Positions 1 through 64,000 of a DNA stretch of 64,000 bases are shown here, in pieces. Position 1 is the first letter of the stretch, and the number at the start of each line of letters is the position of its first letter. The position numbers were made by a program, and so were the translations under genes. The notes beneath the pieces are model-generated. The model saw nothing but the letters and a program-made list of their open reading frames with translations. It did no database searches and had not been told where the DNA came from. Origin of the DNA: an uncultured virus (IMG/VR IMGVR_UViG_3300031823_000005) (lineage: Duplodnaviria > Heunggongvirae > Uroviricota > Caudoviricetes); the IMG/VR virus record IMGVR_UViG_3300031823_000005. One strand, given 5' to 3'.

Positions 1-25
1 TAACTTGCCTTCGATGCGGGGGACA

Positions 26-568
26 ATGGATACCACGACAACCAGTAATGCCGAAACGGTGTGCCAAGTGTCGAAGTCCATATTGGAACTCCCCTCGAAA
101 AAACCGTGGCTCACAAGAAACCAAGAAACCGTAGAACGCCGAAGAAAGAAAACAAAGATTTACAACAAGCGAGCTTACAAGCTCCATCAACAAGAAAAAG
201 CACTATTCTCAAAAATTCGGCATCGGCTCATAGAAGCAGCAAAACTCGGACAACGTTACGATCACGAAGCATGGCTAAATAAAGTTTTAGAATTTGGATG
301 GCGATGCGTTTACTGCAAAATAAAACTGAACGAGAAAACACTAACACTCGATCATATTATTCCAGTCTCGCGTGGAGGAACCTGGAACCTGGACAACCTC
401 GTACCAGCATGCAAACCATGCAATTCTTCAAAATGCGACCGACCATTAGAAGAATTTTTGGTAGACCTCGCTTGGAAGCGTGGGGATATTCAGACCTGGG
501 CAGAGTACAAAGTCGAACTTCATAAAAGACTAGAAACTCAAGCAATCCTAAAGGCACTCGATGAATAA
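26..568 (+). CDS. HNH endonuclease
   Basis: CVYC...LTLDHIIPVSRGG...NLVPACKPCNSSK HNH/McrA-type motif; start uncertain (TTG 5 or ATG 26). Confidence 0.85.
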   Translation: MDTTTTSNAETVCQVSKSILELPSKKPWLTRNQETVERRRKKTKIYNKRAYKLHQQEKALFSKIRHRLIEAAKLGQRYDHEAWLNKVLEFGWRCVYCKIKLNEKTLTLDHIIPVSRGGTWNLDNLVPACKPCNSSKCDRPLEEFLVDLAWKRGDIQTWAEYKVELHKRLETQAILKALDE

Positions 569-1040
569 AATCGAACAACTCGAAGCTCTCTACGCCACGA
601 TCCCGACAATCCCTTGCAAAAGAAAATGCGGGTTCACTAACTGCGGACCAATCCAAATGTCAAAAATAGAATTCGTTCGCATCGAAGAAAAAGTAGGGTT
701 CACGCCGACCGAAAACGAAGACTACAAAGGAACCAATCCAGCAGTCTTTAAACAATTCTCTTTTCGCAATCTCCCGTATCTCCTACCAGAAAAAATCTTC
801 ATGGAAGAGATGCAGTTCCTAACCCCATACGACCTGCAAGGAAATTGCAGGTTCCTTGTTCCTACTCTCGGCTCCTGCCGCATCTACAATCTTCGCCCTA
901 TGATCTGCCGACTCTGGGGCACCGTGAATCATCCTTACATGCGTTGCCGGTTCGGATGTGTCCCTGAACGATGGGTAACACCGGCAGAAGCTCGCCAGTA
1001 TTTTCAGAAGGTACTCGACATCCAGAAAGAAAAAGAATAA
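561..1040 (+). CDS. YkgJ-family cysteine-cluster (Fe-S/Zn) protein
   Basis: C-x3-C-x4-C near the N-terminus and CRFL...CRIYNLRPMICR motif. Confidence 0.7.
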   Translation: MNKIEQLEALYATIPTIPCKRKCGFTNCGPIQMSKIEFVRIEEKVGFTPTENEDYKGTNPAVFKQFSFRNLPYLLPEKIFMEEMQFLTPYDLQGNCRFLVPTLGSCRIYNLRPMICRLWGTVNHPYMRCRFGCVPERWVTPAEARQYFQKVLDIQKEKE

Positions 1041-1157
1041 TGCGTAAACCTGATTCATGTAGAGGTCCACACAACTACGAACGAATCAAGACCTGCATAG
1101 GAATCATCTTGCAATGCCGAAATTGTTGGAACTGGACAACAAAAGACAGGAGAAAAC

Positions 1158-1421
1158 ATGGGCGCACACGCAAACTTCGTGATCGTCGCGGACAATCACG
1201 ACCGACTGATTATCAAAGACATCGGTCCCTGGAATAAACACTTCACAATCACCAATGACGCAGAGTGGGTTGTAAAACAACTCGCGCCACAACTCAATGG
1301 CCGGCGACTCTTCTACATCGACTCTGAAAACGAGTGCGATGAAATCGTAGTAGAAAACGGAATTTTCAACGGATTTGCACCGGGACCAAGGGAGCCCAAA
1401 AATGCCACCCATCACAATTGA
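1158..1421 (+). CDS. hypothetical phage protein
   Basis: ATG preceded by AGGAG; tightly packed operon. Confidence 0.6.
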   Translation: MGAHANFVIVADNHDRLIIKDIGPWNKHFTITNDAEWVVKQLAPQLNGRRLFYIDSENECDEIVVENGIFNGFAPGPREPKNATHHN

Positions 1422-1665
1422 GACGATCCGCAAAGCAACCCGGCCAGCACCAGAAGGGTTCCTGCCAAGCACGAAGACCGTTGCAGAGGTCATTGGCATG
1501 AACTATGACGACATCGCAGACGAACTTAACGGTCTCATCGCAAAGGAAATTGGACACTTCGCCCTTCTCAGTGGCCGATTCTCTCAACTATGCGTAAGAG
1601 CTTTTCGATTCGGAATTTCAGTGGGCTACCACTACGCCCAGAAAGAGAAAAAGACCGATGCGTAA
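1402..1665 (+). CDS. hypothetical protein
   Basis: GGAG upstream of ATG 1402; overlaps the next gene. Confidence 0.5.
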   Translation: MPPITIETIRKATRPAPEGFLPSTKTVAEVIGMNYDDIADELNGLIAKEIGHFALLSGRFSQLCVRAFRFGISVGYHYAQKEKKTDA

Positions 1666-2386
1666 GGGAATGTACGGACGAAAAATCGAAGTTTACACCC
1701 ACCCTAAGTACGGCGGCAGCGTCCCGATCTACCTAAATAATATCGGAACCTTTCATGCCACCTTTGGTGAAGACGACGTTACCTTGTCAGCAGAAACCAA
1801 ATCTGAATTAATGAAACTCGTTGATGAAACCCTAAAGAACAGAACAAACCTCGAATGGTTTCCAGTAATCGAAATCGAATTCGGAACAAACTTCAGCTTC
1901 AGTCACCGTCGAGACGAAGACGAAAAAAATTCAAAATCTTCCGAAGTACAATTACTCTTTGAACGTTTCTGGATTGCTAAAAAAATCGACAAAAAATGGA
2001 TCGAAGCATCATGGAGCGTTACAAGCTATCACGAAATACACAGACCAAAAACAGAGACAGGCGACCGTCTTTCACGCTCACTCCAGTTTCGTGTTAGTGG
2101 GAAATACGACCGAAACACAGGAAGAGAAATAGACCTAACCGAATTCTCTCTTCCACACACCATCAAAGCAACCGACAGAGACGAAATGCCAAAATATTAC
2201 GTTCCTTACACCGAAGAACTATGGCTCGCTCTGAACAACATCACTAACCGAATGGAAGAGCTCCAAAAGAAAATCATCGACGTCCTAAAAACTCCTGAAT
2301 CACGCGCGAACCTCATCGCCAACGTATCAAAGCTTTTACCTGCACCTAAACCAGAACCGAAAGGGAAAAACAGTGGGAAACTCTAA
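1658..2386 (+). CDS. hypothetical protein
   Basis: 242-aa ORF in a packed operon. Confidence 0.65.
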   Translation: MRKGMYGRKIEVYTHPKYGGSVPIYLNNIGTFHATFGEDDVTLSAETKSELMKLVDETLKNRTNLEWFPVIEIEFGTNFSFSHRRDEDEKNSKSSEVQLLFERFWIAKKIDKKWIEASWSVTSYHEIHRPKTETGDRLSRSLQFRVSGKYDRNTGREIDLTEFSLPHTIKATDRDEMPKYYVPYTEELWLALNNITNRMEELQKKIIDVLKTPESRANLIANVSKLLPAPKPEPKGKNSGKL

Positions 2387-2699
2387 ACCAGAAGAAATGC
2401 CGGCACACATGCTTGATCCAGCCATGAAGAAGAAAGACTTTGTTTGCAAACTCTGTGGAGAGTCTCGAACCCACGGAGGATGGGAGGACACCGAAGTACG
2501 CTTCACAGAAAACTCCGATGTTGTCCACCTGGGCTGCCTGACTAGCTACAGTCAGACTCTCACCACACAAGCAAAACTCGCGCTGGAAAACCTGAAATCC
2601 GGAATCCAAAGTCTTGAAAACTGTGACCTAACCAGCACCGCAATGAAAAGTTTTCAAGACGCCCTAAACAATCTAAAAACGGGGCTCCACTGTGACTGA
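2373..2699 (+). CDS. hypothetical protein, possible Zn-binding
   Basis: CKLC...HLGC motif; start uncertain. Confidence 0.5.
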   Translation: MGNSKPEEMPAHMLDPAMKKKDFVCKLCGESRTHGGWEDTEVRFTENSDVVHLGCLTSYSQTLTTQAKLALENLKSGIQSLENCDLTSTAMKSFQDALNNLKTGLHCD

Positions 2700-2802
2700 T
2701 CCAATCACAACAGGAATACTCACAATCGGATGGTTTGGAACGATGTTGGTGTTTGTCTTTGCACCAAAACTCAGAAGTAAACTCAAAAGGAGGAAACAAT
2801 AA

Positions 2803-3735
2803 ATGGGGAGCGGTCGTTTCGACAACGTATCATACACATCAGCACGCAACACCAGGGCGAGTAAAGGAGAAGATGATTTTCAATACTCCAAAACCTCAAC
2901 CATAGGCACAGGCGTTCACTCCAACCTCAATCCACGCCGGATCAAAACAAAACCGTTCAAGAAACTCGAAAGCCGGGACAGCGCCGAGCATCCAAAATCA
3001 AACGCCGTCTTCGTCTCCATCGACGTAACCGGATCGAACATTTCACGCGCACAGGAAGTCCAGAAAAAACTTCCCAACCTGATGGAAATGCTTCAGTCCT
3101 ACCTGAGCGATCCTCAACTTCTCATCGCCGCAAACGATGACTTTAACGTTGAAGGACGCCGATCAATCCAAATCTCTGACTTCGAGTCAGACAACCGGAT
3201 TGACGATCACATTCGAAATATCCTGCTCACCAGCAACGGCGGCGGGAACGACGGAGAGTCTTACGATCTGATTCTCTTGGCGGCAGCACACATGACCGTG
3301 CTCGATTGCCTGGAGAAACGCGGTCGAAAAGGCTACTTCTTCATGTACGCCGACGAACCAATTTTCTCCCATGTCAAAGCCGATGAAGTACGAGAAATTT
3401 TTGACATCGACACCGAGGGGCGCCTACCAGTCAGCGCCGTAATCGAAAAACTCAAAGAGCAGTACCACGTCTTTGTGATCTGGCCAATGGGCGGCTATCG
3501 ACACGCCCGCGAACAGTACGAACACCTATTTGGAAAAGAATGTGTTGTGCAACTCCAACAGCCGATACTTTTCTGCGAACTCATTGGTTCGCTCATCGGA
3601 ATCACCGAAAAGAAACTGAAGCCAACCAACGTCGTCAAAGATCTGGTCAAGGTTGGAACCAGTTCAAATGATGCCGACGAGGTTCTCAACGCGATCACTC
3701 CATACCTCAAACACCGGGAGGCTACCGGAGCGTGA
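2803..3735 (+). CDS. VWA-like (MIDAS) domain protein
   Basis: DVTGS MIDAS-like motif, GGGNDGESY motif, F-x-YADE; strong AGGAGG RBS. Confidence 0.7.
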   Translation: MGSGRFDNVSYTSARNTRASKGEDDFQYSKTSTIGTGVHSNLNPRRIKTKPFKKLESRDSAEHPKSNAVFVSIDVTGSNISRAQEVQKKLPNLMEMLQSYLSDPQLLIAANDDFNVEGRRSIQISDFESDNRIDDHIRNILLTSNGGGNDGESYDLILLAAAHMTVLDCLEKRGRKGYFFMYADEPIFSHVKADEVREIFDIDTEGRLPVSAVIEKLKEQYHVFVIWPMGGYRHAREQYEHLFGKECVVQLQQPILFCELIGSLIGITEKKLKPTNVVKDLVKVGTSSNDADEVLNAITPYLKHREATGA

Positions 3736-4892
3736 GAACAGCGCACATAGTGGCCGGCTTAGCGTATGGCGACGAAGGAAAAGGATCGACAGTAGATTTC
3801 TTAGTCCGCCAACGTCAGGCCGGCCTCGTTGTCCGTTACAACGGCGGAAGTCAGGCAGGACACAATGTTGTCCTGTCTGACGGCCGTCACCACTGTTTTG
3901 CTCAATTCGGCAGCGGGACATTCGTCCCTGGAGTCCGAACGCACCTCTCACGATTCATGCTGGTCAACCCTCTGAACATGAAATTGGAATATGAAGCCCT
4001 AAAAAACAATGGGATTTACGATGCTTACAATCGTCTTTCGATCGACGGCAAATGCCTGATCGTCACACCCTTCCACCGCGCCATCAACCGAATGATCGAA
4101 CAATTCCGCGGTAACGCTCACCACGGTAGTTGCGGCCAAGGGATAGGACAATGCCGTTTTGAACACCTGAAACACGGAGAGAAAGTTCTATTCGCTGAGG
4201 ACCTACTTGACGAAACCAAAACAAAAACAAAACTGAAATTTATCCTTTCGGAGATGAAAAAGACCTCTGACTTCATCACCAAGACAAACCCATTCATCCC
4301 GAAAGACGAATTTATCGAAGCCGGCAATGCCGCCATTGATCTCATCTGGAGCTTGTATAACGAATGGCCAGCCAAGATCGTGAAACCTACCCACCTCCAA
4401 TACCTCCTCAACCAAACAAACGATACAGTCTTCGAGGGAGCCCAAGGCGTCTTACTGGACGAACATCACGGATCGGCCCCTCACAACACCTGGACAAATA
4501 CCACTTTCGAAAACGCTTTAACTCTCCTCGGAGAGAACAATTTCGAAGGCGATATCCATAAAATTGGCGTGCTCCGAACTTACTTCACACGCCACGGCGC
4601 CGGCCCATTCAAAACAGAAGACGAATCTCTCAAACCTCTCCTCCCAGAGCCACACAACGACGATATTGGCTTTCAGGGAACCTTCCGCGTGGGATACATG
4701 GACTACACCGCCGTCAACTACGCTATAAAGGTCTGTAAGGGCGTCGACGGAATCGCGTTAAACCACCTCGACATCGTTGGAGCAACTGCCCAGGGGCGCA
4801 ACGTGAAGAAGATCGAGACCATCACCAACACCCCGGTTTGGATCGAAGGGTACGGTCCTACCGCCAACGATCGCCATTGGAGGAAGAAGTGA
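3732..4892 (+). CDS. purA: adenylosuccinate synthetase-like protein (divergent PurA family)
   Basis: GDEGKG, RYNGGSQAGH, FEGAQG and TRHGAGPF motifs; GTGA overlap with the VWA gene. Confidence 0.85.
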   Translation: MRTAHIVAGLAYGDEGKGSTVDFLVRQRQAGLVVRYNGGSQAGHNVVLSDGRHHCFAQFGSGTFVPGVRTHLSRFMLVNPLNMKLEYEALKNNGIYDAYNRLSIDGKCLIVTPFHRAINRMIEQFRGNAHHGSCGQGIGQCRFEHLKHGEKVLFAEDLLDETKTKTKLKFILSEMKKTSDFITKTNPFIPKDEFIEAGNAAIDLIWSLYNEWPAKIVKPTHLQYLLNQTNDTVFEGAQGVLLDEHHGSAPHNTWTNTTFENALTLLGENNFEGDIHKIGVLRTYFTRHGAGPFKTEDESLKPLLPEPHNDDIGFQGTFRVGYMDYTAVNYAIKVCKGVDGIALNHLDIVGATAQGRNVKKIETITNTPVWIEGYGPTANDRHWRKK

Positions 4893-5099
4893 AAATCAAG
4901 ATCGCAATTCTCCTCTCTTGCGCTTTCCTGTTCGGTATCAGCGGCGGAGCAGACGGCTGCTACAAAGAAAAACTCCATCGGGAACTGATTAAAAAACACT
5001 GGAAAGAATTGGAAAAGCAACTGTCACACCAAGAGATTTTCGATCCCACCAAAGAGATCATTAAGCACGCCTAAATAACACCTTCCCAATTGGGACGAT

Positions 5100-5131
5100 A
5101 GGGCCGGTTTTTATACCGGCCCTTCTCTTTT
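5100..5131 (+). terminator. intrinsic terminator
   Basis: GGGCCGGT-TTTTAT-ACCGGCCC hairpin followed by TTCTCTTTT. Confidence 0.75.
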
Positions 5132-5146
5132 GCATTGATAACCCGC

Positions 5147-5183
5147 TTGACAAATCTTAACTGCAAGCGATACGCTTGCTGTT
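5147..5183 (+). promoter_or_regulatory. sigma70-type promoter with overlapping palindromic operator
   Basis: TTGACA (5147)-18 nt-TACGCT (5171); inverted repeat GCAAGCG-ATA-CGCTTGC at 5163-5179. Confidence 0.6.
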
Positions 5184-5280
5184 GAAAACGCGGGAGTGAA
5201 GCCGGCACTGGTAACTGTCCACTAATAGCCACCGGGATTAAGTTCAATATGGATGCCCGCGATAAACCAAAGGAGGCTTC

Positions 5281-5631
5281 ATGGATATTGGATCACGACT
5301 GAGGCAACTCAGGGAAATGAAGAAGTTTTCCCAAGGGGAGGTTGAAAAACGAACCGGGCTCTTGCGTTGCTACACCTCGCGCGTAGAGAACGGACATACC
5401 ATCCCCGCGCTGGAAACCCTTCAGAAATACGCCAACGCCTTCGAAGTCCAGTTGTATCAACTCTTCATCGAAGACGGCGCCAAGGCCCAACCACTCATTC
5501 CACCTAACCCGAAGACACCACTCTCCAAACATCAACTGAACGTTCTGAAACAAATCGCCAGCTTCTTGCCAAAACTGGATGATCGCAGTATTAAACTCCT
5601 GCTTTCCACGGCAAAACAGATGACGAAGTAA
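5281..5631 (+). CDS. XRE-family HTH transcriptional regulator
   Basis: RLRQLRE..KFSQGEVEKRTGLLRCYTSRVENGHTIP HTH_3 signature; AGGAGG RBS. Confidence 0.9.
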   Translation: MDIGSRLRQLREMKKFSQGEVEKRTGLLRCYTSRVENGHTIPALETLQKYANAFEVQLYQLFIEDGAKAQPLIPPNPKTPLSKHQLNVLKQIASFLPKLDDRSIKLLLSTAKQMTK

Positions 5632-5667
5632 CCGGGCCAAATCCAAAACAAAGCGAGAAAAAAAAGA

Positions 5668-5919
5668 ATGTCACAAAAAGATATCGTTTCAACGTCAGAC
5701 ATGATGCGAGCCTTGGAAGATGAAATCGAACTCGTCAAAAGCGGAAAGATCACAGAAGCCGTAGGACGAGTCGTTTTCCGTGGCCGCGCACTTCAGATTC
5801 AAACCGCTTCCCTAAACCTCCAGTACAAACGGATGCTCCAGGGGAAGAAGCCAACCCAGGAAATGAAATTCATCGAAAACAAAGAACCGGACAAACCGGA
5901 AGAACCGAAAAAAGACTGA
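5668..5919 (+). CDS. small hypothetical protein directly upstream of array 1
   Basis: 83-aa ORF; its TGA stop abuts the first GCGGC of the array. Confidence 0.6.
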   Translation: MSQKDIVSTSDMMRALEDEIELVKSGKITEAVGRVVFRGRALQIQTASLNLQYKRMLQGKKPTQEMKFIENKEPDKPEEPKKD

Positions 5920-6673
5920 GCGGCGAACCACTACATGATCGGATTCGATTTGATAAGGTGACACAAAATGAAGCGGCGAGACGGTTCACAACAAAACAAA
6001 ACGACGCGGCTCAACTTGTCCCTTTTATCTCTCGACAATCCACGATCCAGCGGCGGCACATGCACAGGACAACACTCAGACGACGCGCGACAAGGCGGCG
6101 GCACATGCACAAGACAACGCGCGATGTGATGCGACAACGCCGCGACTTGACGCGGCGGCAAGACAGCGCAACACAGCTTCTTACTAAGCGGCGGGACTAT
6201 TCTTTACTGGATATGACTAGGCGGCAAGACAGAACAAAGCCGTGTGCAACGGGGCGGCGATCCGGAGCACCATCAACCGATACGAGACCACACAGAGCGG
6301 CCCGACATATTTCGACAGGACTATACGGCACATCACAGGACTAGGCGGCAAGACAACGTGGGACTGGACCAAACACAACTCGACTGGACGCAGCGGCATG
6401 ATTCGACCGCCACACGAACGCGATTGCACTCGGCGCAGCGGCATGACCGGGCGAGGTGACACCTTACGGTACGGCACGAGACTACGCGGCAAGCCCAGAC
6501 ACTACGTAGCGGCTCGACCTCTCAGATCAAGACCGTTTTTGACCTGACAGGGCGGCATAACCTGATAGCACTTGATCTCTACAGGGCGGCGGGATTAGTC
6601 CAATCATGCACCCTAGCGGCAGGCCCAGACGCTACTTAACATCACATCACCAGACTTAGCGGCAAAACTGAAC
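5920..6673 (+). repeat. pentamer-module array 1 (putative guide-RNA array): 19 GCGGC delimiters separating runs of NN-(G/C/A/T)AY pentamers
   Basis: GCGGC at 5920, 5973, 6006, 6050, 6095, 6155, 6188, 6221, 6254, 6297, 6345, 6393, 6438, 6486, 6509, 6552, 6586, 6616, 6659; 12 of 18 spacings are 5n+3; example GCGGC-AAGAC-AACGT-GGGAC-TGGAC-CAAAC-ACAAC-TCGAC-TGGAC-GCA-GCGGC. Confidence 0.9.
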
Positions 6674-6719
6674 ACATGAAGTAGAAATAAAAATCTAAAA
6701 AGAAAAGAGAACAAAAACC

Positions 6720-7577
6720 ATGGCTGTAAAAGAATTAAAGTTTCAGGACCTACGAAGTATTTATGATTCAATGACCTCAAGTATTCGTTGCGACTGTGTT
6801 GTTTCCACTAAACTTGTCGGTGGACTCCCCGCAGATCGTAAAGCTCTCACCGCTTTTGCAGAGCACCATTTAAAAATCACTGATCCAATTGAACGAGAAG
6901 CCGCTGTAAATCGAATCCTCCGCGAAGAAATTGGCGAAAAAGACGTCACTCCGGAAACCGGTGAAATTAAAGAAAAAACGGTTTATGGAGTCAACGTAGT
7001 GCGGCATGACGAACATGGCCGACCATTTCTAGGAAATTGGATGGTGAAAGCATGTTTAAAACAAGCAGCCAGCCGCGTTGGGCTCTTCACCGAAACCAGA
7101 GGCACCAAGGGAAACATGAGCGAAGCCGGCAGCGTAAGCGCGATCGGCCAGAGCCTCCTCGATCCGGAGCACCCGGAAATCATCTACCTCATCAACAAAG
7201 ACGGATCCGGACCTGCCAAGACCTACTTTGAAGAATTTATGGGGCGGGTTCAAAGTCCGCAAGGACCTGTCTCAATCATCCACCACTCGGAATGCGTGGA
7301 ACCGGGCTCGAGATTTTCTTTCGAGTTTCAGTTTCTCCGCGGAGGGCTGGATGAAGATGCCATCGAGAAAACCGCAGCCATGGCCATGATTTGTGGACTC
7401 GGAAGTATTCGATCGTTGGAGTGTGGCAAGTTTCGTATCGAACGTTGTGTTGTCGATCTAAAGGAAAAAGCGAAGAAGCCTGAAAAACCACCAAAGGAAA
7501 AGAAGGACGCCGCTAAAACAGAGGCTCCTCCTATGACCCCTGGTGAAAACATGCAAGCTTCGCCTATTCGTCACTGA
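6720..7577 (+). CDS. solitary RAMP / Cas7-like RNA-binding protein
   Basis: RAMP hallmarks: N-terminal strand plus LVGGLP, GRPFLGNWMVKACLKQAA (equivalent to G.P.I.GS.lKG.lR), ECVEPGSRFSFEF, C-terminal Gly-rich loop CGLGSIRSLECGKF. Confidence 0.8.
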   Translation: MAVKELKFQDLRSIYDSMTSSIRCDCVVSTKLVGGLPADRKALTAFAEHHLKITDPIEREAAVNRILREEIGEKDVTPETGEIKEKTVYGVNVVRHDEHGRPFLGNWMVKACLKQAASRVGLFTETRGTKGNMSEAGSVSAIGQSLLDPEHPEIIYLINKDGSGPAKTYFEEFMGRVQSPQGPVSIIHHSECVEPGSRFSFEFQFLRGGLDEDAIEKTAAMAMICGLGSIRSLECGKFRIERCVVDLKEKAKKPEKPPKEKKDAAKTEAPPMTPGENMQASPIRH

Positions 7578-8612
7578 GCGGCGAAACACTGCGCGATATT
7601 CACAAAAACACGACGTAGCGGCTTGACTTGACTTGCTTGTACTGAACGACACAAAACAAAACGATTACAAAGCGGCATGACTCGATCAATTCCGTTACGA
7701 CATCACTGCAACCGGACATAGCGGCTGGCCCACACTACACCCGGCATAGACAGGGTACGACTTAGCGGCACGGCTGAACAAAATTAAATTAGACGCGATC
7801 CCACATGGCGGCATAACTAGACAGGATCGTATCGAACACTATTCAGCGGCCCCATATGACCCGCTTACGATTCGGCATGACAAGACGGAGCGGCTTGACA
7901 CAACGGGACTTTACTTGGCGGCAAAACCTCACCTCACAGAGCCTCGCAAAATGGAGCGGCACGATTTGATTTCGCGTCGCGAGATTTGACAGTACGGGAC
8001 TCAGCGGCAACACATCACAAGATGACCATCAGACGAGACCAGACAAGGCGGCGTGACATCACGCGACTACTTGCGACTAGACGTAGCGGCTGGACTGGAC
8101 GAATCTTCTTCAGACGCGACAAACACCGAGCGGCTGCACATGGCACGGCAGGATTGGATCCGATAACACTCGATTGAGCGGCACAGTTCAATCAAACTGA
8201 ACAGAACAGAGCGGCGCAATCAGATTGGACCAAATCTGAACGGAGCGGCAGAATGTAGCCCCACAAGTCCCCACGAAGCGGCATAACTCAATGAAACGTA
8301 GCGGCATGACGAAATGAAACCTGACGTGGAAAAACTAATACATTGCGGCATGACGCGGTTCAGTACCTTGAAACTCAATCTAACGTGGCGGCGTAACAAG
8401 ACGGGACATAACATGATCGAGCGGCGGGACTGGTCGTAACTGCACACCGTCAGAGCGGCGGGACTGAAACGTGATTGGACACCGCTGCACGCTGCGGCGA
8501 GATCAGACGGGACATAACTTAACCGAATTCAGCGGCACGACTCCATTTGTCAGTACGGCACTTGGCGTAACTTAACGTGGCGGCAAAAAGAAACTAGACG
8601 CAGCGGCAAGAC
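7578..8612 (+). repeat. pentamer-module array 2 (putative guide-RNA array): 27 GCGGC delimiters
   Basis: GCGGC at 7578, 7618, 7672, 7721, 7765, 7808, 7846, 7890, 7918, 7956, 8004, 8048, 8086, 8130, 8178, 8211, 8245, 8278, 8301, 8345, 8388, 8421, 8455, 8494, 8532, 8580, 8603; 15 of 26 spacings are 5n+3 and 10 are 5n+4. Confidence 0.9.
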
Positions 8613-8618
8613 GGAGCC

Positions 8619-9620
8619 TTGGACGACCATTGGAACCGAATCAAAACCGATTACATGGCACCGCGGTTCAAGGATGGGGACTTCGCCGGGGGGATGATTG
8701 CCACACTCAATCAACTTTCAAGCCGGCTAGCAGCCTCCAAAGACGAAGGATTGCACCCTAAAACCACTACCAATATCACACAGGAGGCTCCTACGGACCT
8801 TTCTTGGGTTTGGGGGCTTCTGATATTCGGAACCCTGATTCTCGGGATCTGGGCGATCTGGAAGCTGTTTGTCTCTAAAACGGCCAAAAAGGAAAAAATC
8901 TCCACATCGCAATCCAACGCCATATCCCAGAGAAACCAAGCCGCTCAAAAGCTTCGAAAGCTTCAGAGCGATATCGAAGACGTAAAAGCAACCAATACAC
9001 AAACAGACAGAGATATCGCTATAATCCAAGCCACTGTGGATTCAGCAAGCGAAGTATTCTCTGACCTTTCGAAATCAATTAAAGGAGATCCCAATACTCC
9101 TAATCTTCTTTTTTGGGAATACGACAACATAGCTGGACAGTACCAAACCGTTTGCGCCCAACTCGACCAAGCCAGCAAAGAACTCTACTTACTCACACAT
9201 CCATTCACAAACCCAGGATCTCAGGCGCAGGCGCAACCTGGAACCGCTGGAATTTCTTCCGGATCCACACAAAACCAAATTAAGCACAAAAGACATGTTT
9301 CAAGATCAAGAGATCGGGACGTCGCCAGATCTACAGGGGTAAACAATACTGTGATTACTGGTGGAGGCTTCCCTGTTCCTGTTTTCATTCCAGAACCGGA
9401 ACCAATTTACGAAGCTCCCACTCCAACACGCGATCCGGACCCAACCCCTGAACCAGATCCAGAACCTTCCGGAGGATCCTCAGACTACGGTAGCGGTGGG
9501 GGAGATTCCGGTGGCGACTCGAGCGGCGGCGGTAGTAGTGATTTCGGAGGAGGAGATTCAGGAGGGGGTGACTCAGGAGGAGGTGGCGGAGATTCTGGCG
9601 GCGGTAGCAGTGATTTCTAA
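8619..9620 (+). pseudogene. 5'-truncated TPM (DUF477)-domain membrane protein with Gly/Ser/Asp-rich tail
   Basis: Begins with the TPM C-terminal helix motif (MAPRFKDGDFAGGM), then a TM helix and GGGDSGGG tail; no signal peptide or TPM core; in-frame TAG at 8595 lies inside the array. It may still be translated. Confidence 0.55.
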
Positions 9621-9646
9621 AATCTAAAATCGAAGGAGAAAATAAA

Positions 9647-10306
9647 ATGGCAACATTTTTACAAAAAGTACGACTCGTAACACTCGGCAGCGTCCATGAT
9701 CTTCTGGACAAAGCCATCGACGCAAACTCTCCAAGTGCTTTGCGTCAATACGTTCGAGACCTGGAAGACGCACTCGACCGTATGAAGACCGAAGCAGCAG
9801 TACAGGCCGGCCAAGTTCGCACTTTGTTCCGTGAACAAGCAGACCTGGAAAGCCGTATCGAAACAACCAAGGCAACTGCCAAAAAGCTCGTGGACAGCGG
9901 ACATCCGGACCTCGCGCGTCCAAAGGCCACGGATATCCTTCGGATGCAAGAAGAATTGAAATGTACATCCGCAAACCTCGTAACCCAACAAGAGACCTCA
10001 AAGAAGATCGATATCGCGGTTGGTCAGCTTGAGTCCAAACACGAACAGATCGTCTTTCGCGTACGTGAACTGGAACGCCTCGATCGTGACAGTAAAGCCA
10101 AAGAAGCGGCGGCAACATCCCTGGCAGCGGCCGGCAGGCTCATCGGTGGAGGTACGGACATCTCCATTGACGACATCCAAAGCAAAATGCTGTCCAGAAA
10201 CGATGCCGCCTCAGAAAAGTTCGATCGAGCAGTTGGCGACGTCAAACAACCAATCGATCCAGAGCAGGAAGCTAAGGTTGACGATCTGCTAGCTTCGCTG
10301 AAATAA
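9647..10306 (+). CDS. PspA/IM30-family coiled-coil protein
   Basis: HDLLDKAID..SP.ALRQYVRDLED motif, long coiled coil, VDDLLASLK end; AAGGAG RBS. Confidence 0.8.
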   Translation: MATFLQKVRLVTLGSVHDLLDKAIDANSPSALRQYVRDLEDALDRMKTEAAVQAGQVRTLFREQADLESRIETTKATAKKLVDSGHPDLARPKATDILRMQEELKCTSANLVTQQETSKKIDIAVGQLESKHEQIVFRVRELERLDRDSKAKEAAATSLAAAGRLIGGGTDISIDDIQSKMLSRNDAASEKFDRAVGDVKQPIDPEQEAKVDDLLASLK

Positions 10307-10308
10307 AA

Positions 10309-10500
10309 ATGAAAGTGAGTAGTTGGCTCCGACAGTACCAACTGACCGGCGAGGTACCAGAAGGCGAGAACGCTGAATTCGCCTTCTGGTGCGGCTGGCT
10401 GATCGCCCATGCAGGAAGAGCATCACAAACAGCCACCACGTTTGACGAACAAAGATCCATGGCCATCAAAGCCGCCGAATTCATCGAGGAGCAAAAATGA
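10309..10500 (+). CDS. hypothetical protein
   Basis: packed ORF with ATGA coupling to the next gene. Confidence 0.5.
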   Translation: MKVSSWLRQYQLTGEVPEGENAEFAFWCGWLIAHAGRASQTATTFDEQRSMAIKAAEFIEEQK

Positions 10501-10736
10501 AAATCAAATATCAAACACAAACAGTCAGACAAGTGGAGTACTGCTGTAAGGATATGGAACAAGCAGAAACAGGAAAAGCGATCGTATTTCCAATTGAACC
10601 AACCAGAGAACTATCAACACCGTGGATATTTGGACCTCACAATTCCAAACTAGGCGGCGCTGGCAGGCCATTCGCAATAAAATTTTGTCCGTTTTGCGGG
10701 GAACGCATCACGTTTAGTCAGGAAATTAAACAATGA
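10497..10736 (+). CDS. small Cys-rich phage protein
   Basis: YCC...FCPFCG motifs. Confidence 0.6.
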   Translation: MKIKYQTQTVRQVEYCCKDMEQAETGKAIVFPIEPTRELSTPWIFGPHNSKLGGAGRPFAIKFCPFCGERITFSQEIKQ

Positions 10737-11173
10737 ACCGTATTTTCGTGGATATGGACGGAGTGATCGTAGATTTCGATTCCTACAAAGACAAACACGC
10801 ACTAACAGGGGAAGATACGAAACGCCGGCAGGGAGCTTACTTGGAAATGGAACCGATCCCAGGCGCACTCGAGGCTGTCCACAGTCTCATTGGTATGGGA
10901 TTCGAAGTTTGGATAGCTACAAAACCACCAACAGGAGTAGTGTTCGCGTACGCCGACAAAGCAGCATGGGTTATCAAACACCTTCCAGAACTCAAACGCC
11001 GGATCATTATCACACACGACAAAGGGTTACTTGGAGAAGAAGGAGACTTTCTAATTGACGATCGTCCCCACAAAGCAAACTGTGAAAAATTTCATGGGAC
11101 ACTTCTTCACTTTAGTAAAAACATGCAATGGCCCGAGATGCTAAATTTCTTTAGAAAAATAAAACGTATTTGA
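10733..11173 (+). CDS. HAD-family 5'(3')-deoxyribonucleotidase (NT5C-like)
   Basis: IFVDMDGVIVDF motif I, LIDDRP motif IV. Confidence 0.85.
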   Translation: MNRIFVDMDGVIVDFDSYKDKHALTGEDTKRRQGAYLEMEPIPGALEAVHSLIGMGFEVWIATKPPTGVVFAYADKAAWVIKHLPELKRRIIITHDKGLLGEEGDFLIDDRPHKANCEKFHGTLLHFSKNMQWPEMLNFFRKIKRI

Positions 11174-11214
11174 ACAGAACAATAGAATCATTGAACTACT
11201 GGAGCGTATCGCCA

Positions 11215-12960
11215 ATGTCAAAAATCATCATCGGAAACTCAAACGGAAAACCAATCGGGTTCGACCTTAAAATCCTGATCCTCACCCGCCTCCTCATCCA
11301 AGCCAACTCTGGAGGCGGAAAATCCTGGCTCATCCGCGTGCTCTGTGAACAGATCTTTGGCAAGATCCAAATCATTATCGTGGATCCTGAAGGGGAATTC
11401 TCTACCCTGCGCGAGAAATTCGATTTCGTCCTCGTTTCAAAGGACGGCGACACGCCAGCAGACACCCGATCAGCCGCAATGCTGGCCACCAGACTCCTAG
11501 AGCTAAACGCCAGCGCCGTATGCGACCTGTACGAGATGAAAACGGCCGACAGGCACCTTTGGGTCAAACTCTTCCTAGAATCGCTCATAAACGCTCCCAA
11601 GAAGCTCTGGCACCCCGTAATCGTGATCGTGGACGAAGCCCACATCTTCTGCCCAGAAAAGGGTTTTGGGGAGTCAGAAGCCTCCGAAGCCATGATTGCC
11701 CTGACCACCAGGGGAAGGAAGAGAGGATTTTGCGCTGTCTTCGCCACCCAACGCCTCGCAAAGCTAGACAAAAACGCGGCCGCGGAGCTTATGAACGTCC
11801 TTGTCGGGCAAACCTTCATCGACGTCGACATTAAACGAGCTCTCCTGGCCATGGGTATATCAGCAGACGATAAAGCAGAATTCATCCGGCAACTGAAAAC
11901 CATGGATCCTGGAAACTTCTTCGCTTTCGGACGAGCTATCACCAAGGAACGTCTACTCGTCTCAATTGGGAAGGTGCAAACCACCCACCCCGAGGGAGGC
12001 GGAAAGAAGTACGCGGCCGCTCCTCCCCCGGCGCCCAAGAACATTAAAGCTCTCCTCCCAAGCCTTTCGGATCTTCCAAAGGAAGCAGAGACCAAAGCCA
12101 AGACCGAGGCGGAACTACGCACAGAGATTCGATCGCTAAAAGGGATGCTCAACGCGCGGCCGACAGCGCCAAAAGAAGTTCAGGTCACTGATATTCAAGC
12201 AACCCAAAAAGCAGTCGAAAATGTCCGTAAGTTCTATGACGAACAGTTAAAACAAGCAGAAACTTTCGTCACACGCATCGAACGCAATATCAAATCAATC
12301 TCCACAGTCGTAAACGACATCGAACTGCTAATTGTTGGTAAACCTGAATTTAAAACCTACAAAGCAGGAAAACTAATTCCGGCCGGGAAAACCACAGACA
12401 GAGGAGAGCTTCGCGCGGTGCCACTTTCTACCGCTAGACAGGCGGTGCCGCAACCGTCTCCCCGGCCGGAACCTTCTCCAAACGGTGACATTAAGCTAGC
12501 ATCCGGAGCCCGTCGACTCCTGGCTGCTCTGGTCTCTTGGTTCCCACAGGGGATGAAGGAAGGACAATGGCGATTGCACGCCGGCCTGAAAAAGAGTGGG
12601 ACCGCGGACACCTACAAATCAGCCCTCAAGACTGCCGGGTTCACCGAACAACGCGACGGAATGTTCTTCGCCACGCAAGCCGGCGTCGACTACATCGGGG
12701 ACAAAATTGAAAGCGCACCAACAACCACCGAGGAAGTCTTGAAACTTTGGGAACCAAAACTTCCTTCCGGAGCCCGTAGGATCCTGAAAGTCCTGGTCGA
12801 TGCAGCCGGGGAACCTGTTAGTCAAGAAGAGATCACTGAAAAGACTGGTTTACAGAAATCCGGAACGTTCGATACCTATATCAGTGCTTTGCGAACCGCC
12901 CAACTCGCTAACAAAAAAGACGGACAGTACTACGCGAACCGTGAGACACTGTTTTTGTAA
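11215..12960 (+). CDS. HerA/DUF87-like P-loop ATPase with C-terminal duplicated winged-HTH-like region
   Basis: ANSGGGKS Walker A, DPEGE, VIVDEAH Walker B, RGRKRG...ATQR; repeated LxSGARR.L...KSGT.DTY.SAL; GGAG RBS. Confidence 0.85.
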   Translation: MSKIIIGNSNGKPIGFDLKILILTRLLIQANSGGGKSWLIRVLCEQIFGKIQIIIVDPEGEFSTLREKFDFVLVSKDGDTPADTRSAAMLATRLLELNASAVCDLYEMKTADRHLWVKLFLESLINAPKKLWHPVIVIVDEAHIFCPEKGFGESEASEAMIALTTRGRKRGFCAVFATQRLAKLDKNAAAELMNVLVGQTFIDVDIKRALLAMGISADDKAEFIRQLKTMDPGNFFAFGRAITKERLLVSIGKVQTTHPEGGGKKYAAAPPPAPKNIKALLPSLSDLPKEAETKAKTEAELRTEIRSLKGMLNARPTAPKEVQVTDIQATQKAVENVRKFYDEQLKQAETFVTRIERNIKSISTVVNDIELLIVGKPEFKTYKAGKLIPAGKTTDRGELRAVPLSTARQAVPQPSPRPEPSPNGDIKLASGARRLLAALVSWFPQGMKEGQWRLHAGLKKSGTADTYKSALKTAGFTEQRDGMFFATQAGVDYIGDKIESAPTTTEEVLKLWEPKLPSGARRILKVLVDAAGEPVSQEEITEKTGLQKSGTFDTYISALRTAQLANKKDGQYYANRETLFL

Positions 12961-12966
12961 CACCAA

Positions 12967-13040
12967 GCGGCACGGCAAGACGGCCTCGCTCAAGACCGAT
13001 TCCACACTGAGCGGCAAACTACAACACAACACAGAAACAC
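12967..13040 (+). repeat. mini pentamer-module array 3 (2 units)
   Basis: GCGGC-ACGGC-AAGAC-GGCCT-CGCTC-AAGAC...CTGA-GCGGC-AAACT-ACAAC-ACAAC-ACAGA-AACAC; same grammar as arrays 1 and 2. Confidence 0.7.
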
Positions 13041-13070
13041 GAAGGGCCGGGAGATTAATCCCGGCCCTTC
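13041..13070. terminator. hairpin between convergent operons (probable terminator)
   Basis: perfect 12-bp stem GAAGGGCCGGGA-GATTAA-TCCCGGCCCTTC; weak U-tract. Confidence 0.65.
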
Positions 13071-13190
13071 CTTATGTGGGAACGTCATTTGGGTGATGGA
13101 GACCTTCCCTGAACAACATCCGCGTTATCGTACGCGCTTCTCTGCGCCTTCTGCCTTCAACTTAAACAGAGAAGACCTTAACGGGCCAAA

Positions 13191-13250
13191 CTAGCGGCCT
13201 TTCTTGCCGCGATGACGCTTGCGGTTTTTTACTTCGATGGATCCGAACAT
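13191..13250 (-). CDS. 19-aa basic micro-peptide (MFGSIEVKNRKRHRGKKGR)
   Basis: AGGAGG 10 nt upstream of ATG. Confidence 0.45.
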   Translation of the reverse strand: MFGSIEVKNRKRHRGKKGR

Positions 13251-13302
13251 TTGGGTTAGTCCTCCTCTTCTTCTTCCCCTTCTGGGGTTGGCTTAGAATC
13301 CG

Positions 13303-13830
13303 CTACGCGGCCTTCCTTCGACCGTCTCGCCACATTAGCTTTGCAGACTCACTACGAGTACGCATCCTCTGACCACATTCAGAAAGCCCTTTTTGAAGGG
13401 CTTCTTGGCTAATGTGAAATCTCTTTTTAACTTCTTCCATCGAAACACCAGTCAAATACAATCTCGCCGCTTTTCTGCGCTGTTCCTTGGTAGCTGCTAC
13501 TCGCCACTCTCTTTCACTTATCTCCTGCAACGCTCGAGCGGCAGAAACTTGTTTAACAATCAAAAACTGATTCACAGCTTCCAAGAATCTCTTTACCGTC
13601 TCATGTTTAAAAGATGAAAGAACATGAGTGTTTTTCAATCTCCGCACAGGATAAAGATTTAATTTAACTCCCTCAGAAAGACAAAAAGCCTGTATCTTTC
13701 TCAAAACCAAATGACCATTATTATCTGTTTGCGCTACGGAAACATACGCACGGAACCCATGACCTTTCCTTGGCGTAAACCCAACAGTCCCTTCGCCATC
13801 AAAAAATCCAGCCACATAAGACCAATTCAC
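13303..13830 (-). CDS. LAGLIDADG homing endonuclease-like protein with C-terminal HTH
   Basis: WSYVAGFFDGEG motif, FLIVKQ. Confidence 0.8.
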   Translation of the reverse strand: MNWSYVAGFFDGEGTVGFTPRKGHGFRAYVSVAQTDNNGHLVLRKIQAFCLSEGVKLNLYPVRRLKNTHVLSSFKHETVKRFLEAVNQFLIVKQVSAARALQEISEREWRVAATKEQRRKAARLYLTGVSMEEVKKRFHISQEALQKGLSECGQRMRTRSESAKLMWRDGRRKAA

Positions 13831-14219
13831 TTATCTTCCTCCTCTAAAAGAGGATACTCCTTACTGTCTTTTGTGAAAAAATCACAAACATAACCAGGGT
13901 TAACGCTCTCATCCTCACCTGAAGGTCTAAAAATCTCACAGACCGTACGTCGATCACCACCACCCTGAGTAAAAAAATGAAAGCATAATTTACACTTTTC
14001 TTCACCCTCTGCTTCTCGATAATTCACTTCCTCCTGACTAAACTTCTCCGGTCTGTCAGAAAGAAGCTCCTCGTACTCGGGGAAAGAAACGCGGCCCTCG
14101 GGGGAAGAGCCGCGTTTCCGGGGTACATCATCGGGGGTATTCCGAAAAATTTCATGAGCGACAAGTTTCCCGCTCTTCTTCTCAGTTTCAACCGGAGGCG
14201 GATCTAACCCTCTTGGCAC
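13827..14219 (-). CDS. hypothetical protein with HiPIP-like four-Cys domain
   Basis: NY...CKLCFHF...CEIF...VNPGYVCDFF. Confidence 0.55.
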   Translation of the reverse strand: MPRGLDPPPVETEKKSGKLVAHEIFRNTPDDVPRKRGSSPEGRVSFPEYEELLSDRPEKFSQEEVNYREAEGEEKCKLCFHFFTQGGGDRRTVCEIFRPSGEDESVNPGYVCDFFTKDSKEYPLLEEEDK

Positions 14220-14271
14220 GTCCCAATTGTTATGAAATCAGGAGAATTCAGTCAAGCAAAAGTTCCTAAAG

Positions 14272-14589
14272 CTAACCCCTGGCATGCTTCTTGTAAAAGA
14301 CGTTGCTCCTCTTACCTTTAGCACCAGAATTATTCAAATCATGGAGAGGACCGGGAAGAATTAGAAGATGAAAATCCTGATCACATTCCGGATTACCGCA
14401 CAAATGATCAACCTCAAAATCCGGAGTCAGTGTTCTCCCACTGGCTGCCATACACTTTCGCGCCTTAACCCGGTGTGCATACTGATGGCGATCGGGACCT
14501 TGTGTGATCCTCACGTACCTTCTTTCGGTAATCGTGAAACCAAGACCTCGACGTTTCCCTTTTGGAGGAAAATTAATCGTTGTTGCCAT
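14272..14589 (-). CDS. HNH-like endonuclease
   Basis: YAHRV...EVDHLCGNPEC...HL. Confidence 0.6.
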   Translation of the reverse strand: MATTINFPPKGKRRGLGFTITERRYVRITQGPDRHQYAHRVKARKCMAASGRTLTPDFEVDHLCGNPECDQDFHLLILPGPLHDLNNSGAKGKRSNVFYKKHARG

Positions 14590-15049
14590 GATAAATCGGA
14601 ACCTCCTCGCAAATTCCGGTATACGGATTGTACGTTCGCCACCAACACCACTTTCCATTCACCCAGAAACCCCACTTCCTTTTGCGGCCGCTCACAAACA
14701 CTAAACTCCATGACGTCTTCCCAGGATCAAGAATTACCCGGTGCTTCCACGTCGCCGGCCGGTACAAAATAGATCCTGGTCGACGCCATGCAGAATCCTG
14801 AAACTCTCCGTACTCGCAAGCTGGACTACACCGTTCAAAAACCTCAGTGTAGCCACCCCTCAGAATGATGCTCAGAAAGTTCCACGGATGATCATGCAAC
14901 GCACGTTCATGGTCACTCCGACAAAACTTGTGGATGAAAATTCCAAAGGAAGGTGTCCGAAAAACAATCCAACGAATCATTAGCAAATCGTTTGGATCGT
15001 CACCAATCAACCGCTTGCCACCAAACTGCCACTTCCCGATCGTAAACAT
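14573..15049 (-). CDS. cupin-like phage protein
   Basis: LHDHPWNFLSIILRGGYTE...HRV...WGF motif. Confidence 0.65.
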   Translation of the reverse strand: MFTIGKWQFGGKRLIGDDPNDLLMIRWIVFRTPSFGIFIHKFCRSDHERALHDHPWNFLSIILRGGYTEVFERCSPACEYGEFQDSAWRRPGSILYRPATWKHRVILDPGKTSWSLVFVSGRKRKWGFWVNGKWCWWRTYNPYTGICEEVPIYHGNND

Positions 15050-15567
15050 TACACCGCCTTTTTATACTTATTACTTTTTGAAGAATTACAACTCTTACAG
15101 GAAGGAACCAAATTAGATGCCCAATCTGAACCTCCATTACTAATTGGCTTAACATGATCTTGCGTCAAAGTCTTCGGTGTCAAAACAACCTTACAATACA
15201 CACATCTCCAACCAAAAAATTCAACTCGAGCCATCCACTGTTCGTAAGTATGAAAACCAGTAGCCCCTCGCTTCCTTGCAAAATATCTACTAATTCCGTC
15301 TCTATACCTCGTAGGATTATTTACTCGCCAATTTCTCTGATACCTACGCCTAGCTTCTGGATGCAATTTCTTCCAAAGACAATTGAAATCGTTTTTCTTC
15401 TTCTTGTTTTTCTTATACGACCGCTGCCGTTGAGCTTTAACTAATTCAGAATTATTTTCCCTCCATCGCTTTATCGCATCGTCAGAACTCTTCTTATGTC
15501 GTTTGTAATGACGACGATCATAAATCTTCTGCTTTCGTTTTCGAACAACAGGATCCTTGTAAGGCAT
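15049..15567 (-). CDS. HNH endonuclease (paralog of 26-568)
   Basis: GWRCVYCK..LT.DHVKPISNGG...NLVPSCKSCNSSK. Confidence 0.85.
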   Translation of the reverse strand: MPYKDPVVRKRKQKIYDRRHYKRHKKSSDDAIKRWRENNSELVKAQRQRSYKKNKKKKNDFNCLWKKLHPEARRRYQRNWRVNNPTRYRDGISRYFARKRGATGFHTYEQWMARVEFFGWRCVYCKVVLTPKTLTQDHVKPISNGGSDWASNLVPSCKSCNSSKSNKYKKAV

Positions 15568-15568
15568 T

Positions 15569-16240
15569 TCAAAAAATATGCCTTCCAATCAAAGAAGCGA
15601 CAACAAAAACATAGAACCATCTCGCGTCAAGACCATGCTGAATCATCTCGGAAAAGTGCTCTGCAACCGATTTGCCGCGAAATTCAGCTTCCCCTTGCAG
15701 AAACGAAGCATGAGGATCTGGAATCATCACAGTGACCTCCAGAGCCCCACCAGGAGCCGGTTTAACCGCAACGTGAACCTTATCAAGTACTTTTACAGGC
15801 TCATTCAACACAGCCACAGAAGACGGTTGCGGAGCCGTTACCGCAAGCTCCGCAAGCTCCTGTTGCTGTCGCGGCACCGACATCTTGCTTAACGCTTCCT
15901 CTTCAACGGCAACCACAGCCTTAGCCGTTGCACTTCCCGGAGGCGGTGTCATCTCCAAGAGACCTGGAGGCACCTCACCACTACGTTCCGCAGCACGCTC
16001 AAACCCTCTCTCCATGTCCTCGATCGTCTCTTTTGGGACGCTTGGCATCTGAAGGAATGGTTCTTGTTTCTTAACCGGAGCATCTTCCTGGACAGTAATG
16101 TAATCCTCGATCGTTGGCCCTGAAAACGAATGCCCTTCAGCACAAGAAATCTTTTCCGGTTCACTAAGATCCCGATGTAACCGACTCTCTTTGTTGCTTT
16201 CCTTACAAGTCGGACACATAGCGGTATACGTAATTTTCAT
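15569..16240 (-). CDS. hypothetical protein with N-terminal Zn-ribbon
   Basis: CPTC...C..GH. Confidence 0.55.
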   Translation of the reverse strand: MKITYTAMCPTCKESNKESRLHRDLSEPEKISCAEGHSFSGPTIEDYITVQEDAPVKKQEPFLQMPSVPKETIEDMERGFERAAERSGEVPPGLLEMTPPPGSATAKAVVAVEEEALSKMSVPRQQQELAELAVTAPQPSSVAVLNEPVKVLDKVHVAVKPAPGGALEVTVMIPDPHASFLQGEAEFRGKSVAEHFSEMIQHGLDARWFYVFVVASLIGRHIF

Positions 16241-16250
16241 TTCTATTCTC

Positions 16251-16748
16251 CTAGTCCAAAATTTCAAGATCTTGATATGGGAGCTTGAACTTTCTCTTCA
16301 CGAACTCTGCCATGAGAAGCGCATCAGCTTTCCCATGGTCTTTTTTCCTTGGCAAGTCTACGCCCGGGAATAAACGGCGAGCAACAATGATTGAAGCATT
16401 TTTCCCTGCCGGCATCCCGTCCAACATAACTTTCTTCCACCGCCGAGGAGGAATTTTTTCAAACGAAATCCCCAAAGCTGCAATAATCCCTTCGAAAATT
16501 CCAGAGGACCGGCCAAGAGAGAAATTCCCCATTACGCTACACATACTCTTCGGCATCGCATGGAGAGCCTCGAGACCAACAAAACAAGGCATTCTACTTT
16601 GGAAAAACTTCACAATGTCTGGGACAGAATACTCGTGTCTTTTACCAACCTTGATCACAGGAATATCGTGGAGTGTTATTTTTGAATCCAAACCATTGAT
16701 ACAAGCAAATGCCCCACTCAGACCAGGATCTACTCCGATAAAAATCAT
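16251..16748 (-). CDS. RuvC-like Holliday junction resolvase
   Basis: IGVDPGLSGA, E, P..WKK, DHGKADALL catalytic motifs. Confidence 0.85.
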   Translation of the reverse strand: MIFIGVDPGLSGAFACINGLDSKITLHDIPVIKVGKRHEYSVPDIVKFFQSRMPCFVGLEALHAMPKSMCSVMGNFSLGRSSGIFEGIIAALGISFEKIPPRRWKKVMLDGMPAGKNASIIVARRLFPGVDLPRKKDHGKADALLMAEFVKRKFKLPYQDLEILD

Positions 16749-17240
16749 GAATTTCCTCGATCAAGCGGCTTCTGAGCTTCTGGCTTCTGATCTTCCGGAA
16801 ACAACAATTCATGCGGTATATTCCCCGGTTTAGACCTCCATCGATCATCGATCGCTTCCTCAAGAATATCCCGCATGTTCGCAAAACCTATATCTGCCAA
16901 ACAAATCTCAATCGGTGGAGACAATTGATTCCCATCAAGTATCGAATGTTTATCAATCACCTTTCCACGAACCAAATCCCTGAAATCAACTGCGCTTAAC
17001 ACGACTCGCATTCTTCTTGTCCTCCTCACCTGGGAATTTTGGAAGAGCATTCTCGAAAATCACATCCAATTGCGTTCGCAACCTACGGATCCCTGCAATC
17101 AACGGCAACACCCTGTCAGAATTTTCACATTTCCTAAGATTATCCAAAGCTCCCTTTAAACCAGTATCGACCCGGCGCATCCTTTCCAGGTCATTCGAAA
17201 ACCTCATTCGATGCCGAGTCCCTTTTAAGGCACCCAAGAG

Positions 17241-18278
17241 TTATGCCTTTCCATCGAAAATCGCTTTACGTGTTTCGGTATAGACCTTCCTAAAAAGATC
17301 TGGAGTATCAATCAAAAACTTCCTAGACTGCTCCCGACCAACACCAAGCCGCTCACCTTTGTAAAGATAAGAGTTACCGGACTTTTCAACGGTTTTGTAT
17401 TTCGTCCCAAGATCAATCAATTCCGCCGCTCTCGATATCCCTTCACCAAAAATCAAATCGTACTCACATTCAACGAACGGAGCAGAGAATTTATTCTTGA
17501 CGATTTTTACTTTCGTCCTCGCCCCAATAGTCTTCTCCCCATCCTTCAACGCAGCAATCCTACGAATGTCCATACGAACAGATGCCATATGCTTTATCAG
17601 GTGGCCTGCCGGCGTCGTCTCTGTCGGTCCCCAGGTCACGCCGATTTTGTCTCGAATCTGATTGATGAAAATAAGAGCCACGCGAGACTTGCGAACATCG
17701 TTATTCAGAAGCCGAATAGATTGAGTCACCATTCTAGCCAACTGGCCAACACCAGCGTCCCCAATCTCCCCCTCGTACTCAGACTTAGGAACCAGCATGG
17801 CAACCGAATCCACCACAACAACACCAACAGCCTCATTCTTGATAAACGTTTGAGCAATCTGAAAACCTTGCTCACCAAAATCCGGCTGAGAAAGCGTCAT
17901 GTAATTTACATTTACACCGATGCGCTCTGCATACGCCCGATTGAAACTATTTTCCGAATCGATGTACAACGCCTGCTCACCTCTAAGATGAGCTTCAGCA
18001 ATAATATGAAGACAGAGCGTACTTTTTCCCCCACCTTCAGGACCAAAAATCTCCGTCATTGCTCCGCGCGGAACTCCACCAATTCCAAGAGCGTCATCCA
18101 ACGTTAAAGATCCAGTCGGAATATACTCTGTCGGTATAGGCTTGTCACTAAACTTCACCACGGCGCCCTTGCCGTGCGTTTTGATTACTTCCTCTATGCT
18201 ATCCTTTGCTCTTCGTTGCCGATCACGATCCACTTTGACTTGCGATTCCTGTCCGCTGCTGGATGGCATTTGTGGCAT
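17241..18278 (-). CDS. recA: recombinase RecA
   Basis: PTGSLTLDDALGIGGVPRG, GPEGGGKST, VVVDSVA, FINQIRDKIG, VKNKFSAPF. Confidence 0.95.
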   Translation of the reverse strand: MPQMPSSSGQESQVKVDRDRQRRAKDSIEEVIKTHGKGAVVKFSDKPIPTEYIPTGSLTLDDALGIGGVPRGAMTEIFGPEGGGKSTLCLHIIAEAHLRGEQALYIDSENSFNRAYAERIGVNVNYMTLSQPDFGEQGFQIAQTFIKNEAVGVVVVDSVAMLVPKSEYEGEIGDAGVGQLARMVTQSIRLLNNDVRKSRVALIFINQIRDKIGVTWGPTETTPAGHLIKHMASVRMDIRRIAALKDGEKTIGARTKVKIVKNKFSAPFVECEYDLIFGEGISRAAELIDLGTKYKTVEKSGNSYLYKGERLGVGREQSRKFLIDTPDLFRKVYTETRKAIFDGKA

Positions 18279-18457
18279 ACCCCTCTCGTTTCCAAATCAT
18301 TTCTGAAGCCACCGCCAATACCTCGACCAGATTCGTGATGTAACTCCATTTCATCTAAACCCATTGGATTACCGCAATCGGAGCACCGCCCCTCCTGTTC
18401 AACGTACCGTCGATCCTTGAGAGCTCGATACTCCGATGGCGGTAAAGCTATCCTCAT
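18194..18457 (-). CDS. small HNH-like protein
   Basis: CSDC...ELHH...VCHKCH; ATGA-coupled to the upstream gene. Confidence 0.6.
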   Translation of the reverse strand: MRIALPPSEYRALKDRRYVEQEGRCSDCGNPMGLDEMELHHESGRGIGGGFRNDLETRGVCHKCHPAADRNRKSKWIVIGNEEQRIA

Positions 18458-19182
18458 TGACAAGTCGACGCAGGGAATCCGTACGCTTGCCCACACTCAA
18501 GACCGTTCGGATACAAACTACCAGCCGCAATATAGCCATAACCCTGCACGGTTCCATTTGAGTAAAAAATAGCTACAGGACTGCCCATAACCTGACCACC
18601 ATCAACCGACTGCCATTTATTTCCTGTTGGAGCATAAATTACCTGAACATCAGGAGTTTGATTTAACGTGGTTGCATAGGTCAGAAAATCTAACGAGGAC
18701 CAATTGACTTTCGGAGTTGGATCAATATTCCTTACAACCATGTCGTAATACTGTCCAACGACGAGCATACTCGGAGGAAAACAAACCAACGGAAAACCTC
18801 CATGCCCATTCTCTGTTGGCATAGGAACAGTAAACAAAGCCGTCGAAATCAAATTCCCAGGAAAACCACTATTGTCCGCGTGAAGTTCATAAACAAAACT
18901 TCCACCAGTTCCAGATGCGTAGCCGGATTTTCCAGTTGGATTTTCTGTAATCCAATAAACCCTCACAGCCGCCAACACAGTACTATTTGCTTGAAAACGA
19001 ATTGCTACTTGATTGCCCCACTGACCACCAACGACCACGTTGTCCAATGCCGTAGCTTTCAGACCAACGGAAGTTGTCTTTAAACTTACTGACGCTGATT
19101 GCGGTTGCGGCTTCTTATTGTGACAACCTGAAACCAACAACAAAACTGCCAACATCGCACTGATAAATACTCCACGCTTCAT
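18454..19182 (-). CDS. putative lipoprotein
   Basis: MKRGVFISAMLAVLLLVSGC signal peptide and lipobox; beta-rich body. Confidence 0.6.
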   Translation of the reverse strand: MKRGVFISAMLAVLLLVSGCHNKKPQPQSASVSLKTTSVGLKATALDNVVVGGQWGNQVAIRFQANSTVLAAVRVYWITENPTGKSGYASGTGGSFVYELHADNSGFPGNLISTALFTVPMPTENGHGGFPLVCFPPSMLVVGQYYDMVVRNIDPTPKVNWSSLDFLTYATTLNQTPDVQVIYAPTGNKWQSVDGGQVMGSPVAIFYSNGTVQGYGYIAAGSLYPNGLECGQAYGFPASTCQ

Positions 19183-19196
19183 AACGCCTCCCCAAT

Positions 19197-19901
19197 TCAT
19201 TCTTCGATTTTGAAATTTATGTTTCCGTTTACGAAAGCACCTGCCTTCTCCAAACGTTTCAACGTCTCCCGCTCTTCCCTACCACTCAAGAATTCCTGGC
19301 AAAGACTAACCAGATGGAGCCCGCGGCCTGACGCTGCTTCCGGATTTTTTACCGGCTCCAAAGCTTGCATGACGGCAAATGCTTTCTTGACCTCATCAAG
19401 ATCCTCTACTTTGATTGCAAAATCCATACGCTCGTAGCGGCCGCTGTCGAAATGATGACCGGCAATCGTATTCGCAACCATTTGCTGAAGGGAGAAAAAC
19501 GGCAAAGCTGGATTCTTCTCGATCTCTTTGACGAATCGTGCAAGCTGCTTCGGTTTTTCCTTGGCAACCTTCACAAGTTCAAAACACCTGGACGAACCGA
19601 TCAACTCGAGAGTTTTATCCGGAAGCTTCAAGTGTTCCTTAACACCGATAAACCGATAGACACTGGCTTTAGACTGCTTCACGTCGACGCGAATCCAATC
19701 CTCAAAACTATTGAACGGTTTCCGTGTCTCCGGATTAGTCCACTCTCGAAAAAGCTGTCCCTTCTGAACCTTGTGAACCAAATTCGAAAGCTCCACAAGT
19801 TTATGCTCTGCCTTGTCGTGAAGCTGCTGAAGCTCGTCTGATAAATCCTTGATCTTTTTTCGAAGCGCAGAATGATCAATCTTTTTTGCTAGTGGCGTCA
19901 T
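19197..19901 (-). CDS. hypothetical protein
   Basis: long ORF in operon; FNSFEDW..SVYRFI pattern may indicate DNA binding. Confidence 0.55.
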   Translation of the reverse strand: MTPLAKKIDHSALRKKIKDLSDELQQLHDKAEHKLVELSNLVHKVQKGQLFREWTNPETRKPFNSFEDWIRVDVKQSKASVYRFIGVKEHLKLPDKTLELIGSSRCFELVKVAKEKPKQLARFVKEIEKNPALPFFSLQQMVANTIAGHHFDSGRYERMDFAIKVEDLDEVKKAFAVMQALEPVKNPEAASGRGLHLVSLCQEFLSGREERETLKRLEKAGAFVNGNINFKIEE

Positions 19902-20059
19902 TTTCTCTCTCACAAATCAAACACTCACCAACATGGTTTTCATGCTGGCACAAAGGGCGCTCGTTTTTCTTAACATTGACATTCACATCTATATCAACAC
20001 GATCCCTTCTGTAATACGGACCATCACTTCCCCCAGGAACACCGCCTCCTCCACTCATA

Positions 20060-21475
20060 TCAATCCTCCAATGCAAACGAAGTTTGGTTCTTCGGCACAC
20101 TATCCGGTGTCGAATCTTTTTCACTCGGCGGCATATCCAGCAACCGCACAAAGTCAGAATCGAATTTCAAATCGACCTTAGCAACCCGGCCGTTGCGAGC
20201 TTTAATTACAAACGCAGTCGCCTTATCCTCGAACTCTTTCTTGAACCCATGCTGAAAAAACTGGCGTACAACCCAAACAATCACATCCGGAGTATTCCGG
20301 ATCGAACTATCCCCGTAAATATCATCAAGCTGTGGCCGGCCACCTTGAGCAACTCGATGAGAAACCTTTCTCAATTGAGACAACATAATCACGCAGATAT
20401 CTTCGCTTTCAGCAAAATGCTTCGCGTCTAAAATAAATTTTCTCTGATGACGAAAAAAACGATCTTCATCCTCTTCCGGATCAATACCAGCCTCGATCAC
20501 AAGTTGATCATAGTCGATAACGATAAAATCAAGCGGTCCAGACTTCTTCCTAGCCTTACTAATAGCCCAAATATTCACCGGCCGGATATCACTCTCAACG
20601 ATGATCAAATGTCGAATGTATCCAGCCTGAAACTTCAAAGCGTCAAACTGCTGCTCATCCATCTTTTCAGGGAACCGTGTCTTCCAAAACGGGATCTTTG
20701 CGTCGAACGCAATTTGCCGAAGAACAATCTGCTCCCCAGGCATCTCTGCGCTAAAAATAATTCCGGTATACCCATCTTTCTCAGCTTGATCAGCAAACTG
20801 CGAAGCCAATAAAGTTTTTCCATTCGACGTCGGACCAACAATCACCACAAGCTCTTTCTTTCTAAAACCACCAACCACATCATCCAAATCATCGAGCCCA
20901 GAATTTATCTTCGCCGCGTTCTCCGGATAATCACGCTCCTTCTGAACTTTTTGAATCGCACTTTGAGCTACGTCATACCACTTCCGCACCAACGGACCCG
21001 ACGTGGAAGAAGCTAACCCAAGAAAATCTTCAATCGCTTTCTCAACGATCCCAGAAGCATCCTCGTTGTTAAATGCCTTCTCCCAGATATTGTGGGTTGC
21101 ATGAATCAAATTACGAAGAACAGCCTTCTCCCGAACGATCTTCGCGTAATGCTCAACGTTTGAAACTTTTGGCATCCCATCACACAACGACGCCAAGTAC
21201 GGAGCCCCACCAGAAGATTCCAATTCCTTACTCGAATTCAAATATTCAGTAAGAGTAACTAGATCAATAGACGATCCCTGACCAACAAGAGATTGCATCG
21301 CCACAAAAGATTTTCGATGCTGCTCAAGAAAAAAATCTTCTCGCTTCACTAAATTGAAAACTTTAGGTGCAGCGCCATTATCCAAAAGAATCGCACCGAG
21401 GATAGACCTCTCAGCCTCAAGATTCATCGGCAAAGGTCTCGAGAATACAGGTTCTTTCTTCACCTGTTTTTTCAC
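20060..21475 (-). CDS. dnaB: replicative DNA helicase
   Basis: EAERSILGAILLD N-domain, GPTSNGKT Walker A, FSAEM, IDY, LSQL, KARNG. Confidence 0.9.
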   Translation of the reverse strand: MKKQVKKEPVFSRPLPMNLEAERSILGAILLDNGAAPKVFNLVKREDFFLEQHRKSFVAMQSLVGQGSSIDLVTLTEYLNSSKELESSGGAPYLASLCDGMPKVSNVEHYAKIVREKAVLRNLIHATHNIWEKAFNNEDASGIVEKAIEDFLGLASSTSGPLVRKWYDVAQSAIQKVQKERDYPENAAKINSGLDDLDDVVGGFRKKELVVIVGPTSNGKTLLASQFADQAEKDGYTGIIFSAEMPGEQIVLRQIAFDAKIPFWKTRFPEKMDEQQFDALKFQAGYIRHLIIVESDIRPVNIWAISKARKKSGPLDFIVIDYDQLVIEAGIDPEEDEDRFFRHQRKFILDAKHFAESEDICVIMLSQLRKVSHRVAQGGRPQLDDIYGDSSIRNTPDVIVWVVRQFFQHGFKKEFEDKATAFVIKARNGRVAKVDLKFDSDFVRLLDMPPSEKDSTPDSVPKNQTSFALED

Positions 21476-22542
21476 TGACCCTGCCTTTCTTTACGAATAT
21501 CCGCGGCCGTTGGCATATCATCATCCAAAATCGCCTTAACAGTCTCAGAAATACCTTCAGTAATCTGACCATCAGGCGGAGGCACAACAGCCTCCAAATA
21601 TTCATCAGCGTTCTTCAGAAACAACGCGATCGGGTACTGAATCTTCTTCCCCCCGGCGCCAAGCTCGACAGCCCACACCTCCATAGCCTTGAGGACCATA
21701 TCCTCGCCGTACTGTCCAATCAAGGAAGCCCAACTCTCCTGCTGGCGCTCCCCAGGGTTGCCTAGATTGCCCTTACAAAACCTCCGGTACAACCTTTTAG
21801 CCATACGGTAGGACGCTACTGGATCTTCGTTCCTGATGGGAGGGGTTGAACTTGAAGTTGACGTTTCCTCATCTTCCGTACGTACAGGTTCCTTAGAATG
21901 GATCAGTGGTGGATCACTAACGGATCGGGTGCCACCAGTGGCACCATTAACTGTTTGATTTGGCACCATAGATTGTTCAGTTTGGCACCCTTCCTCGTTC
22001 AAAATGGCACCCAAGGACCTTATTCCGTACGGTGCCATTTTGGCACCCTTCTTCATATTGCATTGTTTACAAGAAAGCGTGATGTTGACAGCTTCATACC
22101 CACCACCACGACTACCAGGAACAATTCGATCGATCTCCCATGGTTTCCCGTCAGGTCCTAAAAATTCACTACCTTCTTCTTTACAGTAAGAACAAGTCTG
22201 CTCAAATTTTTCGATAACAGCTTCACGTAGAGCTTGAGGGCAATTACTATAATCCGGTTGTGGCATCTTTGGAATTCCATCGAGTTTTATTCTGTAATGA
22301 AGAATTTTTTTATAGCGGATTTTGTCAGTTGGTTTCCAAAACGTCTCCAGCCAATCATGTGTTTTTAAATACCCTAAAACTCTTTGGAGGGTTCGTTCAG
22401 GAATAGAAGTCATTCGTGATAGTGACGTTATACCTAAATAACAAACTCCATAATCATCGGCACTATCAGCTAAACATACCAATACAAATTTGGCTTTTGT
22501 TGGAAGGTCGCAATTGAAAACCTTGGAAATAAGCTGAATCAC
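21472..22542 (-). CDS. phage replication initiator (N-terminal HTH) with inserted HNH domain
   Basis: KFVLVCLADSADDYGVCY HTH_36-like start; CSYC...IDRIVPGSRGG...CKQCNMKKG; upstream of dnaB; GGGAGG RBS. Confidence 0.75.
   Translation of the reverse strand: MIQLISKVFNCDLPTKAKFVLVCLADSADDYGVCYLGITSLSRMTSIPERTLQRVLGYLKTHDWLETFWKPTDKIRYKKILHYRIKLDGIPKMPQPDYSNCPQALREAVIEKFEQTCSYCKEEGSEFLGPDGKPWEIDRIVPGSRGGGYEAVNITLSCKQCNMKKGAKMAPYGIRSLGAILNEEGCQTEQSMVPNQTVNGATGGTRSVSDPPLIHSKEPVRTEDEETSTSSSTPPIRNEDPVASYRMAKRLYRRFCKGNLGNPGERQQESWASLIGQYGEDMVLKAMEVWAVELGAGGKKIQYPIALFLKNADEYLEAVVPPPDGQITEGISETVKAILDDDMPTAADIRKERQGQ
21928..22047. repeat. iteron cluster, putative replication origin
   Basis: TGGCACC at 21939, 21961, 21983, 22005 (22-bp period) and 22041; inverted GGTGCCA at 21928 and 22031. 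Confidence 0.75.
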
Positions 22543-22576
22543 TTCAGCCTCCCTTGGACGCTCATTTTTTTTACTA

Positions 22577-22680
22577 TTGACAAAACAGGAAGGAGGTTGC
22601 GAAAATCCACCCTGCTAGTTGACCACTCCACTCCTGCACCGAACACAGGGCGCCCATCACGGCGCCCTTCTTTTTTTTTT
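22577..22680 (+). ncRNA. putative antisense small RNA (promoter plus terminator) opposite the initiator leader
   Basis: TTGACA (22577)-18-GAAAAT, then AGGGCGCC-CATCAC-GGCGCCCT hairpin followed by TC and T10. Confidence 0.55.
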
Positions 22681-22694
22681 ACTAAAGCTTTGTG

Positions 22695-22723
22695 AAAGTA
22701 CTCCGCTGTACGCTAGCTGTCAA
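22695..22723 (-). promoter_or_regulatory. sigma70 promoter for the replication genes
   Basis: TTGACA-17 nt-TACTTT on the - strand. Confidence 0.7.
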
Positions 22724-23214
22724 GATCGAGATTTATTTTCAGGATTTATTTCGACATCCAATAAAAATTTGTAAACATCGCGGTTCCAACGTGCATCTTC
22801 CAAGGCGTTATGTTCCGTCGAGGTTTGCTTCGGAAGCTTCGGATTGCCGAGCGAGTCGCACCACTGCTTCAAATCGCGGCAGTACATCGGCCAGCCTTTC
22901 GGCAAGTTCATCATCGTTCCAAATAGCTGGCAGAAGACAACCCAATCATAGTCAGCGTAGTAACCCCAGAACTCCGGCTTCTGACTCCCTATCCATTCTA
23001 AAATGTGAGGACCGATCTGTTTGATTGGGATCTTGGGACCGCCAAGGTGCGGCAATACATTCGCTTTAACCCAATCGTTTGCTAGTTCCAACGGCGCGTC
23101 TTCGTTTACAACATAAAATTCCGTCCCATGCTCACTAACAATTCCAATCGAGAGCAGGATTAGCGGAAACTTTGGCCCATTCTCAAGAAACTCCGTATCG
23201 AAAAAATATCTCAT
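22720..23214 (-). CDS. DEDD 3'-5' exoribonuclease (Rv2179c/DUF5051-like)
   Basis: YFFDTEF, YDWVVFCQLFG, HNALEDARW. Confidence 0.85.
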   Translation of the reverse strand: MRYFFDTEFLENGPKFPLILLSIGIVSEHGTEFYVVNEDAPLELANDWVKANVLPHLGGPKIPIKQIGPHILEWIGSQKPEFWGYYADYDWVVFCQLFGTMMNLPKGWPMYCRDLKQWCDSLGNPKLPKQTSTEHNALEDARWNRDVYKFLLDVEINPENKSRS

Positions 23215-23249
23215 CTCTCACTTCCTCCTCTCGGGCAGCCTGCCTGCTC

Positions 23250-23453
23250 TCAAACCTTCCGCTCCTCTGGCGGCAATCCCTCGTACGGTGGCATCGGGTT
23301 GTACCAAGGGAACTCCCCACAGTTAGAGTCGTAGCCGCAAATCCGACAACGCGAGCGGATAGCAAAATTCACCGCTCCACACTTGGGATTCGGACAAGTC
23401 CAATCCGGGTCCTTCCATAACTGTTCTTCAAGTTTTACATCTCGCGTGGTCAT
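23250..23453 (-). CDS. RanBP2-type zinc-finger small protein
   Basis: DWTCPNPKCGAVNFAIRSRCRICG. Confidence 0.6.
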   Translation of the reverse strand: MTTRDVKLEEQLWKDPDWTCPNPKCGAVNFAIRSRCRICGYDSNCGEFPWYNPMPPYEGLPPEERKV

Positions 23454-23502
23454 CGCTTCCTCCTCGCACTAGCCATGCTTCCTCCGCCAACTCTCGGTTT
23501 GC

Positions 23503-24114
23503 TCAGGTGCCCCACTGCTCGGCCATTGCGTCGGCGATGCCTTGAAACGTCCTGCTCCGCTCGCGCTCTCCGTACTTTAAGGCAGTAGGCAGCTTGCTGA
23601 CCGTGCGCGTGCCGTCTGCTTTCTTCCCGCCGCGCCGTGCTCCTCCGTGCCAGTGCGCTATCGGCGCGACTATTTTCGTTGGTTGCAGCGCCGGCAGCCC
23701 CTTGAGCCACAGGCAGGTTTTCTTCAGGTAAGGGTCGCCGAACTGGAACGGCTGGATAATCTGGTCCGGCTTCCGCCATAGCTTGCTAAGGATGCCGACC
23801 GGATTCTCGATTGCCCACGGTCCCGGCCAATCTCCTAAAGTTCTGCTGACGAAATGAACGGCCATTTGCTGAAGGCCGATAGCTTGCTTTGCTTTCCAGT
23901 ATTGCGCACCCGAAGAGCAGAGATGGGTACACGGCGGGAACGCAATCATCATGTCCCAATGTCGTACCAGCAAAGCTTCGACAACATCGCACTGGAAATG
24001 GTTAGAGCTACCGTCCTCCGCAGGCTGAAAGTCGCAACTCCACGCGTCGTGCCCGCGCTTCCTGAACGCCTCGCGCACCACGCCGGAGAACTCGCAGGCT
24101 ACCAGCACCCTCAT
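23503..24114 (-). CDS. phage DNA (cytosine-5) methyltransferase-like protein
   Basis: MRVLVACEFSG, AFPPCT (catalytic PC), IENP, RSRTFQGIADAMAEQWG. Confidence 0.85.
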   Translation of the reverse strand: MRVLVACEFSGVVREAFRKRGHDAWSCDFQPAEDGSSNHFQCDVVEALLVRHWDMMIAFPPCTHLCSSGAQYWKAKQAIGLQQMAVHFVSRTLGDWPGPWAIENPVGILSKLWRKPDQIIQPFQFGDPYLKKTCLWLKGLPALQPTKIVAPIAHWHGGARRGGKKADGTRTVSKLPTALKYGERERSRTFQGIADAMAEQWGT

Positions 24115-25094
24115 TTCCCCTCCACCGTGCCTGGGAGCTTCTGTAGGGCCTCGCGCACCAGCACAGCACAGGCCAACAAGTGCTGCCCGCAAACAGGGTC
24201 ACACTTTGGATTCTTAGGGTCCTGCAACTCCGTGCCCCACTTTTCTATTCTGCTCACGGCCTCCGCCAGCTTCGTCACGTCGGGCGCAGCGAGGGGTTGA
24301 GCCAGCGCGCGTTCGTTAGCCATTCTCACGATTGCCGCTTCGATGCGCTGTGCGATGACTCCCTTGAACGAGCGGACAATGGTTAGGCAGTCGTGATAGG
24401 CGACCTGTTTCAAGTCAGCCTCCCGCGTCCCTGCTTCGAGGGGCCGAGGGGCGGCGGCGACGCAATATTGGCTGCTACGAGAATCCTTGAAAGCGCATTC
24501 CTGCGAGTGGATTGGGTTACAGGAACACTTCGCCAGACCTCCTACAGGCTCGACTTCCCGCTGACCGACCCACGCTATCATCGGTGTCTCGGCGGCGAGC
24601 AGCTCGTCAACAATCGCCTCCAGCAAGTCTCCATCCAGTTCTTTGCTGGCGTTGTTTTAGTGGCAGTAACCTCGCGCCACTACCCCGCGCAACTCTTCTC
24701 TTTGTGTCTCGCTATTCATCACCCAGCTCCTTCGGTCGGACACTCAGCTAGAACCTTGCGCTGGGCCTTGACCTGCTCGTTGGCGTTGACCATGTTCATC
24801 CATGCTTTTGTGGCTCCGTGATAGCCGTGCCTATAAACTTCGGCGATGTAGTGCTCCGCCGCGCTCGCCTCGCACAGCATCAACTTCGTCAGCAAATCCA
24901 TCTGGTCGCTCATCGGCTCGTGCCCTCCTTGGCGTCAATAATTTCTTTCCACGGCCATTGCTCTCGTTCCAGATCGTAATCGTCAGCTTTATTTCCAGAG
25001 TCGTGGAGAGTGCCATCAGCGGCCTTGTACTTGCCGAAAGGCGCATCGCCATCGGATTCCCATATGAACGGCATACGCGGATTACGCAGATAGC

Positions 25095-26045
25095 TCATTG
25101 TGGTCCCTCGTTCGTTGGCGCTGCCTGGTTAGCCAGCCCTATTGCTAAAGCCGCCTGTCTCGCTTGCTCAACGAGCACGTTTAGCGAATCCCGCTTGTAG
25201 TCCCAGTATTTACACCGCTTGCACTGCATTTCACCATCGTCGCCGTACAAAGCAGGCCCGCTGTGTCCGTGCCCTTCCCATAGGAACATGCGAATCAACA
25301 TCTCGGTAGCGGGTGTCAGCGCCTCCCGCGTCCCCGGCGCTCCTTGGGCGGCCAATTCTTCCCATCCCTCGCTCAGAACGTCATCTGGGAGCTTATAGTG
25401 CGACTGAACTTCGCCAGTTTTCTTATTCCGCACTGTCACCATGCGCGGCGTGGGCGCTCCTTGGGCGGGAGGGGCAGCGCGTCCAGCAATTCGACCGCAA
25501 CCTTCGCATGGATGCGAAACGTGACTCAGGCAGCCGGGATGATCGCAAGGAACGCCATCGGGCCACGTTTTGACAGGCAGCGGCGTGCGCTCCGGCTCCC
25601 CGACAGGGGCAGCGGCTTGCCAATTCCAAATCTTCCCCCAATGCGGCCCGATGTGGCCTTTGCTCAATGTGCAGTAGTCCGTCGTGTGCCCTTGCGTATC
25701 AAAGGACTCGCATATTGAAGTGGGAGGCTCCGCGCTATCGAATACTTTTTCCATCTCGTCAGCCAATTCAGCGTGCAAATTTCTACTTTCAAGCAGGACT
25801 TCCGGGTCACTGCCAATTTGCCGCCACTCATGAATCTTCTTGAGCACGGCTTTGCAAATAGCTAAGGCCCTCGTTTCCTCCTGCGGCGACGCGACAGACG
25901 GAGTAGCGAGCGCCCGTTCGACAGCGGCCCCAAGTGGGGAACGTTTCCCGAAATAACCCAAGGTCACGCCAAGCAAAGTGACGATGTATCCTTTGCCATC
26001 GATTTCCAGTTCAGCCGTCCAGGCCCGCATCTCACTCGTCGTCAT
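25095..26045 (-). CDS. mosaic hypothetical phage protein
   Basis: 316-aa ORF of small Cys/His modules joined by AAQGAP linkers. Confidence 0.55.
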   Translation of the reverse strand: MTTSEMRAWTAELEIDGKGYIVTLLGVTLGYFGKRSPLGAAVERALATPSVASPQEETRALAICKAVLKKIHEWRQIGSDPEVLLESRNLHAELADEMEKVFDSAEPPTSICESFDTQGHTTDYCTLSKGHIGPHWGKIWNWQAAAPVGEPERTPLPVKTWPDGVPCDHPGCLSHVSHPCEGCGRIAGRAAPPAQGAPTPRMVTVRNKKTGEVQSHYKLPDDVLSEGWEELAAQGAPGTREALTPATEMLIRMFLWEGHGHSGPALYGDDGEMQCKRCKYWDYKRDSLNVLVEQARQAALAIGLANQAAPTNEGPQ

Positions 26046-26777
26046 CGCGCACCTCTATCAATCTCGTTCTTCGTGTGCCGTGAATGCCTGAGCAACTGAA
26101 ACTAGATGCTCGACTCCATTGGCGTCTGCGAAGCGCAACATCCCAAAATATCCTTCGTCCCGGTCGAGTAGCTTAGAGCCCCTGAAAACATCCGGCTGCG
26201 CGTTCTCGCCATAAAAAATGCAAACCGTCCACTTGCGCTCACTCGTCGTCATGCCCTGGCTCCTTTGACAGGTTCCCAAAAATCCATGTGGTAGGTATGC
26301 CCGCTTGACTGGCCGTCTATCATCACGCGCACAAGCGTGTCGCTGGACAGGCTAAAGCCGATAACCGTTCCAAACTTCAACCTTTTCTTCCGTATGAGCC
26401 CTTGGGCGATAGCTTCGGCTGTCATTTCAACGCGCTGCCCTTTGTCGAATTTTTCTCTTGCTGTCATCACTCCGCTCCTTTGAGGAATGCTGCCTTAGCG
26501 GCGTTCCAGGCCGCCGATAATTTCCTCTGCTCAATGCAAAGTTCGCAACCAGCGCCATGGCACATCGTATGGTCCCAATGGCTGTGCCCATAGCCGCGCT
26601 TCATCGCATCCCCTGCCTCCACTAGTTCCGGCAGATGGGACTCGCGGAGCACGCGGTCGGCAACGTCCGCAGCAGATTCGTAAACGCCGTTTACAAGCAC
26701 GGCATCTTCCCTGACTATTTTTTCCGCCAGCTTCCGCACCGCGTCACGGTCACTCGTGTCCATTTTTGGCATTCCTT

Positions 26778-27704
26778 TTATTCACTATCCAAAGATGCGA
26801 GTGCTCCGATTGTGGCTTTAGATTCTTTAACCCGAAGAGTCTTCTTCACTAAGTCTTCGTTACCGAGACACTTCGGCAAATAATCACACATCTTGCAGTG
26901 ATCGTTAGGCCACCGAACTCCAGTACGCATATACAGTCTCTTGTGAAGAAGTTTTTCATATTGTTCTTTCAACCAAGCGTCGACGGACTCCACTGCTTTT
27001 TCAGTGGCCACGCCTTTTACAATGTCGATTTTCGGAGAAGCCGTTTTCACCAACGCGATAAACCCAACCTTTCGAATCCCTGATACCAAGGCTCCAGTCA
27101 AAAGTTGAGGATCTAACGCAGCGTAGCCGGCAGTTTCTTCCTTTTCCGCATAGGTTGAACCGGACGTTTTCATGTCCCAGATTTCCAAACCACCGTCTTC
27201 TCCATCAGTAACCATATCTGCGACATAATCTAGGCGCGTCCCGTTATACCAAGTGGCATAAGGATCTTCTGGAAGAACGATCCCGAACCGCGGATTACGC
27301 TCGAGAATTTCTTTCAATGGCGATTGAGCCCGTTTAATAAGCCACATCCGCATCAAAGCCTTGCCAACCTGAAATAGGTGACTCCAACTAACATCCTTCG
27401 CTCCATAATCGAGATTGATATCCTTCCACTTAATCCATCGAGTAGAGAAACCTTCCTCTGGATTACCACCAACACGAACGTTCTCAACCACCGCTTCTTC
27501 ACAAGCGATCCCGAACTTCATCGCAGCCGACTCCATAAGACCTGTCAGCCCAACAAAACGACTATTGATGGTGTACTCCCCACACTTCGCTACATCCGAA
27601 GCAATGGAGTAACTGAAGTTGTAGACCGGATAGTTGGCCCACGATTTATAAAGCAATGGAGCCCCAGGTGGGACTACCGGTTCACGAAATTTTCCATCAG
27701 ACAT
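26778..27704 (-). CDS. PD-(D/E)XK nuclease (RecB/Cas4-like)
   Basis: AD...WDMKTS, DPQL, CKMCDY..KC cluster. Confidence 0.75.
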   Translation of the reverse strand: MSDGKFREPVVPPGAPLLYKSWANYPVYNFSYSIASDVAKCGEYTINSRFVGLTGLMESAAMKFGIACEEAVVENVRVGGNPEEGFSTRWIKWKDINLDYGAKDVSWSHLFQVGKALMRMWLIKRAQSPLKEILERNPRFGIVLPEDPYATWYNGTRLDYVADMVTDGEDGGLEIWDMKTSGSTYAEKEETAGYAALDPQLLTGALVSGIRKVGFIALVKTASPKIDIVKGVATEKAVESVDAWLKEQYEKLLHKRLYMRTGVRWPNDHCKMCDYLPKCLGNEDLVKKTLRVKESKATIGALASLDSE

Positions 27705-28638
27705 TCACATCCTCCAATTTTGGAAACTGCCGAATTCTAAGATCTAGTGGCCACTCATCCATGTCGCCACCTTTTTTATCTTTCAACAAAACCTTAAAAG
27801 TTCCCTTACCGGTATCTTTAGCGTTTACACCAATATTCCTTGTAGGCCACCTTGTAGTAGGAGTAGAAATTCCATCCCACTCAACGTTTGATCCAAGCTG
27901 TTTCACAAAAACAGGAACAGAAACTTCTTTACAGGAAAGAACAGTTTTGCGAGCCCAGGAAATGTCAAACGGCCGCGCGTTGAAACCACTCTCCCCACCA
28001 ACAACAATCCAATTAACACCCTTGCCCCAATTAAAAGCGTTCACCAAAGCCCCGTCATGCTTATAACGAGCTTCCCAAAAATCTACAGAACCTATCGCCG
28101 GTTCATAAGACACCCATCGAATCGAAGCCGGGGTATCCAATAAAACAGGAATCCTGAAATCTGCTGAAATCTGATCCTCGACACTCACACCCCACCAAAT
28201 CCCATCGGTCATATGAAGTGGATAAATCTTCCGGAGGATCTCTCGCATCCGTTCAGGACGCTTTGTAAGTACCTGAAAAATATGAGGCTGCTTTCGAAGT
28301 GCTCTGATCATCACATCGATCATTTTAACGATATCCTCTTCAGCAAGCGCCTCGTGGAAAAAATCGCTCATCGAATTCACAAAGATTACTCGTGGCTTAG
28401 TCCAACGAAGAGGATCTTCAAGATGTTTAGGGACCAAACGAACAACCCCGGTCCATCGAGGACCGACGCCATCTTTCATAATTGCCAATCCCTCGTACGG
28501 CATCCCGGGATCACTGAAACGGGCTGCTACACGCTCCGCATAGCAATTCCGGCAACCCTCGGATACCCGGCTACATCCGCGGATTGGATTCCATGTTTCA
28601 GTACACCAAGCGATACCATGAGATCCTTGTTTAGCCAT
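27697..28638 (-). CDS. DUF5131 (phage Gp37/Gp68) protein
   Basis: WNPIRGCSRVSEGCRNCYAE, FVNSMSD, LTKRPER, WIVVGGESG, FVKQLG. Confidence 0.9.
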   Translation of the reverse strand: MAKQGSHGIAWCTETWNPIRGCSRVSEGCRNCYAERVAARFSDPGMPYEGLAIMKDGVGPRWTGVVRLVPKHLEDPLRWTKPRVIFVNSMSDFFHEALAEEDIVKMIDVMIRALRKQPHIFQVLTKRPERMREILRKIYPLHMTDGIWWGVSVEDQISADFRIPVLLDTPASIRWVSYEPAIGSVDFWEARYKHDGALVNAFNWGKGVNWIVVGGESGFNARPFDISWARKTVLSCKEVSVPVFVKQLGSNVEWDGISTPTTRWPTRNIGVNAKDTGKGTFKVLLKDKKGGDMDEWPLDLRIRQFPKLEDVNV

Positions 28639-29125
28639 CCCTCTTCCTTTTCATTTCACGATCTATGTGACAAACGGAACAAACAGATTGAACCTTTTCA
28701 TGGTTTTCAGCCGCATATCCAAGATAGTGATCGTACTCATGGCGTTTTCCACCAGGTCTCCAAACATGACCACAATCAACACAAGAAAGTTTGTTAGGAT
28801 GAGGAATGATTCCAACTTCAACAAAATAATTGATTCTTCTACGAGCTTGTAAAGCATCCCCCTCCCTAGCTGGAACAAAAGAACGCCCTCGAAGATGTGC
28901 CCTACCTTTTTTAACGTAAGAATAAAAACCTTTTCTACAAGAAAGACATGCACTAGCAAACCCATCGTAACGACTACTGTCTTTCCCAAAAAGCTTTTGA
29001 TTGAGCCATTTTTTGCACCGATAGCACCATTTCTCACCACGTTTAACTCTACGTTGAAACTCTTCAAATGAAACTCCAGCTTTTTGAGCAACTATTTTTG
29101 AAGCACCTTCTTTGGTTTGAGCCAT
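28631..29125 (-). CDS. HNH-like / zinc-binding endonuclease
   Basis: KWCYRC..CLSC and CVDC..HEYDH..VCSVCH. Confidence 0.6.
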   Translation of the reverse strand: MAQTKEGASKIVAQKAGVSFEEFQRRVKRGEKWCYRCKKWLNQKLFGKDSSRYDGFASACLSCRKGFYSYVKKGRAHLRGRSFVPAREGDALQARRRINYFVEVGIIPHPNKLSCVDCGHVWRPGGKRHEYDHYLGYAAENHEKVQSVCSVCHIDREMKRKRDG

Positions 29126-29573
29126 GAATTCTTATATCATGGACTTATTTCCTCTGTCCACGATATTCCGTGCTTGCCTTGCTTTGCCATTACGATGGCC
29201 TCTTTAGCTCATATCCAAAACGTTTTAATTCAGCTTCGAGCCTTTCCATGTTTTCTTCGAACGTTTTTCCACACTCATGACCAAGAATCCAACAGATCGA
29301 ATCCAAGGAACATCTCAATCTTCCACGAACATCATCCGGGATATAAGGACCATCCTCACCTGTCGCAAGAGGATGAAGTAAATCGTGAACTCGCTGGATT
29401 TCTTCCACTGACCTTACGATTTTCGGCTTGTGCATCAAATTCCCCCACAGTAAGTTCAAAACCACCAGGATGATGCCGTTTTAACCAAATCTTTGCCGCT
29501 GAGATTACTGCTTCTCGTTTTTCGAATCGGATCGTGGTTCCCAATTGAGACGGGTTAACAACATCCTGAATTG

Positions 29574-31187
29574 TTAGGTCTTCACTTCGGAGCCGGCCGT
29601 AGTAATGTTTTGCGTCTTCGAGGATCCCTCGGAAGGTTGAGATTGTGAGGGTCCATCTAATTCGTTTAGCCATTCTTCACTCCTTAGAACGTCGCTGGTT
29701 ACGTAATAAGTCTCCCGCTTCGCCCTGGTCACTGCCACGTATTGAAGGTTCACTTCTTGCTGTTTCTGCCATAGCTGCCGCGCGTATTTACTTGGCATAA
29801 GAAACGGATCCAAAATGAAAACCCGATCGTACTCCAACCCTTTTGCCTTGTGGATCGTGCTCAACGTTAGCTTACCCATGCTCGTATCAGAAAAAAGCGC
29901 ATCGATCGAGGCAAGTAATGTTGGGATATCCGCTTCAATCCCAACCTCGTCAATGAAAACATCGATCGTATCCAGCTTGTCATCCAAAGGAGCAATCTTG
30001 TCTTCATCACCTTTCAATTTAAACTTGATCAACTCCTTCTGACGGTGAAGCTTCATTTTTGAAATCAGGTCCGGAATGCTTACAGCCTTCAATTTTTTGA
30101 CCAGTTTGATCAACCCCTGGCCGATATCGCGGCCGAGGACCTGACAAGGGATTTTGTTACGAATTAAATAGAACGCAATCTCAATCAGCGGTCGAGAATT
30201 CCGACAAATAATGGCATCGGTCGACAAAAAATCTGCCACTTTCCATTTGGCGACGTCTTCAGTAACCTTTCCCTCGATCGCAGACTCATGCGATTGAATA
30301 TGTTTCACAAACTGTTGTGCTTTCTTAACTACCGCTCGAGGACAACGATAAGAAACACTTAGCGGTAGAGACCGGCACCTGAAACGCTTTGCAATCTGAT
30401 TCATAGAATCAGACAGAGCCCCACGAAACCCATAAATCGCTTGGTTAGGATCTCCAACTGCAATCACTCGTGAGGTAGGTTTCCGCATCCGATCAACAAT
30501 TTCCATCTGGATCCCATTGACATCCTGAGATTCATCCAAAAAAATCACGTCGGACTTGTCAAAAACTGCTCCTCCAACGATCGGCATATAAAGCATGTCG
30601 TCATAATCAATCGTTGTCGCAGAAATACCAATTGAAAATCCGAGAATTTCTCTAGCAAGCTCAATACTGCAACCATCTCGATCAAGCTCGTAAAAATCAA
30701 TCATCTCTTCCCAGATAGCATCATCATCCTCAACAAGCCCGGTGTAGGTTTCCTTATGCGAAGCGGGAACAATTCCTGCTCCCTTAGCCAATCCAACCAG
30801 CTTCGACATCTCCGCGCCGTATCGCCACTGATCCTCTTTTTCCAAATATTCCCTGATAATATTCGACGTCTTCCTAGAATCAACTTTGCACTCAAAAGAA
30901 TTTCCGCCAAGGTATTTTCGCCACGCAGAAAATCCAGCAGAATGAAGAGTCATGCACCGCGCATTAGGCGCCGTAATCCGTCGCTTCAATTCATCAGCAA
31001 TCGATTTGTTAAACGCCAAAAAACACACACTCTGATTCGACGGAACATGTTTAATCGCTTCAACGATCGTCGTAGTCTTACCAGAACCGGCCACAGCTTC
31101 AATAATCAAGGAGTCTTTAGTGCGAGCTACCGCTTCAAAAATTGCAGTCTGAAACGGGCTCCACGGCAATTTTACTTGTCCAGCCAT
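29574..31187 (-). CDS. SF1 UvrD/Rep-like helicase
   Basis: AVAGSGKTT, DESQD, VGDPNQAIYGFRGA, SYRCP, STIHKAKGLE, YVAVTRAK. Confidence 0.92.
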   Translation of the reverse strand: MAGQVKLPWSPFQTAIFEAVARTKDSLIIEAVAGSGKTTTIVEAIKHVPSNQSVCFLAFNKSIADELKRRITAPNARCMTLHSAGFSAWRKYLGGNSFECKVDSRKTSNIIREYLEKEDQWRYGAEMSKLVGLAKGAGIVPASHKETYTGLVEDDDAIWEEMIDFYELDRDGCSIELAREILGFSIGISATTIDYDDMLYMPIVGGAVFDKSDVIFLDESQDVNGIQMEIVDRMRKPTSRVIAVGDPNQAIYGFRGALSDSMNQIAKRFRCRSLPLSVSYRCPRAVVKKAQQFVKHIQSHESAIEGKVTEDVAKWKVADFLSTDAIICRNSRPLIEIAFYLIRNKIPCQVLGRDIGQGLIKLVKKLKAVSIPDLISKMKLHRQKELIKFKLKGDEDKIAPLDDKLDTIDVFIDEVGIEADIPTLLASIDALFSDTSMGKLTLSTIHKAKGLEYDRVFILDPFLMPSKYARQLWQKQQEVNLQYVAVTRAKRETYYVTSDVLRSEEWLNELDGPSQSQPSEGSSKTQNITTAGSEVKT

Positions 31188-31372
31188 GCCAACTCCTCTT
31201 CTGTCAGCTTATCCAAATCAATCTCAAGCTGCGGTCTAATTTTGTGTTTTCTCCAAAGATGAAGAAGGATTCCTTTCCTAGTTCGAGTTACACGGACACA
31301 GGGGGAGGTACCGCACTGGAACGCTCGCGGTTTCCCTCCCTCTGCTGGATACAATGGAACGTACAGTGGCAT

Positions 31373-32005
31373 CTAGTCGTCCAAAACGCTGGCATCTCCA
31401 GGAGTTTCCTGTGCCGGGACGTCCTCAGCCGATTCACTCACAAAAAGATCATCGACCGGTTCATCCCCAGGCTCACGTCCCGGAGCACTTCCGGGAGTAC
31501 CTTCAACATCTGCATTGACGTTAATTTCCCGAGTAGGTTCAGCGTCAGTTCCGGTTTGAAGAGGAAGCTCTTCTTGCGTCCCTTGTTCCTTTGCCAACTC
31601 ATCTTCAATTTCAGTTCCGCCAATGTGATCAAACTTCTTCACTTCGATCTTCAGCATCCCGAAATTGTCAACGGACGCATCAGCAAGGATTTTCCCTTGC
31701 AACCCCTCGATCTTTGCCTTTCTCAAAGTGGGAGGTTGCTGTTCGAGAAGGTCAGCAGGGTAATCGAATTTTTTGAGGAAATATCGAGCACGCCATTCAG
31801 CTTTTTTGCTGATATAAACACGCTCGTCAAATTCGAACCCTTTCATTTCGCCATCAATGACAATGAAGGCGATTTGCATGTACGCTTTCTCTTTTTCGGT
31901 GTCTTTGAAACTGCACTTCTTGACCTCGACACAAAAAGCGTACTTCCCGGGTTTGATTTCAATCGGAACCCAATCTTTTGGGCGGAATTCATCCATCTCG
32001 GCCAT
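31373..32005 (-). CDS. DUF669-like ssDNA-binding protein
   Basis: IKPGKY..V...OB-fold-like N-terminus, acidic C-terminal tail. Confidence 0.65.
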   Translation of the reverse strand: MAEMDEFRPKDWVPIEIKPGKYAFCVEVKKCSFKDTEKEKAYMQIAFIVIDGEMKGFEFDERVYISKKAEWRARYFLKKFDYPADLLEQQPPTLRKAKIEGLQGKILADASVDNFGMLKIEVKKFDHIGGTEIEDELAKEQGTQEELPLQTGTDAEPTREINVNADVEGTPGSAPGREPGDEPVDDLFVSESAEDVPAQETPGDASVLDD

Positions 32006-32007
32006 AG

Positions 32008-33213
32008 TTACTTGACCTCCTGGGCTTTATTTCGTTCCTGAGCAAAAATCATCAGCATGTACTCAGCAAGTTCTTGAGTCTGGTCAAGCTCACCTTCGGG
32101 AGCCTTCTCCGATTTGATGAGCATAGCGGTTGGAGCAGACCCGAAACGAGCAAGGGTAGCGGTAATCGCGGCGATCGTCGCATCGATTTCCACCTTTGGT
32201 TTAGTTGCCAATCCACTCGGATCCGTGCAGTTGAGAGCCTTGGCCATGTACGCCAGAATGTTCGCGCTGGAGCACCCAATTTTTAGTGCCAATTCAGCGA
32301 CGATCTCAGAACGCTTCTTCGGTGCGTTCGGAGTAGGTTGTTCAGGAGCTTTTACAGCTTCCTGGCGAGCCTTTTCATTTATTTCCTTTTCGCTTGGGAT
32401 ACTGGCCTTCGGAACGCCAGTTTCAGCCGGTTTAGCAGCCGGGGCTGCCGCCTTGGGTGCCGTCGCAGGCTTTGGTGCTTCAGCCGGCTTTTCTGCCGGT
32501 TTCGGCGCCGCGGCCGGGGCTTGTGCTGGCTTCGCAGCGTCTTTCTTTTGTTCCTGGGGCTGTGCTGTGCCAGTAGAAGGAAGAGGAGAATGGTCAGAAA
32601 GCAAAGCCACATCCCTGGCTTCGCCATCGATCTCTTCCGGATCACGGAATTCCATCGACAAAAGTTTCTTGTGTAGGCGTCCTTCCGCTTTGGTGATACA
32701 TTCGCGTTCTGCGAATCGCATCTTCCTGTTCATCAACTGTTTCAATTCCATGATGTCAACGATGTCTTCAAGAACAGGAATACCATCTTGAATAACGGCC
32801 TTCCCATCCTTTTTGACAAGTGGGCATCCGTTTTGATGGCGCTTACAACCCTTGGCAACTCGATCCCACACATACGACTGAAATTCCATGTCGAATACGA
32901 TGGTCACAACATCTTCCTTCACCATCGAAGGATCTTTTCTCAGCCACGCCTGCACTTTAGCGGTAGCCTGAGTCATGTTCACACTGGATTCGAGAACCTT
33001 AGTGGCAATCCCTCCAGCTTTGTTAGCGTAGTACTGCAAAGCTTTACTATCGGGTTCCATACGTTTTCCGCCGCCACGAGCCGGAACCTCGTAAAAATTC
33101 GCACTGGTAATTTCCGAAAGTTCCTTCTCCATTTGCTCAACGAGAGTAAGAGTTTTCTTCTCGTCGGCTTTTGAAGCCGGGGCCGGAAGTGCTGCTTTTG
33201 CTTTTTCTGCCAT
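32008..33213 (-). CDS. hypothetical protein (possible single-strand annealing protein) with Ala/Pro/Lys linker
   Basis: first gene of the operon, next to the SSB; low-complexity PA/K linker. Confidence 0.55.
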   Translation of the reverse strand: MAEKAKAALPAPASKADEKKTLTLVEQMEKELSEITSANFYEVPARGGGKRMEPDSKALQYYANKAGGIATKVLESSVNMTQATAKVQAWLRKDPSMVKEDVVTIVFDMEFQSYVWDRVAKGCKRHQNGCPLVKKDGKAVIQDGIPVLEDIVDIMELKQLMNRKMRFAERECITKAEGRLHKKLLSMEFRDPEEIDGEARDVALLSDHSPLPSTGTAQPQEQKKDAAKPAQAPAAAPKPAEKPAEAPKPATAPKAAAPAAKPAETGVPKASIPSEKEINEKARQEAVKAPEQPTPNAPKKRSEIVAELALKIGCSSANILAYMAKALNCTDPSGLATKPKVEIDATIAAITATLARFGSAPTAMLIKSEKAPEGELDQTQELAEYMLMIFAQERNKAQEVK

Positions 33214-33283
33214 TTTCCCTTCTTTCTATGAAATCTAAATTCGCCCTGCATTCTCCATGTAATCAAAAAATCAATCAACTTCC

Positions 33284-33369
33284 CGCTTGCTGTTTGTTTT
33301 ATACTCCGCTTGCTGTTAGGATGCAAGGGTTATTTTAACTTGCTTCATACTCGCTTGCTGTGGCAAAAT
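33284..33369. promoter_or_regulatory. divergent promoters with three CGCTTGCTGT boxes
   Basis: - strand TTGCAT-17-TATAAA (33326 to 33298); + strand TTGCTT-18-CAAAAT; boxes at 33284, 33307, 33352. Confidence 0.65.
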
Positions 33370-33377
33370 CATCCAGT

Positions 33378-33557
33378 ATGACAACCGCTCAATTATCAAG
33401 AAAAATGTCGAAGTTAGGCCAAAAAGGTGGAACCGCTACAAAACGGAAAAAAGGTAAGAAGTTTTTCCGTGAAATCTCTTTAAAGAGAAAGCACTTCCGC
33501 GGTGGCAGAAAACCCTCAGTCCCCAAACCATTCGACGCAACAACTCTTGACGATTAA
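33378..33557 (+). CDS. small basic protein (KGG-like motif)
   Basis: SKLGQKGG...FFREI. Confidence 0.55.
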   Translation: MTTAQLSRKMSKLGQKGGTATKRKKGKKFFREISLKRKHFRGGRKPSVPKPFDATTLDD

Positions 33558-34053
33558 AGAGGTTGCCGCGCTGTATGGCCTCGATATCACAACTATCCGC
33601 CGTCGTATCCATTCCGGTGAGCTTCAAGCAGTAAAAAAGCCTGGAGCTAAATCAAAAAACTCACAATGGTTCGTTATCGATCCCGGTTGGCAACAGGTCT
33701 CCCTGAGCGATCACCACAAAGTTGGTGAATTCTCGGTTGACGATACACATATCTTACTCGGATCAGAAGTGGCCTTACTCCTCGGAGTGATACCCCGCAC
33801 TGTTAGGAAAATGGCTGAAGATGGACGCCTAGGATTCGTAAGGACCGGCAAATACGGCCGTAGCCACCGTCGCTACAGCATCACAGACGTTCGCAAAGCC
33901 CTCGTTACCATACAAAAGGGATCCTTCCAGACAAAACGACCGAAACGGACAGAGACTAGGGCTGCGGTTCTGAAGTGGGCGAAGGAGCGATTGGCAGCGG
34001 ATCTACCGCAAACTGAAACTCCTTCCACACAGCCGGAAGCCCCCCCTCAGTAA
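33502..34053 (+). CDS. tandem excisionase/MerR-like HTH DNA-binding protein
   Basis: LLTIKEVAALYGLDITTIRRRIHSGEL and EVALLLGVIPRTVRKMAEDGRL. Confidence 0.8.
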   Translation: MAENPQSPNHSTQQLLTIKEVAALYGLDITTIRRRIHSGELQAVKKPGAKSKNSQWFVIDPGWQQVSLSDHHKVGEFSVDDTHILLGSEVALLLGVIPRTVRKMAEDGRLGFVRTGKYGRSHRRYSITDVRKALVTIQKGSFQTKRPKRTETRAAVLKWAKERLAADLPQTETPSTQPEAPPQ

Positions 34054-34480
34054 ACAAATAACGCATATTGTCGTCCGGATCTGGTTCAACCTCGATCGGG
34101 TAAAGATGGGGATTATCCGGGAAGGTTCTCCATTGCGCCCCTTCGGACAATTTAAAAATCAACGCTGTTGCTAGAAGGTTTTTCCAATTGGCATCCCCAA
34201 TCACCCAATCAGGTTGACCATTCTGAAGGAATGGCGCCACGTCGACGGCAAGCCCAAAGTTATGCATTGAATAGCCGGCTTGAGCATTCGTAACGATCTT
34301 TCCGGCCGTGGTACGACCCTGCTGGTAGAGAGCATTCTGTTGCGGCCACGTTCGAAGACCTTGGATTACACGGATGTCGACACTCGGAGTACTTGCAAGG
34401 AGAAAAACTGACAAAGCCCTGACACGTCGAGCTAGTTCTGGATGAACCTGAGAAAGCCGTGCTTCAGAAGTGAGATCCAT
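33956..34480 (-). CDS. endolysin, M15 L-Ala-D-Glu peptidase
   Basis: GLRT..QQNALYQQGRT..GKIVTNA..GYSMHNFGLAVD...DNPH. Confidence 0.9.
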   Translation of the reverse strand: MDLTSEARLSQVHPELARRVRALSVFLLASTPSVDIRVIQGLRTWPQQNALYQQGRTTAGKIVTNAQAGYSMHNFGLAVDVAPFLQNGQPDWVIGDANWKNLLATALIFKLSEGAQWRTFPDNPHLYPIEVEPDPDDNMRYLFTEGGLPAVWKEFQFAVDPLPIAPSPTSEPQP

Positions 34481-34801
34481 TTAAATTTTCTTTGGACCGT
34501 ATCGAATACCACCGCTAGTCAACGGAACACTCGGACCGTCATCATCCTCAATGTGAATGTGAGGAGGATTAAACTCCAAGGTTTTGTTGATTTTTTCTAA
34601 AGCTTTTTGATTTTCACTATGCCGTCTATTCTGTTCCTCTTCACGAACTTCTGCCAATTTCGCATTTGCTTTACGATCACTGCGTTTCACCGAGGCTATA
34701 TAAATCATCACAGGAATTACACACGAAGCGCCCGCAGTAAGAGCAACTCCAACCATTTCCCAAAAATGTGCAGAAGCAGATTCAGTAAGAGTCTGTATCA
34801 T
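34481..34801 (-). CDS. membrane protein, holin candidate
   Basis: one TM segment plus coiled coil, adjacent to the endolysin. Confidence 0.5.
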   Translation of the reverse strand: MIQTLTESASAHFWEMVGVALTAGASCVIPVMIYIASVKRSDRKANAKLAEVREEEQNRRHSENQKALEKINKTLEFNPPHIHIEDDDGPSVPLTSGGIRYGPKKI

Positions 34802-35094
34802 TGGCCCTCTTTTTTATTTTGTGGAGGAGCAATAACCAATCCACCGTCAGGTTGACGTTGGGCAGAGGGATTTGCAGAGGTTACAGACCACTGCAACAGG
34901 ATTGGTCCCCAAACCATCGCTTCACGGACAGCAACAGTACTCAAAAACGACCAGCCAAATTGAATCCAATCATGCCTGGAAGTAAAATTGAAACTTCCTG
35001 TGAAAAGAATCTTCAGTATTCCACTGACCAAGATAGCATTGACCGCATTTTTCAACGAAATAACCAAGAAGTTTTTCACTTGAGCGTTCATCAC
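34798..35094 (-). CDS. membrane protein, holin candidate
   Basis: two hydrophobic segments in the lysis cassette. Confidence 0.5.
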   Translation of the reverse strand: MMNAQVKNFLVISLKNAVNAILVSGILKILFTGSFNFTSRHDWIQFGWSFLSTVAVREAMVWGPILLQWSVTSANPSAQRQPDGGLVIAPPQNKKEGQ

Positions 35095-35103
35095 CTTCTC
35101 CTT

Positions 35104-38100
35104 TTATTGAGGCAACGGCTCGAACTGAAATTTCTCGGCCGGTGGAGTCTCGAAATCAACGTCTCGATGGTGTTTTCTTGGTTTAGTAATCGTCACTTTC
35201 TGATATGGATCGACCTGCCTTGCAGCGAAGCCGGCACCAGGAGTAAAACTTCCAAAGAAATCAAACGCCCAAGACTTCCATTCATCTTCCTTGGCGGTGC
35301 CATTCAACGTCTTACGAATTAAATCTATCGTATCGGCAGCAAACATGATCGGAGGAGATAACAACCTGCCCATATGAAAGGGCCAAAAACGACTAAAAAG
35401 CGGACCGCCGATACCGGCCGCTACTGCTGCCGCCCCTGCTAATGAAACCAGAATTCTTCTGTATTTAGCAACAGCATCTATGTACTCATAGTTCCCTTTA
35501 GATACCTGTTCCTGAATGTACGCTTCAGGATCCGGATGATCCTTAACTTCTTTAGCGACTTTTCGGATCGTTGAAACGAACTCAGCTTCGCGGAACAAGA
35601 AATGTTTGAACATTCCGAGAACCGGATGCTCACGTTGCCACATCTGAACATGTCCAGGTGTGTAAAGAAATTCGCTACGTGCCATAACACTGCTGGCGTA
35701 ATCAAAAGCTTTCTCTGTATCCACACCATTTGCCGCTAACTCGTTCAAACGCTTCCAGGTAATCTCACCAACAGCTTCTTTCGGGCCAAGGAAACCCATA
35801 TCTTTTGCTTTTTCTAATGCCGCAAGATACGACACACTACGATCGATGAAATCACTCATCGACGTCGTAAGCCGCAACCAACCCTGTGGTCTCTTTTTCA
35901 ATTCATAAAAAGTTTCAGGGAATGCCCAAAGCCGATCCATCAACAAACCAGAACGTGCAACGAGCTCTCGGCCTTCGTCCGTCATCATTCGTGAGTATCC
36001 TTTTCTCAAATACTCACCACCATTTTTCCCAAGTTCAGGCAAGGTATTGATCGGGACTTTGGTCAAATGCATGGTGTACCAAAGCGGATTCAATTCAAGA
36101 GCCGAAGCATACGTTAAATTCGTGATCGTTCTGGCAATGTTAAAGCGAGCCCGATCCATACGCTTGTATTCACTCGGAACACCAAAAAAGATTCGCGCGT
36201 ACTTTGTCGAATATTCTTTCAGCATTGAATCCGGGATCTCTGCTAGATTCCGTGCTACCTGCCTCGAGAGTTTTGTGTAGTGTTTTACTCGCAACATGCT
36301 CGGCAAATAGGCTTCCAAAACATCATCGATATCCCAGGTCTTTGGAGGCTCACCGCGACGCCGCAAAGTATGAGGAGAAAAAGGATCCCGCGTCATTGAT
36401 CTACGAACATCCAAACTAAATTGAGAAATCAAATCGGCAGGAACCTTGCCATTCAACTCTGGATACAGCGACGAAACCATGTCTTCCATGGTCTTGATAA
36501 CAGCCGAATACTTCCGGCGATATCCAACTTCAGGACGAACATTTCTGACAGCTTCAATCACTGGCTCATAAATCATGTCCCGAAGCTTTTGTGCAGCGGC
36601 CAACTCATTCTCTTTGAATAGGCTTCCATCAAGCCACTTCGACGGTTGTCCCAACAGAGACATCATCGACGTTCCCTGGTCAGTCATACGAAGGGCTTGA
36701 TCAACTTTACGTCGACCAATTGGATCGTTGATCAGATCATATTCCTGCAAGATCTTAGTTTTTTCGTACTGCATATTCCCAAGATCCCGCTTATAAACCT
36801 GTTCCGCGTGAGTGATACTGTCGACCATCTTCTTGGTTTCTGGAAACTGTCGTAAAACGTACGGCGCGGTGTGCATTTGAGCAAGCCAAGAACGAACTCC
36901 GACTTCCGCTTTTGCAAGACGATCGATCATCCCAATTGGGACGCCCCACTCCCCAAAATGCTTTTCAGCAAACTCGTAAACACGTTGCATAACTTTCGGT
37001 GCTGCAAGGTCATCACGACGAACTTCAGAATCACCCGGCCGTTGGACCTGCTGCGTGCCGTACACCTCGCCTGGAGGCACTGGTGGCCTTTCCCCACCAC
37101 CTTCAAGACCCATAGTGGCCATATTTTCATCGTTAACCTGATCCAGTAACCGAGGATCCGAAATTTCTCGTTCTGTCTGCTCAGGAACAAATGGTCGACG
37201 CAATACCGAAGCCGACTTCTCGTCATTTTCCACAAACGCTTCGTCTGGACTCGGAAGATCTGGAGGCAGGGATGGAATATCTTCCTCTTGGTGAAGCTTT
37301 ACAGGACCCATAGAAGGCGGTTCATCCAGTGGCCGGCGCCGTTCTACCTGCATACCTTTATTTTTGGCAGTCTCAGCAGAAGAAACAGGAGCTTCTTTGT
37401 AAGAAGAAACAGCCGACGTCTGAAGAGTGTTCATAAACTGATCGAACCCAATAGTCGTATCGTTTCCAAACTCATACGCAAGATAAGCGTCAAGATCTTT
37501 CATCGCACCGACAATTGGATCTGATTTTTTAATCCCACTTACCGAGGCTTTCAAAGATTCAAATCTAGGAAGAACTTTTTGGAAAATCAGCTTCATTTCC
37601 GGCTGTGCGTTACTGGTCAAAAAGTAGGCGTTTACGTTTGATTTGGTTCCGAATCGCCATGGTCTTCCGATAGCTTGATCGAACATGACACCTGACCACG
37701 GAGGTCCGAGATAAATAACCGCTCTAGGAGCTTCACCGGACAGGTCGTGGAGACTAACTCCGACGCCTCCTGCTCCATACGTCGCAATGAGATGTTTTTT
37801 ACCCCCACGGTTAAATTCATCAAGGTCTGATTGTCGCCTAGCAGAATGGGCGCCCGTAAAATCCGCAAGGTCTTCACCGAAAGCCTCCTTCAGTGTGTCA
37901 ACGACAGACGGTAGCTTTGGAAGCTTTTCGGAAATCGCACCATCAAAAGCTTCATCGGCAGGCTTCAGGAAATCATAAATTTCGTTGACTTCTTTTTTGC
38001 TTTCCGTGAAATAAATCACCTTCCATCCTTCACGGTCCAACTTTTTACCTAGCTCAATTGCTTCTGGGAGTCGTTGACGTTCCAAGAAAGACTTCATGAA

Positions 38101-41100
38101 CGTCGCAGCATTCCCACGAACTGCCATGATCATTTTCTGCAATCCTTTTTGACGGAAATATTCCTCCGCCAAACGGAATGCTTGTGTTGCATTTCTTACA
38201 CCCTCCATTGTTTGCTGTGTCATCGGAACAACAGAAAAATTAGCCGTGTATCCTTCCATATTGCGATCGAGATTTACGAACATCCCTCGATTAATCAATT
38301 CATCGCGCAACGCAGCAAGTTTCCGGTAATTCATCGGAACTACCCACTTGCCACCTTCACCTTGCCGCACACCAAATTCTTTTGCTAACCAGGGCTCGAG
38401 CCCGGTTTTCTTCCAGAGACCAAGTTTTCCAAGATATCCAACTTCCAGTGGAGTATGGAAAGCAGTTGCCGAAGCATACACAACATCAGTCGAATGATTT
38501 GCAGCTTCAATCAAAAACTTCCCGCGCTGATTCGATGGATCATGCCACCGACGAGCATAATGCGACTCATCAGCAATTAGCATGTCCCAATTGATTTTGT
38601 CTAATCCTTCACGATTTGATGCCGTAGAGTAAGTGACTGTATAAATTCCAGGCTCAGTCGGAAGAGTCTTCTCCAATGGCTTAACTTCAACACTAAAAAG
38701 TTGCGCCGTATCAGCCCACTGTTTTGCAATATTCTGACTCGGTGCCACAATCAACGCCATCCGCGGCCGCTTCTCCGCAAGAATCGCGGAACCCATATAG
38801 GTTTTGCCGGTCCCGGTCGACGTTGCTAGTACTGCTCCGTGGTATTTTCTGAGCGAAGTGAGAACGGTTTGAACAATCTCTGGCTGCCCTTTGAACGCAA
38901 GCTTGGCCTCAACTTGGGGCGAGAGGGTCTCCGTGGGCGGCGGGAGATTCTCCGGGAGTTTCGCATCTTTCAACCTACCTTTCCATTCGGTCGGTTCAAC
39001 CGTATATGGGATATCCGTAATGTGATCAACGTCTAGCTTGGGGGTTTGGACAGCCCGTAACGGCTGCTCAAATCGCTCGACAACTCCTGATCCTCCAACT
39101 CCCTCTCCAGTAGGTCTAACTGCTCGTCCGGAGGCTGGTTTTCCAATTCCACGCTCGGATCCGGTGGCTTCTCTAGGATCTTGTCTAACTGCCTCACGTC
39201 TTTCAGGCCGAGTGCTAACATCAACTTTTTCTCGAGGTGGGACGCTTGGCGGTCTTTCCTCTCTTGCTTGTGATGGGCCACGCCGTACCTCCTCTACTCC
39301 TGGTGGAAGAACAATTTGTCTAACAGGCTCAAACAGATTTCGTTGATCAGGCGTCTTTGCCTCAATCTTGCCGCGATTGAGCATATGATCATAAGCGTGT
39401 TGCAAAATTGGACGGACAGTCTCACCAAACTCAGATACAAGCTTCCTGGACAAAGAAGCGAATTCACGCATCCCGCCTTCGAAGTAGTAGCCCATGATCT
39501 CGGAAACATCACGGACTAGTTCCGGATCGACGCCGGAATGCAAGGTTGTACCGAGTCTTTTACGAAGCCGTTCACGCGCGGACTCAGCACGCGCCTTCGT
39601 AAAAATAGCGTTATTGTCGCCAAATCCCTTCTCAGGACGATCAAGAATCTTCCGACGTTCCATTTCATCCCGGAATGGCTTGTACTGCGCCTCAAGCTGT
39701 TCCCTGGCAGGAGGTGTAATTCCAGACCGTCTCATTTGAGACTCAATGGATTTTGCGGCCGTACGAACATCATCGTCAGTCATTCCACGGAGCGATTCCC
39801 CTAAAGACTTACGCGGAGGTTTATCAATAGGTTCGTATCTCTTTTTAGGACCCGGCTCTGGAATTTCAATCTCTCGTTTTTTTTGCTCTACTTTCGGTTC
39901 TCCGAGAAGCTTGGATACCGCATCGATGTTTTTCTTAGTAGATTCAATTTCTTCAGCGATTCTTTCTTTGGCAACAACAACAGGATCCGCTTCAGGATTC
40001 TCTTCTTTCAGGACTTCTAAATCATCGGTGCCGGCATAAACTTCTTGAACACCTTCAAGCCCTTTCTCATTAACAACCCTCAAAGCATCTTCATAAGCCT
40101 CAAGCTCTCCCTCGAGGCGCTTCTTTCCAACTTCAAGTTTTGGACGATCGGCTGCCTTGACATCAGGAGGAAGATCTAACGGTCTTGGTTTTACCTTCGA
40201 AGACAAATCTGGAGGAGGAGTTAAAATACGATCGAAAACCTTCTTGATTTCCGGAGAAAACTTCATGCTCAACGGACTATCTTTTAGAACCCTATAAATC
40301 CCAGACATCCATTCCTTGAACTTGTCAAAAATTCCACGCAACCCCTCATGTGGAGTTTCACCATCGCGTAGATACCGTTCAAATCCACGCGCAAATTTCT
40401 CTTCCGCTTTAACTGGCCATACCGCTCCATACTCAGGATCGTATTTCACCCCGGCCCAATCATGCAGGGCCATCCACTCTTTATTTGACAACTCTTTCCC
40501 GAGATCCCTACGGAAAATATGAGCTAATTCATGTACCAAAGCTGCAACAGAAGGATTGTTTTTTTGGAAAGCACGGATGATCGTACGACCATCATCCATA
40601 AACTCAACATGAGCTTTTACCCTGGTTTTTCTGATCGAAAGTTTTTGCTCACCAACACGAACCAAATCCTGATCTTCACCAGACGCTTGATGTCCTTCTA
40701 CAGAAAGCTTCTTTTCCTCAATCCATTTATCAAGAGGCTTTCCAACTGTTCGCGCACGCGCCTCCATGATGCCCATCACTGCATCCATCTGTTCCGAAGA
40801 TATATCCGGAAACGCTGCTTCAGCTTGCATTCGGAATACAGCAGACGGAGATCCAGCCAATTCTGGAGGCGTACCAATCTCACCAAGATCAATACGCTCT
40901 TCAGGCTCTTCGGTTTTCCGACGAGCTACTTCTTCATCAAAAATTTCACCGATCGATGGAGGAGGTTCAATGGGTGCCGGCGCCAAAACTTCATCTTCCC
41001 TCTCGGAAGCAGCGCCGGCATCTTGTGGGGTACTGCCCTTCGCAGTGCTACTGATTGGCCTTAATGTACCCCAATCCTGGGGCTTAACGTCAACACCAAA

Positions 41101-44100
41101 ATTTCCTTCAAAGCTTTCCCATGGCTTCGGAGGTGCGTAAAAAGACATGGTGCCTTGACCTTTAACATCAGCCTCAGCATCTTGCGCGTACCCTTCAAAC
41201 GCTTTCTTTACGGCCGCGCTGTCCTCATCAAGTTTGGTTGCGATTCCCTCTACGATCGGATGAATCGGCTCGCGCGGGAACATAAACGCTGTTGGCGGAT
41301 CAATATGATCAGCGATCGACACCCCGGCTGAAGTTGCTGCAATATGCTCGCGTAAAGCTTCTTTCACATAATCTGTGATGTCCCAAGCGCCACCACGAGC
41401 TTTGATTCTGGCAATCGAAGACAGCGATCGTTCAATCTTACGAAGGATACCTTTCGGCGCATTCGCCAAAACCAACGGATCATCCACCACAGAACCAAGA
41501 ATTGCGTTCTCAACAAAATCTTTGCCGGCGTCGTTCAACCCCTGTGTTTTTTCATCAATGAACTGACGACGTTCCGTCGACGCAATCACACCATCTGCCT
41601 CGAGCTTTTCGAGGATCCCGCGCGGCCGCTCACGAAGAAGATCTCGTAACGTGGCACCATCGCCTAATTCCTGCAATTGGTTAAGAATGTAGTCGAGGGT
41701 CTCCGGACTCAACCGCTTGCCGGCAGAAACCGCCTGTTCAAACTCACTAAGCTTCCGGGTAAAAACCTTGTTCAGGTCCGAACCAAGCGCACGAAGCCCT
41801 TGGATATCAGTCGGCGGCGCCAAAAATTCACGCACCAAAACCGGCTCTTTCATTCCCTCAATTTTGGCCGGATCTAAACCGAATCGGGATGCACGTTCAA
41901 GGAGCGATTTTCGATAATCATCACCGCCTCCCTCACGGTAAAGCCGTACTGTAGACATCGCACGGCTATTCCCACCCAACACAATTCCGTCAGGCGTGAC
42001 CATAGGAGGACCGTGCTCTGGGCCAGGGGCGTCGGAAAGGGTGAATTCCGGGTCATATCGTTGGGTGTGCTGGATAACGGCAACCTGGGCGTCTTTGTCA
42101 TTTTTATAGTCGCGCTCCTGTACGCCGGAAGGATACCCCTCAACCGGCTCAAAATTCACAGGATCATGCGACGGAATGAGCCCCGCACCCTCCACAACCC
42201 TATACCTGATAGGGTAGTTCCTCGCTACTGTCTTCAATTCACTAGACTTACCTGTGGGCCCCTCGACTTTAACACCGGCCTTAACCGTGGCCGGCTTCCG
42301 CCTGTTTTCCATCGCCTCCGCGATACGGTCCAACGCCAAATCGCCGGCAAGCTGCCGATTCGCTTCCTGTTGCTGCTCGATCAGGGCAATCTCATCAGGA
42401 CGCGCATGGGCCTTCCGAAGCTCCAACTCCTGATTAATCCACGCCGCGGCCGTAACCTTGGTTTGGATCTCCTCGCGGGTCTGTGGAGGGGGTGCCAGTG
42501 GCGCAGGCGCGGCTGGCGGTGGGGCTTCAGTACCCGGGGTGGGTGAAAGTGCCTGTGGCTCTACAGGAATGCCTGTACGAGGCTCCGGAAGCGGTTCCAT
42601 GGCAAACCGGCGCTTATCCTCAACCTTTAAATCCTCCCCGGTTCGAAGCCTTTCCTCACGTTCCGCAGCGAGCTCGTCCGTATACCTTTTCCGACGCTCC
42701 TCGAGCCATTCCGCCTCCCGGTCCTCGCGCGTCATCGGCCCCCGGCCGGGAAGGACTTCCAAAGGATCCATGGCGCCAAACGGCCGTTTTTCCGGGATCG
42801 GCATCTCTATTGCTGAAGGTCCCTGCATCGGCCGCTGAAGCCCGGTAGTTGATGTCTTGAACCGTTCCTTCTCTGCCGTAATGTCTTTCTCTAACTGCTT
42901 TTCACGCTCATCCAACTCCGCTAGCAGTTGACGCTTTTCCGCTTCGGTCTTCGCCTGCTCAGTCGCCAACCGGCGCTTGTGCGCCAATTCGCGCTGTTCC
43001 TGTTCGATCTTGCCAATCTTTCTCTGTGCCTCTGTCTTCAGGTTCTCCCGTTCCAACCTGTTTTGCAGGTTACGATCGCCAACTCGAAGCGCATCCACAT
43101 CCGGCATCGGAATATCCATTGGAACCGGTCGGCCAATCCCAAACATCGGCAACCCATTGGCTATCCGATACTGCATATCCTCGATCCCTTTTGCAGTGAT
43201 CGGCAGAACAGAATCCGGCTTCGTAGCCTGAGCCGCTTGCAGTTCTTTTTTCTTTTGCTCAAGCTCGTCATACGCCTTCTTACGAATCTGTTCCTGAGTA
43301 ATTCCTTTCTCGTTTGTGACGTGATGAATTACCGGCATCAAAAGCATTGCTGCCGAACCACCATAGGCCGACATCGCCTCAAAATAACGCCCCTCTTTCC
43401 AAAGTTTGTTACCTTCCTGAAGAGAGTCGTAAGAAAACTTCGCGCCGATAGCTTGATTCACCGCATACAAAGCCGTACGTGCAGCTTTCTGAGCTTTAGA
43501 AAGCTCACCAAGCATTTCCAAGGGCTTGAAAATTGCCCCCATAGACTCCCAATCAAACGCTGTCGTTCCAATAGTCCGCGCGACAACGCCGGGATCTGTC
43601 AGGCTCACACCTTCCTGTGCTTCCTTTTTTGAAAGATCGAGCAGTTTGTCCTGCCCCATCCGAAGCATACTTTCGATGGTCTTTTTCTTTTCAGGATCAC
43701 TCTTAACGCTAGGCTCATTTAGAGCCCCTTGCAGAAGCTTTACCGTGCTCTGCAAATCCTCAGATTCAGTTGGGAAAACTTTCTCTGAAACCCACTCCGC
43801 ACCTTTATGTCCACGGCTAAGAACATGCTCGATAAAATTGAATGGATGATGCGCCGGATCAATCCCTTGGAGTGTGCTCTTCCAAACATCATGGATCCGA
43901 GGATCATCGGGCTTAACTGAAATCCCAAAACGATCGTACAGATCACGAGACATATCCTCGTTGGACACGGCGCCGCGTTCGCCCCACTTTCCAAGTGGAC
44001 GAGTGTAAAAAGGAACTTCCTTGTACTCCGCTGGCTTTTGTGGATTTTTCTTCGCAGTCAGAAAATGATCAAACGAAGCAAAGTCAGTGAATCCGCCACC

Positions 44101-44220
44101 ACCCTGCTTCTTTTGTTCTGGCTGCGCTTGTTGCTTGTCAGGAGAAACCGCTGGCTTCTGCTTTAAAAACTTGTCAAGGTCATCGAATGACCCAAATCCC
44201 GGCTGCTGTCCGTCTGCCAT
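35104..44220 (-). CDS. giant polyvalent (DarB-like) virion/ejection protein: DdrB-like ParB, zincin-like and strawberry-notch SF2 helicase domains
   Basis: LIPSHDP...QERDY...GNSR; HELAH and EEKFARGFERYL; TGTGKT, DESH, SAT, GGVGVSLHD, QAIGRPWR. Confidence 0.8.
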   Translation of the reverse strand: MADGQQPGFGSFDDLDKFLKQKPAVSPDKQQAQPEQKKQGGGGFTDFASFDHFLTAKKNPQKPAEYKEVPFYTRPLGKWGERGAVSNEDMSRDLYDRFGISVKPDDPRIHDVWKSTLQGIDPAHHPFNFIEHVLSRGHKGAEWVSEKVFPTESEDLQSTVKLLQGALNEPSVKSDPEKKKTIESMLRMGQDKLLDLSKKEAQEGVSLTDPGVVARTIGTTAFDWESMGAIFKPLEMLGELSKAQKAARTALYAVNQAIGAKFSYDSLQEGNKLWKEGRYFEAMSAYGGSAAMLLMPVIHHVTNEKGITQEQIRKKAYDELEQKKKELQAAQATKPDSVLPITAKGIEDMQYRIANGLPMFGIGRPVPMDIPMPDVDALRVGDRNLQNRLERENLKTEAQRKIGKIEQEQRELAHKRRLATEQAKTEAEKRQLLAELDEREKQLEKDITAEKERFKTSTTGLQRPMQGPSAIEMPIPEKRPFGAMDPLEVLPGRGPMTREDREAEWLEERRKRYTDELAAEREERLRTGEDLKVEDKRRFAMEPLPEPRTGIPVEPQALSPTPGTEAPPPAAPAPLAPPPQTREEIQTKVTAAAWINQELELRKAHARPDEIALIEQQQEANRQLAGDLALDRIAEAMENRRKPATVKAGVKVEGPTGKSSELKTVARNYPIRYRVVEGAGLIPSHDPVNFEPVEGYPSGVQERDYKNDKDAQVAVIQHTQRYDPEFTLSDAPGPEHGPPMVTPDGIVLGGNSRAMSTVRLYREGGGDDYRKSLLERASRFGLDPAKIEGMKEPVLVREFLAPPTDIQGLRALGSDLNKVFTRKLSEFEQAVSAGKRLSPETLDYILNQLQELGDGATLRDLLRERPRGILEKLEADGVIASTERRQFIDEKTQGLNDAGKDFVENAILGSVVDDPLVLANAPKGILRKIERSLSSIARIKARGGAWDITDYVKEALREHIAATSAGVSIADHIDPPTAFMFPREPIHPIVEGIATKLDEDSAAVKKAFEGYAQDAEADVKGQGTMSFYAPPKPWESFEGNFGVDVKPQDWGTLRPISSTAKGSTPQDAGAASEREDEVLAPAPIEPPPSIGEIFDEEVARRKTEEPEERIDLGEIGTPPELAGSPSAVFRMQAEAAFPDISSEQMDAVMGIMEARARTVGKPLDKWIEEKKLSVEGHQASGEDQDLVRVGEQKLSIRKTRVKAHVEFMDDGRTIIRAFQKNNPSVAALVHELAHIFRRDLGKELSNKEWMALHDWAGVKYDPEYGAVWPVKAEEKFARGFERYLRDGETPHEGLRGIFDKFKEWMSGIYRVLKDSPLSMKFSPEIKKVFDRILTPPPDLSSKVKPRPLDLPPDVKAADRPKLEVGKKRLEGELEAYEDALRVVNEKGLEGVQEVYAGTDDLEVLKEENPEADPVVVAKERIAEEIESTKKNIDAVSKLLGEPKVEQKKREIEIPEPGPKKRYEPIDKPPRKSLGESLRGMTDDDVRTAAKSIESQMRRSGITPPAREQLEAQYKPFRDEMERRKILDRPEKGFGDNNAIFTKARAESARERLRKRLGTTLHSGVDPELVRDVSEIMGYYFEGGMREFASLSRKLVSEFGETVRPILQHAYDHMLNRGKIEAKTPDQRNLFEPVRQIVLPPGVEEVRRGPSQAREERPPSVPPREKVDVSTRPERREAVRQDPREATGSERGIGKPASGRAVRPTGEGVGGSGVVERFEQPLRAVQTPKLDVDHITDIPYTVEPTEWKGRLKDAKLPENLPPPTETLSPQVEAKLAFKGQPEIVQTVLTSLRKYHGAVLATSTGTGKTYMGSAILAEKRPRMALIVAPSQNIAKQWADTAQLFSVEVKPLEKTLPTEPGIYTVTYSTASNREGLDKINWDMLIADESHYARRWHDPSNQRGKFLIEAANHSTDVVYASATAFHTPLEVGYLGKLGLWKKTGLEPWLAKEFGVRQGEGGKWVVPMNYRKLAALRDELINRGMFVNLDRNMEGYTANFSVVPMTQQTMEGVRNATQAFRLAEEYFRQKGLQKMIMAVRGNAATFMKSFLERQRLPEAIELGKKLDREGWKVIYFTESKKEVNEIYDFLKPADEAFDGAISEKLPKLPSVVDTLKEAFGEDLADFTGAHSARRQSDLDEFNRGGKKHLIATYGAGGVGVSLHDLSGEAPRAVIYLGPPWSGVMFDQAIGRPWRFGTKSNVNAYFLTSNAQPEMKLIFQKVLPRFESLKASVSGIKKSDPIVGAMKDLDAYLAYEFGNDTTIGFDQFMNTLQTSAVSSYKEAPVSSAETAKNKGMQVERRRPLDEPPSMGPVKLHQEEDIPSLPPDLPSPDEAFVENDEKSASVLRRPFVPEQTEREISDPRLLDQVNDENMATMGLEGGGERPPVPPGEVYGTQQVQRPGDSEVRRDDLAAPKVMQRVYEFAEKHFGEWGVPIGMIDRLAKAEVGVRSWLAQMHTAPYVLRQFPETKKMVDSITHAEQVYKRDLGNMQYEKTKILQEYDLINDPIGRRKVDQALRMTDQGTSMMSLLGQPSKWLDGSLFKENELAAAQKLRDMIYEPVIEAVRNVRPEVGYRRKYSAVIKTMEDMVSSLYPELNGKVPADLISQFSLDVRRSMTRDPFSPHTLRRRGEPPKTWDIDDVLEAYLPSMLRVKHYTKLSRQVARNLAEIPDSMLKEYSTKYARIFFGVPSEYKRMDRARFNIARTITNLTYASALELNPLWYTMHLTKVPINTLPELGKNGGEYLRKGYSRMMTDEGRELVARSGLLMDRLWAFPETFYELKKRPQGWLRLTTSMSDFIDRSVSYLAALEKAKDMGFLGPKEAVGEITWKRLNELAANGVDTEKAFDYASSVMARSEFLYTPGHVQMWQREHPVLGMFKHFLFREAEFVSTIRKVAKEVKDHPDPEAYIQEQVSKGNYEYIDAVAKYRRILVSLAGAAAVAAGIGGPLFSRFWPFHMGRLLSPPIMFAADTIDLIRKTLNGTAKEDEWKSWAFDFFGSFTPGAGFAARQVDPYQKVTITKPRKHHRDVDFETPPAEKFQFEPLPQ

Positions 44221-44227
44221 TGATCGC

Positions 44228-45817
44228 TCATTGTCCTGGAGGCGGCGTCATTTCCATCGATACCGGATCGTTCATCGGCAAAACTTTCGGGATCATGTCA
44301 CCATAGCCACGACGAATCATCTCGTTCTGTACAGCTTTCAAAAAGTCTTCGTAATTCTTTTTCTGCGTCGACGTCAACTCATACCACTTCACATCCGATT
44401 CCTTGAACGGATTGAGCGCCATCGTGATACCGCCACCTGGACCCGGCCTCTTAGCAACGAACCTGTCCCAATCAGGATTGTCTTGAAGAACGGTCGCAAA
44501 GACCGGGGACATTGCCTGAGCCATCTGAGCGGGATTTTGTGGCTTGGGATATTTGTTTTTAGCATCGGCTTGTTCTTCCGGTGAAGGTTTCATTCTTTCC
44601 GCAACCCATCCAAAAACATCTCCCTTCGTCGGAACCCGCGGAACCTTCGTTGCCTTCAAATTCTTGTCCTGAGCCTGAGCCGCTTTCACTTGCTCATCTG
44701 TTAGTTGACGCTCTTCCGTCTTACCACCAATCGTGATTCGATACGTGTGTGGCTTATTTGGATCTGCATCATCTTTTGCGTACTGCTCTTTCAAAACATC
44801 ACGGCCTGCTTGTGTCATCTCCTCCCACATCGAAGGATTACGAGCCGCTTTCTGAACCTGAACCTCTTTAGCGTAATACGCATCAGCCGCTTCCGCGTAC
44901 GTCTTGAATTTCTTATCAGGTCCAACTTCCTTGGCATACGCCTCAAACGGAGTCTTGACGTCGACGGCCGGCAACTCACCAGCCCGCTCCAAAAGCGTTC
45001 TCTCGCGTTCGTTTAATTGCTGGCCGGCTTTGTATTTCGCCCTGGCTGCATCCGTATCCTTCTGGTTTTGCTCCATCTCTTGTCTTTGAATAGTCGCAAC
45101 TTTACCCTTGTCGGCGGCTCCTGGGCCAAACATCTCATCCTCGAGCCCTTCAAGTTTTTTCTGCTCATCAGGAGTACGATCGACCTTTTTCAAAAGACTG
45201 GAATATTCATCCTTTTTTGCAGCTTCTTTCTTTTCTTCCGCGAATCTAAATTGCGCCTCTTGATCCTTTGGATCCGGACGAAGACCTTGTGTTGGATCCA
45301 TCTTATCGGCCATATCAATCGCGCCGGCCGCAAACAAATGAGGCTCCTGAGCAGAGAAAGCGTTTTTTACATTCGATTTCAACTTACTTGCTACGCTCTT
45401 TTTCTTTCCTTTTTGATCCTTTTCATCTGGCATCAAATACTGTTTCTGAACTTGGTGAAGCTCATGCCAATTCGTTAAAACATCCTGCCGCGCTTTTTCC
45501 TTTTGGTCCGGAGTCGAATCCGGATTGTTTAAAACGTTCTGGTAAATCGTCATCGAATTCTTGTAATCAGTTTCGTAATTCCCAACATTCTTCAGAGCAG
45601 TATCCAACTTCTTCTGCTCCTGCATGTGCTTTCCGGCCATCCAACCAGACAAAAAGTTAGAGACCACATTCAATGACTGTCCACCTTTTCCAGTCCACCC
45701 GGCCTCTGGCGGATAACCTTTGAACCCACCCGGATCCGCCTGGGCAGGCTTCGCTTCAACCGGTTGCGCCTGTGGCGTCGGTAGAGGATCGATCGGTACT
45801 GGAGTAAATCCACCCAT
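44228..45817 (-). CDS. putative internal virion (ejection) protein
   Basis: helical Q/K/E-rich ORF between the pilot-like gene and the giant gene. Confidence 0.55.
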   Translation of the reverse strand: MGGFTPVPIDPLPTPQAQPVEAKPAQADPGGFKGYPPEAGWTGKGGQSLNVVSNFLSGWMAGKHMQEQKKLDTALKNVGNYETDYKNSMTIYQNVLNNPDSTPDQKEKARQDVLTNWHELHQVQKQYLMPDEKDQKGKKKSVASKLKSNVKNAFSAQEPHLFAAGAIDMADKMDPTQGLRPDPKDQEAQFRFAEEKKEAAKKDEYSSLLKKVDRTPDEQKKLEGLEDEMFGPGAADKGKVATIQRQEMEQNQKDTDAARAKYKAGQQLNERERTLLERAGELPAVDVKTPFEAYAKEVGPDKKFKTYAEAADAYYAKEVQVQKAARNPSMWEEMTQAGRDVLKEQYAKDDADPNKPHTYRITIGGKTEERQLTDEQVKAAQAQDKNLKATKVPRVPTKGDVFGWVAERMKPSPEEQADAKNKYPKPQNPAQMAQAMSPVFATVLQDNPDWDRFVAKRPGPGGGITMALNPFKESDVKWYELTSTQKKNYEDFLKAVQNEMIRRGYGDMIPKVLPMNDPVSMEMTPPPGQ

Positions 45818-45820
45818 GTT

Positions 45821-46375
45821 CTAACTCATTGCTCCACCACTTGCGGCTAGGCCGGCTGCTCCACCAAGACTTCCAAGGAATCCCATTGTGGTTGCCTTAC
45901 CTTGCGCCTGTTCCTGCCCAACAGCAGCTTCAGTCTGACTTGCTCCCTGAGCACTAGCAACTGCGTTCGCAATTTGATTAACAGAAATCCCAGCGCCGCC
46001 CTGAAACAATGATGCCAAAGCAGGGAACGAAGATGTGTATGCTTGAAGCTGTGCGTTACCAACTTGACCAGCTTTGGAAATATCTGCTTCCTGAAGAGCT
46101 AACTCCTGAGCCCCACCACGCGGCGTAGAAGACAAAATCGATTGTTTTGCTTGTTCCGTTTGAGATTGGATCCCACTAACACCCGGCCCGATTGCTGCCT
46201 GAATTTTATTTGGATCACCACTGGCTAGAGCAGCGTAGTACGCCTCAGCAGTACTTAACCCCGGCTCAACGATCCCAAGAGTCTTTTCAGACTGTTGTTG
46301 TTGCTCATTAGCAAGAGCAAGCTGTCCCTGAGCGATAGAATTCTGAGTGTTTTGTGTGTTACCAGTTCCGCCCAT
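45821..46375 (-). CDS. putative DNA pilot/ejection protein
   Basis: A/Q/G-rich with MGG start and C-terminal GxxG hydrophobic tail. Confidence 0.55.
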   Translation of the reverse strand: MGGTGNTQNTQNSIAQGQLALANEQQQQSEKTLGIVEPGLSTAEAYYAALASGDPNKIQAAIGPGVSGIQSQTEQAKQSILSSTPRGGAQELALQEADISKAGQVGNAQLQAYTSSFPALASLFQGGAGISVNQIANAVASAQGASQTEAAVGQEQAQGKATTMGFLGSLGGAAGLAASGGAMS

Positions 46376-46965
46376 TACACCGCTCCGAAAAAATTCTCGG
46401 GCGTCAGGTACAGCAGGTGCATATCTTCAAGTTTTCCATCCTTCGAGAAAAATCTAGGAACCTTCCCAATTGAGACGAACCCAAGATTCCTAGCAAAGCG
46501 CCATGCCAACCTATTCCGCCAAAGCGTCGTACCAAAAACCACTTTCAACTTCACTTCGTTAAACCAATACCTCAAACACAGCTTCGATAAATCAACGATC
46601 TCTTTGCTTCCCCACCACTCCTTAAAAAAACAAAACCCAACGGTGGCTTTCCGCGCTACTTCCTCACCCTCGACCTCGTAAAGAAAACCAAACCCCGCTA
46701 CTTTCAATGGAGCGATATCGCTCTTTACAAAGCCAACCAGGACCGGCCGATCTTTAAGATAAGCAACGAACCTTGCAGCAGTAACCAGCGGCATCCCTGG
46801 AAAGAGAACATCTAACAAGTGCTCCTTTTTGCATTGAGCGTACAACGAAAAAAGAAACTCTTCCGGGAAAAGACTTGACTTGTTTCCTTCAACATACGGG
46901 GTTAAATGCACACGTTCAGTGCAGTAAGGCCATACGTCGACGTTCGGTTTTACTGATGTCGCCAT
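46375..46965 (-). CDS. GNAT-family acetyltransferase (tail-associated)
   Basis: FFKEWWG...NRLAWRFARNLGF..IG. Confidence 0.75.
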   Translation of the reverse strand: MATSVKPNVDVWPYCTERVHLTPYVEGNKSSLFPEEFLFSLYAQCKKEHLLDVLFPGMPLVTAARFVAYLKDRPVLVGFVKSDIAPLKVAGFGFLYEVEGEEVARKATVGFCFFKEWWGSKEIVDLSKLCLRYWFNEVKLKVVFGTTLWRNRLAWRFARNLGFVSIGKVPRFFSKDGKLEDMHLLYLTPENFFGAV

Positions 46966-46997
46966 GCTCTTGTACTACTCCTCCAGAACACATTCTT

Positions 46998-47378
46998 TCA
47001 AGGATTGTAATAAGGAAGCTTAATTTGCTTCCCCCCAAGATTGAAAATCAGAAACCCTACCGGATTTGCCGGCAACGCCGCGGCGCCGGCCGTGGCTGCC
47101 GCAGCCGTCCCAGATCCCAACCCAAGAGAGTCCGATGGGACAGTAGGAGCCTCATCACTAACTGTCAATTTTGCTACTGTGGCCGCGCTGACGTTTTTTA
47201 GATCGTTGCCTTGCATGTCCATAGGAACACTGATCGGAATAGGGCCGTGAGCCCCGGCAAGGATATTTGCCATCGTCGCTGATTCACGAAGGTACTCGTT
47301 AAGCCGCTGAAGATCCGGATCATCCAAATCTTCCTTCGTAATATTCCTCGGAACAACTCCAGGCATCTGAGCCATCAA
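46998..47378 (-). CDS. small tail protein
   Basis: LPANPVGFL..KLPYY end; located in the tail module. Confidence 0.55.
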   Translation of the reverse strand: MMAQMPGVVPRNITKEDLDDPDLQRLNEYLRESATMANILAGAHGPIPISVPMDMQGNDLKNVSAATVAKLTVSDEAPTVPSDSLGLGSGTAAAATAGAAALPANPVGFLIFNLGGKQIKLPYYNP

Positions 47379-50300
47379 ACACTCCCCTGTGCAGTGATCA
47401 TTGCCCCTAGATTTTCTTTCGCATACCCCTTGTTCAAAGTGATCGGTTTGAACTCAACAAAAGATTCTCCATACAACTGGAAAGGGGTTGCACTTGTTGC
47501 AATAAACCTCCATATTTTTGCCTTCAATGCTGGAAAACGAATCCTTACAGCCGTTCTAACACTCGCTTGTGGCAAGTTAAACGTGTAAGCCGGCGTCAAC
47601 AAATTCCCCTCGACATAGACTGAAAAATTGATTCCCCCAGGATCCGCCGCGACGTACTCAAACTGTCCTTGTTTGATAATTTTGTATTCGTCGGTTCCAA
47701 GCTTTGCCCAATAAGTATCGAAACTTTCACGAATCTCAGCTTCCACGGCCGCTTTAATGTACCAATTGTAGAAATGCCCCGGCCCCTCGAGCCCCATCGA
47801 ACCGGTAATTTGAAGAACTACGTTCTGTGAAACCCTTCCAACTCCTGCATTGATCGGAATCGCAAGTCTTTGACGCCCGGTAGTTTGAAAACTTCCCAAT
47901 GGCAATGGTGAAGTACCGTTATCGAAAAGAAGTGTAACTTCCAAAGGTGAAGGCCAATCAACATCCAAAGCCAATTCGTTGTATGACTTGCTGTTCAAAG
48001 ACAGACCTTGATCTTGGCAAGCAGTCTGTAAATTGATATTCACAGGAATTGGACCGACCGTGCCTGGAGAAACAATATCAATATCGACGTCACCACGACG
48101 ATCCCGATAAATCATCCCATCATCGTTTTCTGCGATAACCAATTCCTCGGTGTCTTCCTCGAAGAACATCGCAGTTGCACCTACGTCATCGTTTCTCCAT
48201 GTCCCGTTCTTAAAATCGTAAGACACACGCCTCTGAGTCCCTGTTTTATCGGTGTACGCAACGTAGAACTCATTCTTCGTAAAAGCCATAACCGTATTTG
48301 CAGCTTGTGTTGGATCCTGTTCAGGAACAGGTCCAAGATTCGGCTCTTTGTCGGCAAACAACCATTCGATCACCTGGGTTGCGTACTGAGAAGAATCACC
48401 AGTGAAAATATAAATTCCATCCTGCGACAAATAAGGAATCAACCCTTCAGAAATACAGAAAGCAAAAAGAGCGTATAGGCCGTGCCGAGACGAGGTGGGG
48501 TACGGCGCCGGAACCGCTCCTGGGTAAGGAATGATCACCCGGTAGATGCGTGCCTCTGTGAAAACAAATATCTGACCGCGAAAAAACACAATAGACGTGA
48601 TCGGATCTGCCGGCGTCCCAATCTCAATCCAGTTCTCAGGAGGAAATGCTTCAGGGTTTGTCACCTTTGAGTAATACAACCGATTCGGATTGTTTGGATC
48701 ACCAGCAAGCCACGCTTGATCAAAAGCAATCGTCGCCAAATTAACAGGTTGCCCTTGTCGCGAATCAGCCGAAACCGAAGACCCATTCGAATGGGTTGTC
48801 TGAAAATAAGCCGTAAACGTGGAAGCTGTCGTTGAAATTACAGTGACGTTCTCTTCCTGTGGAAGCCCTTGGTCTATGGTCAAAATCTGGTTCTGATAAA
48901 TATTCGCCATGCTTCCAGGCATGACCGTTTGAATGGATCCAGCGGTAACTGCCGTCCCTAAATTAGTAGCCACCGGAACCGGTAAATCTACCGTCAATGG
49001 AGGATCGTTGTCGATCTCAAGAACGTTATTTGAATCAATCTGAGCATCAGAAAAAGAATCTGTGTAAGAAGTTGTGTTCGCAGGAACTTGAGCAACCTGT
49101 GTCCAACCAGTGTTAAGCGTTCCACCTCGACGGTAGATATTGATATTTGTAACTTGAGGATCAAGAGAAGGAGTCAGGGAAATAATGATCGGCTGATTGT
49201 TCGGGCTCAAGAAAGCAGACTGCACTTGGATAACAGAAGGATTGCTCTCTGTTCCAGTGTTGCTATCAAAATAGGTGTACCGATAATCGTAAGGAGATCC
49301 CGGCCCGACAAACGGTCCTCCAGCAGCATTCAGATTGATTCCAGCAACCTGTAGGACAACCGTCCCTCCAGAATTGGTAACTAGCGTCAATTTATATCCA
49401 TTAACGTTTGCCCAGGTCATCCCGGCTGTTCCAGCGCCACCACTCTTACTAAACTGTCCTCTTTGTAGAGAAAACTGAGTCCAGGTGTTATTGGAAACTC
49501 CAACTAGATCAACCGTTGCAGAATACGTGTCTGTGAAGTTTCCGTTGCTCACGTTGAACGCGATTGAAAGACTGGTCACATTCGCTACTACAGAAAGATT
49601 GTAAAAAAACGAAATCAGATCACTATCTGAGGTTTCCGGAGGAGCAGGAGAATTGAAAGGGAATTCATTGAAAACACTCAAATCAAGATTCAAACCTTGA
49701 CCAACGATAGAGGCAGTACTGTTTGCAGCGGCCGTCCCACTGAACGGCACATCAATGATCGTGAAAGCTCCAGTCACCGCAGTATTGAAATAGGCTGTGA
49801 ACGTACTTCCTGTTGTCGATAAAACTAGAACAAAATTAAACTGAGATCCAATATTTTGATTGATGATCAAAATCATCCCAGGAACAATGTTCGCCATCGA
49901 AGCAGGAGTGACAGTATTCAACTGACCAGCAGTGATCGGACTGATAGATGTTGTGTTTACCCGATAAAATCCTTGATAACAAGAGAACGTTCCACCGGTA
50001 CTCGAAGCATTTGGTAACGACGAAATCAATCCCGTATAACAGGTAAAAACAGTTGGAGATGACACAGAAACCAAAGGAAAAGTTCCATCAAAACTAGGAT
50101 CAACCACACCGGCAAAAGCAATGTCCCCTTTTGCTGTCAACGGAATACCGTGTGGGACCGCTGTGGTCACAACTACGAAATTTGAAGCTCTAACAAGAGA
50201 GGTTATTGCCCCTGTAAGTGGAGGAGTAAAGTTTGTGTAAGTCTTTGGGAAATCAATCGGTAGAATTTGCTCTCCCAAAAGACCGACACGAGAAGCACTA

Positions 50301-51370
50301 ATAGACCCAAAAAGATCAACCGAATCGAAAAGCGTCCCTGAAATCTTTGTCGTTGGAGGAATCAATGGAGGATAAATTCCCCACTGTTCGAGAGGATCAA
50401 AACTCCCGTTATCCTTCAACATAATTTCTGAATCAGCAAAGAAAATGTACGGGAACGAAGAAAACGTTGGACGATAAGTAGCAGAAGAAAATCGATTGCC
50501 ACTCGTCACACCCGGCAACGAATAAAAAACAGTGATCTGAACTGAATCAATACTGTAGGTACAAGTCTGTCCAGGAGCAAACGGAGGAAGATCGATCAAC
50601 CCATTCAAAAGAACGCCAAACGAAGGATCTATTATTTGAGCGGGCGTCAATCCTGTATTCCATTTGTCTTGTTGCCCACCAAGAATTACGTTCCCACTAG
50701 ACAAAGGAAAAGCAGAAACTTTTTCAATCCCAATTGCCGCTGAACCAAAAAACAAAAACGCTGTAACCGCACAATCAACATTTGCATTTGATTGGAATCC
50801 ATTGATAGTAACCTGAATTCCGGAAATGATCATTCCTGCCGGAATTGGTGGCAGAGAAAAACCAGTCAGTAGCAAACCGTTTGTAGTTACTTTTGCCGGG
50901 AAAGGTAAAGATACGATCGTACTCGTTGCAAACAAAGAATCTGGTGGACCTTCAGCATTTGCAGGATTCGCCCAAGGATTTAAACCACCTTCATCAGTAG
51001 CCAATCCAGCATAACCTTGACTTGAACCAGCGATCGGAGCAGGACCACTGACTAACGTGTACGCTCCATTCGCATCTCCGGCAATTCTGTAAATATTTTC
51101 ACCGGCCCCGGCGTACCTAAACGTATTGCCAGAAACTCCCTTCAGGCGAGACAAAGTGTGGATATTCAGATCCGCGAGAGGCAAAGCTTCAGTACCACTC
51201 ATCGTGATCGGGATTCGTCCCAATCGAGACGACAAAGTACCTTCTTGGCGCACCTCGAGACCAAGTAGATTCCAATACATATTCGGAGGAGTCTTGTCGA
51301 TAGCGAAACGAGCAGAAAGCCCCTTCGAAGTAAAGGCATACGTGTACTCTTTATACTGGTGTTCAGCCAT
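47375..51370 (-). CDS. tail nozzle / tubular protein B-like with inserted domains
   Basis: NRLYYSKVTNPEAFP, YLSQDGIYIFTG beta-propeller motifs. Confidence 0.7.
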   Translation of the reverse strand: MAEHQYKEYTYAFTSKGLSARFAIDKTPPNMYWNLLGLEVRQEGTLSSRLGRIPITMSGTEALPLADLNIHTLSRLKGVSGNTFRYAGAGENIYRIAGDANGAYTLVSGPAPIAGSSQGYAGLATDEGGLNPWANPANAEGPPDSLFATSTIVSLPFPAKVTTNGLLLTGFSLPPIPAGMIISGIQVTINGFQSNANVDCAVTAFLFFGSAAIGIEKVSAFPLSSGNVILGGQQDKWNTGLTPAQIIDPSFGVLLNGLIDLPPFAPGQTCTYSIDSVQITVFYSLPGVTSGNRFSSATYRPTFSSFPYIFFADSEIMLKDNGSFDPLEQWGIYPPLIPPTTKISGTLFDSVDLFGSISASRVGLLGEQILPIDFPKTYTNFTPPLTGAITSLVRASNFVVVTTAVPHGIPLTAKGDIAFAGVVDPSFDGTFPLVSVSSPTVFTCYTGLISSLPNASSTGGTFSCYQGFYRVNTTSISPITAGQLNTVTPASMANIVPGMILIINQNIGSQFNFVLVLSTTGSTFTAYFNTAVTGAFTIIDVPFSGTAAANSTASIVGQGLNLDLSVFNEFPFNSPAPPETSDSDLISFFYNLSVVANVTSLSIAFNVSNGNFTDTYSATVDLVGVSNNTWTQFSLQRGQFSKSGGAGTAGMTWANVNGYKLTLVTNSGGTVVLQVAGINLNAAGGPFVGPGSPYDYRYTYFDSNTGTESNPSVIQVQSAFLSPNNQPIIISLTPSLDPQVTNINIYRRGGTLNTGWTQVAQVPANTTSYTDSFSDAQIDSNNVLEIDNDPPLTVDLPVPVATNLGTAVTAGSIQTVMPGSMANIYQNQILTIDQGLPQEENVTVISTTASTFTAYFQTTHSNGSSVSADSRQGQPVNLATIAFDQAWLAGDPNNPNRLYYSKVTNPEAFPPENWIEIGTPADPITSIVFFRGQIFVFTEARIYRVIIPYPGAVPAPYPTSSRHGLYALFAFCISEGLIPYLSQDGIYIFTGDSSQYATQVIEWLFADKEPNLGPVPEQDPTQAANTVMAFTKNEFYVAYTDKTGTQRRVSYDFKNGTWRNDDVGATAMFFEEDTEELVIAENDDGMIYRDRRGDVDIDIVSPGTVGPIPVNINLQTACQDQGLSLNSKSYNELALDVDWPSPLEVTLLFDNGTSPLPLGSFQTTGRQRLAIPINAGVGRVSQNVVLQITGSMGLEGPGHFYNWYIKAAVEAEIRESFDTYWAKLGTDEYKIIKQGQFEYVAADPGGINFSVYVEGNLLTPAYTFNLPQASVRTAVRIRFPALKAKIWRFIATSATPFQLYGESFVEFKPITLNKGYAKENLGAMITAQGSV

Positions 51371-52337
51371 TATTCGATCCTGCCGGCACAGCCATAGGAC
51401 TAAAGCTCTGCTGCGCGGCTCCAGTATCTAAGCCGATGCCTTCCATGAACCGTTGAACCAAAACCACTCCAAACTCAAAACGCTTCTTACAGTACTCCGA
51501 TCTCATCGGATCCCTAGTCTCGCCGTCTTTCGACCAACACTTCGCCAAAATTCCATACTTGATGTAGTGGGACATCACATCTGGAATCAATAAAAGCGAA
51601 TACAGTTTTAAGTTTCCGACATCCCCTGTAGGACCGCGTTTCGAATACCAAAGCTCGAGGCTTCCACCAACATTCGGAGAAGGATCCAACCCAATTTTCG
51701 CTGTATCAATCTGATCTCTGAACCATCTTTTAGGAAGATTAGAGTTCGCAGGCCAATCAGAATTATCCAAATCAAGATCTGATTGAGTTGTATCGTACAA
51801 ATCAGTCGTTAGTTGCCCAGGGATAACAGCGGCAACACGCTCAACACGAATCACTTGACTTGGCTGAGGATAAAATCGATTGTTAACAACGAGAGCAATA
51901 TTTCCTGGCGGAGTAGGTGTAACATCAGATCCAGTCACTTCAAAAATACATCTCGTCTTCAAAAGAAAATCGTTTTGAACGTCCGCAAGATAACCAATAA
52001 TCTCGTTTTGTGTAAACAACGGATTAACAGTCTGTCCACTTGGGAACGTCGCTCCAATCACAGAATCAGTACCGAGGTGAGGGTTTAGGAAAACGGCCGT
52101 AAACGTAGTGGATGTTACACCAGTCACCGTAACCTGCTCTTGAGTGACTTGACCAAGAGCAATTATCAGTTGGGCTCCGGTATAGATCCCGGCCATCGAA
52201 CCGGGAGTTACCGCAACTGACCCAGGAACAGCGAAACCAGTACCTAAAGTCGTGTTCACTATGGGCTCGACCAAAGTAAACGAAACATCTTCAAGGATCT
52301 GTTCAATAGTTATCGTTGAAAGACCACTGTAGGCCAT
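51363..52337 (-). CDS. head-tail adaptor / tubular protein A-like
   Basis: P.QVIRVERV...PKRW...LDPSP...IPD.MSHYIKYG. Confidence 0.65.
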   Translation of the reverse strand: MAYSGLSTITIEQILEDVSFTLVEPIVNTTLGTGFAVPGSVAVTPGSMAGIYTGAQLIIALGQVTQEQVTVTGVTSTTFTAVFLNPHLGTDSVIGATFPSGQTVNPLFTQNEIIGYLADVQNDFLLKTRCIFEVTGSDVTPTPPGNIALVVNNRFYPQPSQVIRVERVAAVIPGQLTTDLYDTTQSDLDLDNSDWPANSNLPKRWFRDQIDTAKIGLDPSPNVGGSLELWYSKRGPTGDVGNLKLYSLLLIPDVMSHYIKYGILAKCWSKDGETRDPMRSEYCKKRFEFGVVLVQRFMEGIGLDTGAAQQSFSPMAVPAGSNNG

Positions 52338-53080
52338 TATCTCTGCTCGACAGGAGTAGTCGACGCCGGAACACCAAGCGTCCTACTAAACCGCAAACTA
52401 CCCTTTCTTGTGGCAAACTTGCTCAATTCCTGCATCCGCGAAATGAACCGATCGTAGACCTTGATCGAATCCATGAATTCCTTAGTTCCCTCTTTCAAAC
52501 CAGAAATGTGCGTGGCGTAATCCACTAAAGCATCCCGGTACTCTTCCTGATAGTCGACTGGTTCCGCTCCGGTATACGGCCGCGGACTCGTAACAGGCTC
52601 CGCTACCCCACTTACAATGACATTCACAGGAGCAGTCAACTGTGGATGAATTCCAAACAACGTCAACCCAATCGGGAACCAAAAATCAGGAACGTTTCCA
52701 ACATCGTTCTCCCACCCGGGAAGCATTCTGTCCATATCCCAAACAGTCGTTTTCTTCACCGTGCCAGAAGACTCCAACCGCATCATTCCAAACAGAGGAA
52801 CATTTTCATTAAGCTGAATCACGTTTAACCCAGGAGGCAATACAAGCGATCCTCCAGCAAGACCTTGATTTGTCGAATAGCGAATTTCTGGTTCACCCGT
52901 AAGAAGAGCAGCCTCGTTCATTGCTTCAACGAGAAAAACACGAATCTCGTTTTGAACACTCCAAAACTGAGAATTCGTTCTGCTCTCCTCCAGACGATCC
53001 AGAACAAGAACTTCCAAATTGGAAATATTTGACATAACCCTAATTACTTGATCGTGCCGCGCCTCCACCGATAAATCCAC
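52337..53080 (-). CDS. second adaptor-like structural protein
   Basis: similar architecture (PGWE...PDFW...IHP...YRDALVDYA); start uncertain. Confidence 0.55.
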   Translation of the reverse strand: MDLSVEARHDQVIRVMSNISNLEVLVLDRLEESRTNSQFWSVQNEIRVFLVEAMNEAALLTGEPEIRYSTNQGLAGGSLVLPPGLNVIQLNENVPLFGMMRLESSGTVKKTTVWDMDRMLPGWENDVGNVPDFWFPIGLTLFGIHPQLTAPVNVIVSGVAEPVTSPRPYTGAEPVDYQEEYRDALVDYATHISGLKEGTKEFMDSIKVYDRFISRMQELSKFATRKGSLRFSRTLGVPASTTPVEQR

Positions 53081-53116
53081 TCACTAATCCATACAGCCAA
53101 GGTCCCCAGTTGAATT

Positions 53117-53725
53117 TCATACAGTCTCCTTCCATATGGACGGGACAAGGTTTAACGCCACGCCCGAGGAATCCGTCACCGTGAATCCGAAGGTACTAGA
53201 GCCAGCACCAGAAGGCGTACCACTTACAAGGCCGCTTGACGATAGTGATAGTCCCGCTGGCAGTGATCCGGACGAGAGCTTCCATGTGTACGGCGGCACA
53301 CCCCCCGACAATCCCGTTAGTGTTAACAGGGAGGCACTGTATGAGATCCCCACTTTTCCGTTTGGGAGTGTGACCGGCGTGTTGAGCGTCAAGGGAGACG
53401 GCGTACAGGTCACGGTGATGGTCAAGGACCCTAAAGTGCTCGTCATGGCCGCTGTTAGCGTCCCTGTTAGAGCCAGCGTGGTTGTGCTGTAGGTTAGCGG
53501 GAGCGCCGTCGAGCCGGCAAGCGCCGTGCATCCCGCGTTGAATCCACTGGTCGAACTGGCCAGGGAGATGGATGCCGAGGTGTTCTGGTAGAAGTGTTGA
53601 GGGGTAGGGGTGATTGTTCCGAGGGATGCGGGTGCCACGATTGTAATCGTGGTGGTCTGTGTCTGGGCGCGCGCTCCCGTGATTGCGAGAAGCGCTAGGA
53701 CTGCTATGGCTAGTATTCGTCTCAT
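53117..53725 (-). CDS. signal-peptide protein with He_PIG-type Ig domain
   Basis: GGVPPYTW..SSGSLPAGLSLSSSG.VSGTP...FTVTDS. Confidence 0.8.
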   Translation of the reverse strand: MRRILAIAVLALLAITGARAQTQTTTITIVAPASLGTITPTPQHFYQNTSASISLASSTSGFNAGCTALAGSTALPLTYSTTTLALTGTLTAAMTSTLGSLTITVTCTPSPLTLNTPVTLPNGKVGISYSASLLTLTGLSGGVPPYTWKLSSGSLPAGLSLSSSGLVSGTPSGAGSSTFGFTVTDSSGVALNLVPSIWKETV

Positions 53726-53741
53726 TTTATTCTCCTCATTC

Positions 53742-56700
53742 CTATCTTGGCGTCATGTCCCATTTCGGACTGGCGTCTGAAAAGTTCTGCCCGGCGGTAT
53801 ATTGTGCGTTCGGAGAAAGCCAGTACTTTGAAATGCACCCGATGGAGTTGCGCACCTTGTTATAGGCAGCCACTCCGCTGAATCCTTCGTTACTGACCAA
53901 ACCATAGCCCCAACTAAGTGCTGCCATACCTTCCCAGCCGTAGCCTTCGTCTATGTTTGTACTTGAACAGGCGGGCCAAGAAGAAGGAATTGTAGCAAAT
54001 AGCGATTTGTATTGTGTCCACGAGGAAATAAACGTACTGCTGGCGTTACGGGTAGGAAATACATAGTCGCCGAGCGCCCACATCGCCGGACCATTCGGGT
54101 CCATGACGTGATTGATGTAATAGTTCTCGGCGTTGGTACAGAGCACACCAGAACCGGGCAGGAAGCCAAGGGCCTTCATCCAGCACAGGACCGTCGTACT
54201 ATACGCATTCTGGAAGTGAGCGTTGATGCCCGTGGCTACGTTTGCCCCAGTCTGATTAAGGTCAGAGGAATCTGTTAAAGAATAGCCTCCTGAACCAAAA
54301 TACTGCTCAATGAAATTTCCAAGAGAACCAGGCGCGCAGCCCGGATTGCCTGCCGATGGACTGACACCGAAGTTGTATGCCGTCGTGTATCCGGTCACGT
54401 CGAGAGTGACACCTTGGCAGCCTTCCCAGCGAGCGATGTTCGCATTCACCTTGTCGGTTAGGTAAGCCTTCTCCGGTGAGCCGTCTACGGCAATCGTGGC
54501 GCCGAGCATAACTTCGCGGCCCTGCCAATCAGCGAGACGGTCCGGATTGTCGGCGATATCCCAATAACCTGCCGGTCCCATGCGCGAGGAGCCTGCGGTT
54601 GCATTAATGCAAGCGCGCGTACTGCCGGGGCCGCCCATCGAGCCTTGTGCATAACCTGCCTGCATCACCTGCTCTTCGTAGTAGCCGTATTCCCCGGTGA
54701 GCAAATAAGCCGTGTAGGCCAAGTTCGGCCAGTGGCTCGGGTCGAGCTGCGGACCGTTCGACGGGTCATTCCACGCCCCGAAGTCTTGACCGCTTCCACC
54801 GTAATTGATCCAGTCCGCGGCGAAGTTCGTGTTGCAGGCGTTCTTGTCGGTGACATCGGTCAACTCGACCTGTGTGCGCGCATTAATCGAGACGATTCTG
54901 CCCTGCGTCTGCACATTACCGGGGACACCTGAATTGTCGAAGGTCTGGCCGTGACCCGCATTCGAGTCGGCTTCGCGATAGAAATACGGGATGCCATTTC
55001 CGAGGTCGGCATTGTGCAGCGTCACGGAGCGCAAATCGCCCGAAGAACCGTTCCCGCACAATGTAGCGGTCGAGTTCCCGGCATCGCACATCGTCATCCA
55101 GTAAAGAATGTCCCACGTGGTAAGTGGGCCGTGAGCAGGACCGCCGCCTGTGGCATTGAAGTTAACGGGATAGAAGCCGATCCCTGCCGTCGTTGCCGCA
55201 AGTGTCTGATTCGCTCCAGCAAGGCCGGTCACTTGCGCGGTGATGAGCGACGGAGCCACAGGCAACGCGCCATCCCAGTTCGGGATGAATCCCGCGCGCG
55301 CAAAGTAGCCCATCTTATAATTTGTGTGAACAAGAGGCCCGCACACATCGCGATTGCCTTTGCCGGTGCCATTCGCGCACCACACCTGATGCCAGCGAGT
55401 ACGCGGCGTCTGCGTGAATGATGCGAACGAAGCAACCTGCAACGGACTGCTATTACCGACCGTTAGTTTCACGCTATACGTCTGATCGCGCGCCGAACTG
55501 GTCGTCGTGGTCGAGGCCCAATCATTTTCCAGCGTGAAGCCAACTAGCGCCTGCGAGGTCGATGGGTAGAACCAAGCCTCGAACGATGGGTGAAGCGGGG
55601 GTGATCCCGTATCATTATTCGGATTCATGTCGTACGCGCGTCCGATGCGGTCTTCGAGAATGACCGCAGTGACGATCGACCCCTGTAACCAATACGTACA
55701 GAGGTGGCCACTAGTGGCGATAGCGCCGTCGATGTCGCCTCCAGAAGGTGCCGTGCAGCCCGAGCCCGATTGTGCCGCCGTCAATATCGTGCGAGCACTC
55801 GCTAATGGTGTCTGTGCACCGTTCGTCAACTGGATCTGTGCATCGAAATTGTAGTTCGCGAGCATGTTCGCGACCGTCTCGGGGCTCGTGTTATTCCCTG
55901 ATGATTGGTTCACGAAATGTACGTTGACTTGCGCACTCACCGGGATGGACGCGACGACAAAGCTCGCGATGCCGTATTTCCAACTACCATCCGGCCAGCG
56001 GTTTTTCACATCCGCCTGTGTCGTCACCAAGGAGCCCGCAATCTGCGCTTGTGGGAAGTTCGCGATGTCGCCGTCAGCCGCGACTACCGGGACGGAATAC
56101 ACCTGACTCGTGATTGCCACGGACGATGAGGGATTCGTGAGCGTGACCATCGGCATTGGCTTAAACGCCCAAGCGGGTAGGCTGTAAGCGTCATCCACAA
56201 CATACAGATCGTTCACGGAGTCGTAGTGGAAGCGGCCAAGAACGCCGCCAGCGGCGGGATTTGGGTCGCTACCGAAGAGGGCCGGGTAATCGACGCCCGC
56301 AGTCGAGCCGGATGAGACGGTCGTGCAGGTGATGATATTCGACGTCCGGTTCAGCGTCACATAGTAGATGGCGTTGTCCTGCCCGGTGTAGGCGATGATT
56401 ACGCCGCGAGTGGAGTCCCAATCTCCACTTACTCCTCCAGTGTTGTTGACGTTGTTGCAGGAGGCGTCGATGCTAGGCACGTGCGTGGCGAAACTGTCCG
56501 CGCCGGTGAGGTCGTACCAGTGGGGACCTGCTCCGCCGTTGGCGTTACCCATGATGATAGCGATATCTTGCTTCTCGTCGATAAAAATATGTTGAAGGTC
56601 ATTCGAGCTTGGACCGAGCGCGCCGATGCGGTCAGTGTAGGCGTTCGCTACAGGATCATAGACGCTGAGGCTGGCCGAGTTCGTGTGGTCGGCAGGTTGC

Positions 56701-57446
56701 CAAATATAAATCTTTCCGTCCACATGATTGTACTGCGCGTATGCTTCCACGATGGTGCTGGACGTCGGGAGGTTGGCGGGCGTGAGCTGGACCCATGATG
56801 CTGAGCATCCCGTCGATGTCTCGGCATTGCACGATGCACCGATACTGGTGACGTCGAGCGCCCAGAGTTTATAGGTTCCACAAAAGTCGCCCGCCGTGTC
56901 GCCCGCGCCAACCTGCCACCGGAAGACCTTGTTCACGTTCGGCGCGTAGACGAAGAACTGGTAACTATGCCCTTGGTTGGGCGCGGTCGGATTCGACAAG
57001 GGGTCGATGTTCGTACAGGACGACGCTGGCTGACTCGGATTCGTCAGGCGCAACTTGCGACCAGGTGGCTGCCCGGTGCCATTGTTGAAAGCGGCGGATA
57101 ACTCGTAGAGTTCATTCCCGGCATAGTCGCTGTGCCCGCCACCCGCTTCCAGCATGATCCCACCATCGACGGTCGGGACATAAGCCCATGCGGTCCACGC
57201 CTTCACGACACCTTGGCAGTTGTTTGAGAAGTTGTAGCCAAATCCGCCGAAGCCGTTCGCGGGGCAGTGGTTCACGCTTCCCTGAAGCGCGGTGGACGCC
57301 GCCTCTTTCGTCCACTGTCCGGATGGGAACAAGGGCGAAGGCGCGCTCTGGGCGATGCTGATGCCAGCCGAGCCAACGACGACGCTCTGCGCGATAGTAG
57401 GAGGCGCGAATAGGAGTACGAGTAGAAGGTATCTCTTAATGTACAA
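53742..57446 (-). CDS. large signal-peptide protein (propeller-like plus glycan-active-like domains)
   Basis: MYIKRYLLLVLLFAPPTIAQ signal; GGGHSDYAGNELY; QADVKNRWPDGS; SHWP..AY..YLLTG. Confidence 0.65.
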   Translation of the reverse strand: MYIKRYLLLVLLFAPPTIAQSVVVGSAGISIAQSAPSPLFPSGQWTKEAASTALQGSVNHCPANGFGGFGYNFSNNCQGVVKAWTAWAYVPTVDGGIMLEAGGGHSDYAGNELYELSAAFNNGTGQPPGRKLRLTNPSQPASSCTNIDPLSNPTAPNQGHSYQFFVYAPNVNKVFRWQVGAGDTAGDFCGTYKLWALDVTSIGASCNAETSTGCSASWVQLTPANLPTSSTIVEAYAQYNHVDGKIYIWQPADHTNSASLSVYDPVANAYTDRIGALGPSSNDLQHIFIDEKQDIAIIMGNANGGAGPHWYDLTGADSFATHVPSIDASCNNVNNTGGVSGDWDSTRGVIIAYTGQDNAIYYVTLNRTSNIITCTTVSSGSTAGVDYPALFGSDPNPAAGGVLGRFHYDSVNDLYVVDDAYSLPAWAFKPMPMVTLTNPSSSVAITSQVYSVPVVAADGDIANFPQAQIAGSLVTTQADVKNRWPDGSWKYGIASFVVASIPVSAQVNVHFVNQSSGNNTSPETVANMLANYNFDAQIQLTNGAQTPLASARTILTAAQSGSGCTAPSGGDIDGAIATSGHLCTYWLQGSIVTAVILEDRIGRAYDMNPNNDTGSPPLHPSFEAWFYPSTSQALVGFTLENDWASTTTTSSARDQTYSVKLTVGNSSPLQVASFASFTQTPRTRWHQVWCANGTGKGNRDVCGPLVHTNYKMGYFARAGFIPNWDGALPVAPSLITAQVTGLAGANQTLAATTAGIGFYPVNFNATGGGPAHGPLTTWDILYWMTMCDAGNSTATLCGNGSSGDLRSVTLHNADLGNGIPYFYREADSNAGHGQTFDNSGVPGNVQTQGRIVSINARTQVELTDVTDKNACNTNFAADWINYGGSGQDFGAWNDPSNGPQLDPSHWPNLAYTAYLLTGEYGYYEEQVMQAGYAQGSMGGPGSTRACINATAGSSRMGPAGYWDIADNPDRLADWQGREVMLGATIAVDGSPEKAYLTDKVNANIARWEGCQGVTLDVTGYTTAYNFGVSPSAGNPGCAPGSLGNFIEQYFGSGGYSLTDSSDLNQTGANVATGINAHFQNAYSTTVLCWMKALGFLPGSGVLCTNAENYYINHVMDPNGPAMWALGDYVFPTRNASSTFISSWTQYKSLFATIPSSWPACSSTNIDEGYGWEGMAALSWGYGLVSNEGFSGVAAYNKVRNSIGCISKYWLSPNAQYTAGQNFSDASPKWDMTPR

Positions 57447-58779
57447 TGGCGTTGCCTCCCAGTTTTATCGCTCCGCTTTGCAGGGTCCCTCCGGTGGTCG
57501 GGTACATGAATGTCGCCGCGAATCCGGCAATCTCGCCTGAAGTTGAGGTAGTGATGGAAGCGGTATAGCTACCCGTCGAGGTTACGACACGAACCTCATC
57601 CGCAAGCGTAGACACCTGCGCGAGAATAGTGAAGTTCGCGCCCGCAGTGAAGGTCAATGCGTTCGCGACGCCAAACACAGCGAAAATAATCTCATTCGCG
57701 CTGGTCGTGGACATGCTCGACGTGGTAAGCGAGGTAACGGCGAGCGTGTCGGTACAGTTTGAAGTCTGGTCAAGGACCCCTGATAAGGCTAGACCGGAAA
57801 TCTCCGCGACGATAATTACTTTGTGGCTGGACGTGCCGCCGTTCGCCATTGTCACGGTATCCGTGCCGCTCGCGCCAATCTTGGCGAATGACGCGCCGAT
57901 AGTGTCGCCATCGGTCGCGAGATTGCAAGGAGCACTACCACCCGGAGTGAGTTGTGTGAATGAATCACTCCCGCCATCCGTAAAGGTGATATTGACTCCA
58001 GTGTTTAGTCCGTCGTATCCGGCGACGATGAAATAATCTCCAGCGACCTTTGGGAACGTGAGTGCTTGTGCGTTTGTCGTGGCGGTCGTGGAGCTGCTTG
58101 CGACCTGTGTGTAGTTTATCTTCGCCGTCGAGAACTCCACTGAGGAGACGCTGTACGCCGAACTCGTCGTCCAGGTGAGCGAGTTGGTTGTGGACGCTGG
58201 CGACGCCGAGGAATTGTCGAACATGGCGCCGGTAGAGACGCCGTGAAAGAGCGCGTTCTGGCGCATATTGCCAGCGGTGGCAACCGGAGTATTCCCATCG
58301 GGGAGCATGAACATCGAGACGACGGTGTTGTTGCTGGCTTGCGTTGTGGTGGAAGTAGTGCCTGATGTGCTACCAGCGGCCGAGCCCGCGACTCCGGACT
58401 GTCCGATACCCGAGTAGCCGGAACCCTCCCAAACGATCCCCTCGATCGCTGGTCCTGCAGTGAACGTCACCGTAAACGACGTGATTCCTGATGTGACGTT
58501 GCAAAGCGCGTAGATATAAGAGAACGATGATGACGCCACGGCTGGCTGTGACCGCTGCGGATAAACGACGTTGTTGTTGTCCTTGACCGAACTGATGGTC
58601 GCCGCCGCGCTCGTCGCTACGCCAATGGCAACGCAATTTCCAGCGGTCGGGCTGTAGGTGATCGTGATGCTAGTCGCCGTTCCGGTATTGTCGATGACCG
58701 GCGAAGACGAGCCTACGTAGGTTGCCCGCGCGGACGCGGCACAGAGAAGAAGGGTGAGAAGTGGGAGTATCTTTCTCAT
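57436..58779 (-). CDS. signal-peptide Thr/Ser-rich beta protein with two similar domains
   Basis: likely start MRKILPLL at 58779 (ATGA overlap with the upstream stop). Confidence 0.65.
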   Translation of the reverse strand: MRKILPLLTLLLCAASARATYVGSSSPVIDNTGTATSITITYSPTAGNCVAIGVATSAAATISSVKDNNNVVYPQRSQPAVASSSFSYIYALCNVTSGITSFTVTFTAGPAIEGIVWEGSGYSGIGQSGVAGSAAGSTSGTTSTTTQASNNTVVSMFMLPDGNTPVATAGNMRQNALFHGVSTGAMFDNSSASPASTTNSLTWTTSSAYSVSSVEFSTAKINYTQVASSSTTATTNAQALTFPKVAGDYFIVAGYDGLNTGVNITFTDGGSDSFTQLTPGGSAPCNLATDGDTIGASFAKIGASGTDTVTMANGGTSSHKVIIVAEISGLALSGVLDQTSNCTDTLAVTSLTTSSMSTTSANEIIFAVFGVANALTFTAGANFTILAQVSTLADEVRVVTSTGSYTASITTSTSGEIAGFAATFMYPTTGGTLQSGAIKLGGNAIVH

Positions 58780-61700
58780 TGTCCCGCTCTCGTGACTACC
58801 GCTTGGAGCTGATATGTTCCCGTTCCCGTCCCACAGGCCGTATACCCCGTCGCGTACTGGATGACTGAACCATTCGTCGAGATGTTGAAGTCTCCACTGC
58901 CCCACGCCGCCGCGAGCGAAGTCTGAAAGTGAAAAGTCTGTGATACGGCGTTGATCGCGGAAGCGTCGTCCATACCGAGCGAAACGGCGGAATGCGTCGT
59001 ACCGTTGCTGTCCGTCCAGGTGAGAAGGAAGGTGACGCCGCCCGTTCCAGGAACCGAACACGCCGTGCCTGTCTCGATGAAGGTCCAGCTTATGTGATAC
59101 TGCCCCGCGACATTGCAGGCTCCCGCGCTCGCGGCGCATAGGGTCGCAGTAGAGATAGCTCCGGTGTTCCCGGTGGAATTAATCGGCGCGGGTTGTGCGC
59201 GAATCAGCATCCCCGCCGCGGACGCGCCGTTGGTCTTCGCAAAGAACTCATGCGCCGAGGAGTCGGCGTATACGCCTGCGGTTGCCGAGACGTTCGTGAA
59301 GGCCGCGCTTTCCGCCATGCATAGGAAAGTCCCTGACCCGGTGCAGGCCGGAGCGGTCCCGGTACTGATGGAGGTCGTCGCGTTGAAATTCGCGGCGTTA
59401 ACCGTGAATGTCCCTGCGCTGGTGCCTGAGTGGCCTAGCGTGGCGACGATGGCTGCGTCATTGCCATTTCCCGGCAGCTCGCCAATAGTGAGACAGTCCT
59501 CTACGTCCGCGCTTCCATGCCATGCGCGACCGCAGATCGCCGGAATAGGGGAACCTTGACTCGTACTAGAGGTCGCCGCCGTGGTGTTCTTCCATGCGAA
59601 CATCTGCGCTTCGGCAGTGGTGGTGCTGAAGATGGAGGTGTTCGCGCCCATCGTGAGGGACAGGTTCCCGGTGGGATTGACGTTGGAATTCCACGGGATA
59701 GCAGGCAGGTCGCCCGTAGCGATGGCGCGCGGATTGTAAATGCCAGCGGTTGCCGTGGCGAAGAGCGCCTGTGTCATCGTCGTGGTTGTACTTGTGGTCG
59801 CGGCGGCGATGCTATCCGCTGCGTTCGTACGGATATGTGTGAGCTTCGCCGTGGAGTCGTAATCCACGACGCCATCGGAAGCGGCGGTTGCTCCGGCCTG
59901 CACGGGAACCTTGAACGCGCTCGCGCCGGTCGCGCCGGAGAGGTCGAGAATGCCCGCTGAGGCTGCGGTGATGGTGTTGGATGCGAAGGTGAACGGCACG
60001 ACGCAGCCGAACGCGCCAGAATTGTTATATTGCAGAGCGTTCGCGGTGCCTGTGCAGGGCGTTCCGCCTCCGCCGCCACCAGTAGCGGTCTGGGGGTTCT
60101 CAAGCTGCCACTCCGTACCGTCGTAAATCACCGTGGCAATGGCGTTCGTGGTCAGGTCATTCGCGACAAGTGCGGTACTGCTACCGAATTTTGTGATGGT
60201 CTTTGCGGTCAGGCCATTCACCGCTAGTGTTGGCGCGGAACCCGTGTTGGCTGCAACCGGGAGGAAGTTAACCTGCGTGCCGATGGTCAGAGCGGTCACG
60301 GCAGGCGTGAGCGCAACTACCTGAGCTTGGGCCGTGCCGGTCGCTGCGGCGTACCAGTTCGGCGTAATGTCGCTCGTGCCGATGAGCGAAGGAGCCGGTG
60401 CCGCACTGCTACTGGTGTTATTCCCGAGGAACTGGTGCGCGGAAAAGTTGGCGAACATCGCGCCGGACGCATTGACGCAAGTGAAACCAGTAGTCGTAGA
60501 CCAGCTCTCGATGTTCGCGCAGGTGGAGCCGAAGGACGCGAATGTCGGGACCTTGAGCGTCCACCAGTTGCCCGGAACGCTAGAACTATCGGAGTAGACG
60601 AACGCGGCGAAGGTCGGGAGCAGCGTAGCCGAGCCACCCGTTGCGCTTCCGTCAATCTTGTCGGCGGCGTTCGCGGTCAGCGTTTCGTTCCCGCTATTTA
60701 GATTCTGGGTTACGAATTGGAAATTGGATGCCGTCGCTCCAGTAATTTGCGGGAGCGTCAGCGTGGCCGTGCTGGTCCCGCTCTCCTTGATGTAGTTGAG
60801 CCGATCACTGTAGAGAAGTGAATAATTCCCCGCCTGAGCGTTGACAGGAACGCCTTGCAATCCGCAGGTGGGATCCACCGCCGCGCCAGCGGTGACATTA
60901 AAGAACACCACACACGCGCCGTTCGTGGACGGCGAGGTGACGAGGTTCATATTGCCGGAGCCTTCCGCCACGAGCAGGGAATGCGCGGTCGGGCTGGATA
61001 GGCCCGTGCCGCCGCCAATGGGAGCAATGCGTCCGGTCAGTTCGAATATCTCCTGTCCGCCAGTGGGATTCGACGGCGTGATGGTCCCGCCGATGGCGTT
61101 CGTTGTGCTGGTGAGGAAATTGAGGGAAGTCTGCGTGATGTTATTCGTGCCGTTCGTCTGGAGGGTGATGGAGGAGCCGCCGCCGGTGGATGTCTGGGGA
61201 TTCTGTAACTGCCACTCCGTACCGTCGTAGATGGCGAAGGCGATGGCGTTAGTTGTGAGGTCTCCAGCAGTCAGGGGCGTGCTATTCCCGAACTTTGTAA
61301 TCGACTTGGCGGCGAGCCCGTTGACTGCGAGCGTCGGCGCGGCGCCGGTATTGGCGTTCAAGGGGAGCCAATAGGCTTGCAGACCAGCGACGAGTGAGGT
61401 AGCGGCAGGACTAAGAGTTACGGTCTGAGCCTGGGCCGTGCCGCCGCCAGCCGCATAGAGGTTCGGCGAGATGTCGTTCGTGCCGATGGCGACGGAAGAT
61501 GGAACACCAGCGGTGCTGATGGCGTTAATCCACTGGTGCGCGACCGCTGTGTAGGATTCAATCCCACCGAGCGTGGATGCGGTCGGTGTCGGGAGTTGCG
61601 CGGCGGAGGCGACGCCAGCGAGATTTGTGAAGGATGGCTGCGCGCAGGCAGCTTGAGTGGTCGCGGTCGCGGGAGTGTTGACGAACTGATTCGCGGCACA

Positions 61701-63998
61701 GGCGGAACTGGACAAGCCGAAGGACACGGTTGCACCGTTCTGGCCGAACACCCATTTCTGGTTCGAGGAATCGTACCCTTCTTGGCCGCTCGTCGTGGGC
61801 GCGTATAAGGCGCTGGTCGGGAGGGTGAAGCTAACTGCCGCGCTCATGTTCTGCGCGCCAGTGGACCAAGTGTTTGCTTGATTATTATAGACAATGGTCG
61901 CGGGAAGCTGGCCGGAGGTCGCGGAACCGAAGAGATTGCTGAATGCTGGCTGCGTGCAGGCTGCCGTCGCGGTTCCAGTCGCAGGAGTTGAAACCCATTG
62001 GTTCGCGGAGCAGGCTGCGGAGGAGAGGCCGAAGCTCACCGTTGAGCCGTTCTGGCCGAAGACCCACTTATTCGCCGTGGAATCGTATCCCGGACGACCG
62101 TTAGCGGTGGGAGCAAGCCCCGCGCCAACTGGCATCACTGTCGTCGCGCCACTGTAGTCCCATACGTTCCCGGTCGCGATAAAATTCCCTGAAGTGTTGT
62201 TCGTCGCCGGGGTGAGAGCCGAGAATGCAGTCGCAGCGGTGGCGGAGGAAGTGATGGTGCAATTCGTCGAGACTCCCGCGCTGTCTGTGCAGGTGATTGT
62301 GATGTTCGTCCCAGGGATAAAATTAATAGCGGGCTCTTGCGTCTGCGAAGTTCCGTTGTTCTTTACCGTCTGGTAGAAGGACGCGGAAGCTGGGCAGCCG
62401 GAAGTGGTCGCGCCGCCGAGGGCGTCCGTGCAGAGGGAGGCTCCGGTGCCGGAGACGGTCCCGGCGGAGAGCACTTTCGTGTCGGTGCCTTGGACGCCGG
62501 TGCCGGAAATGGTGCCGTTAAGCACGGGGGAGGTGAGAATCTTGAGGGTGAGCGTATCTGGGGAGTTCCGGTAGACGAACGTATCGTTGACGTCTTGCAA
62601 AGCTTGCGCACGATTCGCAGTGAACGTGCCAGAAATCACATCCTTAAACCCACCACCAAGAATATTTAACGCGAAAGTTCCGATACCACCAGATCCAAGC
62701 GTTGAAGATCCTGCTCGATTGCTCGTTGGAATACTTTGGCCACATCCAAAAGCAAAAGTGTCAACATAATTGGCTCCGAATGGAAGGAAAGCAGTACCAC
62801 TACATCCCACTGGTATATTTGCAAGAGCACATCCACCAGTTAACACACTGCAACGATACGGTTTCCATCCAACTGCCCCAACCGGAGCGGCCGGAGGAGT
62901 TACAGTAATAGTTTGGGTTCCCGGAGTTGGAGTGACTTGATTCGAAGCCGGCCCTACAGAACTTTCGTTTCCGTTAACGTCTTCTACTGTTACATAGTAA
63001 AAAATATTTCCGGCGTTTGTTGGTACACTTCCACCAGAACTAAGCGCAATTGTCGAAGCCACATTGTTCTGAATCGGGTATATAAACTCACCAGCACCAT
63101 TCACAGCTACAGCGTTGTTAGAAAAATATGCTCCAACAATAGAACCAGAGTTTTGGCCGGAAGCTGTTCCCGTAACACTCGCTACAGGATATCCAGTCAT
63201 ATTTCCATAGCCTATTCCGGCACCAAAAGTAATTCCGTTAAACACCACATTGATATCCGCGCAAGGATCGAGATTTTCAAAAATATTCATCTGCGTCGTA
63301 TCCATCTCGACTTGCGTAAGAAGAACGTTTCCACCAACACAACCACCGCCTATGTGCGGAGCAAACGTGAGGAACGGTGTAATTCCACCTTGTACGTGAT
63401 TGATGCCAGTAACCTGAACCTGAATGCCAGCGGATGACCCAATGTAGTAAATCCCGCGGTCCTGAACAGACATATTGTTGAAAGTTATATCCCCAACATT
63501 CAGGATGGCTGCGGGAGTAGAAGTGGATCCGATAAAACCACTGCCTGCCTGACCGGGACCAGAGTTCAAAGCAATGTGATCAAGGTCATACCAAAAGCCG
63601 CCGCGCATCTGAAGAGGCGTGCTCATGTAATCTGTTGGCGACTGATCATCAAAATTTAGATTTTTGAAATGTCCTTGAGATCCCCCATTATCTACAAATA
63701 AACCAGTTCCACCATTTCCGTCGATTAGGTACCTGATCCCTTCTTGATAATTGAAACCCTGCCCATCAATCACACCAGGATTAGCACGATGAGATTCGAT
63801 AGTTCCGCCAGTTACCCATCCAAAAGATGAAGCGTCAAATGCCTGTGGCCCATTAAGCCCATAGAAACGCAACCCCTGACCGAACAACGTTTCATTGAGA
63901 TAAAGATTGGCGCCGGCCAACGCAAAAGACGGACCGAACGGAATATTTGTAAAAGAATTGACGACATATCCTCCTGGCGGAAAATAAACAAGTCCATC
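58776..63998 (-). CDS. tail fibre/spike-like protein (5' end beyond the window)
   Basis: frame open to the window edge, with pectate-lyase-like VYFPPGGYVV; internal duplications (KWVFGQNG.. twice; YDGTEWQL.NPQT twice). Confidence 0.75.
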   Translation of the reverse strand, partial: DGLVYFPPGGYVVNSFTNIPFGPSFALAGANLYLNETLFGQGLRFYGLNGPQAFDASSFGWVTGGTIESHRANPGVIDGQGFNYQEGIRYLIDGNGGTGLFVDNGGSQGHFKNLNFDDQSPTDYMSTPLQMRGGFWYDLDHIALNSGPGQAGSGFIGSTSTPAAILNVGDITFNNMSVQDRGIYYIGSSAGIQVQVTGINHVQGGITPFLTFAPHIGGGCVGGNVLLTQVEMDTTQMNIFENLDPCADINVVFNGITFGAGIGYGNMTGYPVASVTGTASGQNSGSIVGAYFSNNAVAVNGAGEFIYPIQNNVASTIALSSGGSVPTNAGNIFYYVTVEDVNGNESSVGPASNQVTPTPGTQTITVTPPAAPVGAVGWKPYRCSVLTGGCALANIPVGCSGTAFLPFGANYVDTFAFGCGQSIPTSNRAGSSTLGSGGIGTFALNILGGGFKDVISGTFTANRAQALQDVNDTFVYRNSPDTLTLKILTSPVLNGTISGTGVQGTDTKVLSAGTVSGTGASLCTDALGGATTSGCPASASFYQTVKNNGTSQTQEPAINFIPGTNITITCTDSAGVSTNCTITSSATAATAFSALTPATNNTSGNFIATGNVWDYSGATTVMPVGAGLAPTANGRPGYDSTANKWVFGQNGSTVSFGLSSAACSANQWVSTPATGTATAACTQPAFSNLFGSATSGQLPATIVYNNQANTWSTGAQNMSAAVSFTLPTSALYAPTTSGQEGYDSSNQKWVFGQNGATVSFGLSSSACAANQFVNTPATATTQAACAQPSFTNLAGVASAAQLPTPTASTLGGIESYTAVAHQWINAISTAGVPSSVAIGTNDISPNLYAAGGGTAQAQTVTLSPAATSLVAGLQAYWLPLNANTGAAPTLAVNGLAAKSITKFGNSTPLTAGDLTTNAIAFAIYDGTEWQLQNPQTSTGGGSSITLQTNGTNNITQTSLNFLTSTTNAIGGTITPSNPTGGQEIFELTGRIAPIGGGTGLSSPTAHSLLVAEGSGNMNLVTSPSTNGACVVFFNVTAGAAVDPTCGLQGVPVNAQAGNYSLLYSDRLNYIKESGTSTATLTLPQITGATASNFQFVTQNLNSGNETLTANAADKIDGSATGGSATLLPTFAAFVYSDSSSVPGNWWTLKVPTFASFGSTCANIESWSTTTGFTCVNASGAMFANFSAHQFLGNNTSSSAAPAPSLIGTSDITPNWYAAATGTAQAQVVALTPAVTALTIGTQVNFLPVAANTGSAPTLAVNGLTAKTITKFGSSTALVANDLTTNAIATVIYDGTEWQLENPQTATGGGGGGTPCTGTANALQYNNSGAFGCVVPFTFASNTITAASAGILDLSGATGASAFKVPVQAGATAASDGVVDYDSTAKLTHIRTNAADSIAAATTSTTTTMTQALFATATAGIYNPRAIATGDLPAIPWNSNVNPTGNLSLTMGANTSIFSTTTAEAQMFAWKNTTAATSSTSQGSPIPAICGRAWHGSADVEDCLTIGELPGNGNDAAIVATLGHSGTSAGTFTVNAANFNATTSISTGTAPACTGSGTFLCMAESAAFTNVSATAGVYADSSAHEFFAKTNGASAAGMLIRAQPAPINSTGNTGAISTATLCAASAGACNVAGQYHISWTFIETGTACSVPGTGGVTFLLTWTDSNGTTHSAVSLGMDDASAINAVSQTFHFQTSLAAAWGSGDFNISTNGSVIQYATGYTACGTGTGTYQLQAVVTRAGQ

Positions 63999-64000
63999 AC

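Follow-up and report, generated by a model that had tools for sequence, protein, structure and literature searches.

The window analysed here, that is, the complete stretch of 64,000 nt from an uncultured phage (IMG/VR record IMGVR_UViG_3300031823_000005), carries two non-coding arrays of short repeats on the + strand, one on either side of a gene of 285 codons (6720–7577, + strand). Array 1 (5920–6700) contains 22 GCGGC delimiters, or 19 when doublets are merged, and 18 units, and array 2 (7578–8640) contains 27 delimiters and 26 units. Both arrays are intergenic and are located near the replication genes encoding DnaB and RecA, in a region in which all genes are encoded on the + strand. The RecA of the window has less than 60% identity to the RecA proteins of phages of many hosts, and two soil-metagenome DNA runs contain the stretch wholly or partly; no RNA run is listed for the region. 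A small ORF of 83 aa (P0002; 5668–5919, + strand) lies directly upstream of array 1 and is itself preceded by an HTH_3 gene that was recognized by Pfam (5281–5631). A scan of the + strand from 5200 to 9000 for sigma-70 promoters and terminators found none.

Array layout and pentamer grammar

On the + strand, GCGGC occurs 22 times between 5900 and 6700 and 27 times between 7570 and 8640, as compared with 0 to 8 times per kb in the rest of the window; GCCGC is present in the window at 0 to 9 per kb. A GCGGC excess at 25–26 kb was considered as a further array and was rejected because it falls in coding sequence. After three GCGGCGGC doublets in array 1 had been merged, the recount of the delimiter spacings agreed with an earlier reading of the DNA alone (the sequence-only reading), in which 12 of the 18 spacings had been given as 5n + 3. 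Three spacings that appeared there as 44, 45, and 60 nt are 47, 45, and 57 nt in the recount, the difference arising solely from the choice of doublet member. For array 2, the recount likewise returned the claimed 15 of 26 spacings of 5n + 3 and 10 of 5n + 4, the remaining one being 5n. The 12 units of array 1 that are in phase (5n + 3) contain 4 to 10 variable dinucleotides (NN pairs) each, and the 5n + 4 units of array 2 have one additional base within the unit. Altogether, 17 of the 44 units are out of phase (6 of 18 in array 1 and 11 of 26 in array 2), mostly by one surplus base.

Autocorrelation of GAC, RAY, and AC yielded peaks at lags of 5, 10, and 15 nt and, across the delimiters, at 13, 18, 23, and 28 nt, with the lags of 13, 18, and 23 nt spanning the 8-nt junction between units. 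At lag 5, GAC exceeded the expectation 2.8-fold in array 1 and 5.1-fold in array 2. No 5-nt periodicity was detected by autocorrelation in the gene that separates the arrays or in the flanks. In the register used in the literature, a unit reads GGC-NN-(xAY-NN)n-AGC, with k dinucleotides set between k + 1 triplets. The information content, phased on GCGGC, was calculated for 748 internal pentamers from 128 in-phase units of 12 sources (the window and 11 related loci, see below). It amounted to 0.03 and 0.00 bits for the two dinucleotide positions (N1 and N2) and to 0.19, 1.07, and 1.16 bits for the three triplet positions (T1 to T3), where G accounts for 48% at T1, A for 81% at T2, and C and T for 77% and 22% at T3. 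The corresponding values for the 164 pentamers of the window only were 0.06, 0.01, 0.16, 0.94, and 1.14 bits. These values agree with the register that had been proposed, namely a pyrimidine at pentamer position 5, A at position 4, a bias towards G at position 3, and free positions 1 and 2. The most common internal triplet is GAC (230 of 748), followed by AAC (105), CAC (82), GAT (75), and TAC (55); GGC is the first triplet of the units only and otherwise a minor one (29 of 748 internal triplets). The unit boundary, which had been parsed as xGC-GGC with no dinucleotide in between, indeed consists of A (80%)-G-C followed at once by GGC, and each letter of the dinucleotide lists previously given for units 5920, 6345, 6438, and 8130 was recovered.

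When the RNA of array 1 was folded and compared with shuffled sequences, no surplus structure was found (z +1.23), as expected of a single strand that is wrapped in protein. A search of the window against Rfam at gathering thresholds found no hammerhead, ribozyme, or other family. An invariant structured 3' tail or pseudoknot, which is a feature of type II vrRNAs (see below), is absent, and the units adjoin via AGC|GGC. RNAs that bind proteins at many short repeated sites, as TRAP targets do at (G/U)AG-NN and CsrB does at GGA, are the models for one alternative explanation of the arrays, namely that they are a protein-binding RNA scaffold or sponge devoid of a guide role. In that case, the RAMP protein encoded between the arrays would coat the xAY triplets, and the dinucleotides would be unconstrained spacers. 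The near-zero information content of NN is equally expected of such neutral spacers, and an unstructured RNA would also suit a sponge; the evidence that bears against it comes from the targets and from the protein.

The gene between the arrays and its relatives

The protein of 285 aa encoded at 6720–7577 (P0001) belongs to no family of Pfam or PHROG, and the profile of a 34-sequence alignment gave 0 matches to PDB sequences. The AlphaFold2 model (34-sequence alignment; mean pLDDT 88.7) retrieved 145 PDB matches at E ≤ 0.001 with Foldseek (E 1.8e-7 for the Cas7/Csm3 fold), and the matches listed are chains of CRISPR effector complexes, mostly Csm (type III-A), in addition to Cmr, type VII, and type IV-B. 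An independent comparison of the model with all representatives by VIA-align resulted in Z scores of 10.0 to 8.8 for chains of Csm3, Cmr4, Csf2, and gRAMP. Both results characterize P0001 as a lone Cas7-like RAMP; as judged from the predicted structure, it has the Cas7/Csm3 RAMP fold, with a C-terminal glycine-rich loop (GLGSIRSLECGKF). About 160 representatives at 50% identity make up the P0001 family, none of them with an assigned name, and no match was obtained in 50,697 phage records either by tblastn with P0001 or by blastn with the region 5600–8700. A protein of 1,687 aa (P0206, weak match) was considered as a possible Cas7-11 and was rejected, as it is an Ig-domain protein.

VIPR (Viral Interference Programmable Repeat), a CRISPR-related RNA-guided gene silencer that was first described in 2026, is borne by phages. 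Its loci comprise a single Cas7-like protein, named Vipr, together with vrRNAs composed of GGY/NN pentamers and, often, a vap gene; the guide function of Vipr has been demonstrated experimentally (bioRxiv 10.64898/2026.04.26.720920). With hhalign, the 34-sequence profile of P0001 matched the single Vipr of Escherichia phage SUSP1 (PDB 36pp, identified by sequence) with a probability of only 2%. When a broad profile of 40 sequences, including the most distant relatives of P0001, was compared with a profile of 26 sequences of the SUSP1 Vipr family, the probability was 95.5% (E 1.6e-8, 138 columns), and the link was seen only with such broad profiles on both sides. The aligned region covers helix-1, the thumb region, and the G-loop, where GLGSIRS..GKF pairs with GVGDWRP.FGRF; it is confined to the C-terminal 60% and leaves out the N-terminal 94 residues. 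Based on fold and profile homology, the gene is annotated as vipr.

Thirteen non-redundant related loci were assembled from viral and metagenome contigs, resulting in 14 sources with the window; the metagenome search contributed 7 loci, and the relatives with 76–82% identity (P0005–P0008) are not among them. In 11 of the 13 related loci, the P0001 homologue is accompanied by a same-strand array with 5-nt periodicity, which may precede the gene, follow it, or do both, and in which the GCGGC junction and the xAY triplets recur. The two loci without an array are L009 and L016, the latter a fragment of 1.5 kb. The vipr homologue is the only gene common to 13 of the 14 sources, its copy in L016 falling under the ORF cut-off. 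The HTH_3 gene is not conserved with vipr, and homologues of P0002 at the same position are present only in L001 and L005, that is, in 3 of the 14 sources with the window. P0002 has no match in Pfam or PHROG, no family in Atlas, and no recognizable fold, and it is a possible accessory gene. A conserved accessory (vap) gene beside vipr was not found among the 14 sources, nor does a vap1 homologue adjoin vipr in the window.

The flanks of two of the loci, L014 and L015, are 90.4% and 94.1% identical as far as the first and last GCGGC, and despite these near-identical flanks the arrays in between (10 and 7 units) yield no alignment. Because the arrays cannot be aligned even between such close relatives, positions 1 and 2 of the pentamer are far more variable than positions 4 and 5. 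The sequence-only reading had named the variability of positions 1–2 versus 3–5 among relatives beforehand as a test on which it could fail, and it withstood this test.

The related loci also bear on the possibility that the arrays act as DNA, for example as origin iterons or as a packaging or partition site that is bound at the GCGGC/GAC repeats. Dense, strand-asymmetric short repeats in an intergenic position near DnaB and RecA would be in accord with such a site, and GTC, the complement of GAC, is the recognition site of T7-type primases. However, across the loci the arrays accompany the Cas7-like gene and not replication or packaging genes, they are always on the strand of that gene irrespective of whether they are upstream, downstream, or on both sides, and they have turned over completely between relatives that are 90–94% identical, whereas binding sites are expected to be conserved. 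A function as a DNA site is thus very improbable.

Similarly, three features recall a CRISPR-Cas system (type III or IV-like) in degenerate or miniature form, in which GCGGC would be a minimal repeat and the units would be acquired spacers: the Cas7 fold, the hypervariable array content between relatives, and unit lengths that step by a fixed increment over an 8-nt constant part, as the lengths of type III crRNAs do. Yet the direct repeats of 25–40 nt and the further cas genes that characterize class 1 CRISPR-Cas are both missing, since no CRISPR-like tandem repeat of 25–40 nt was found and a Pfam scan of the 42 ORFs of the window revealed no second cas gene and no other cas family. Furthermore, the internal 5-nt periodicity of the units cannot come from spacers copied off foreign DNA, and the period is 5 nt here, whereas it is 6 nt in class 1 complexes. 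A miniature CRISPR-Cas system is therefore hardly credible, and a VIPR system remains the preferred reading.

Targets matched by the variable dinucleotides

Exact matches in viral contigs were searched for with four units (5920, 6345, 6616, and 8130) and two control patterns. The clearest case is unit 8130 (8130–8182, + strand), the 9 NN pairs of which, read antisense with every third base skipped (NNx), give CAxGAxTTxGGxCAxCTxGTxATxCA and spell HELGHLVMH, the HExxH zinc site of ImmA/IrrE (Peptidase_M78) regulators. Its 18 specified bases have 12 exact matches in the viral contigs, and 11 of the 12 encode HELGHLVMH on the opposite strand and in frame, the codon wobble base being the one that is skipped, in accord with the proposed reading that matches two bases and ignores the wobble base. 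Because a pattern of 16 bases gave 17 viral matches (see below), about one chance match is expected for 18 bases at uniform composition. Each of the four genes examined among the 11 encodes a Peptidase_M78 (IrrE/ImmA) protein, and in three of these proteins an N-terminal HTH_3 domain is present. In 596 Gb of bacterial genomes, unit 8130 has at least 120 exact matches, while about 17 are expected at uniform composition. Among the 120 matches listed, 84 read HELGHLVMH, out of 64 readings that the pattern allows. The 99 matches that read HELGHLVM represent 89 distinct DNA sequences, in which the skipped bases vary by codon degeneracy and do not follow the T1 base of the guide; the NNN/AY code that had been considered as an alternative thus receives no support. 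The window has no gene of this kind and no match to unit 8130 of 14 or more of the 18 bases.

The second case is unit 6616 (6616–6663, + strand; 8 NN pairs), which reads antisense as AAxTGxATxATxAAxGCxTGxCT and spells NWMIKACL, the helix-1 motif and the most conserved motif of the P0001 Vipr family. It matches the vipr genes of L013 and L016 at 15 of 16 bases and the vipr gene of the window (NWMVKACL) at 14 of 16, the latter differing by a Val and by a TTA Leu codon. The match to the own gene (87.5%) exceeds the threshold of 80% that the VIPR authors used in reporting no self-targeting. At the level of residues, 8 of 8 are compatible in P0006 (81% identical), P0007 (76% identical), P0021, and P0024, compared with at most 6 for shuffled units. 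On 14 vipr genes, the best match was equalled by 1 of 300 shuffles of the NN order at a 1-nt skip, as opposed to 125 of 300 without a skip and 75 of 300 at a 2-nt skip. Thus, in the comparison of gaps of 0, 1, and 2 nt with shuffled controls that had been suggested for the gapped code, only the 1-nt skip beats the shuffles. The 17 exact matches of unit 6616 in the viral contigs, none of which is within a vipr gene, look like chance. In a local NNx search with a 1-nt skip, in which 102 units were compared with 143 kb of sequence (the window and the loci), a score of 0.85 was reached by 46 of the 102 units and by 110 of 306 after shuffling, and unit 6616 was the sole standout.

For unit 5920 (5920–5977, + strand; 10 NN pairs), the NNx reading is [DE]T[IM]RS[FL][KN][DE][KN][DE]. 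Its 20 bases have two exact 20/20 matches in the viral contigs, both in frame and in the sense orientation, in the genes for a DUF927 helicase (L035) and for a large serine recombinase (L036), and the controls with reversed dinucleotide order or a 2-nt skip had 0 matches each. As these genes have no relation to each other and none of the other units of the window converges on either contig, this evidence is no more than suggestive. Unit 6345 (18 bases) is uninformative, its 12 viral matches representing 4 distinct sequences with no gene in common.

These results bear directly on the RNA sponge. Among the four units scanned, the targets are clear for one or two, as would also be conceivable for a sponge. 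In contrast, HELGHLVMH in 11 of the 12 viral matches and in 84 among the 120 genomic matches listed, encoded by the many different DNA sequences described above, means that unit 8130 spells a conserved protein motif, which is not expected of neutral spacers. In addition, only the 1-nt skip outperforms shuffled units on the vipr genes, and the P0001 family is linked by profile homology to Vipr, a protein with an experimentally established guide function. A scaffold or sponge is therefore improbable. Under the guide reading, the targets are likely to be genes of competing mobile elements, that is, HTH-Peptidase_M78 regulators of the lysis-lysogeny decision and rival vipr genes, as judged from these matches, and possibly also a satellite-type helicase or a recombinase.

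Assignment, proposed mechanism, and comparison with known systems

Taken together, the two arrays are very probably the guide-RNA arrays of a VIPR system of an uncultured soil phage. The family-level features of VIPR are present: a single-RRM RAMP with thumb and G-loop that is homologous to Vipr (fold and profile), a minimal locus outside a CRISPR-Cas context (Pfam scan of 42 ORFs, repeat search, and 14 sources), same-strand pentamers with a constant triplet and hypervariable NN (information content and 11 of 13 loci), and an NNx code that mostly skips the wobble base and is used on either strand (units 8130, 6616, and 5920). Several findings count against the assignment. The canonical GGY triplet (YNNGG) is absent, with A accounting for 81% at the second triplet position, and so are the 3' tail and a conserved vap gene; 17 of the 44 units are out of phase; simpler sequence comparisons did not connect P0001 with Vipr; unit 6616 matches the own vipr gene above the 80% threshold; and, of the four units scanned, three gave viral matches that do not point to a common target. 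The discoverers allow "a related consensus" (NNNGG, YNNNG, or NNNNG in place of the canonical YNNGG), describe internal degeneracy of the arrays as frequent, and treat the structured 3' tail as a type II trait and not as family-wide (bioRxiv 10.64898/2026.04.26.720920). Furthermore, 21 of 99 period-5 clusters have been reported to contain non-canonical triplets, for example GAC/NN or CAC/NN, beside Vipr-like folds (bioRxiv 10.64898/2026.10.21.760802). Since a related consensus is allowed and GAC/NN is in print, the missing GGY excludes the canonical subtype and not the family. We therefore regard the locus as a new member of VIPR that belongs to the non-canonical GAC/NN arrays, which earlier authors have mentioned.

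The gapped dinucleotide code of the sequence-only reading is correct and was already known, having been in print since April 2026. In the "1-nt skip rule", NN pairs with DNA and the skipped base is mostly the codon wobble base; the systems described target prophage regulators as well as competing satellites and further VIPR systems (bioRxiv 10.64898/2026.04.26.720920). A satellite recombinase and the vipr genes of relatives are targeted as well (bioRxiv 10.64898/2026.10.15.759431). There is one Vipr protomer per repeat, and each of them sequesters a constant triplet (bioRxiv 10.64898/2026.04.26.720927). The proposal that the triplets bind protein while the NN pairs specify the target is this published mechanism, which was in effect re-derived from raw sequence.

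By homology and grammar, the arrays flanking vipr would encode about 44 short vrRNA guide units and would be transcribed with the operon. In analogy to the solved SUSP1 complex, Vipr protomers would polymerize on the RNA, one per pentamer, sequestering the constant triplets and presenting the two variable bases. The NN pairs would then base-pair with double-stranded DNA, skipping every third base, and binding of the target, presumably in the DNA of competitors, would silence its transcription. A guide of this kind reads bases 1 and 2 of one codon after another and so tolerates synonymous change. We infer that the units are transcribed and processed, that filaments form, and that the target is silenced. 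The AGC|GGC junction, with its two triplets and no NN, would be where one guide stops and the following one begins, and it is the sole candidate for a separation signal.

In the Vipr of SUSP1, the first G of the triplet is contacted by H17 and D177, the second G by R138 and W178, and the pyrimidine by R179 and others, according to the structural preprint (bioRxiv 10.64898/2026.04.26.720927). R138 aligns to E191 of P0001, which is nearly invariant in the P0001 family, in an alignment of 18% identity; D177 aligns to S229 (invariant in the family), W178 to I230 (variable), and R179, which holds the pyrimidine, to the retained R231. At 18% identity, these correspondences are necessarily tentative. 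The guanine-reading residues of SUSP1 would thus be altered in P0001, with a charge reversal at the contact to the second G. Altered guanine contacts and a retained pyrimidine residue fit a triplet that has turned into (G)-A-Y, and the switch from GGY to (G)AY would be read by the changed contact residues.

Tentatively, the locus may represent an orthogonal branch of VIPR, a reading to which we give slightly less than even chances. In this branch, (G)AY would be read via swapped contacts (thumb Arg to Glu, Asp-Trp of the G-loop to Ser-x), tail-less guides would be parted by the AGC|GGC junction with its missing NN, and some guides would be directed at invariant protein motifs, such as the HExxH of ImmA/IrrE regulators and the helix-1 motif of Vipr. 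Short, tail-less units make about 44 guides possible in one phage, and the guide array is compact, with 8 constant nucleotides per guide. If this is true, a single guide could silence an entire gene family in many different hosts and elements, and the phage's own vipr would escape unit 6616 through its two substitutions. The discovery of VIPR is only months old, and almost all experimental knowledge comes from GGY-type systems, i.e., those of SUSP1 and of a Pseudomonas fulva prophage; the sequence of the present locus alone shows that the same NNx code is obeyed by a system of the (G)AY type. It also puts a name to a natural class of targets, namely the HTH-Peptidase_M78 regulators of lysis and lysogeny, which are matched at their catalytic motif. 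The candidate residues for triplet specificity are directly testable and would provide an orthogonal pair of protein and guide for multiplexed silencing. What the locus adds to the knowledge of VIPR is therefore a large number of short guides without tails, natural targets that can be identified, and a testable hypothesis on the residues that set triplet specificity.

Of the known systems, the class 1 Cas7 backbone proteins (Csm3, Cmr4, and Csf2) share with P0001 the RRM core, the thumb, the glycine-rich loop, and one protomer per fixed step of the guide. However, the step is 5 nt with 3 nt hidden here, and 6 nt with 1 nt hidden in class 1. The present locus also differs from class 1 in that it is devoid of CRISPR repeats and of other Cas proteins and its guides are not acquired spacers. 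The arrays also resemble the published GAC/NN and CAC/NN arrays, which have a period of 5, a fixed trinucleotide, and an adjoining Vipr-like fold; these motifs are stated to repeat 10 times, and the accessible text of that preprint contains no targets, unit boundaries, or residue-level account (bioRxiv 10.64898/2026.10.21.760802). The legend of fig. S18 in the first VIPR preprint describes staggered vrRNA arrays with 1-nt overlaps, to which the AGC|GGC junction may correspond, the string GCGGC being absent from its main text (bioRxiv 10.64898/2026.04.26.720920).

Among the closest counterparts is the VIPR of Escherichia phage SUSP1 (type II; KT454805.2), the locus of which, when read directly, has GGT/GGC triplets with NN in between and a conserved tail thereafter. 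The triplet is (G)AY here and GGY in SUSP1, and the protein has 285 aa here and 195 in SUSP1. Whereas SUSP1 has 4 vrRNAs of 9–16 repeats, each capped by a pseudoknot tail, about 44 units of 4–10 NN pairs abut via AGC|GGC in the window, and vap1 is lacking. Both systems have in common a lone Cas7-like RAMP, pentamer RNAs on both sides of its gene and on the same strand, hypervariable NN, an NNx code with a wobble skip, and targets in rival elements, including vipr genes.

Recurrence, phase and ends of the array units

Near-identical units are repeated within one and the same array in two of the related contig loci that carry a vipr homologue, namely L002 (2606-2730, as well as units 2568 and 2849) and L006 (2115 and 2219; 2795 and 2848). 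This recurrence suggests that array units spread by duplicating or recombining at the junction, with later divergence of their NN positions. In array 1 of the window, three GCGGCGGC double junctions at 6050-6160 border two out-of-phase units, 6053 and 6098, which share the start ACATGCACA(G/A)GACAAC, and triplets in this region break the xAY rule. The region looks like a local duplication.

The final unit ahead of the next gene often has GCGGC-AAAAC (or AAAAA) at its start and then continues directly into the ribosome-binding site. Such last units, which may represent a conserved array end, were observed at 6659-6720 and 8580-8618 in the window, and in the related loci L002 (2958), L004 (4677) and L007 (2921). 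The GCGGC run upstream of the vipr homologue in L008 (1045-1222), with 9- and 3-nt spacing, does not resemble the pentamer arrays; it could be a repeat within coding sequence.

Nucleotide metabolism and other genes of the window

An adenylosuccinate-synthetase homologue is encoded at 3732-4892 (+; Pfam E 4.6e-60), and its product matches phrog_1211, annotated as "2-aminooxy adenylosuccinate synthetase" (PurZ-like); an NT5C-like nucleotidase is located at 10733-11173. The phage DNA may contain 2-aminoadenine in place of adenine, in which case the RNA-guided systems of rivals could read the phage genome differently.

The phage carries a PspA/IM30-family gene (9647-10306, +; E 8.2e-16), which closely follows array 2 and a 333-aa ORF that weakly matches a TPM domain. 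Within the virion-gene block, a 3038-aa ORF (35104-44220, -), combining a ddrB-like ParB domain with a ResIII/Helicase_C helicase, is located next to SU10-type adaptor genes (51363-53080).

Match of a guide unit to vipr

Unit 6616, a guide of array 1, matches the window's own vipr gene (6720-7577) at 14 of 16 bases. This match could reflect autoregulation or a narrow self/non-self margin. At 87.5%, it exceeds the 80% match cut-off that the VIPR authors applied in reporting no self-targets.

Follow-up and report, generated by a model that had tools for sequence, protein, structure and literature searches.

Directly behind its HerA-family ATPase gene, an uncultured soil phage carries what is probably a solitary guide: one unit in the five-base grammar of the phage's own VIPR-like arrays, closed by a boundary, trailed by an A-rich linker and ended by a strong hairpin. 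We come down, slightly, in favour of a lone and partly degenerate VIPR-type guide RNA that is likely directed against the HerA-like gene in rival phages. The safer part is the presence of a guide at 12967–13010, a candidate lone cassette that we regard with good confidence; that it is aimed at rival HerA genes is, judged from decoded sequence, about an even call. The window's unit by itself is weak, and the stronger support at the sequence level is the replication of its whole layout in a second VIPR-positive phage, G034.

The window is the whole stretch of DNA analysed; it covers the opening 64 kb of a virus record 74.9 kb long, from a soil metagenome run. A contig from run X1 covers 9833–14500 with zero differences; it probably comes from the source sample, so it is not an independent copy. 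The relevant features of the window are:

5668–5919, plus strand: 83-aa gene that relatives also keep upstream of their RAMP gene; a candidate vap-like accessory gene
5920–6680, plus strand: array 1, with 19 GCGGC boundaries and GGC/NAY-NN steps
6616–6658, plus strand: last complete unit of array 1, decoding to the helix-1 motif of relatives' RAMP genes
6720–7577, plus strand: stand-alone RAMP gene of predicted Cas7/Csm3 fold (Vipr-like effector), 285 aa
7578–8640, plus strand: array 2, with 27 GCGGC boundaries
8619–11173, plus strand: TPM-domain, PspA, two small ORFs and NT5C genes, co-oriented, from array 2 to HerA
11170–12960, plus strand: HerA/DUF87-family ATPase gene (PF01935), stop codon at 12958–12960, adjoining the lone unit
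11707–11730, plus strand: the phage's own copy of the HerA motif TRGRKRGF, a 10/16 match to the decoded unit
12967–13010, plus strand: complete lone guide-like unit (GCGGC, seven steps and a final NN; eight variable pairs)
13010–13015, plus strand: closing boundary AGCGGC
13016–13040, plus strand: A-rich linker of 25 nt, called a second unit by the first-pass annotation; resembles array ends
13041–13070, no strand assigned: perfect 12-bp stem with a 6-nt loop, likely a bidirectional terminator, between convergent genes
13303–13830, minus strand: LAGLIDADG/HNH-like endonuclease gene beyond the hairpin, convergent

Some observations hint at a host and do no more than that: an XRE regulator gene at 5281–5631 is presumably of a type found in Acidobacteria, and one homologue of the window's HerA is named from a Candidatus Acidiferrum genome. 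The HerA proteins nearest to the window's are 69–71% identical to it.

The predicted structure of the RAMP protein has a mean pLDDT of 90, and its best Foldseek matches in the PDB are Cas7-group subunits of Cmr and Csm complexes (E ~1e-7). The protein falls in no Pfam or PHROG family and has no match among cultured-phage records. No cas families were found among 25 neighbouring proteins scanned, which places the gene outside a CRISPR-cas locus. Its closest relatives, 76–82% identical, are on contigs of 2–7 kb, and the RAMP loci compared here are without a close relative.

Each array unit consists of GCGGC, steps of two variable bases plus a pyrimidine-ended triplet, two further variable bases, a purine and the next GCGGC. 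The triplets are mostly GAC, AAC, CAC, GAT and TAC; units mostly hold 5–7 pairs, and no tail separates them. Beside the relatives' RAMP genes the same grammar recurs in 308 units at 22 loci, 235 of the 308 having length 5n+3. Arrays often start on, or just past, a stop codon, and in several relatives the 83-aa gene sometimes has arrays on both sides. Some RAMP relatives (L045:9679–10935, L046–L048, L083) have no GCGGC arrays and show a five-base periodicity that is weak and in part lies on the other strand; their scaffold may be a different one. Rfam has no matches within 4900–14000, and direct repeats with contiguous spacers, as in a CRISPR mini-array, are absent from the element studied here.

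The first-pass annotation described the element as two GCGGC-led units running straight into a hairpin. Its positions are borne out: GCGGC stands at 12967, 6 nt past the HerA stop, and again at 13011, about 4.3 kb separates the element from the end of array 2, and a 12-bp hairpin does end it. The count and the contact have to be revised: only the first unit is complete, and the linker intervenes before the hairpin. The complete unit is on the strand of the arrays, 5.4 kb from the RAMP gene, and its pairs read AC AA GG CG AA CG CC/CA TG. Every step is NN plus a triplet, all seven end in a pyrimidine, and two nucleotides and an A follow. One step is 6 nt long, as in many array units, and three of the triplets are non-canonical. 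The 10-mer ACTGAGCGGC occurs only at this unit's closing boundary and at the first boundary of both arrays. The supposed second unit at 13011 was rejected as open, low-scoring (open score 2.6) and A-rich; it is like an array end, and on the minus strand it doubles as the U-rich tail of a terminator. A-rich stretches as strong follow 4 of 39 last boundaries, a set that includes some false array ends, versus 1 of 428 internal ones.

The same layout was sought in 15 further records scanned nearly whole, nine of them array-bearing and six HerA-bearing controls. The scan gave two isolated high-scoring units (scores 26 and 16), both in G034:

L130:9175–9295 (G034:48975), plus strand: lone 12-pair unit and hairpin, the clearest example found
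L132:14280–14358 (G034:93920), minus strand: lone 7-pair unit, with a hairpin nearly identical to the window's

Both share the window's layout of a closing GCRGC, an AAA-led linker and a strong hairpin, and they lie 17 and 26 kb from the RAMP gene, antisense to neighbouring genes. Across 16 records (~1.4 Mb) there are nine isolated closed units scoring at least −1; AAA after the closing boundary combined with a hairpin of at least −19 kcal strength is found in three of the nine, namely both G034 units and the window's.

Both G034 units also resemble the gene next to them. Unit G034:48975 matches its own neighbouring gene, about 400 nt away, at 21/24 bases, and matches five IMG/VR contigs (two distinct sequences) at 24/24, in a search that used the first 20 letters of the guide only. 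All five 24/24 sites lie in a 73–74% identical homologue of that neighbouring gene, which appears capsid-like (SU10_MCP-like by predicted structure). Unit G034:93920 matches its own adjacent Ku gene at 13/14, about 140 nt away. TG-n-TAnnnT words can be seen by eye upstream of both G034 units; a promoter scan flagged no promoter-like site for any of the three lone units, the window's included. In IMG/VR, one lone-unit pattern returned only G034:93920. A second returned ten stretches, of which four are array-borne and six background; eight of the ten were inspected, and the remaining two lie in records with already known arrays.

Arrays, too, can stand apart from the effector gene. G007 has a large array with GCAGC boundaries (L099:2996–4417, at ~40.0–41.4 kb) about 40 kb from its RAMP gene, and that gene is without an adjacent array, beside what by eye are apparent tRNA genes. 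G035, a 256-kb provirus record estimated at 70% complete, has a short array of about five units (L106/L218, ~119 kb) and no RAMP match, making it a candidate orphan array.

Targets of other units in this clade indicate how the guides would be read. An array unit of G034 (L103, G034:67685, minus strand), the last before the RAMP gene, matches the helix-1 motif MVQACIKQA of the phage's own RAMP gene at 18/18 and other RAMP genes at 16/18. This suggests possible autoregulation rather than an attack on rivals, and because of the perfect self-match, self-avoidance is not general. In the window, unit 6616 matches the RAMP genes of five distinct relative sequences at 15/16 with the wobble base skipped, versus 14/16 for its own RAMP gene (7035–7057). 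The same unit also has a 16/16 site in G005 (L148, near 5189) that is indistinguishable from chance. Among 158 units in nine records, self-genome matches with E<0.05 number four under the 1-nt rule versus two, two and none under other skips; this bulk enrichment is weak because most targets are absent from the DNA compared, and most array units have no identifiable target. The self-matches of window units 5920 and 8532 (E ~0.1 each) were not taken as real, the latter being out of frame in RecA. The in-phase matches (18/18, 24/24 and 15/16) show, as far as sequence can, that the 1-nt-skip code holds for the GAC/NN clade.

Read on the coding strand with this code, the lone unit spells T[KN]GR[KN]R[P or H/Q][C/W]. 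The motif TRGRKRGF of the adjacent HerA is conserved across 120 homologues, five of which fit the decoded unit at 6/8 positions (TKGRKRGF twice, TNGRKRGF, TDGRKRQF and TRGRKRQF). At the amino acid level, this family fit is matched by 18 of 2000 random guides; in a second test, 8 of 1500 random guides, 3 of 1000 permuted guides and none of 66 real units did as well. As a positive control, the fit of unit 6616 to the RAMP family was matched by none of 2000; neither of two negative controls reached significance. Nine of the phage's 79 own proteins also fit the decoded unit at 5/8 positions. The HerA fit is best read as P ~0.02–0.07, since the resemblance was first seen by eye and between two and eight neighbouring genes could have been tested.

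The fit is unconvincing at the DNA level. The motifs of 25 viral HerA genes score 9–12/16, with a maximum of 12/16 and only about one above the phage's own copy. At both arginine positions where the unit reads CG, the resident HerA uses AGR, which makes up about one quarter of this phage's arginine codons; 21 of the 25 viral motifs use CGN at both. Synonymous swaps of this kind also explain a single mismatch apiece for the capsid, Ku and RAMP genes, a pattern that is no more than suggestive. An exact-pattern scan of IMG/VR with the lone unit gave 17 scattered hits, mostly out of codon phase and none in HerA; an in-phase exact match in a terminase-like ORF (L120) was set aside as within chance. 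A narrower HerA-type pattern was over-constrained and gave no matches. A local search of 1.0–2.6 Mb of DNA found nothing above 14/16 or 15/17 and favoured no skip length. No convincing DNA target was thus found for the lone unit in the sequences searched.

These results leave some room for a genuine lone guide cassette whose target is not HerA, or for a decayed relic that no longer works, a reading we consider unlikely and yet the first to be weighed. The three non-canonical triplets, the 6-nt step and a score of −0.5, versus 16 and 26 for the G034 units, would suit a relic. A guide with some other target would be in the company of the array units that match nothing identifiable, and its best HerA DNA match is only 12/16. 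Against this reading, the HerA family fit beats random guides, and both G034 units point at the gene that adjoins them.

How far the unit exceeds chance depends on the background chosen. With a model trained only on relatives, it ranks first as a closed unit among 236 GCGGC sites that lie outside the arrays; its score compares with an array median near 12 and lies in the bottom tenth of array units. That score is attained in 8 of 60 genome-size simulations, so it is not significant genome-wide, and its boundary-free score of 17.1 is attained in 17 of 25. The first-pass annotation had stated that similar motifs at chance frequency in other intergenic regions would speak against a guide here. 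The unit is the top segment among 26 intergenic gaps, equalled in 41 of 1000 intergenic shuffles, or in 2 of 1000 when two boundaries are required.

No other perfect stem in the 74.9-kb record is as strong as the hairpin at 13041–13070 (−25.9 kcal). The arms of this hairpin resemble those of the one that follows G034:93920 and of a guide-less hairpin at 5100–5123. Upstream of the latter, at 2803–4892, are a 310-aa gene without a Pfam family and an adenylosuccinate-synthetase-like gene, which end at it. We considered the hairpin as a guide-specific tail and rejected this; because a like hairpin at 5100–5123 has no unit and the hairpin of G034:48975 is different, we treat it as a terminator.

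Chance would make the element an ordinary bidirectional terminator with an A-rich flank, preceded by two accidental GCGGC words, an improbable account. It draws on the genome-wide simulations, on the other 15 records, which hold six background closed units with comparable scores, on the unit-free hairpin at 5100–5123 and on the U tail, which explains the A-rich part. It sits poorly with the rank of the unit among the 26 intergenic gaps and the two-boundary shuffles, with its orientation on the arrays' strand, with the junction 10-mer common only to array starts, and with the layout of two unambiguous lone units.

The first-pass annotation further proposed that guides are released from the 3' end of the same transcript, and that the PspA, nucleotidase and HerA genes lie inside the system's operon or were inserted into a once-continuous array. 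Of the first proposal, a guide is likely and read-through from the HerA cluster plausible, as far as gene order indicates. The genes are tightly packed from array 2 through HerA, and from 5123 to 13041 the scan flagged nothing like a plus-strand terminator, so the lone unit may be co-transcribed. A 15-bp hairpin at 10354–10392 (−24 kcal, no U tail), inside a 63-aa ORF (10309–10500) in the PspA–NT5C interval, could interrupt or stabilize a long transcript.

The operon proposal fared worse. PspA, nucleotidase and HerA genes are absent from all 72 RAMP loci, of which 19 reach at least 6.3 kb downstream and some are duplicates; the TPM gene is absent from them too. A RAMP gene occurs in none of 26 HerA records (eight of them at least 90% complete), so the proposed co-occurrence of HerA and RAMP genes fails, and no arrays were found near HerA homologues. 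One of the nine array-bearing records has a HerA gene, as a C-terminal piece only, 62 kb from its RAMP gene. On co-occurrence, HerA, PspA and NT5C were rejected as accessory genes, and by their distribution among sequenced loci these three and the TPM gene are cargo, not components of the system.

It is very unlikely, then, that the unit once ended a continuous array into which the TPM, PspA, NT5C and HerA genes were inserted, or that these genes are accessory. In favour of such a reading, co-oriented genes often break up the arrays of this clade: L088 has four small ones separating the RAMP gene from the array, and the arrays of G034 number three. The linker also resembles array ends, and no terminator-like site was flagged on the plus strand from array 2 to the hairpin. 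Both the operon and the split-array readings go unsupported because HerA and RAMP do not co-occur and the genes are absent beside RAMP relatives. Nor is an insertion needed: lone units with the same tail arise in G034 far from arrays and the RAMP gene, and antisense to their neighbours.

Least probable of all is that the unit tunes the phage's own HerA by partial pairing: G034 offers precedents in the array unit matching its own RAMP gene at 18/18 and the lone unit matching its own Ku gene at 13/14, whereas dozens of chance sites in the genome match at least as well as the window's own HerA site, at 10/16.

The preferred reading, a worn guide against rival HerA genes, would work as follows. 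The starting point is the layout of unit, closing boundary, A-rich linker and hairpin, seen here and twice more in G034. Transcription reading through from the HerA cluster would end at the hairpin, and the guide would be cut or trimmed at its GCGGC boundaries. By the published mechanism, the Cas7-fold protein would then coat the RNA with one five-base step per subunit, with the NN pairs reading two DNA bases in three. In its first six pairs the guide spells T[KN]GR[KN]R, the motif conserved in the neighbouring ATPase family, so a rival HerA might be silenced while the resident copy escapes. The fit is poor in the final two pairs, which fall at and after the 6-nt step; perhaps the guide is worn or aimed at an unsampled allele.

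More broadly, it is possible, if rather doubtful, that VIPR-positive phages place single guides next to capsid, Ku, effector and ATPase genes of their own, each guide spelling the rival allele of that gene while the resident allele is recoded. If this is true, recoding would often proceed via six-fold codons (arginine AGR for CGN, leucine TTR for CTN), and a guide would move through mosaic phage genomes together with its immune allele, the two forming an allele-exclusion module. Such a module would be an RNA-guided analogue of the marker exclusion that free-standing homing endonucleases bring about. Adjacency may then also record how new guides are written from local sequence, and the window's unit would be the HerA case, seen in the course of its decay. 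Among the examples this unit is the weakest; its worth lies in having pointed to the clearer G034 units and in offering a putative worn six-pair guide.

The closest known system is VIPR. VIPR type II of Escherichia phage SUSP1 comprises a stand-alone RAMP gene, pentamer arrays and a 1-nt-skip code (bioRxiv 10.64898/2026.04.26.720920). The window shares with it a stand-alone phage RAMP gene flanked by pentamer-coded non-coding arrays, a pyrimidine at the third scaffold position, a skipped wobble base, the use of either strand and guides against rival vipr genes. It differs in its scaffold, mostly GAC, AAC, CAC or TAC instead of GGY, and in its units, which in this clade hold 4–10 pairs instead of 9–16 repeats and stand back to back at RGC|GGC with no structured 3' tail on each. 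As far as the available part of that report describes them, its ‘staggered’ arrays are the closest to those of the window. The RAMP protein aligns with SUSP1 Vipr only weakly and in the helix-1 region only (hhalign probability 2%, E 0.024). In the available text of the structural study, SUSP1 Vipr reads guanine through D177 and W178 and forms a pyrimidine pocket with M72 and R179 (10.64898/2026.04.26.720927). By eye, the window's G-loop CGLGSIR against CGVGDWR of SUSP1 replaces D177 and W178 with S and I and keeps R179 and M72; loss of the guanine readers with the pocket arginine kept fits a scaffold fixed only at its third position. The system probably works like VIPR: the predicted fold, the pentamer arrays and the code agree, and the canonical GGY scaffold and tail are not found.

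Solo or orphan vrRNAs are described, in the accessible portion of the report, as single guides acting in trans that match self less well than rivals, on VIPR-null phages or satellites with no Vipr, or one more than 20 kb away (bioRxiv 10.64898/2026.10.15.759431). Like them, the window's unit is a single guide in the cognate code that lies apart from the effector gene. Published solo vrRNAs, on that same portion, keep the GGY code and a pseudoknot tail, whereas our unit ends in a terminator-like hairpin, sits on a VIPR-positive phage and stands beside the gene family it apparently reads. At 5.4 kb it is nearer to the effector gene than the 20 kb of that definition, whereas G034:93920 (26 kb) and the G007 array (40 kb) lie farther away. 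The target criterion given there is an NN match of at least 80%; the window's unit fits HerA at the family level, the best HerA DNA reaches 12/16, and the 17 exact hits look like chance.

VIPR, solo guides and GAC/NN repeats are already published. The running text of the passages searched yielded no report of lone guides beside a targeted gene family, and the available text of the VIPR papers gives no account of guide acquisition or of the reasons for guide placement. A lone guide next to the gene family that it reads would be a direct handle on both acquisition and placement. GAC/NN and CAC/NN arrays beside Vipr-like folds have been reported from motif and fold (bioRxiv 10.64898/2026.10.21.760802). 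Beyond what the available text of that report contains, decoded targets here support the code and lone units were found; the 24/24 match to a rival shows the 1-nt-skip code to hold for a GAC/NN clade as well, which widens the range of usable scaffolds.
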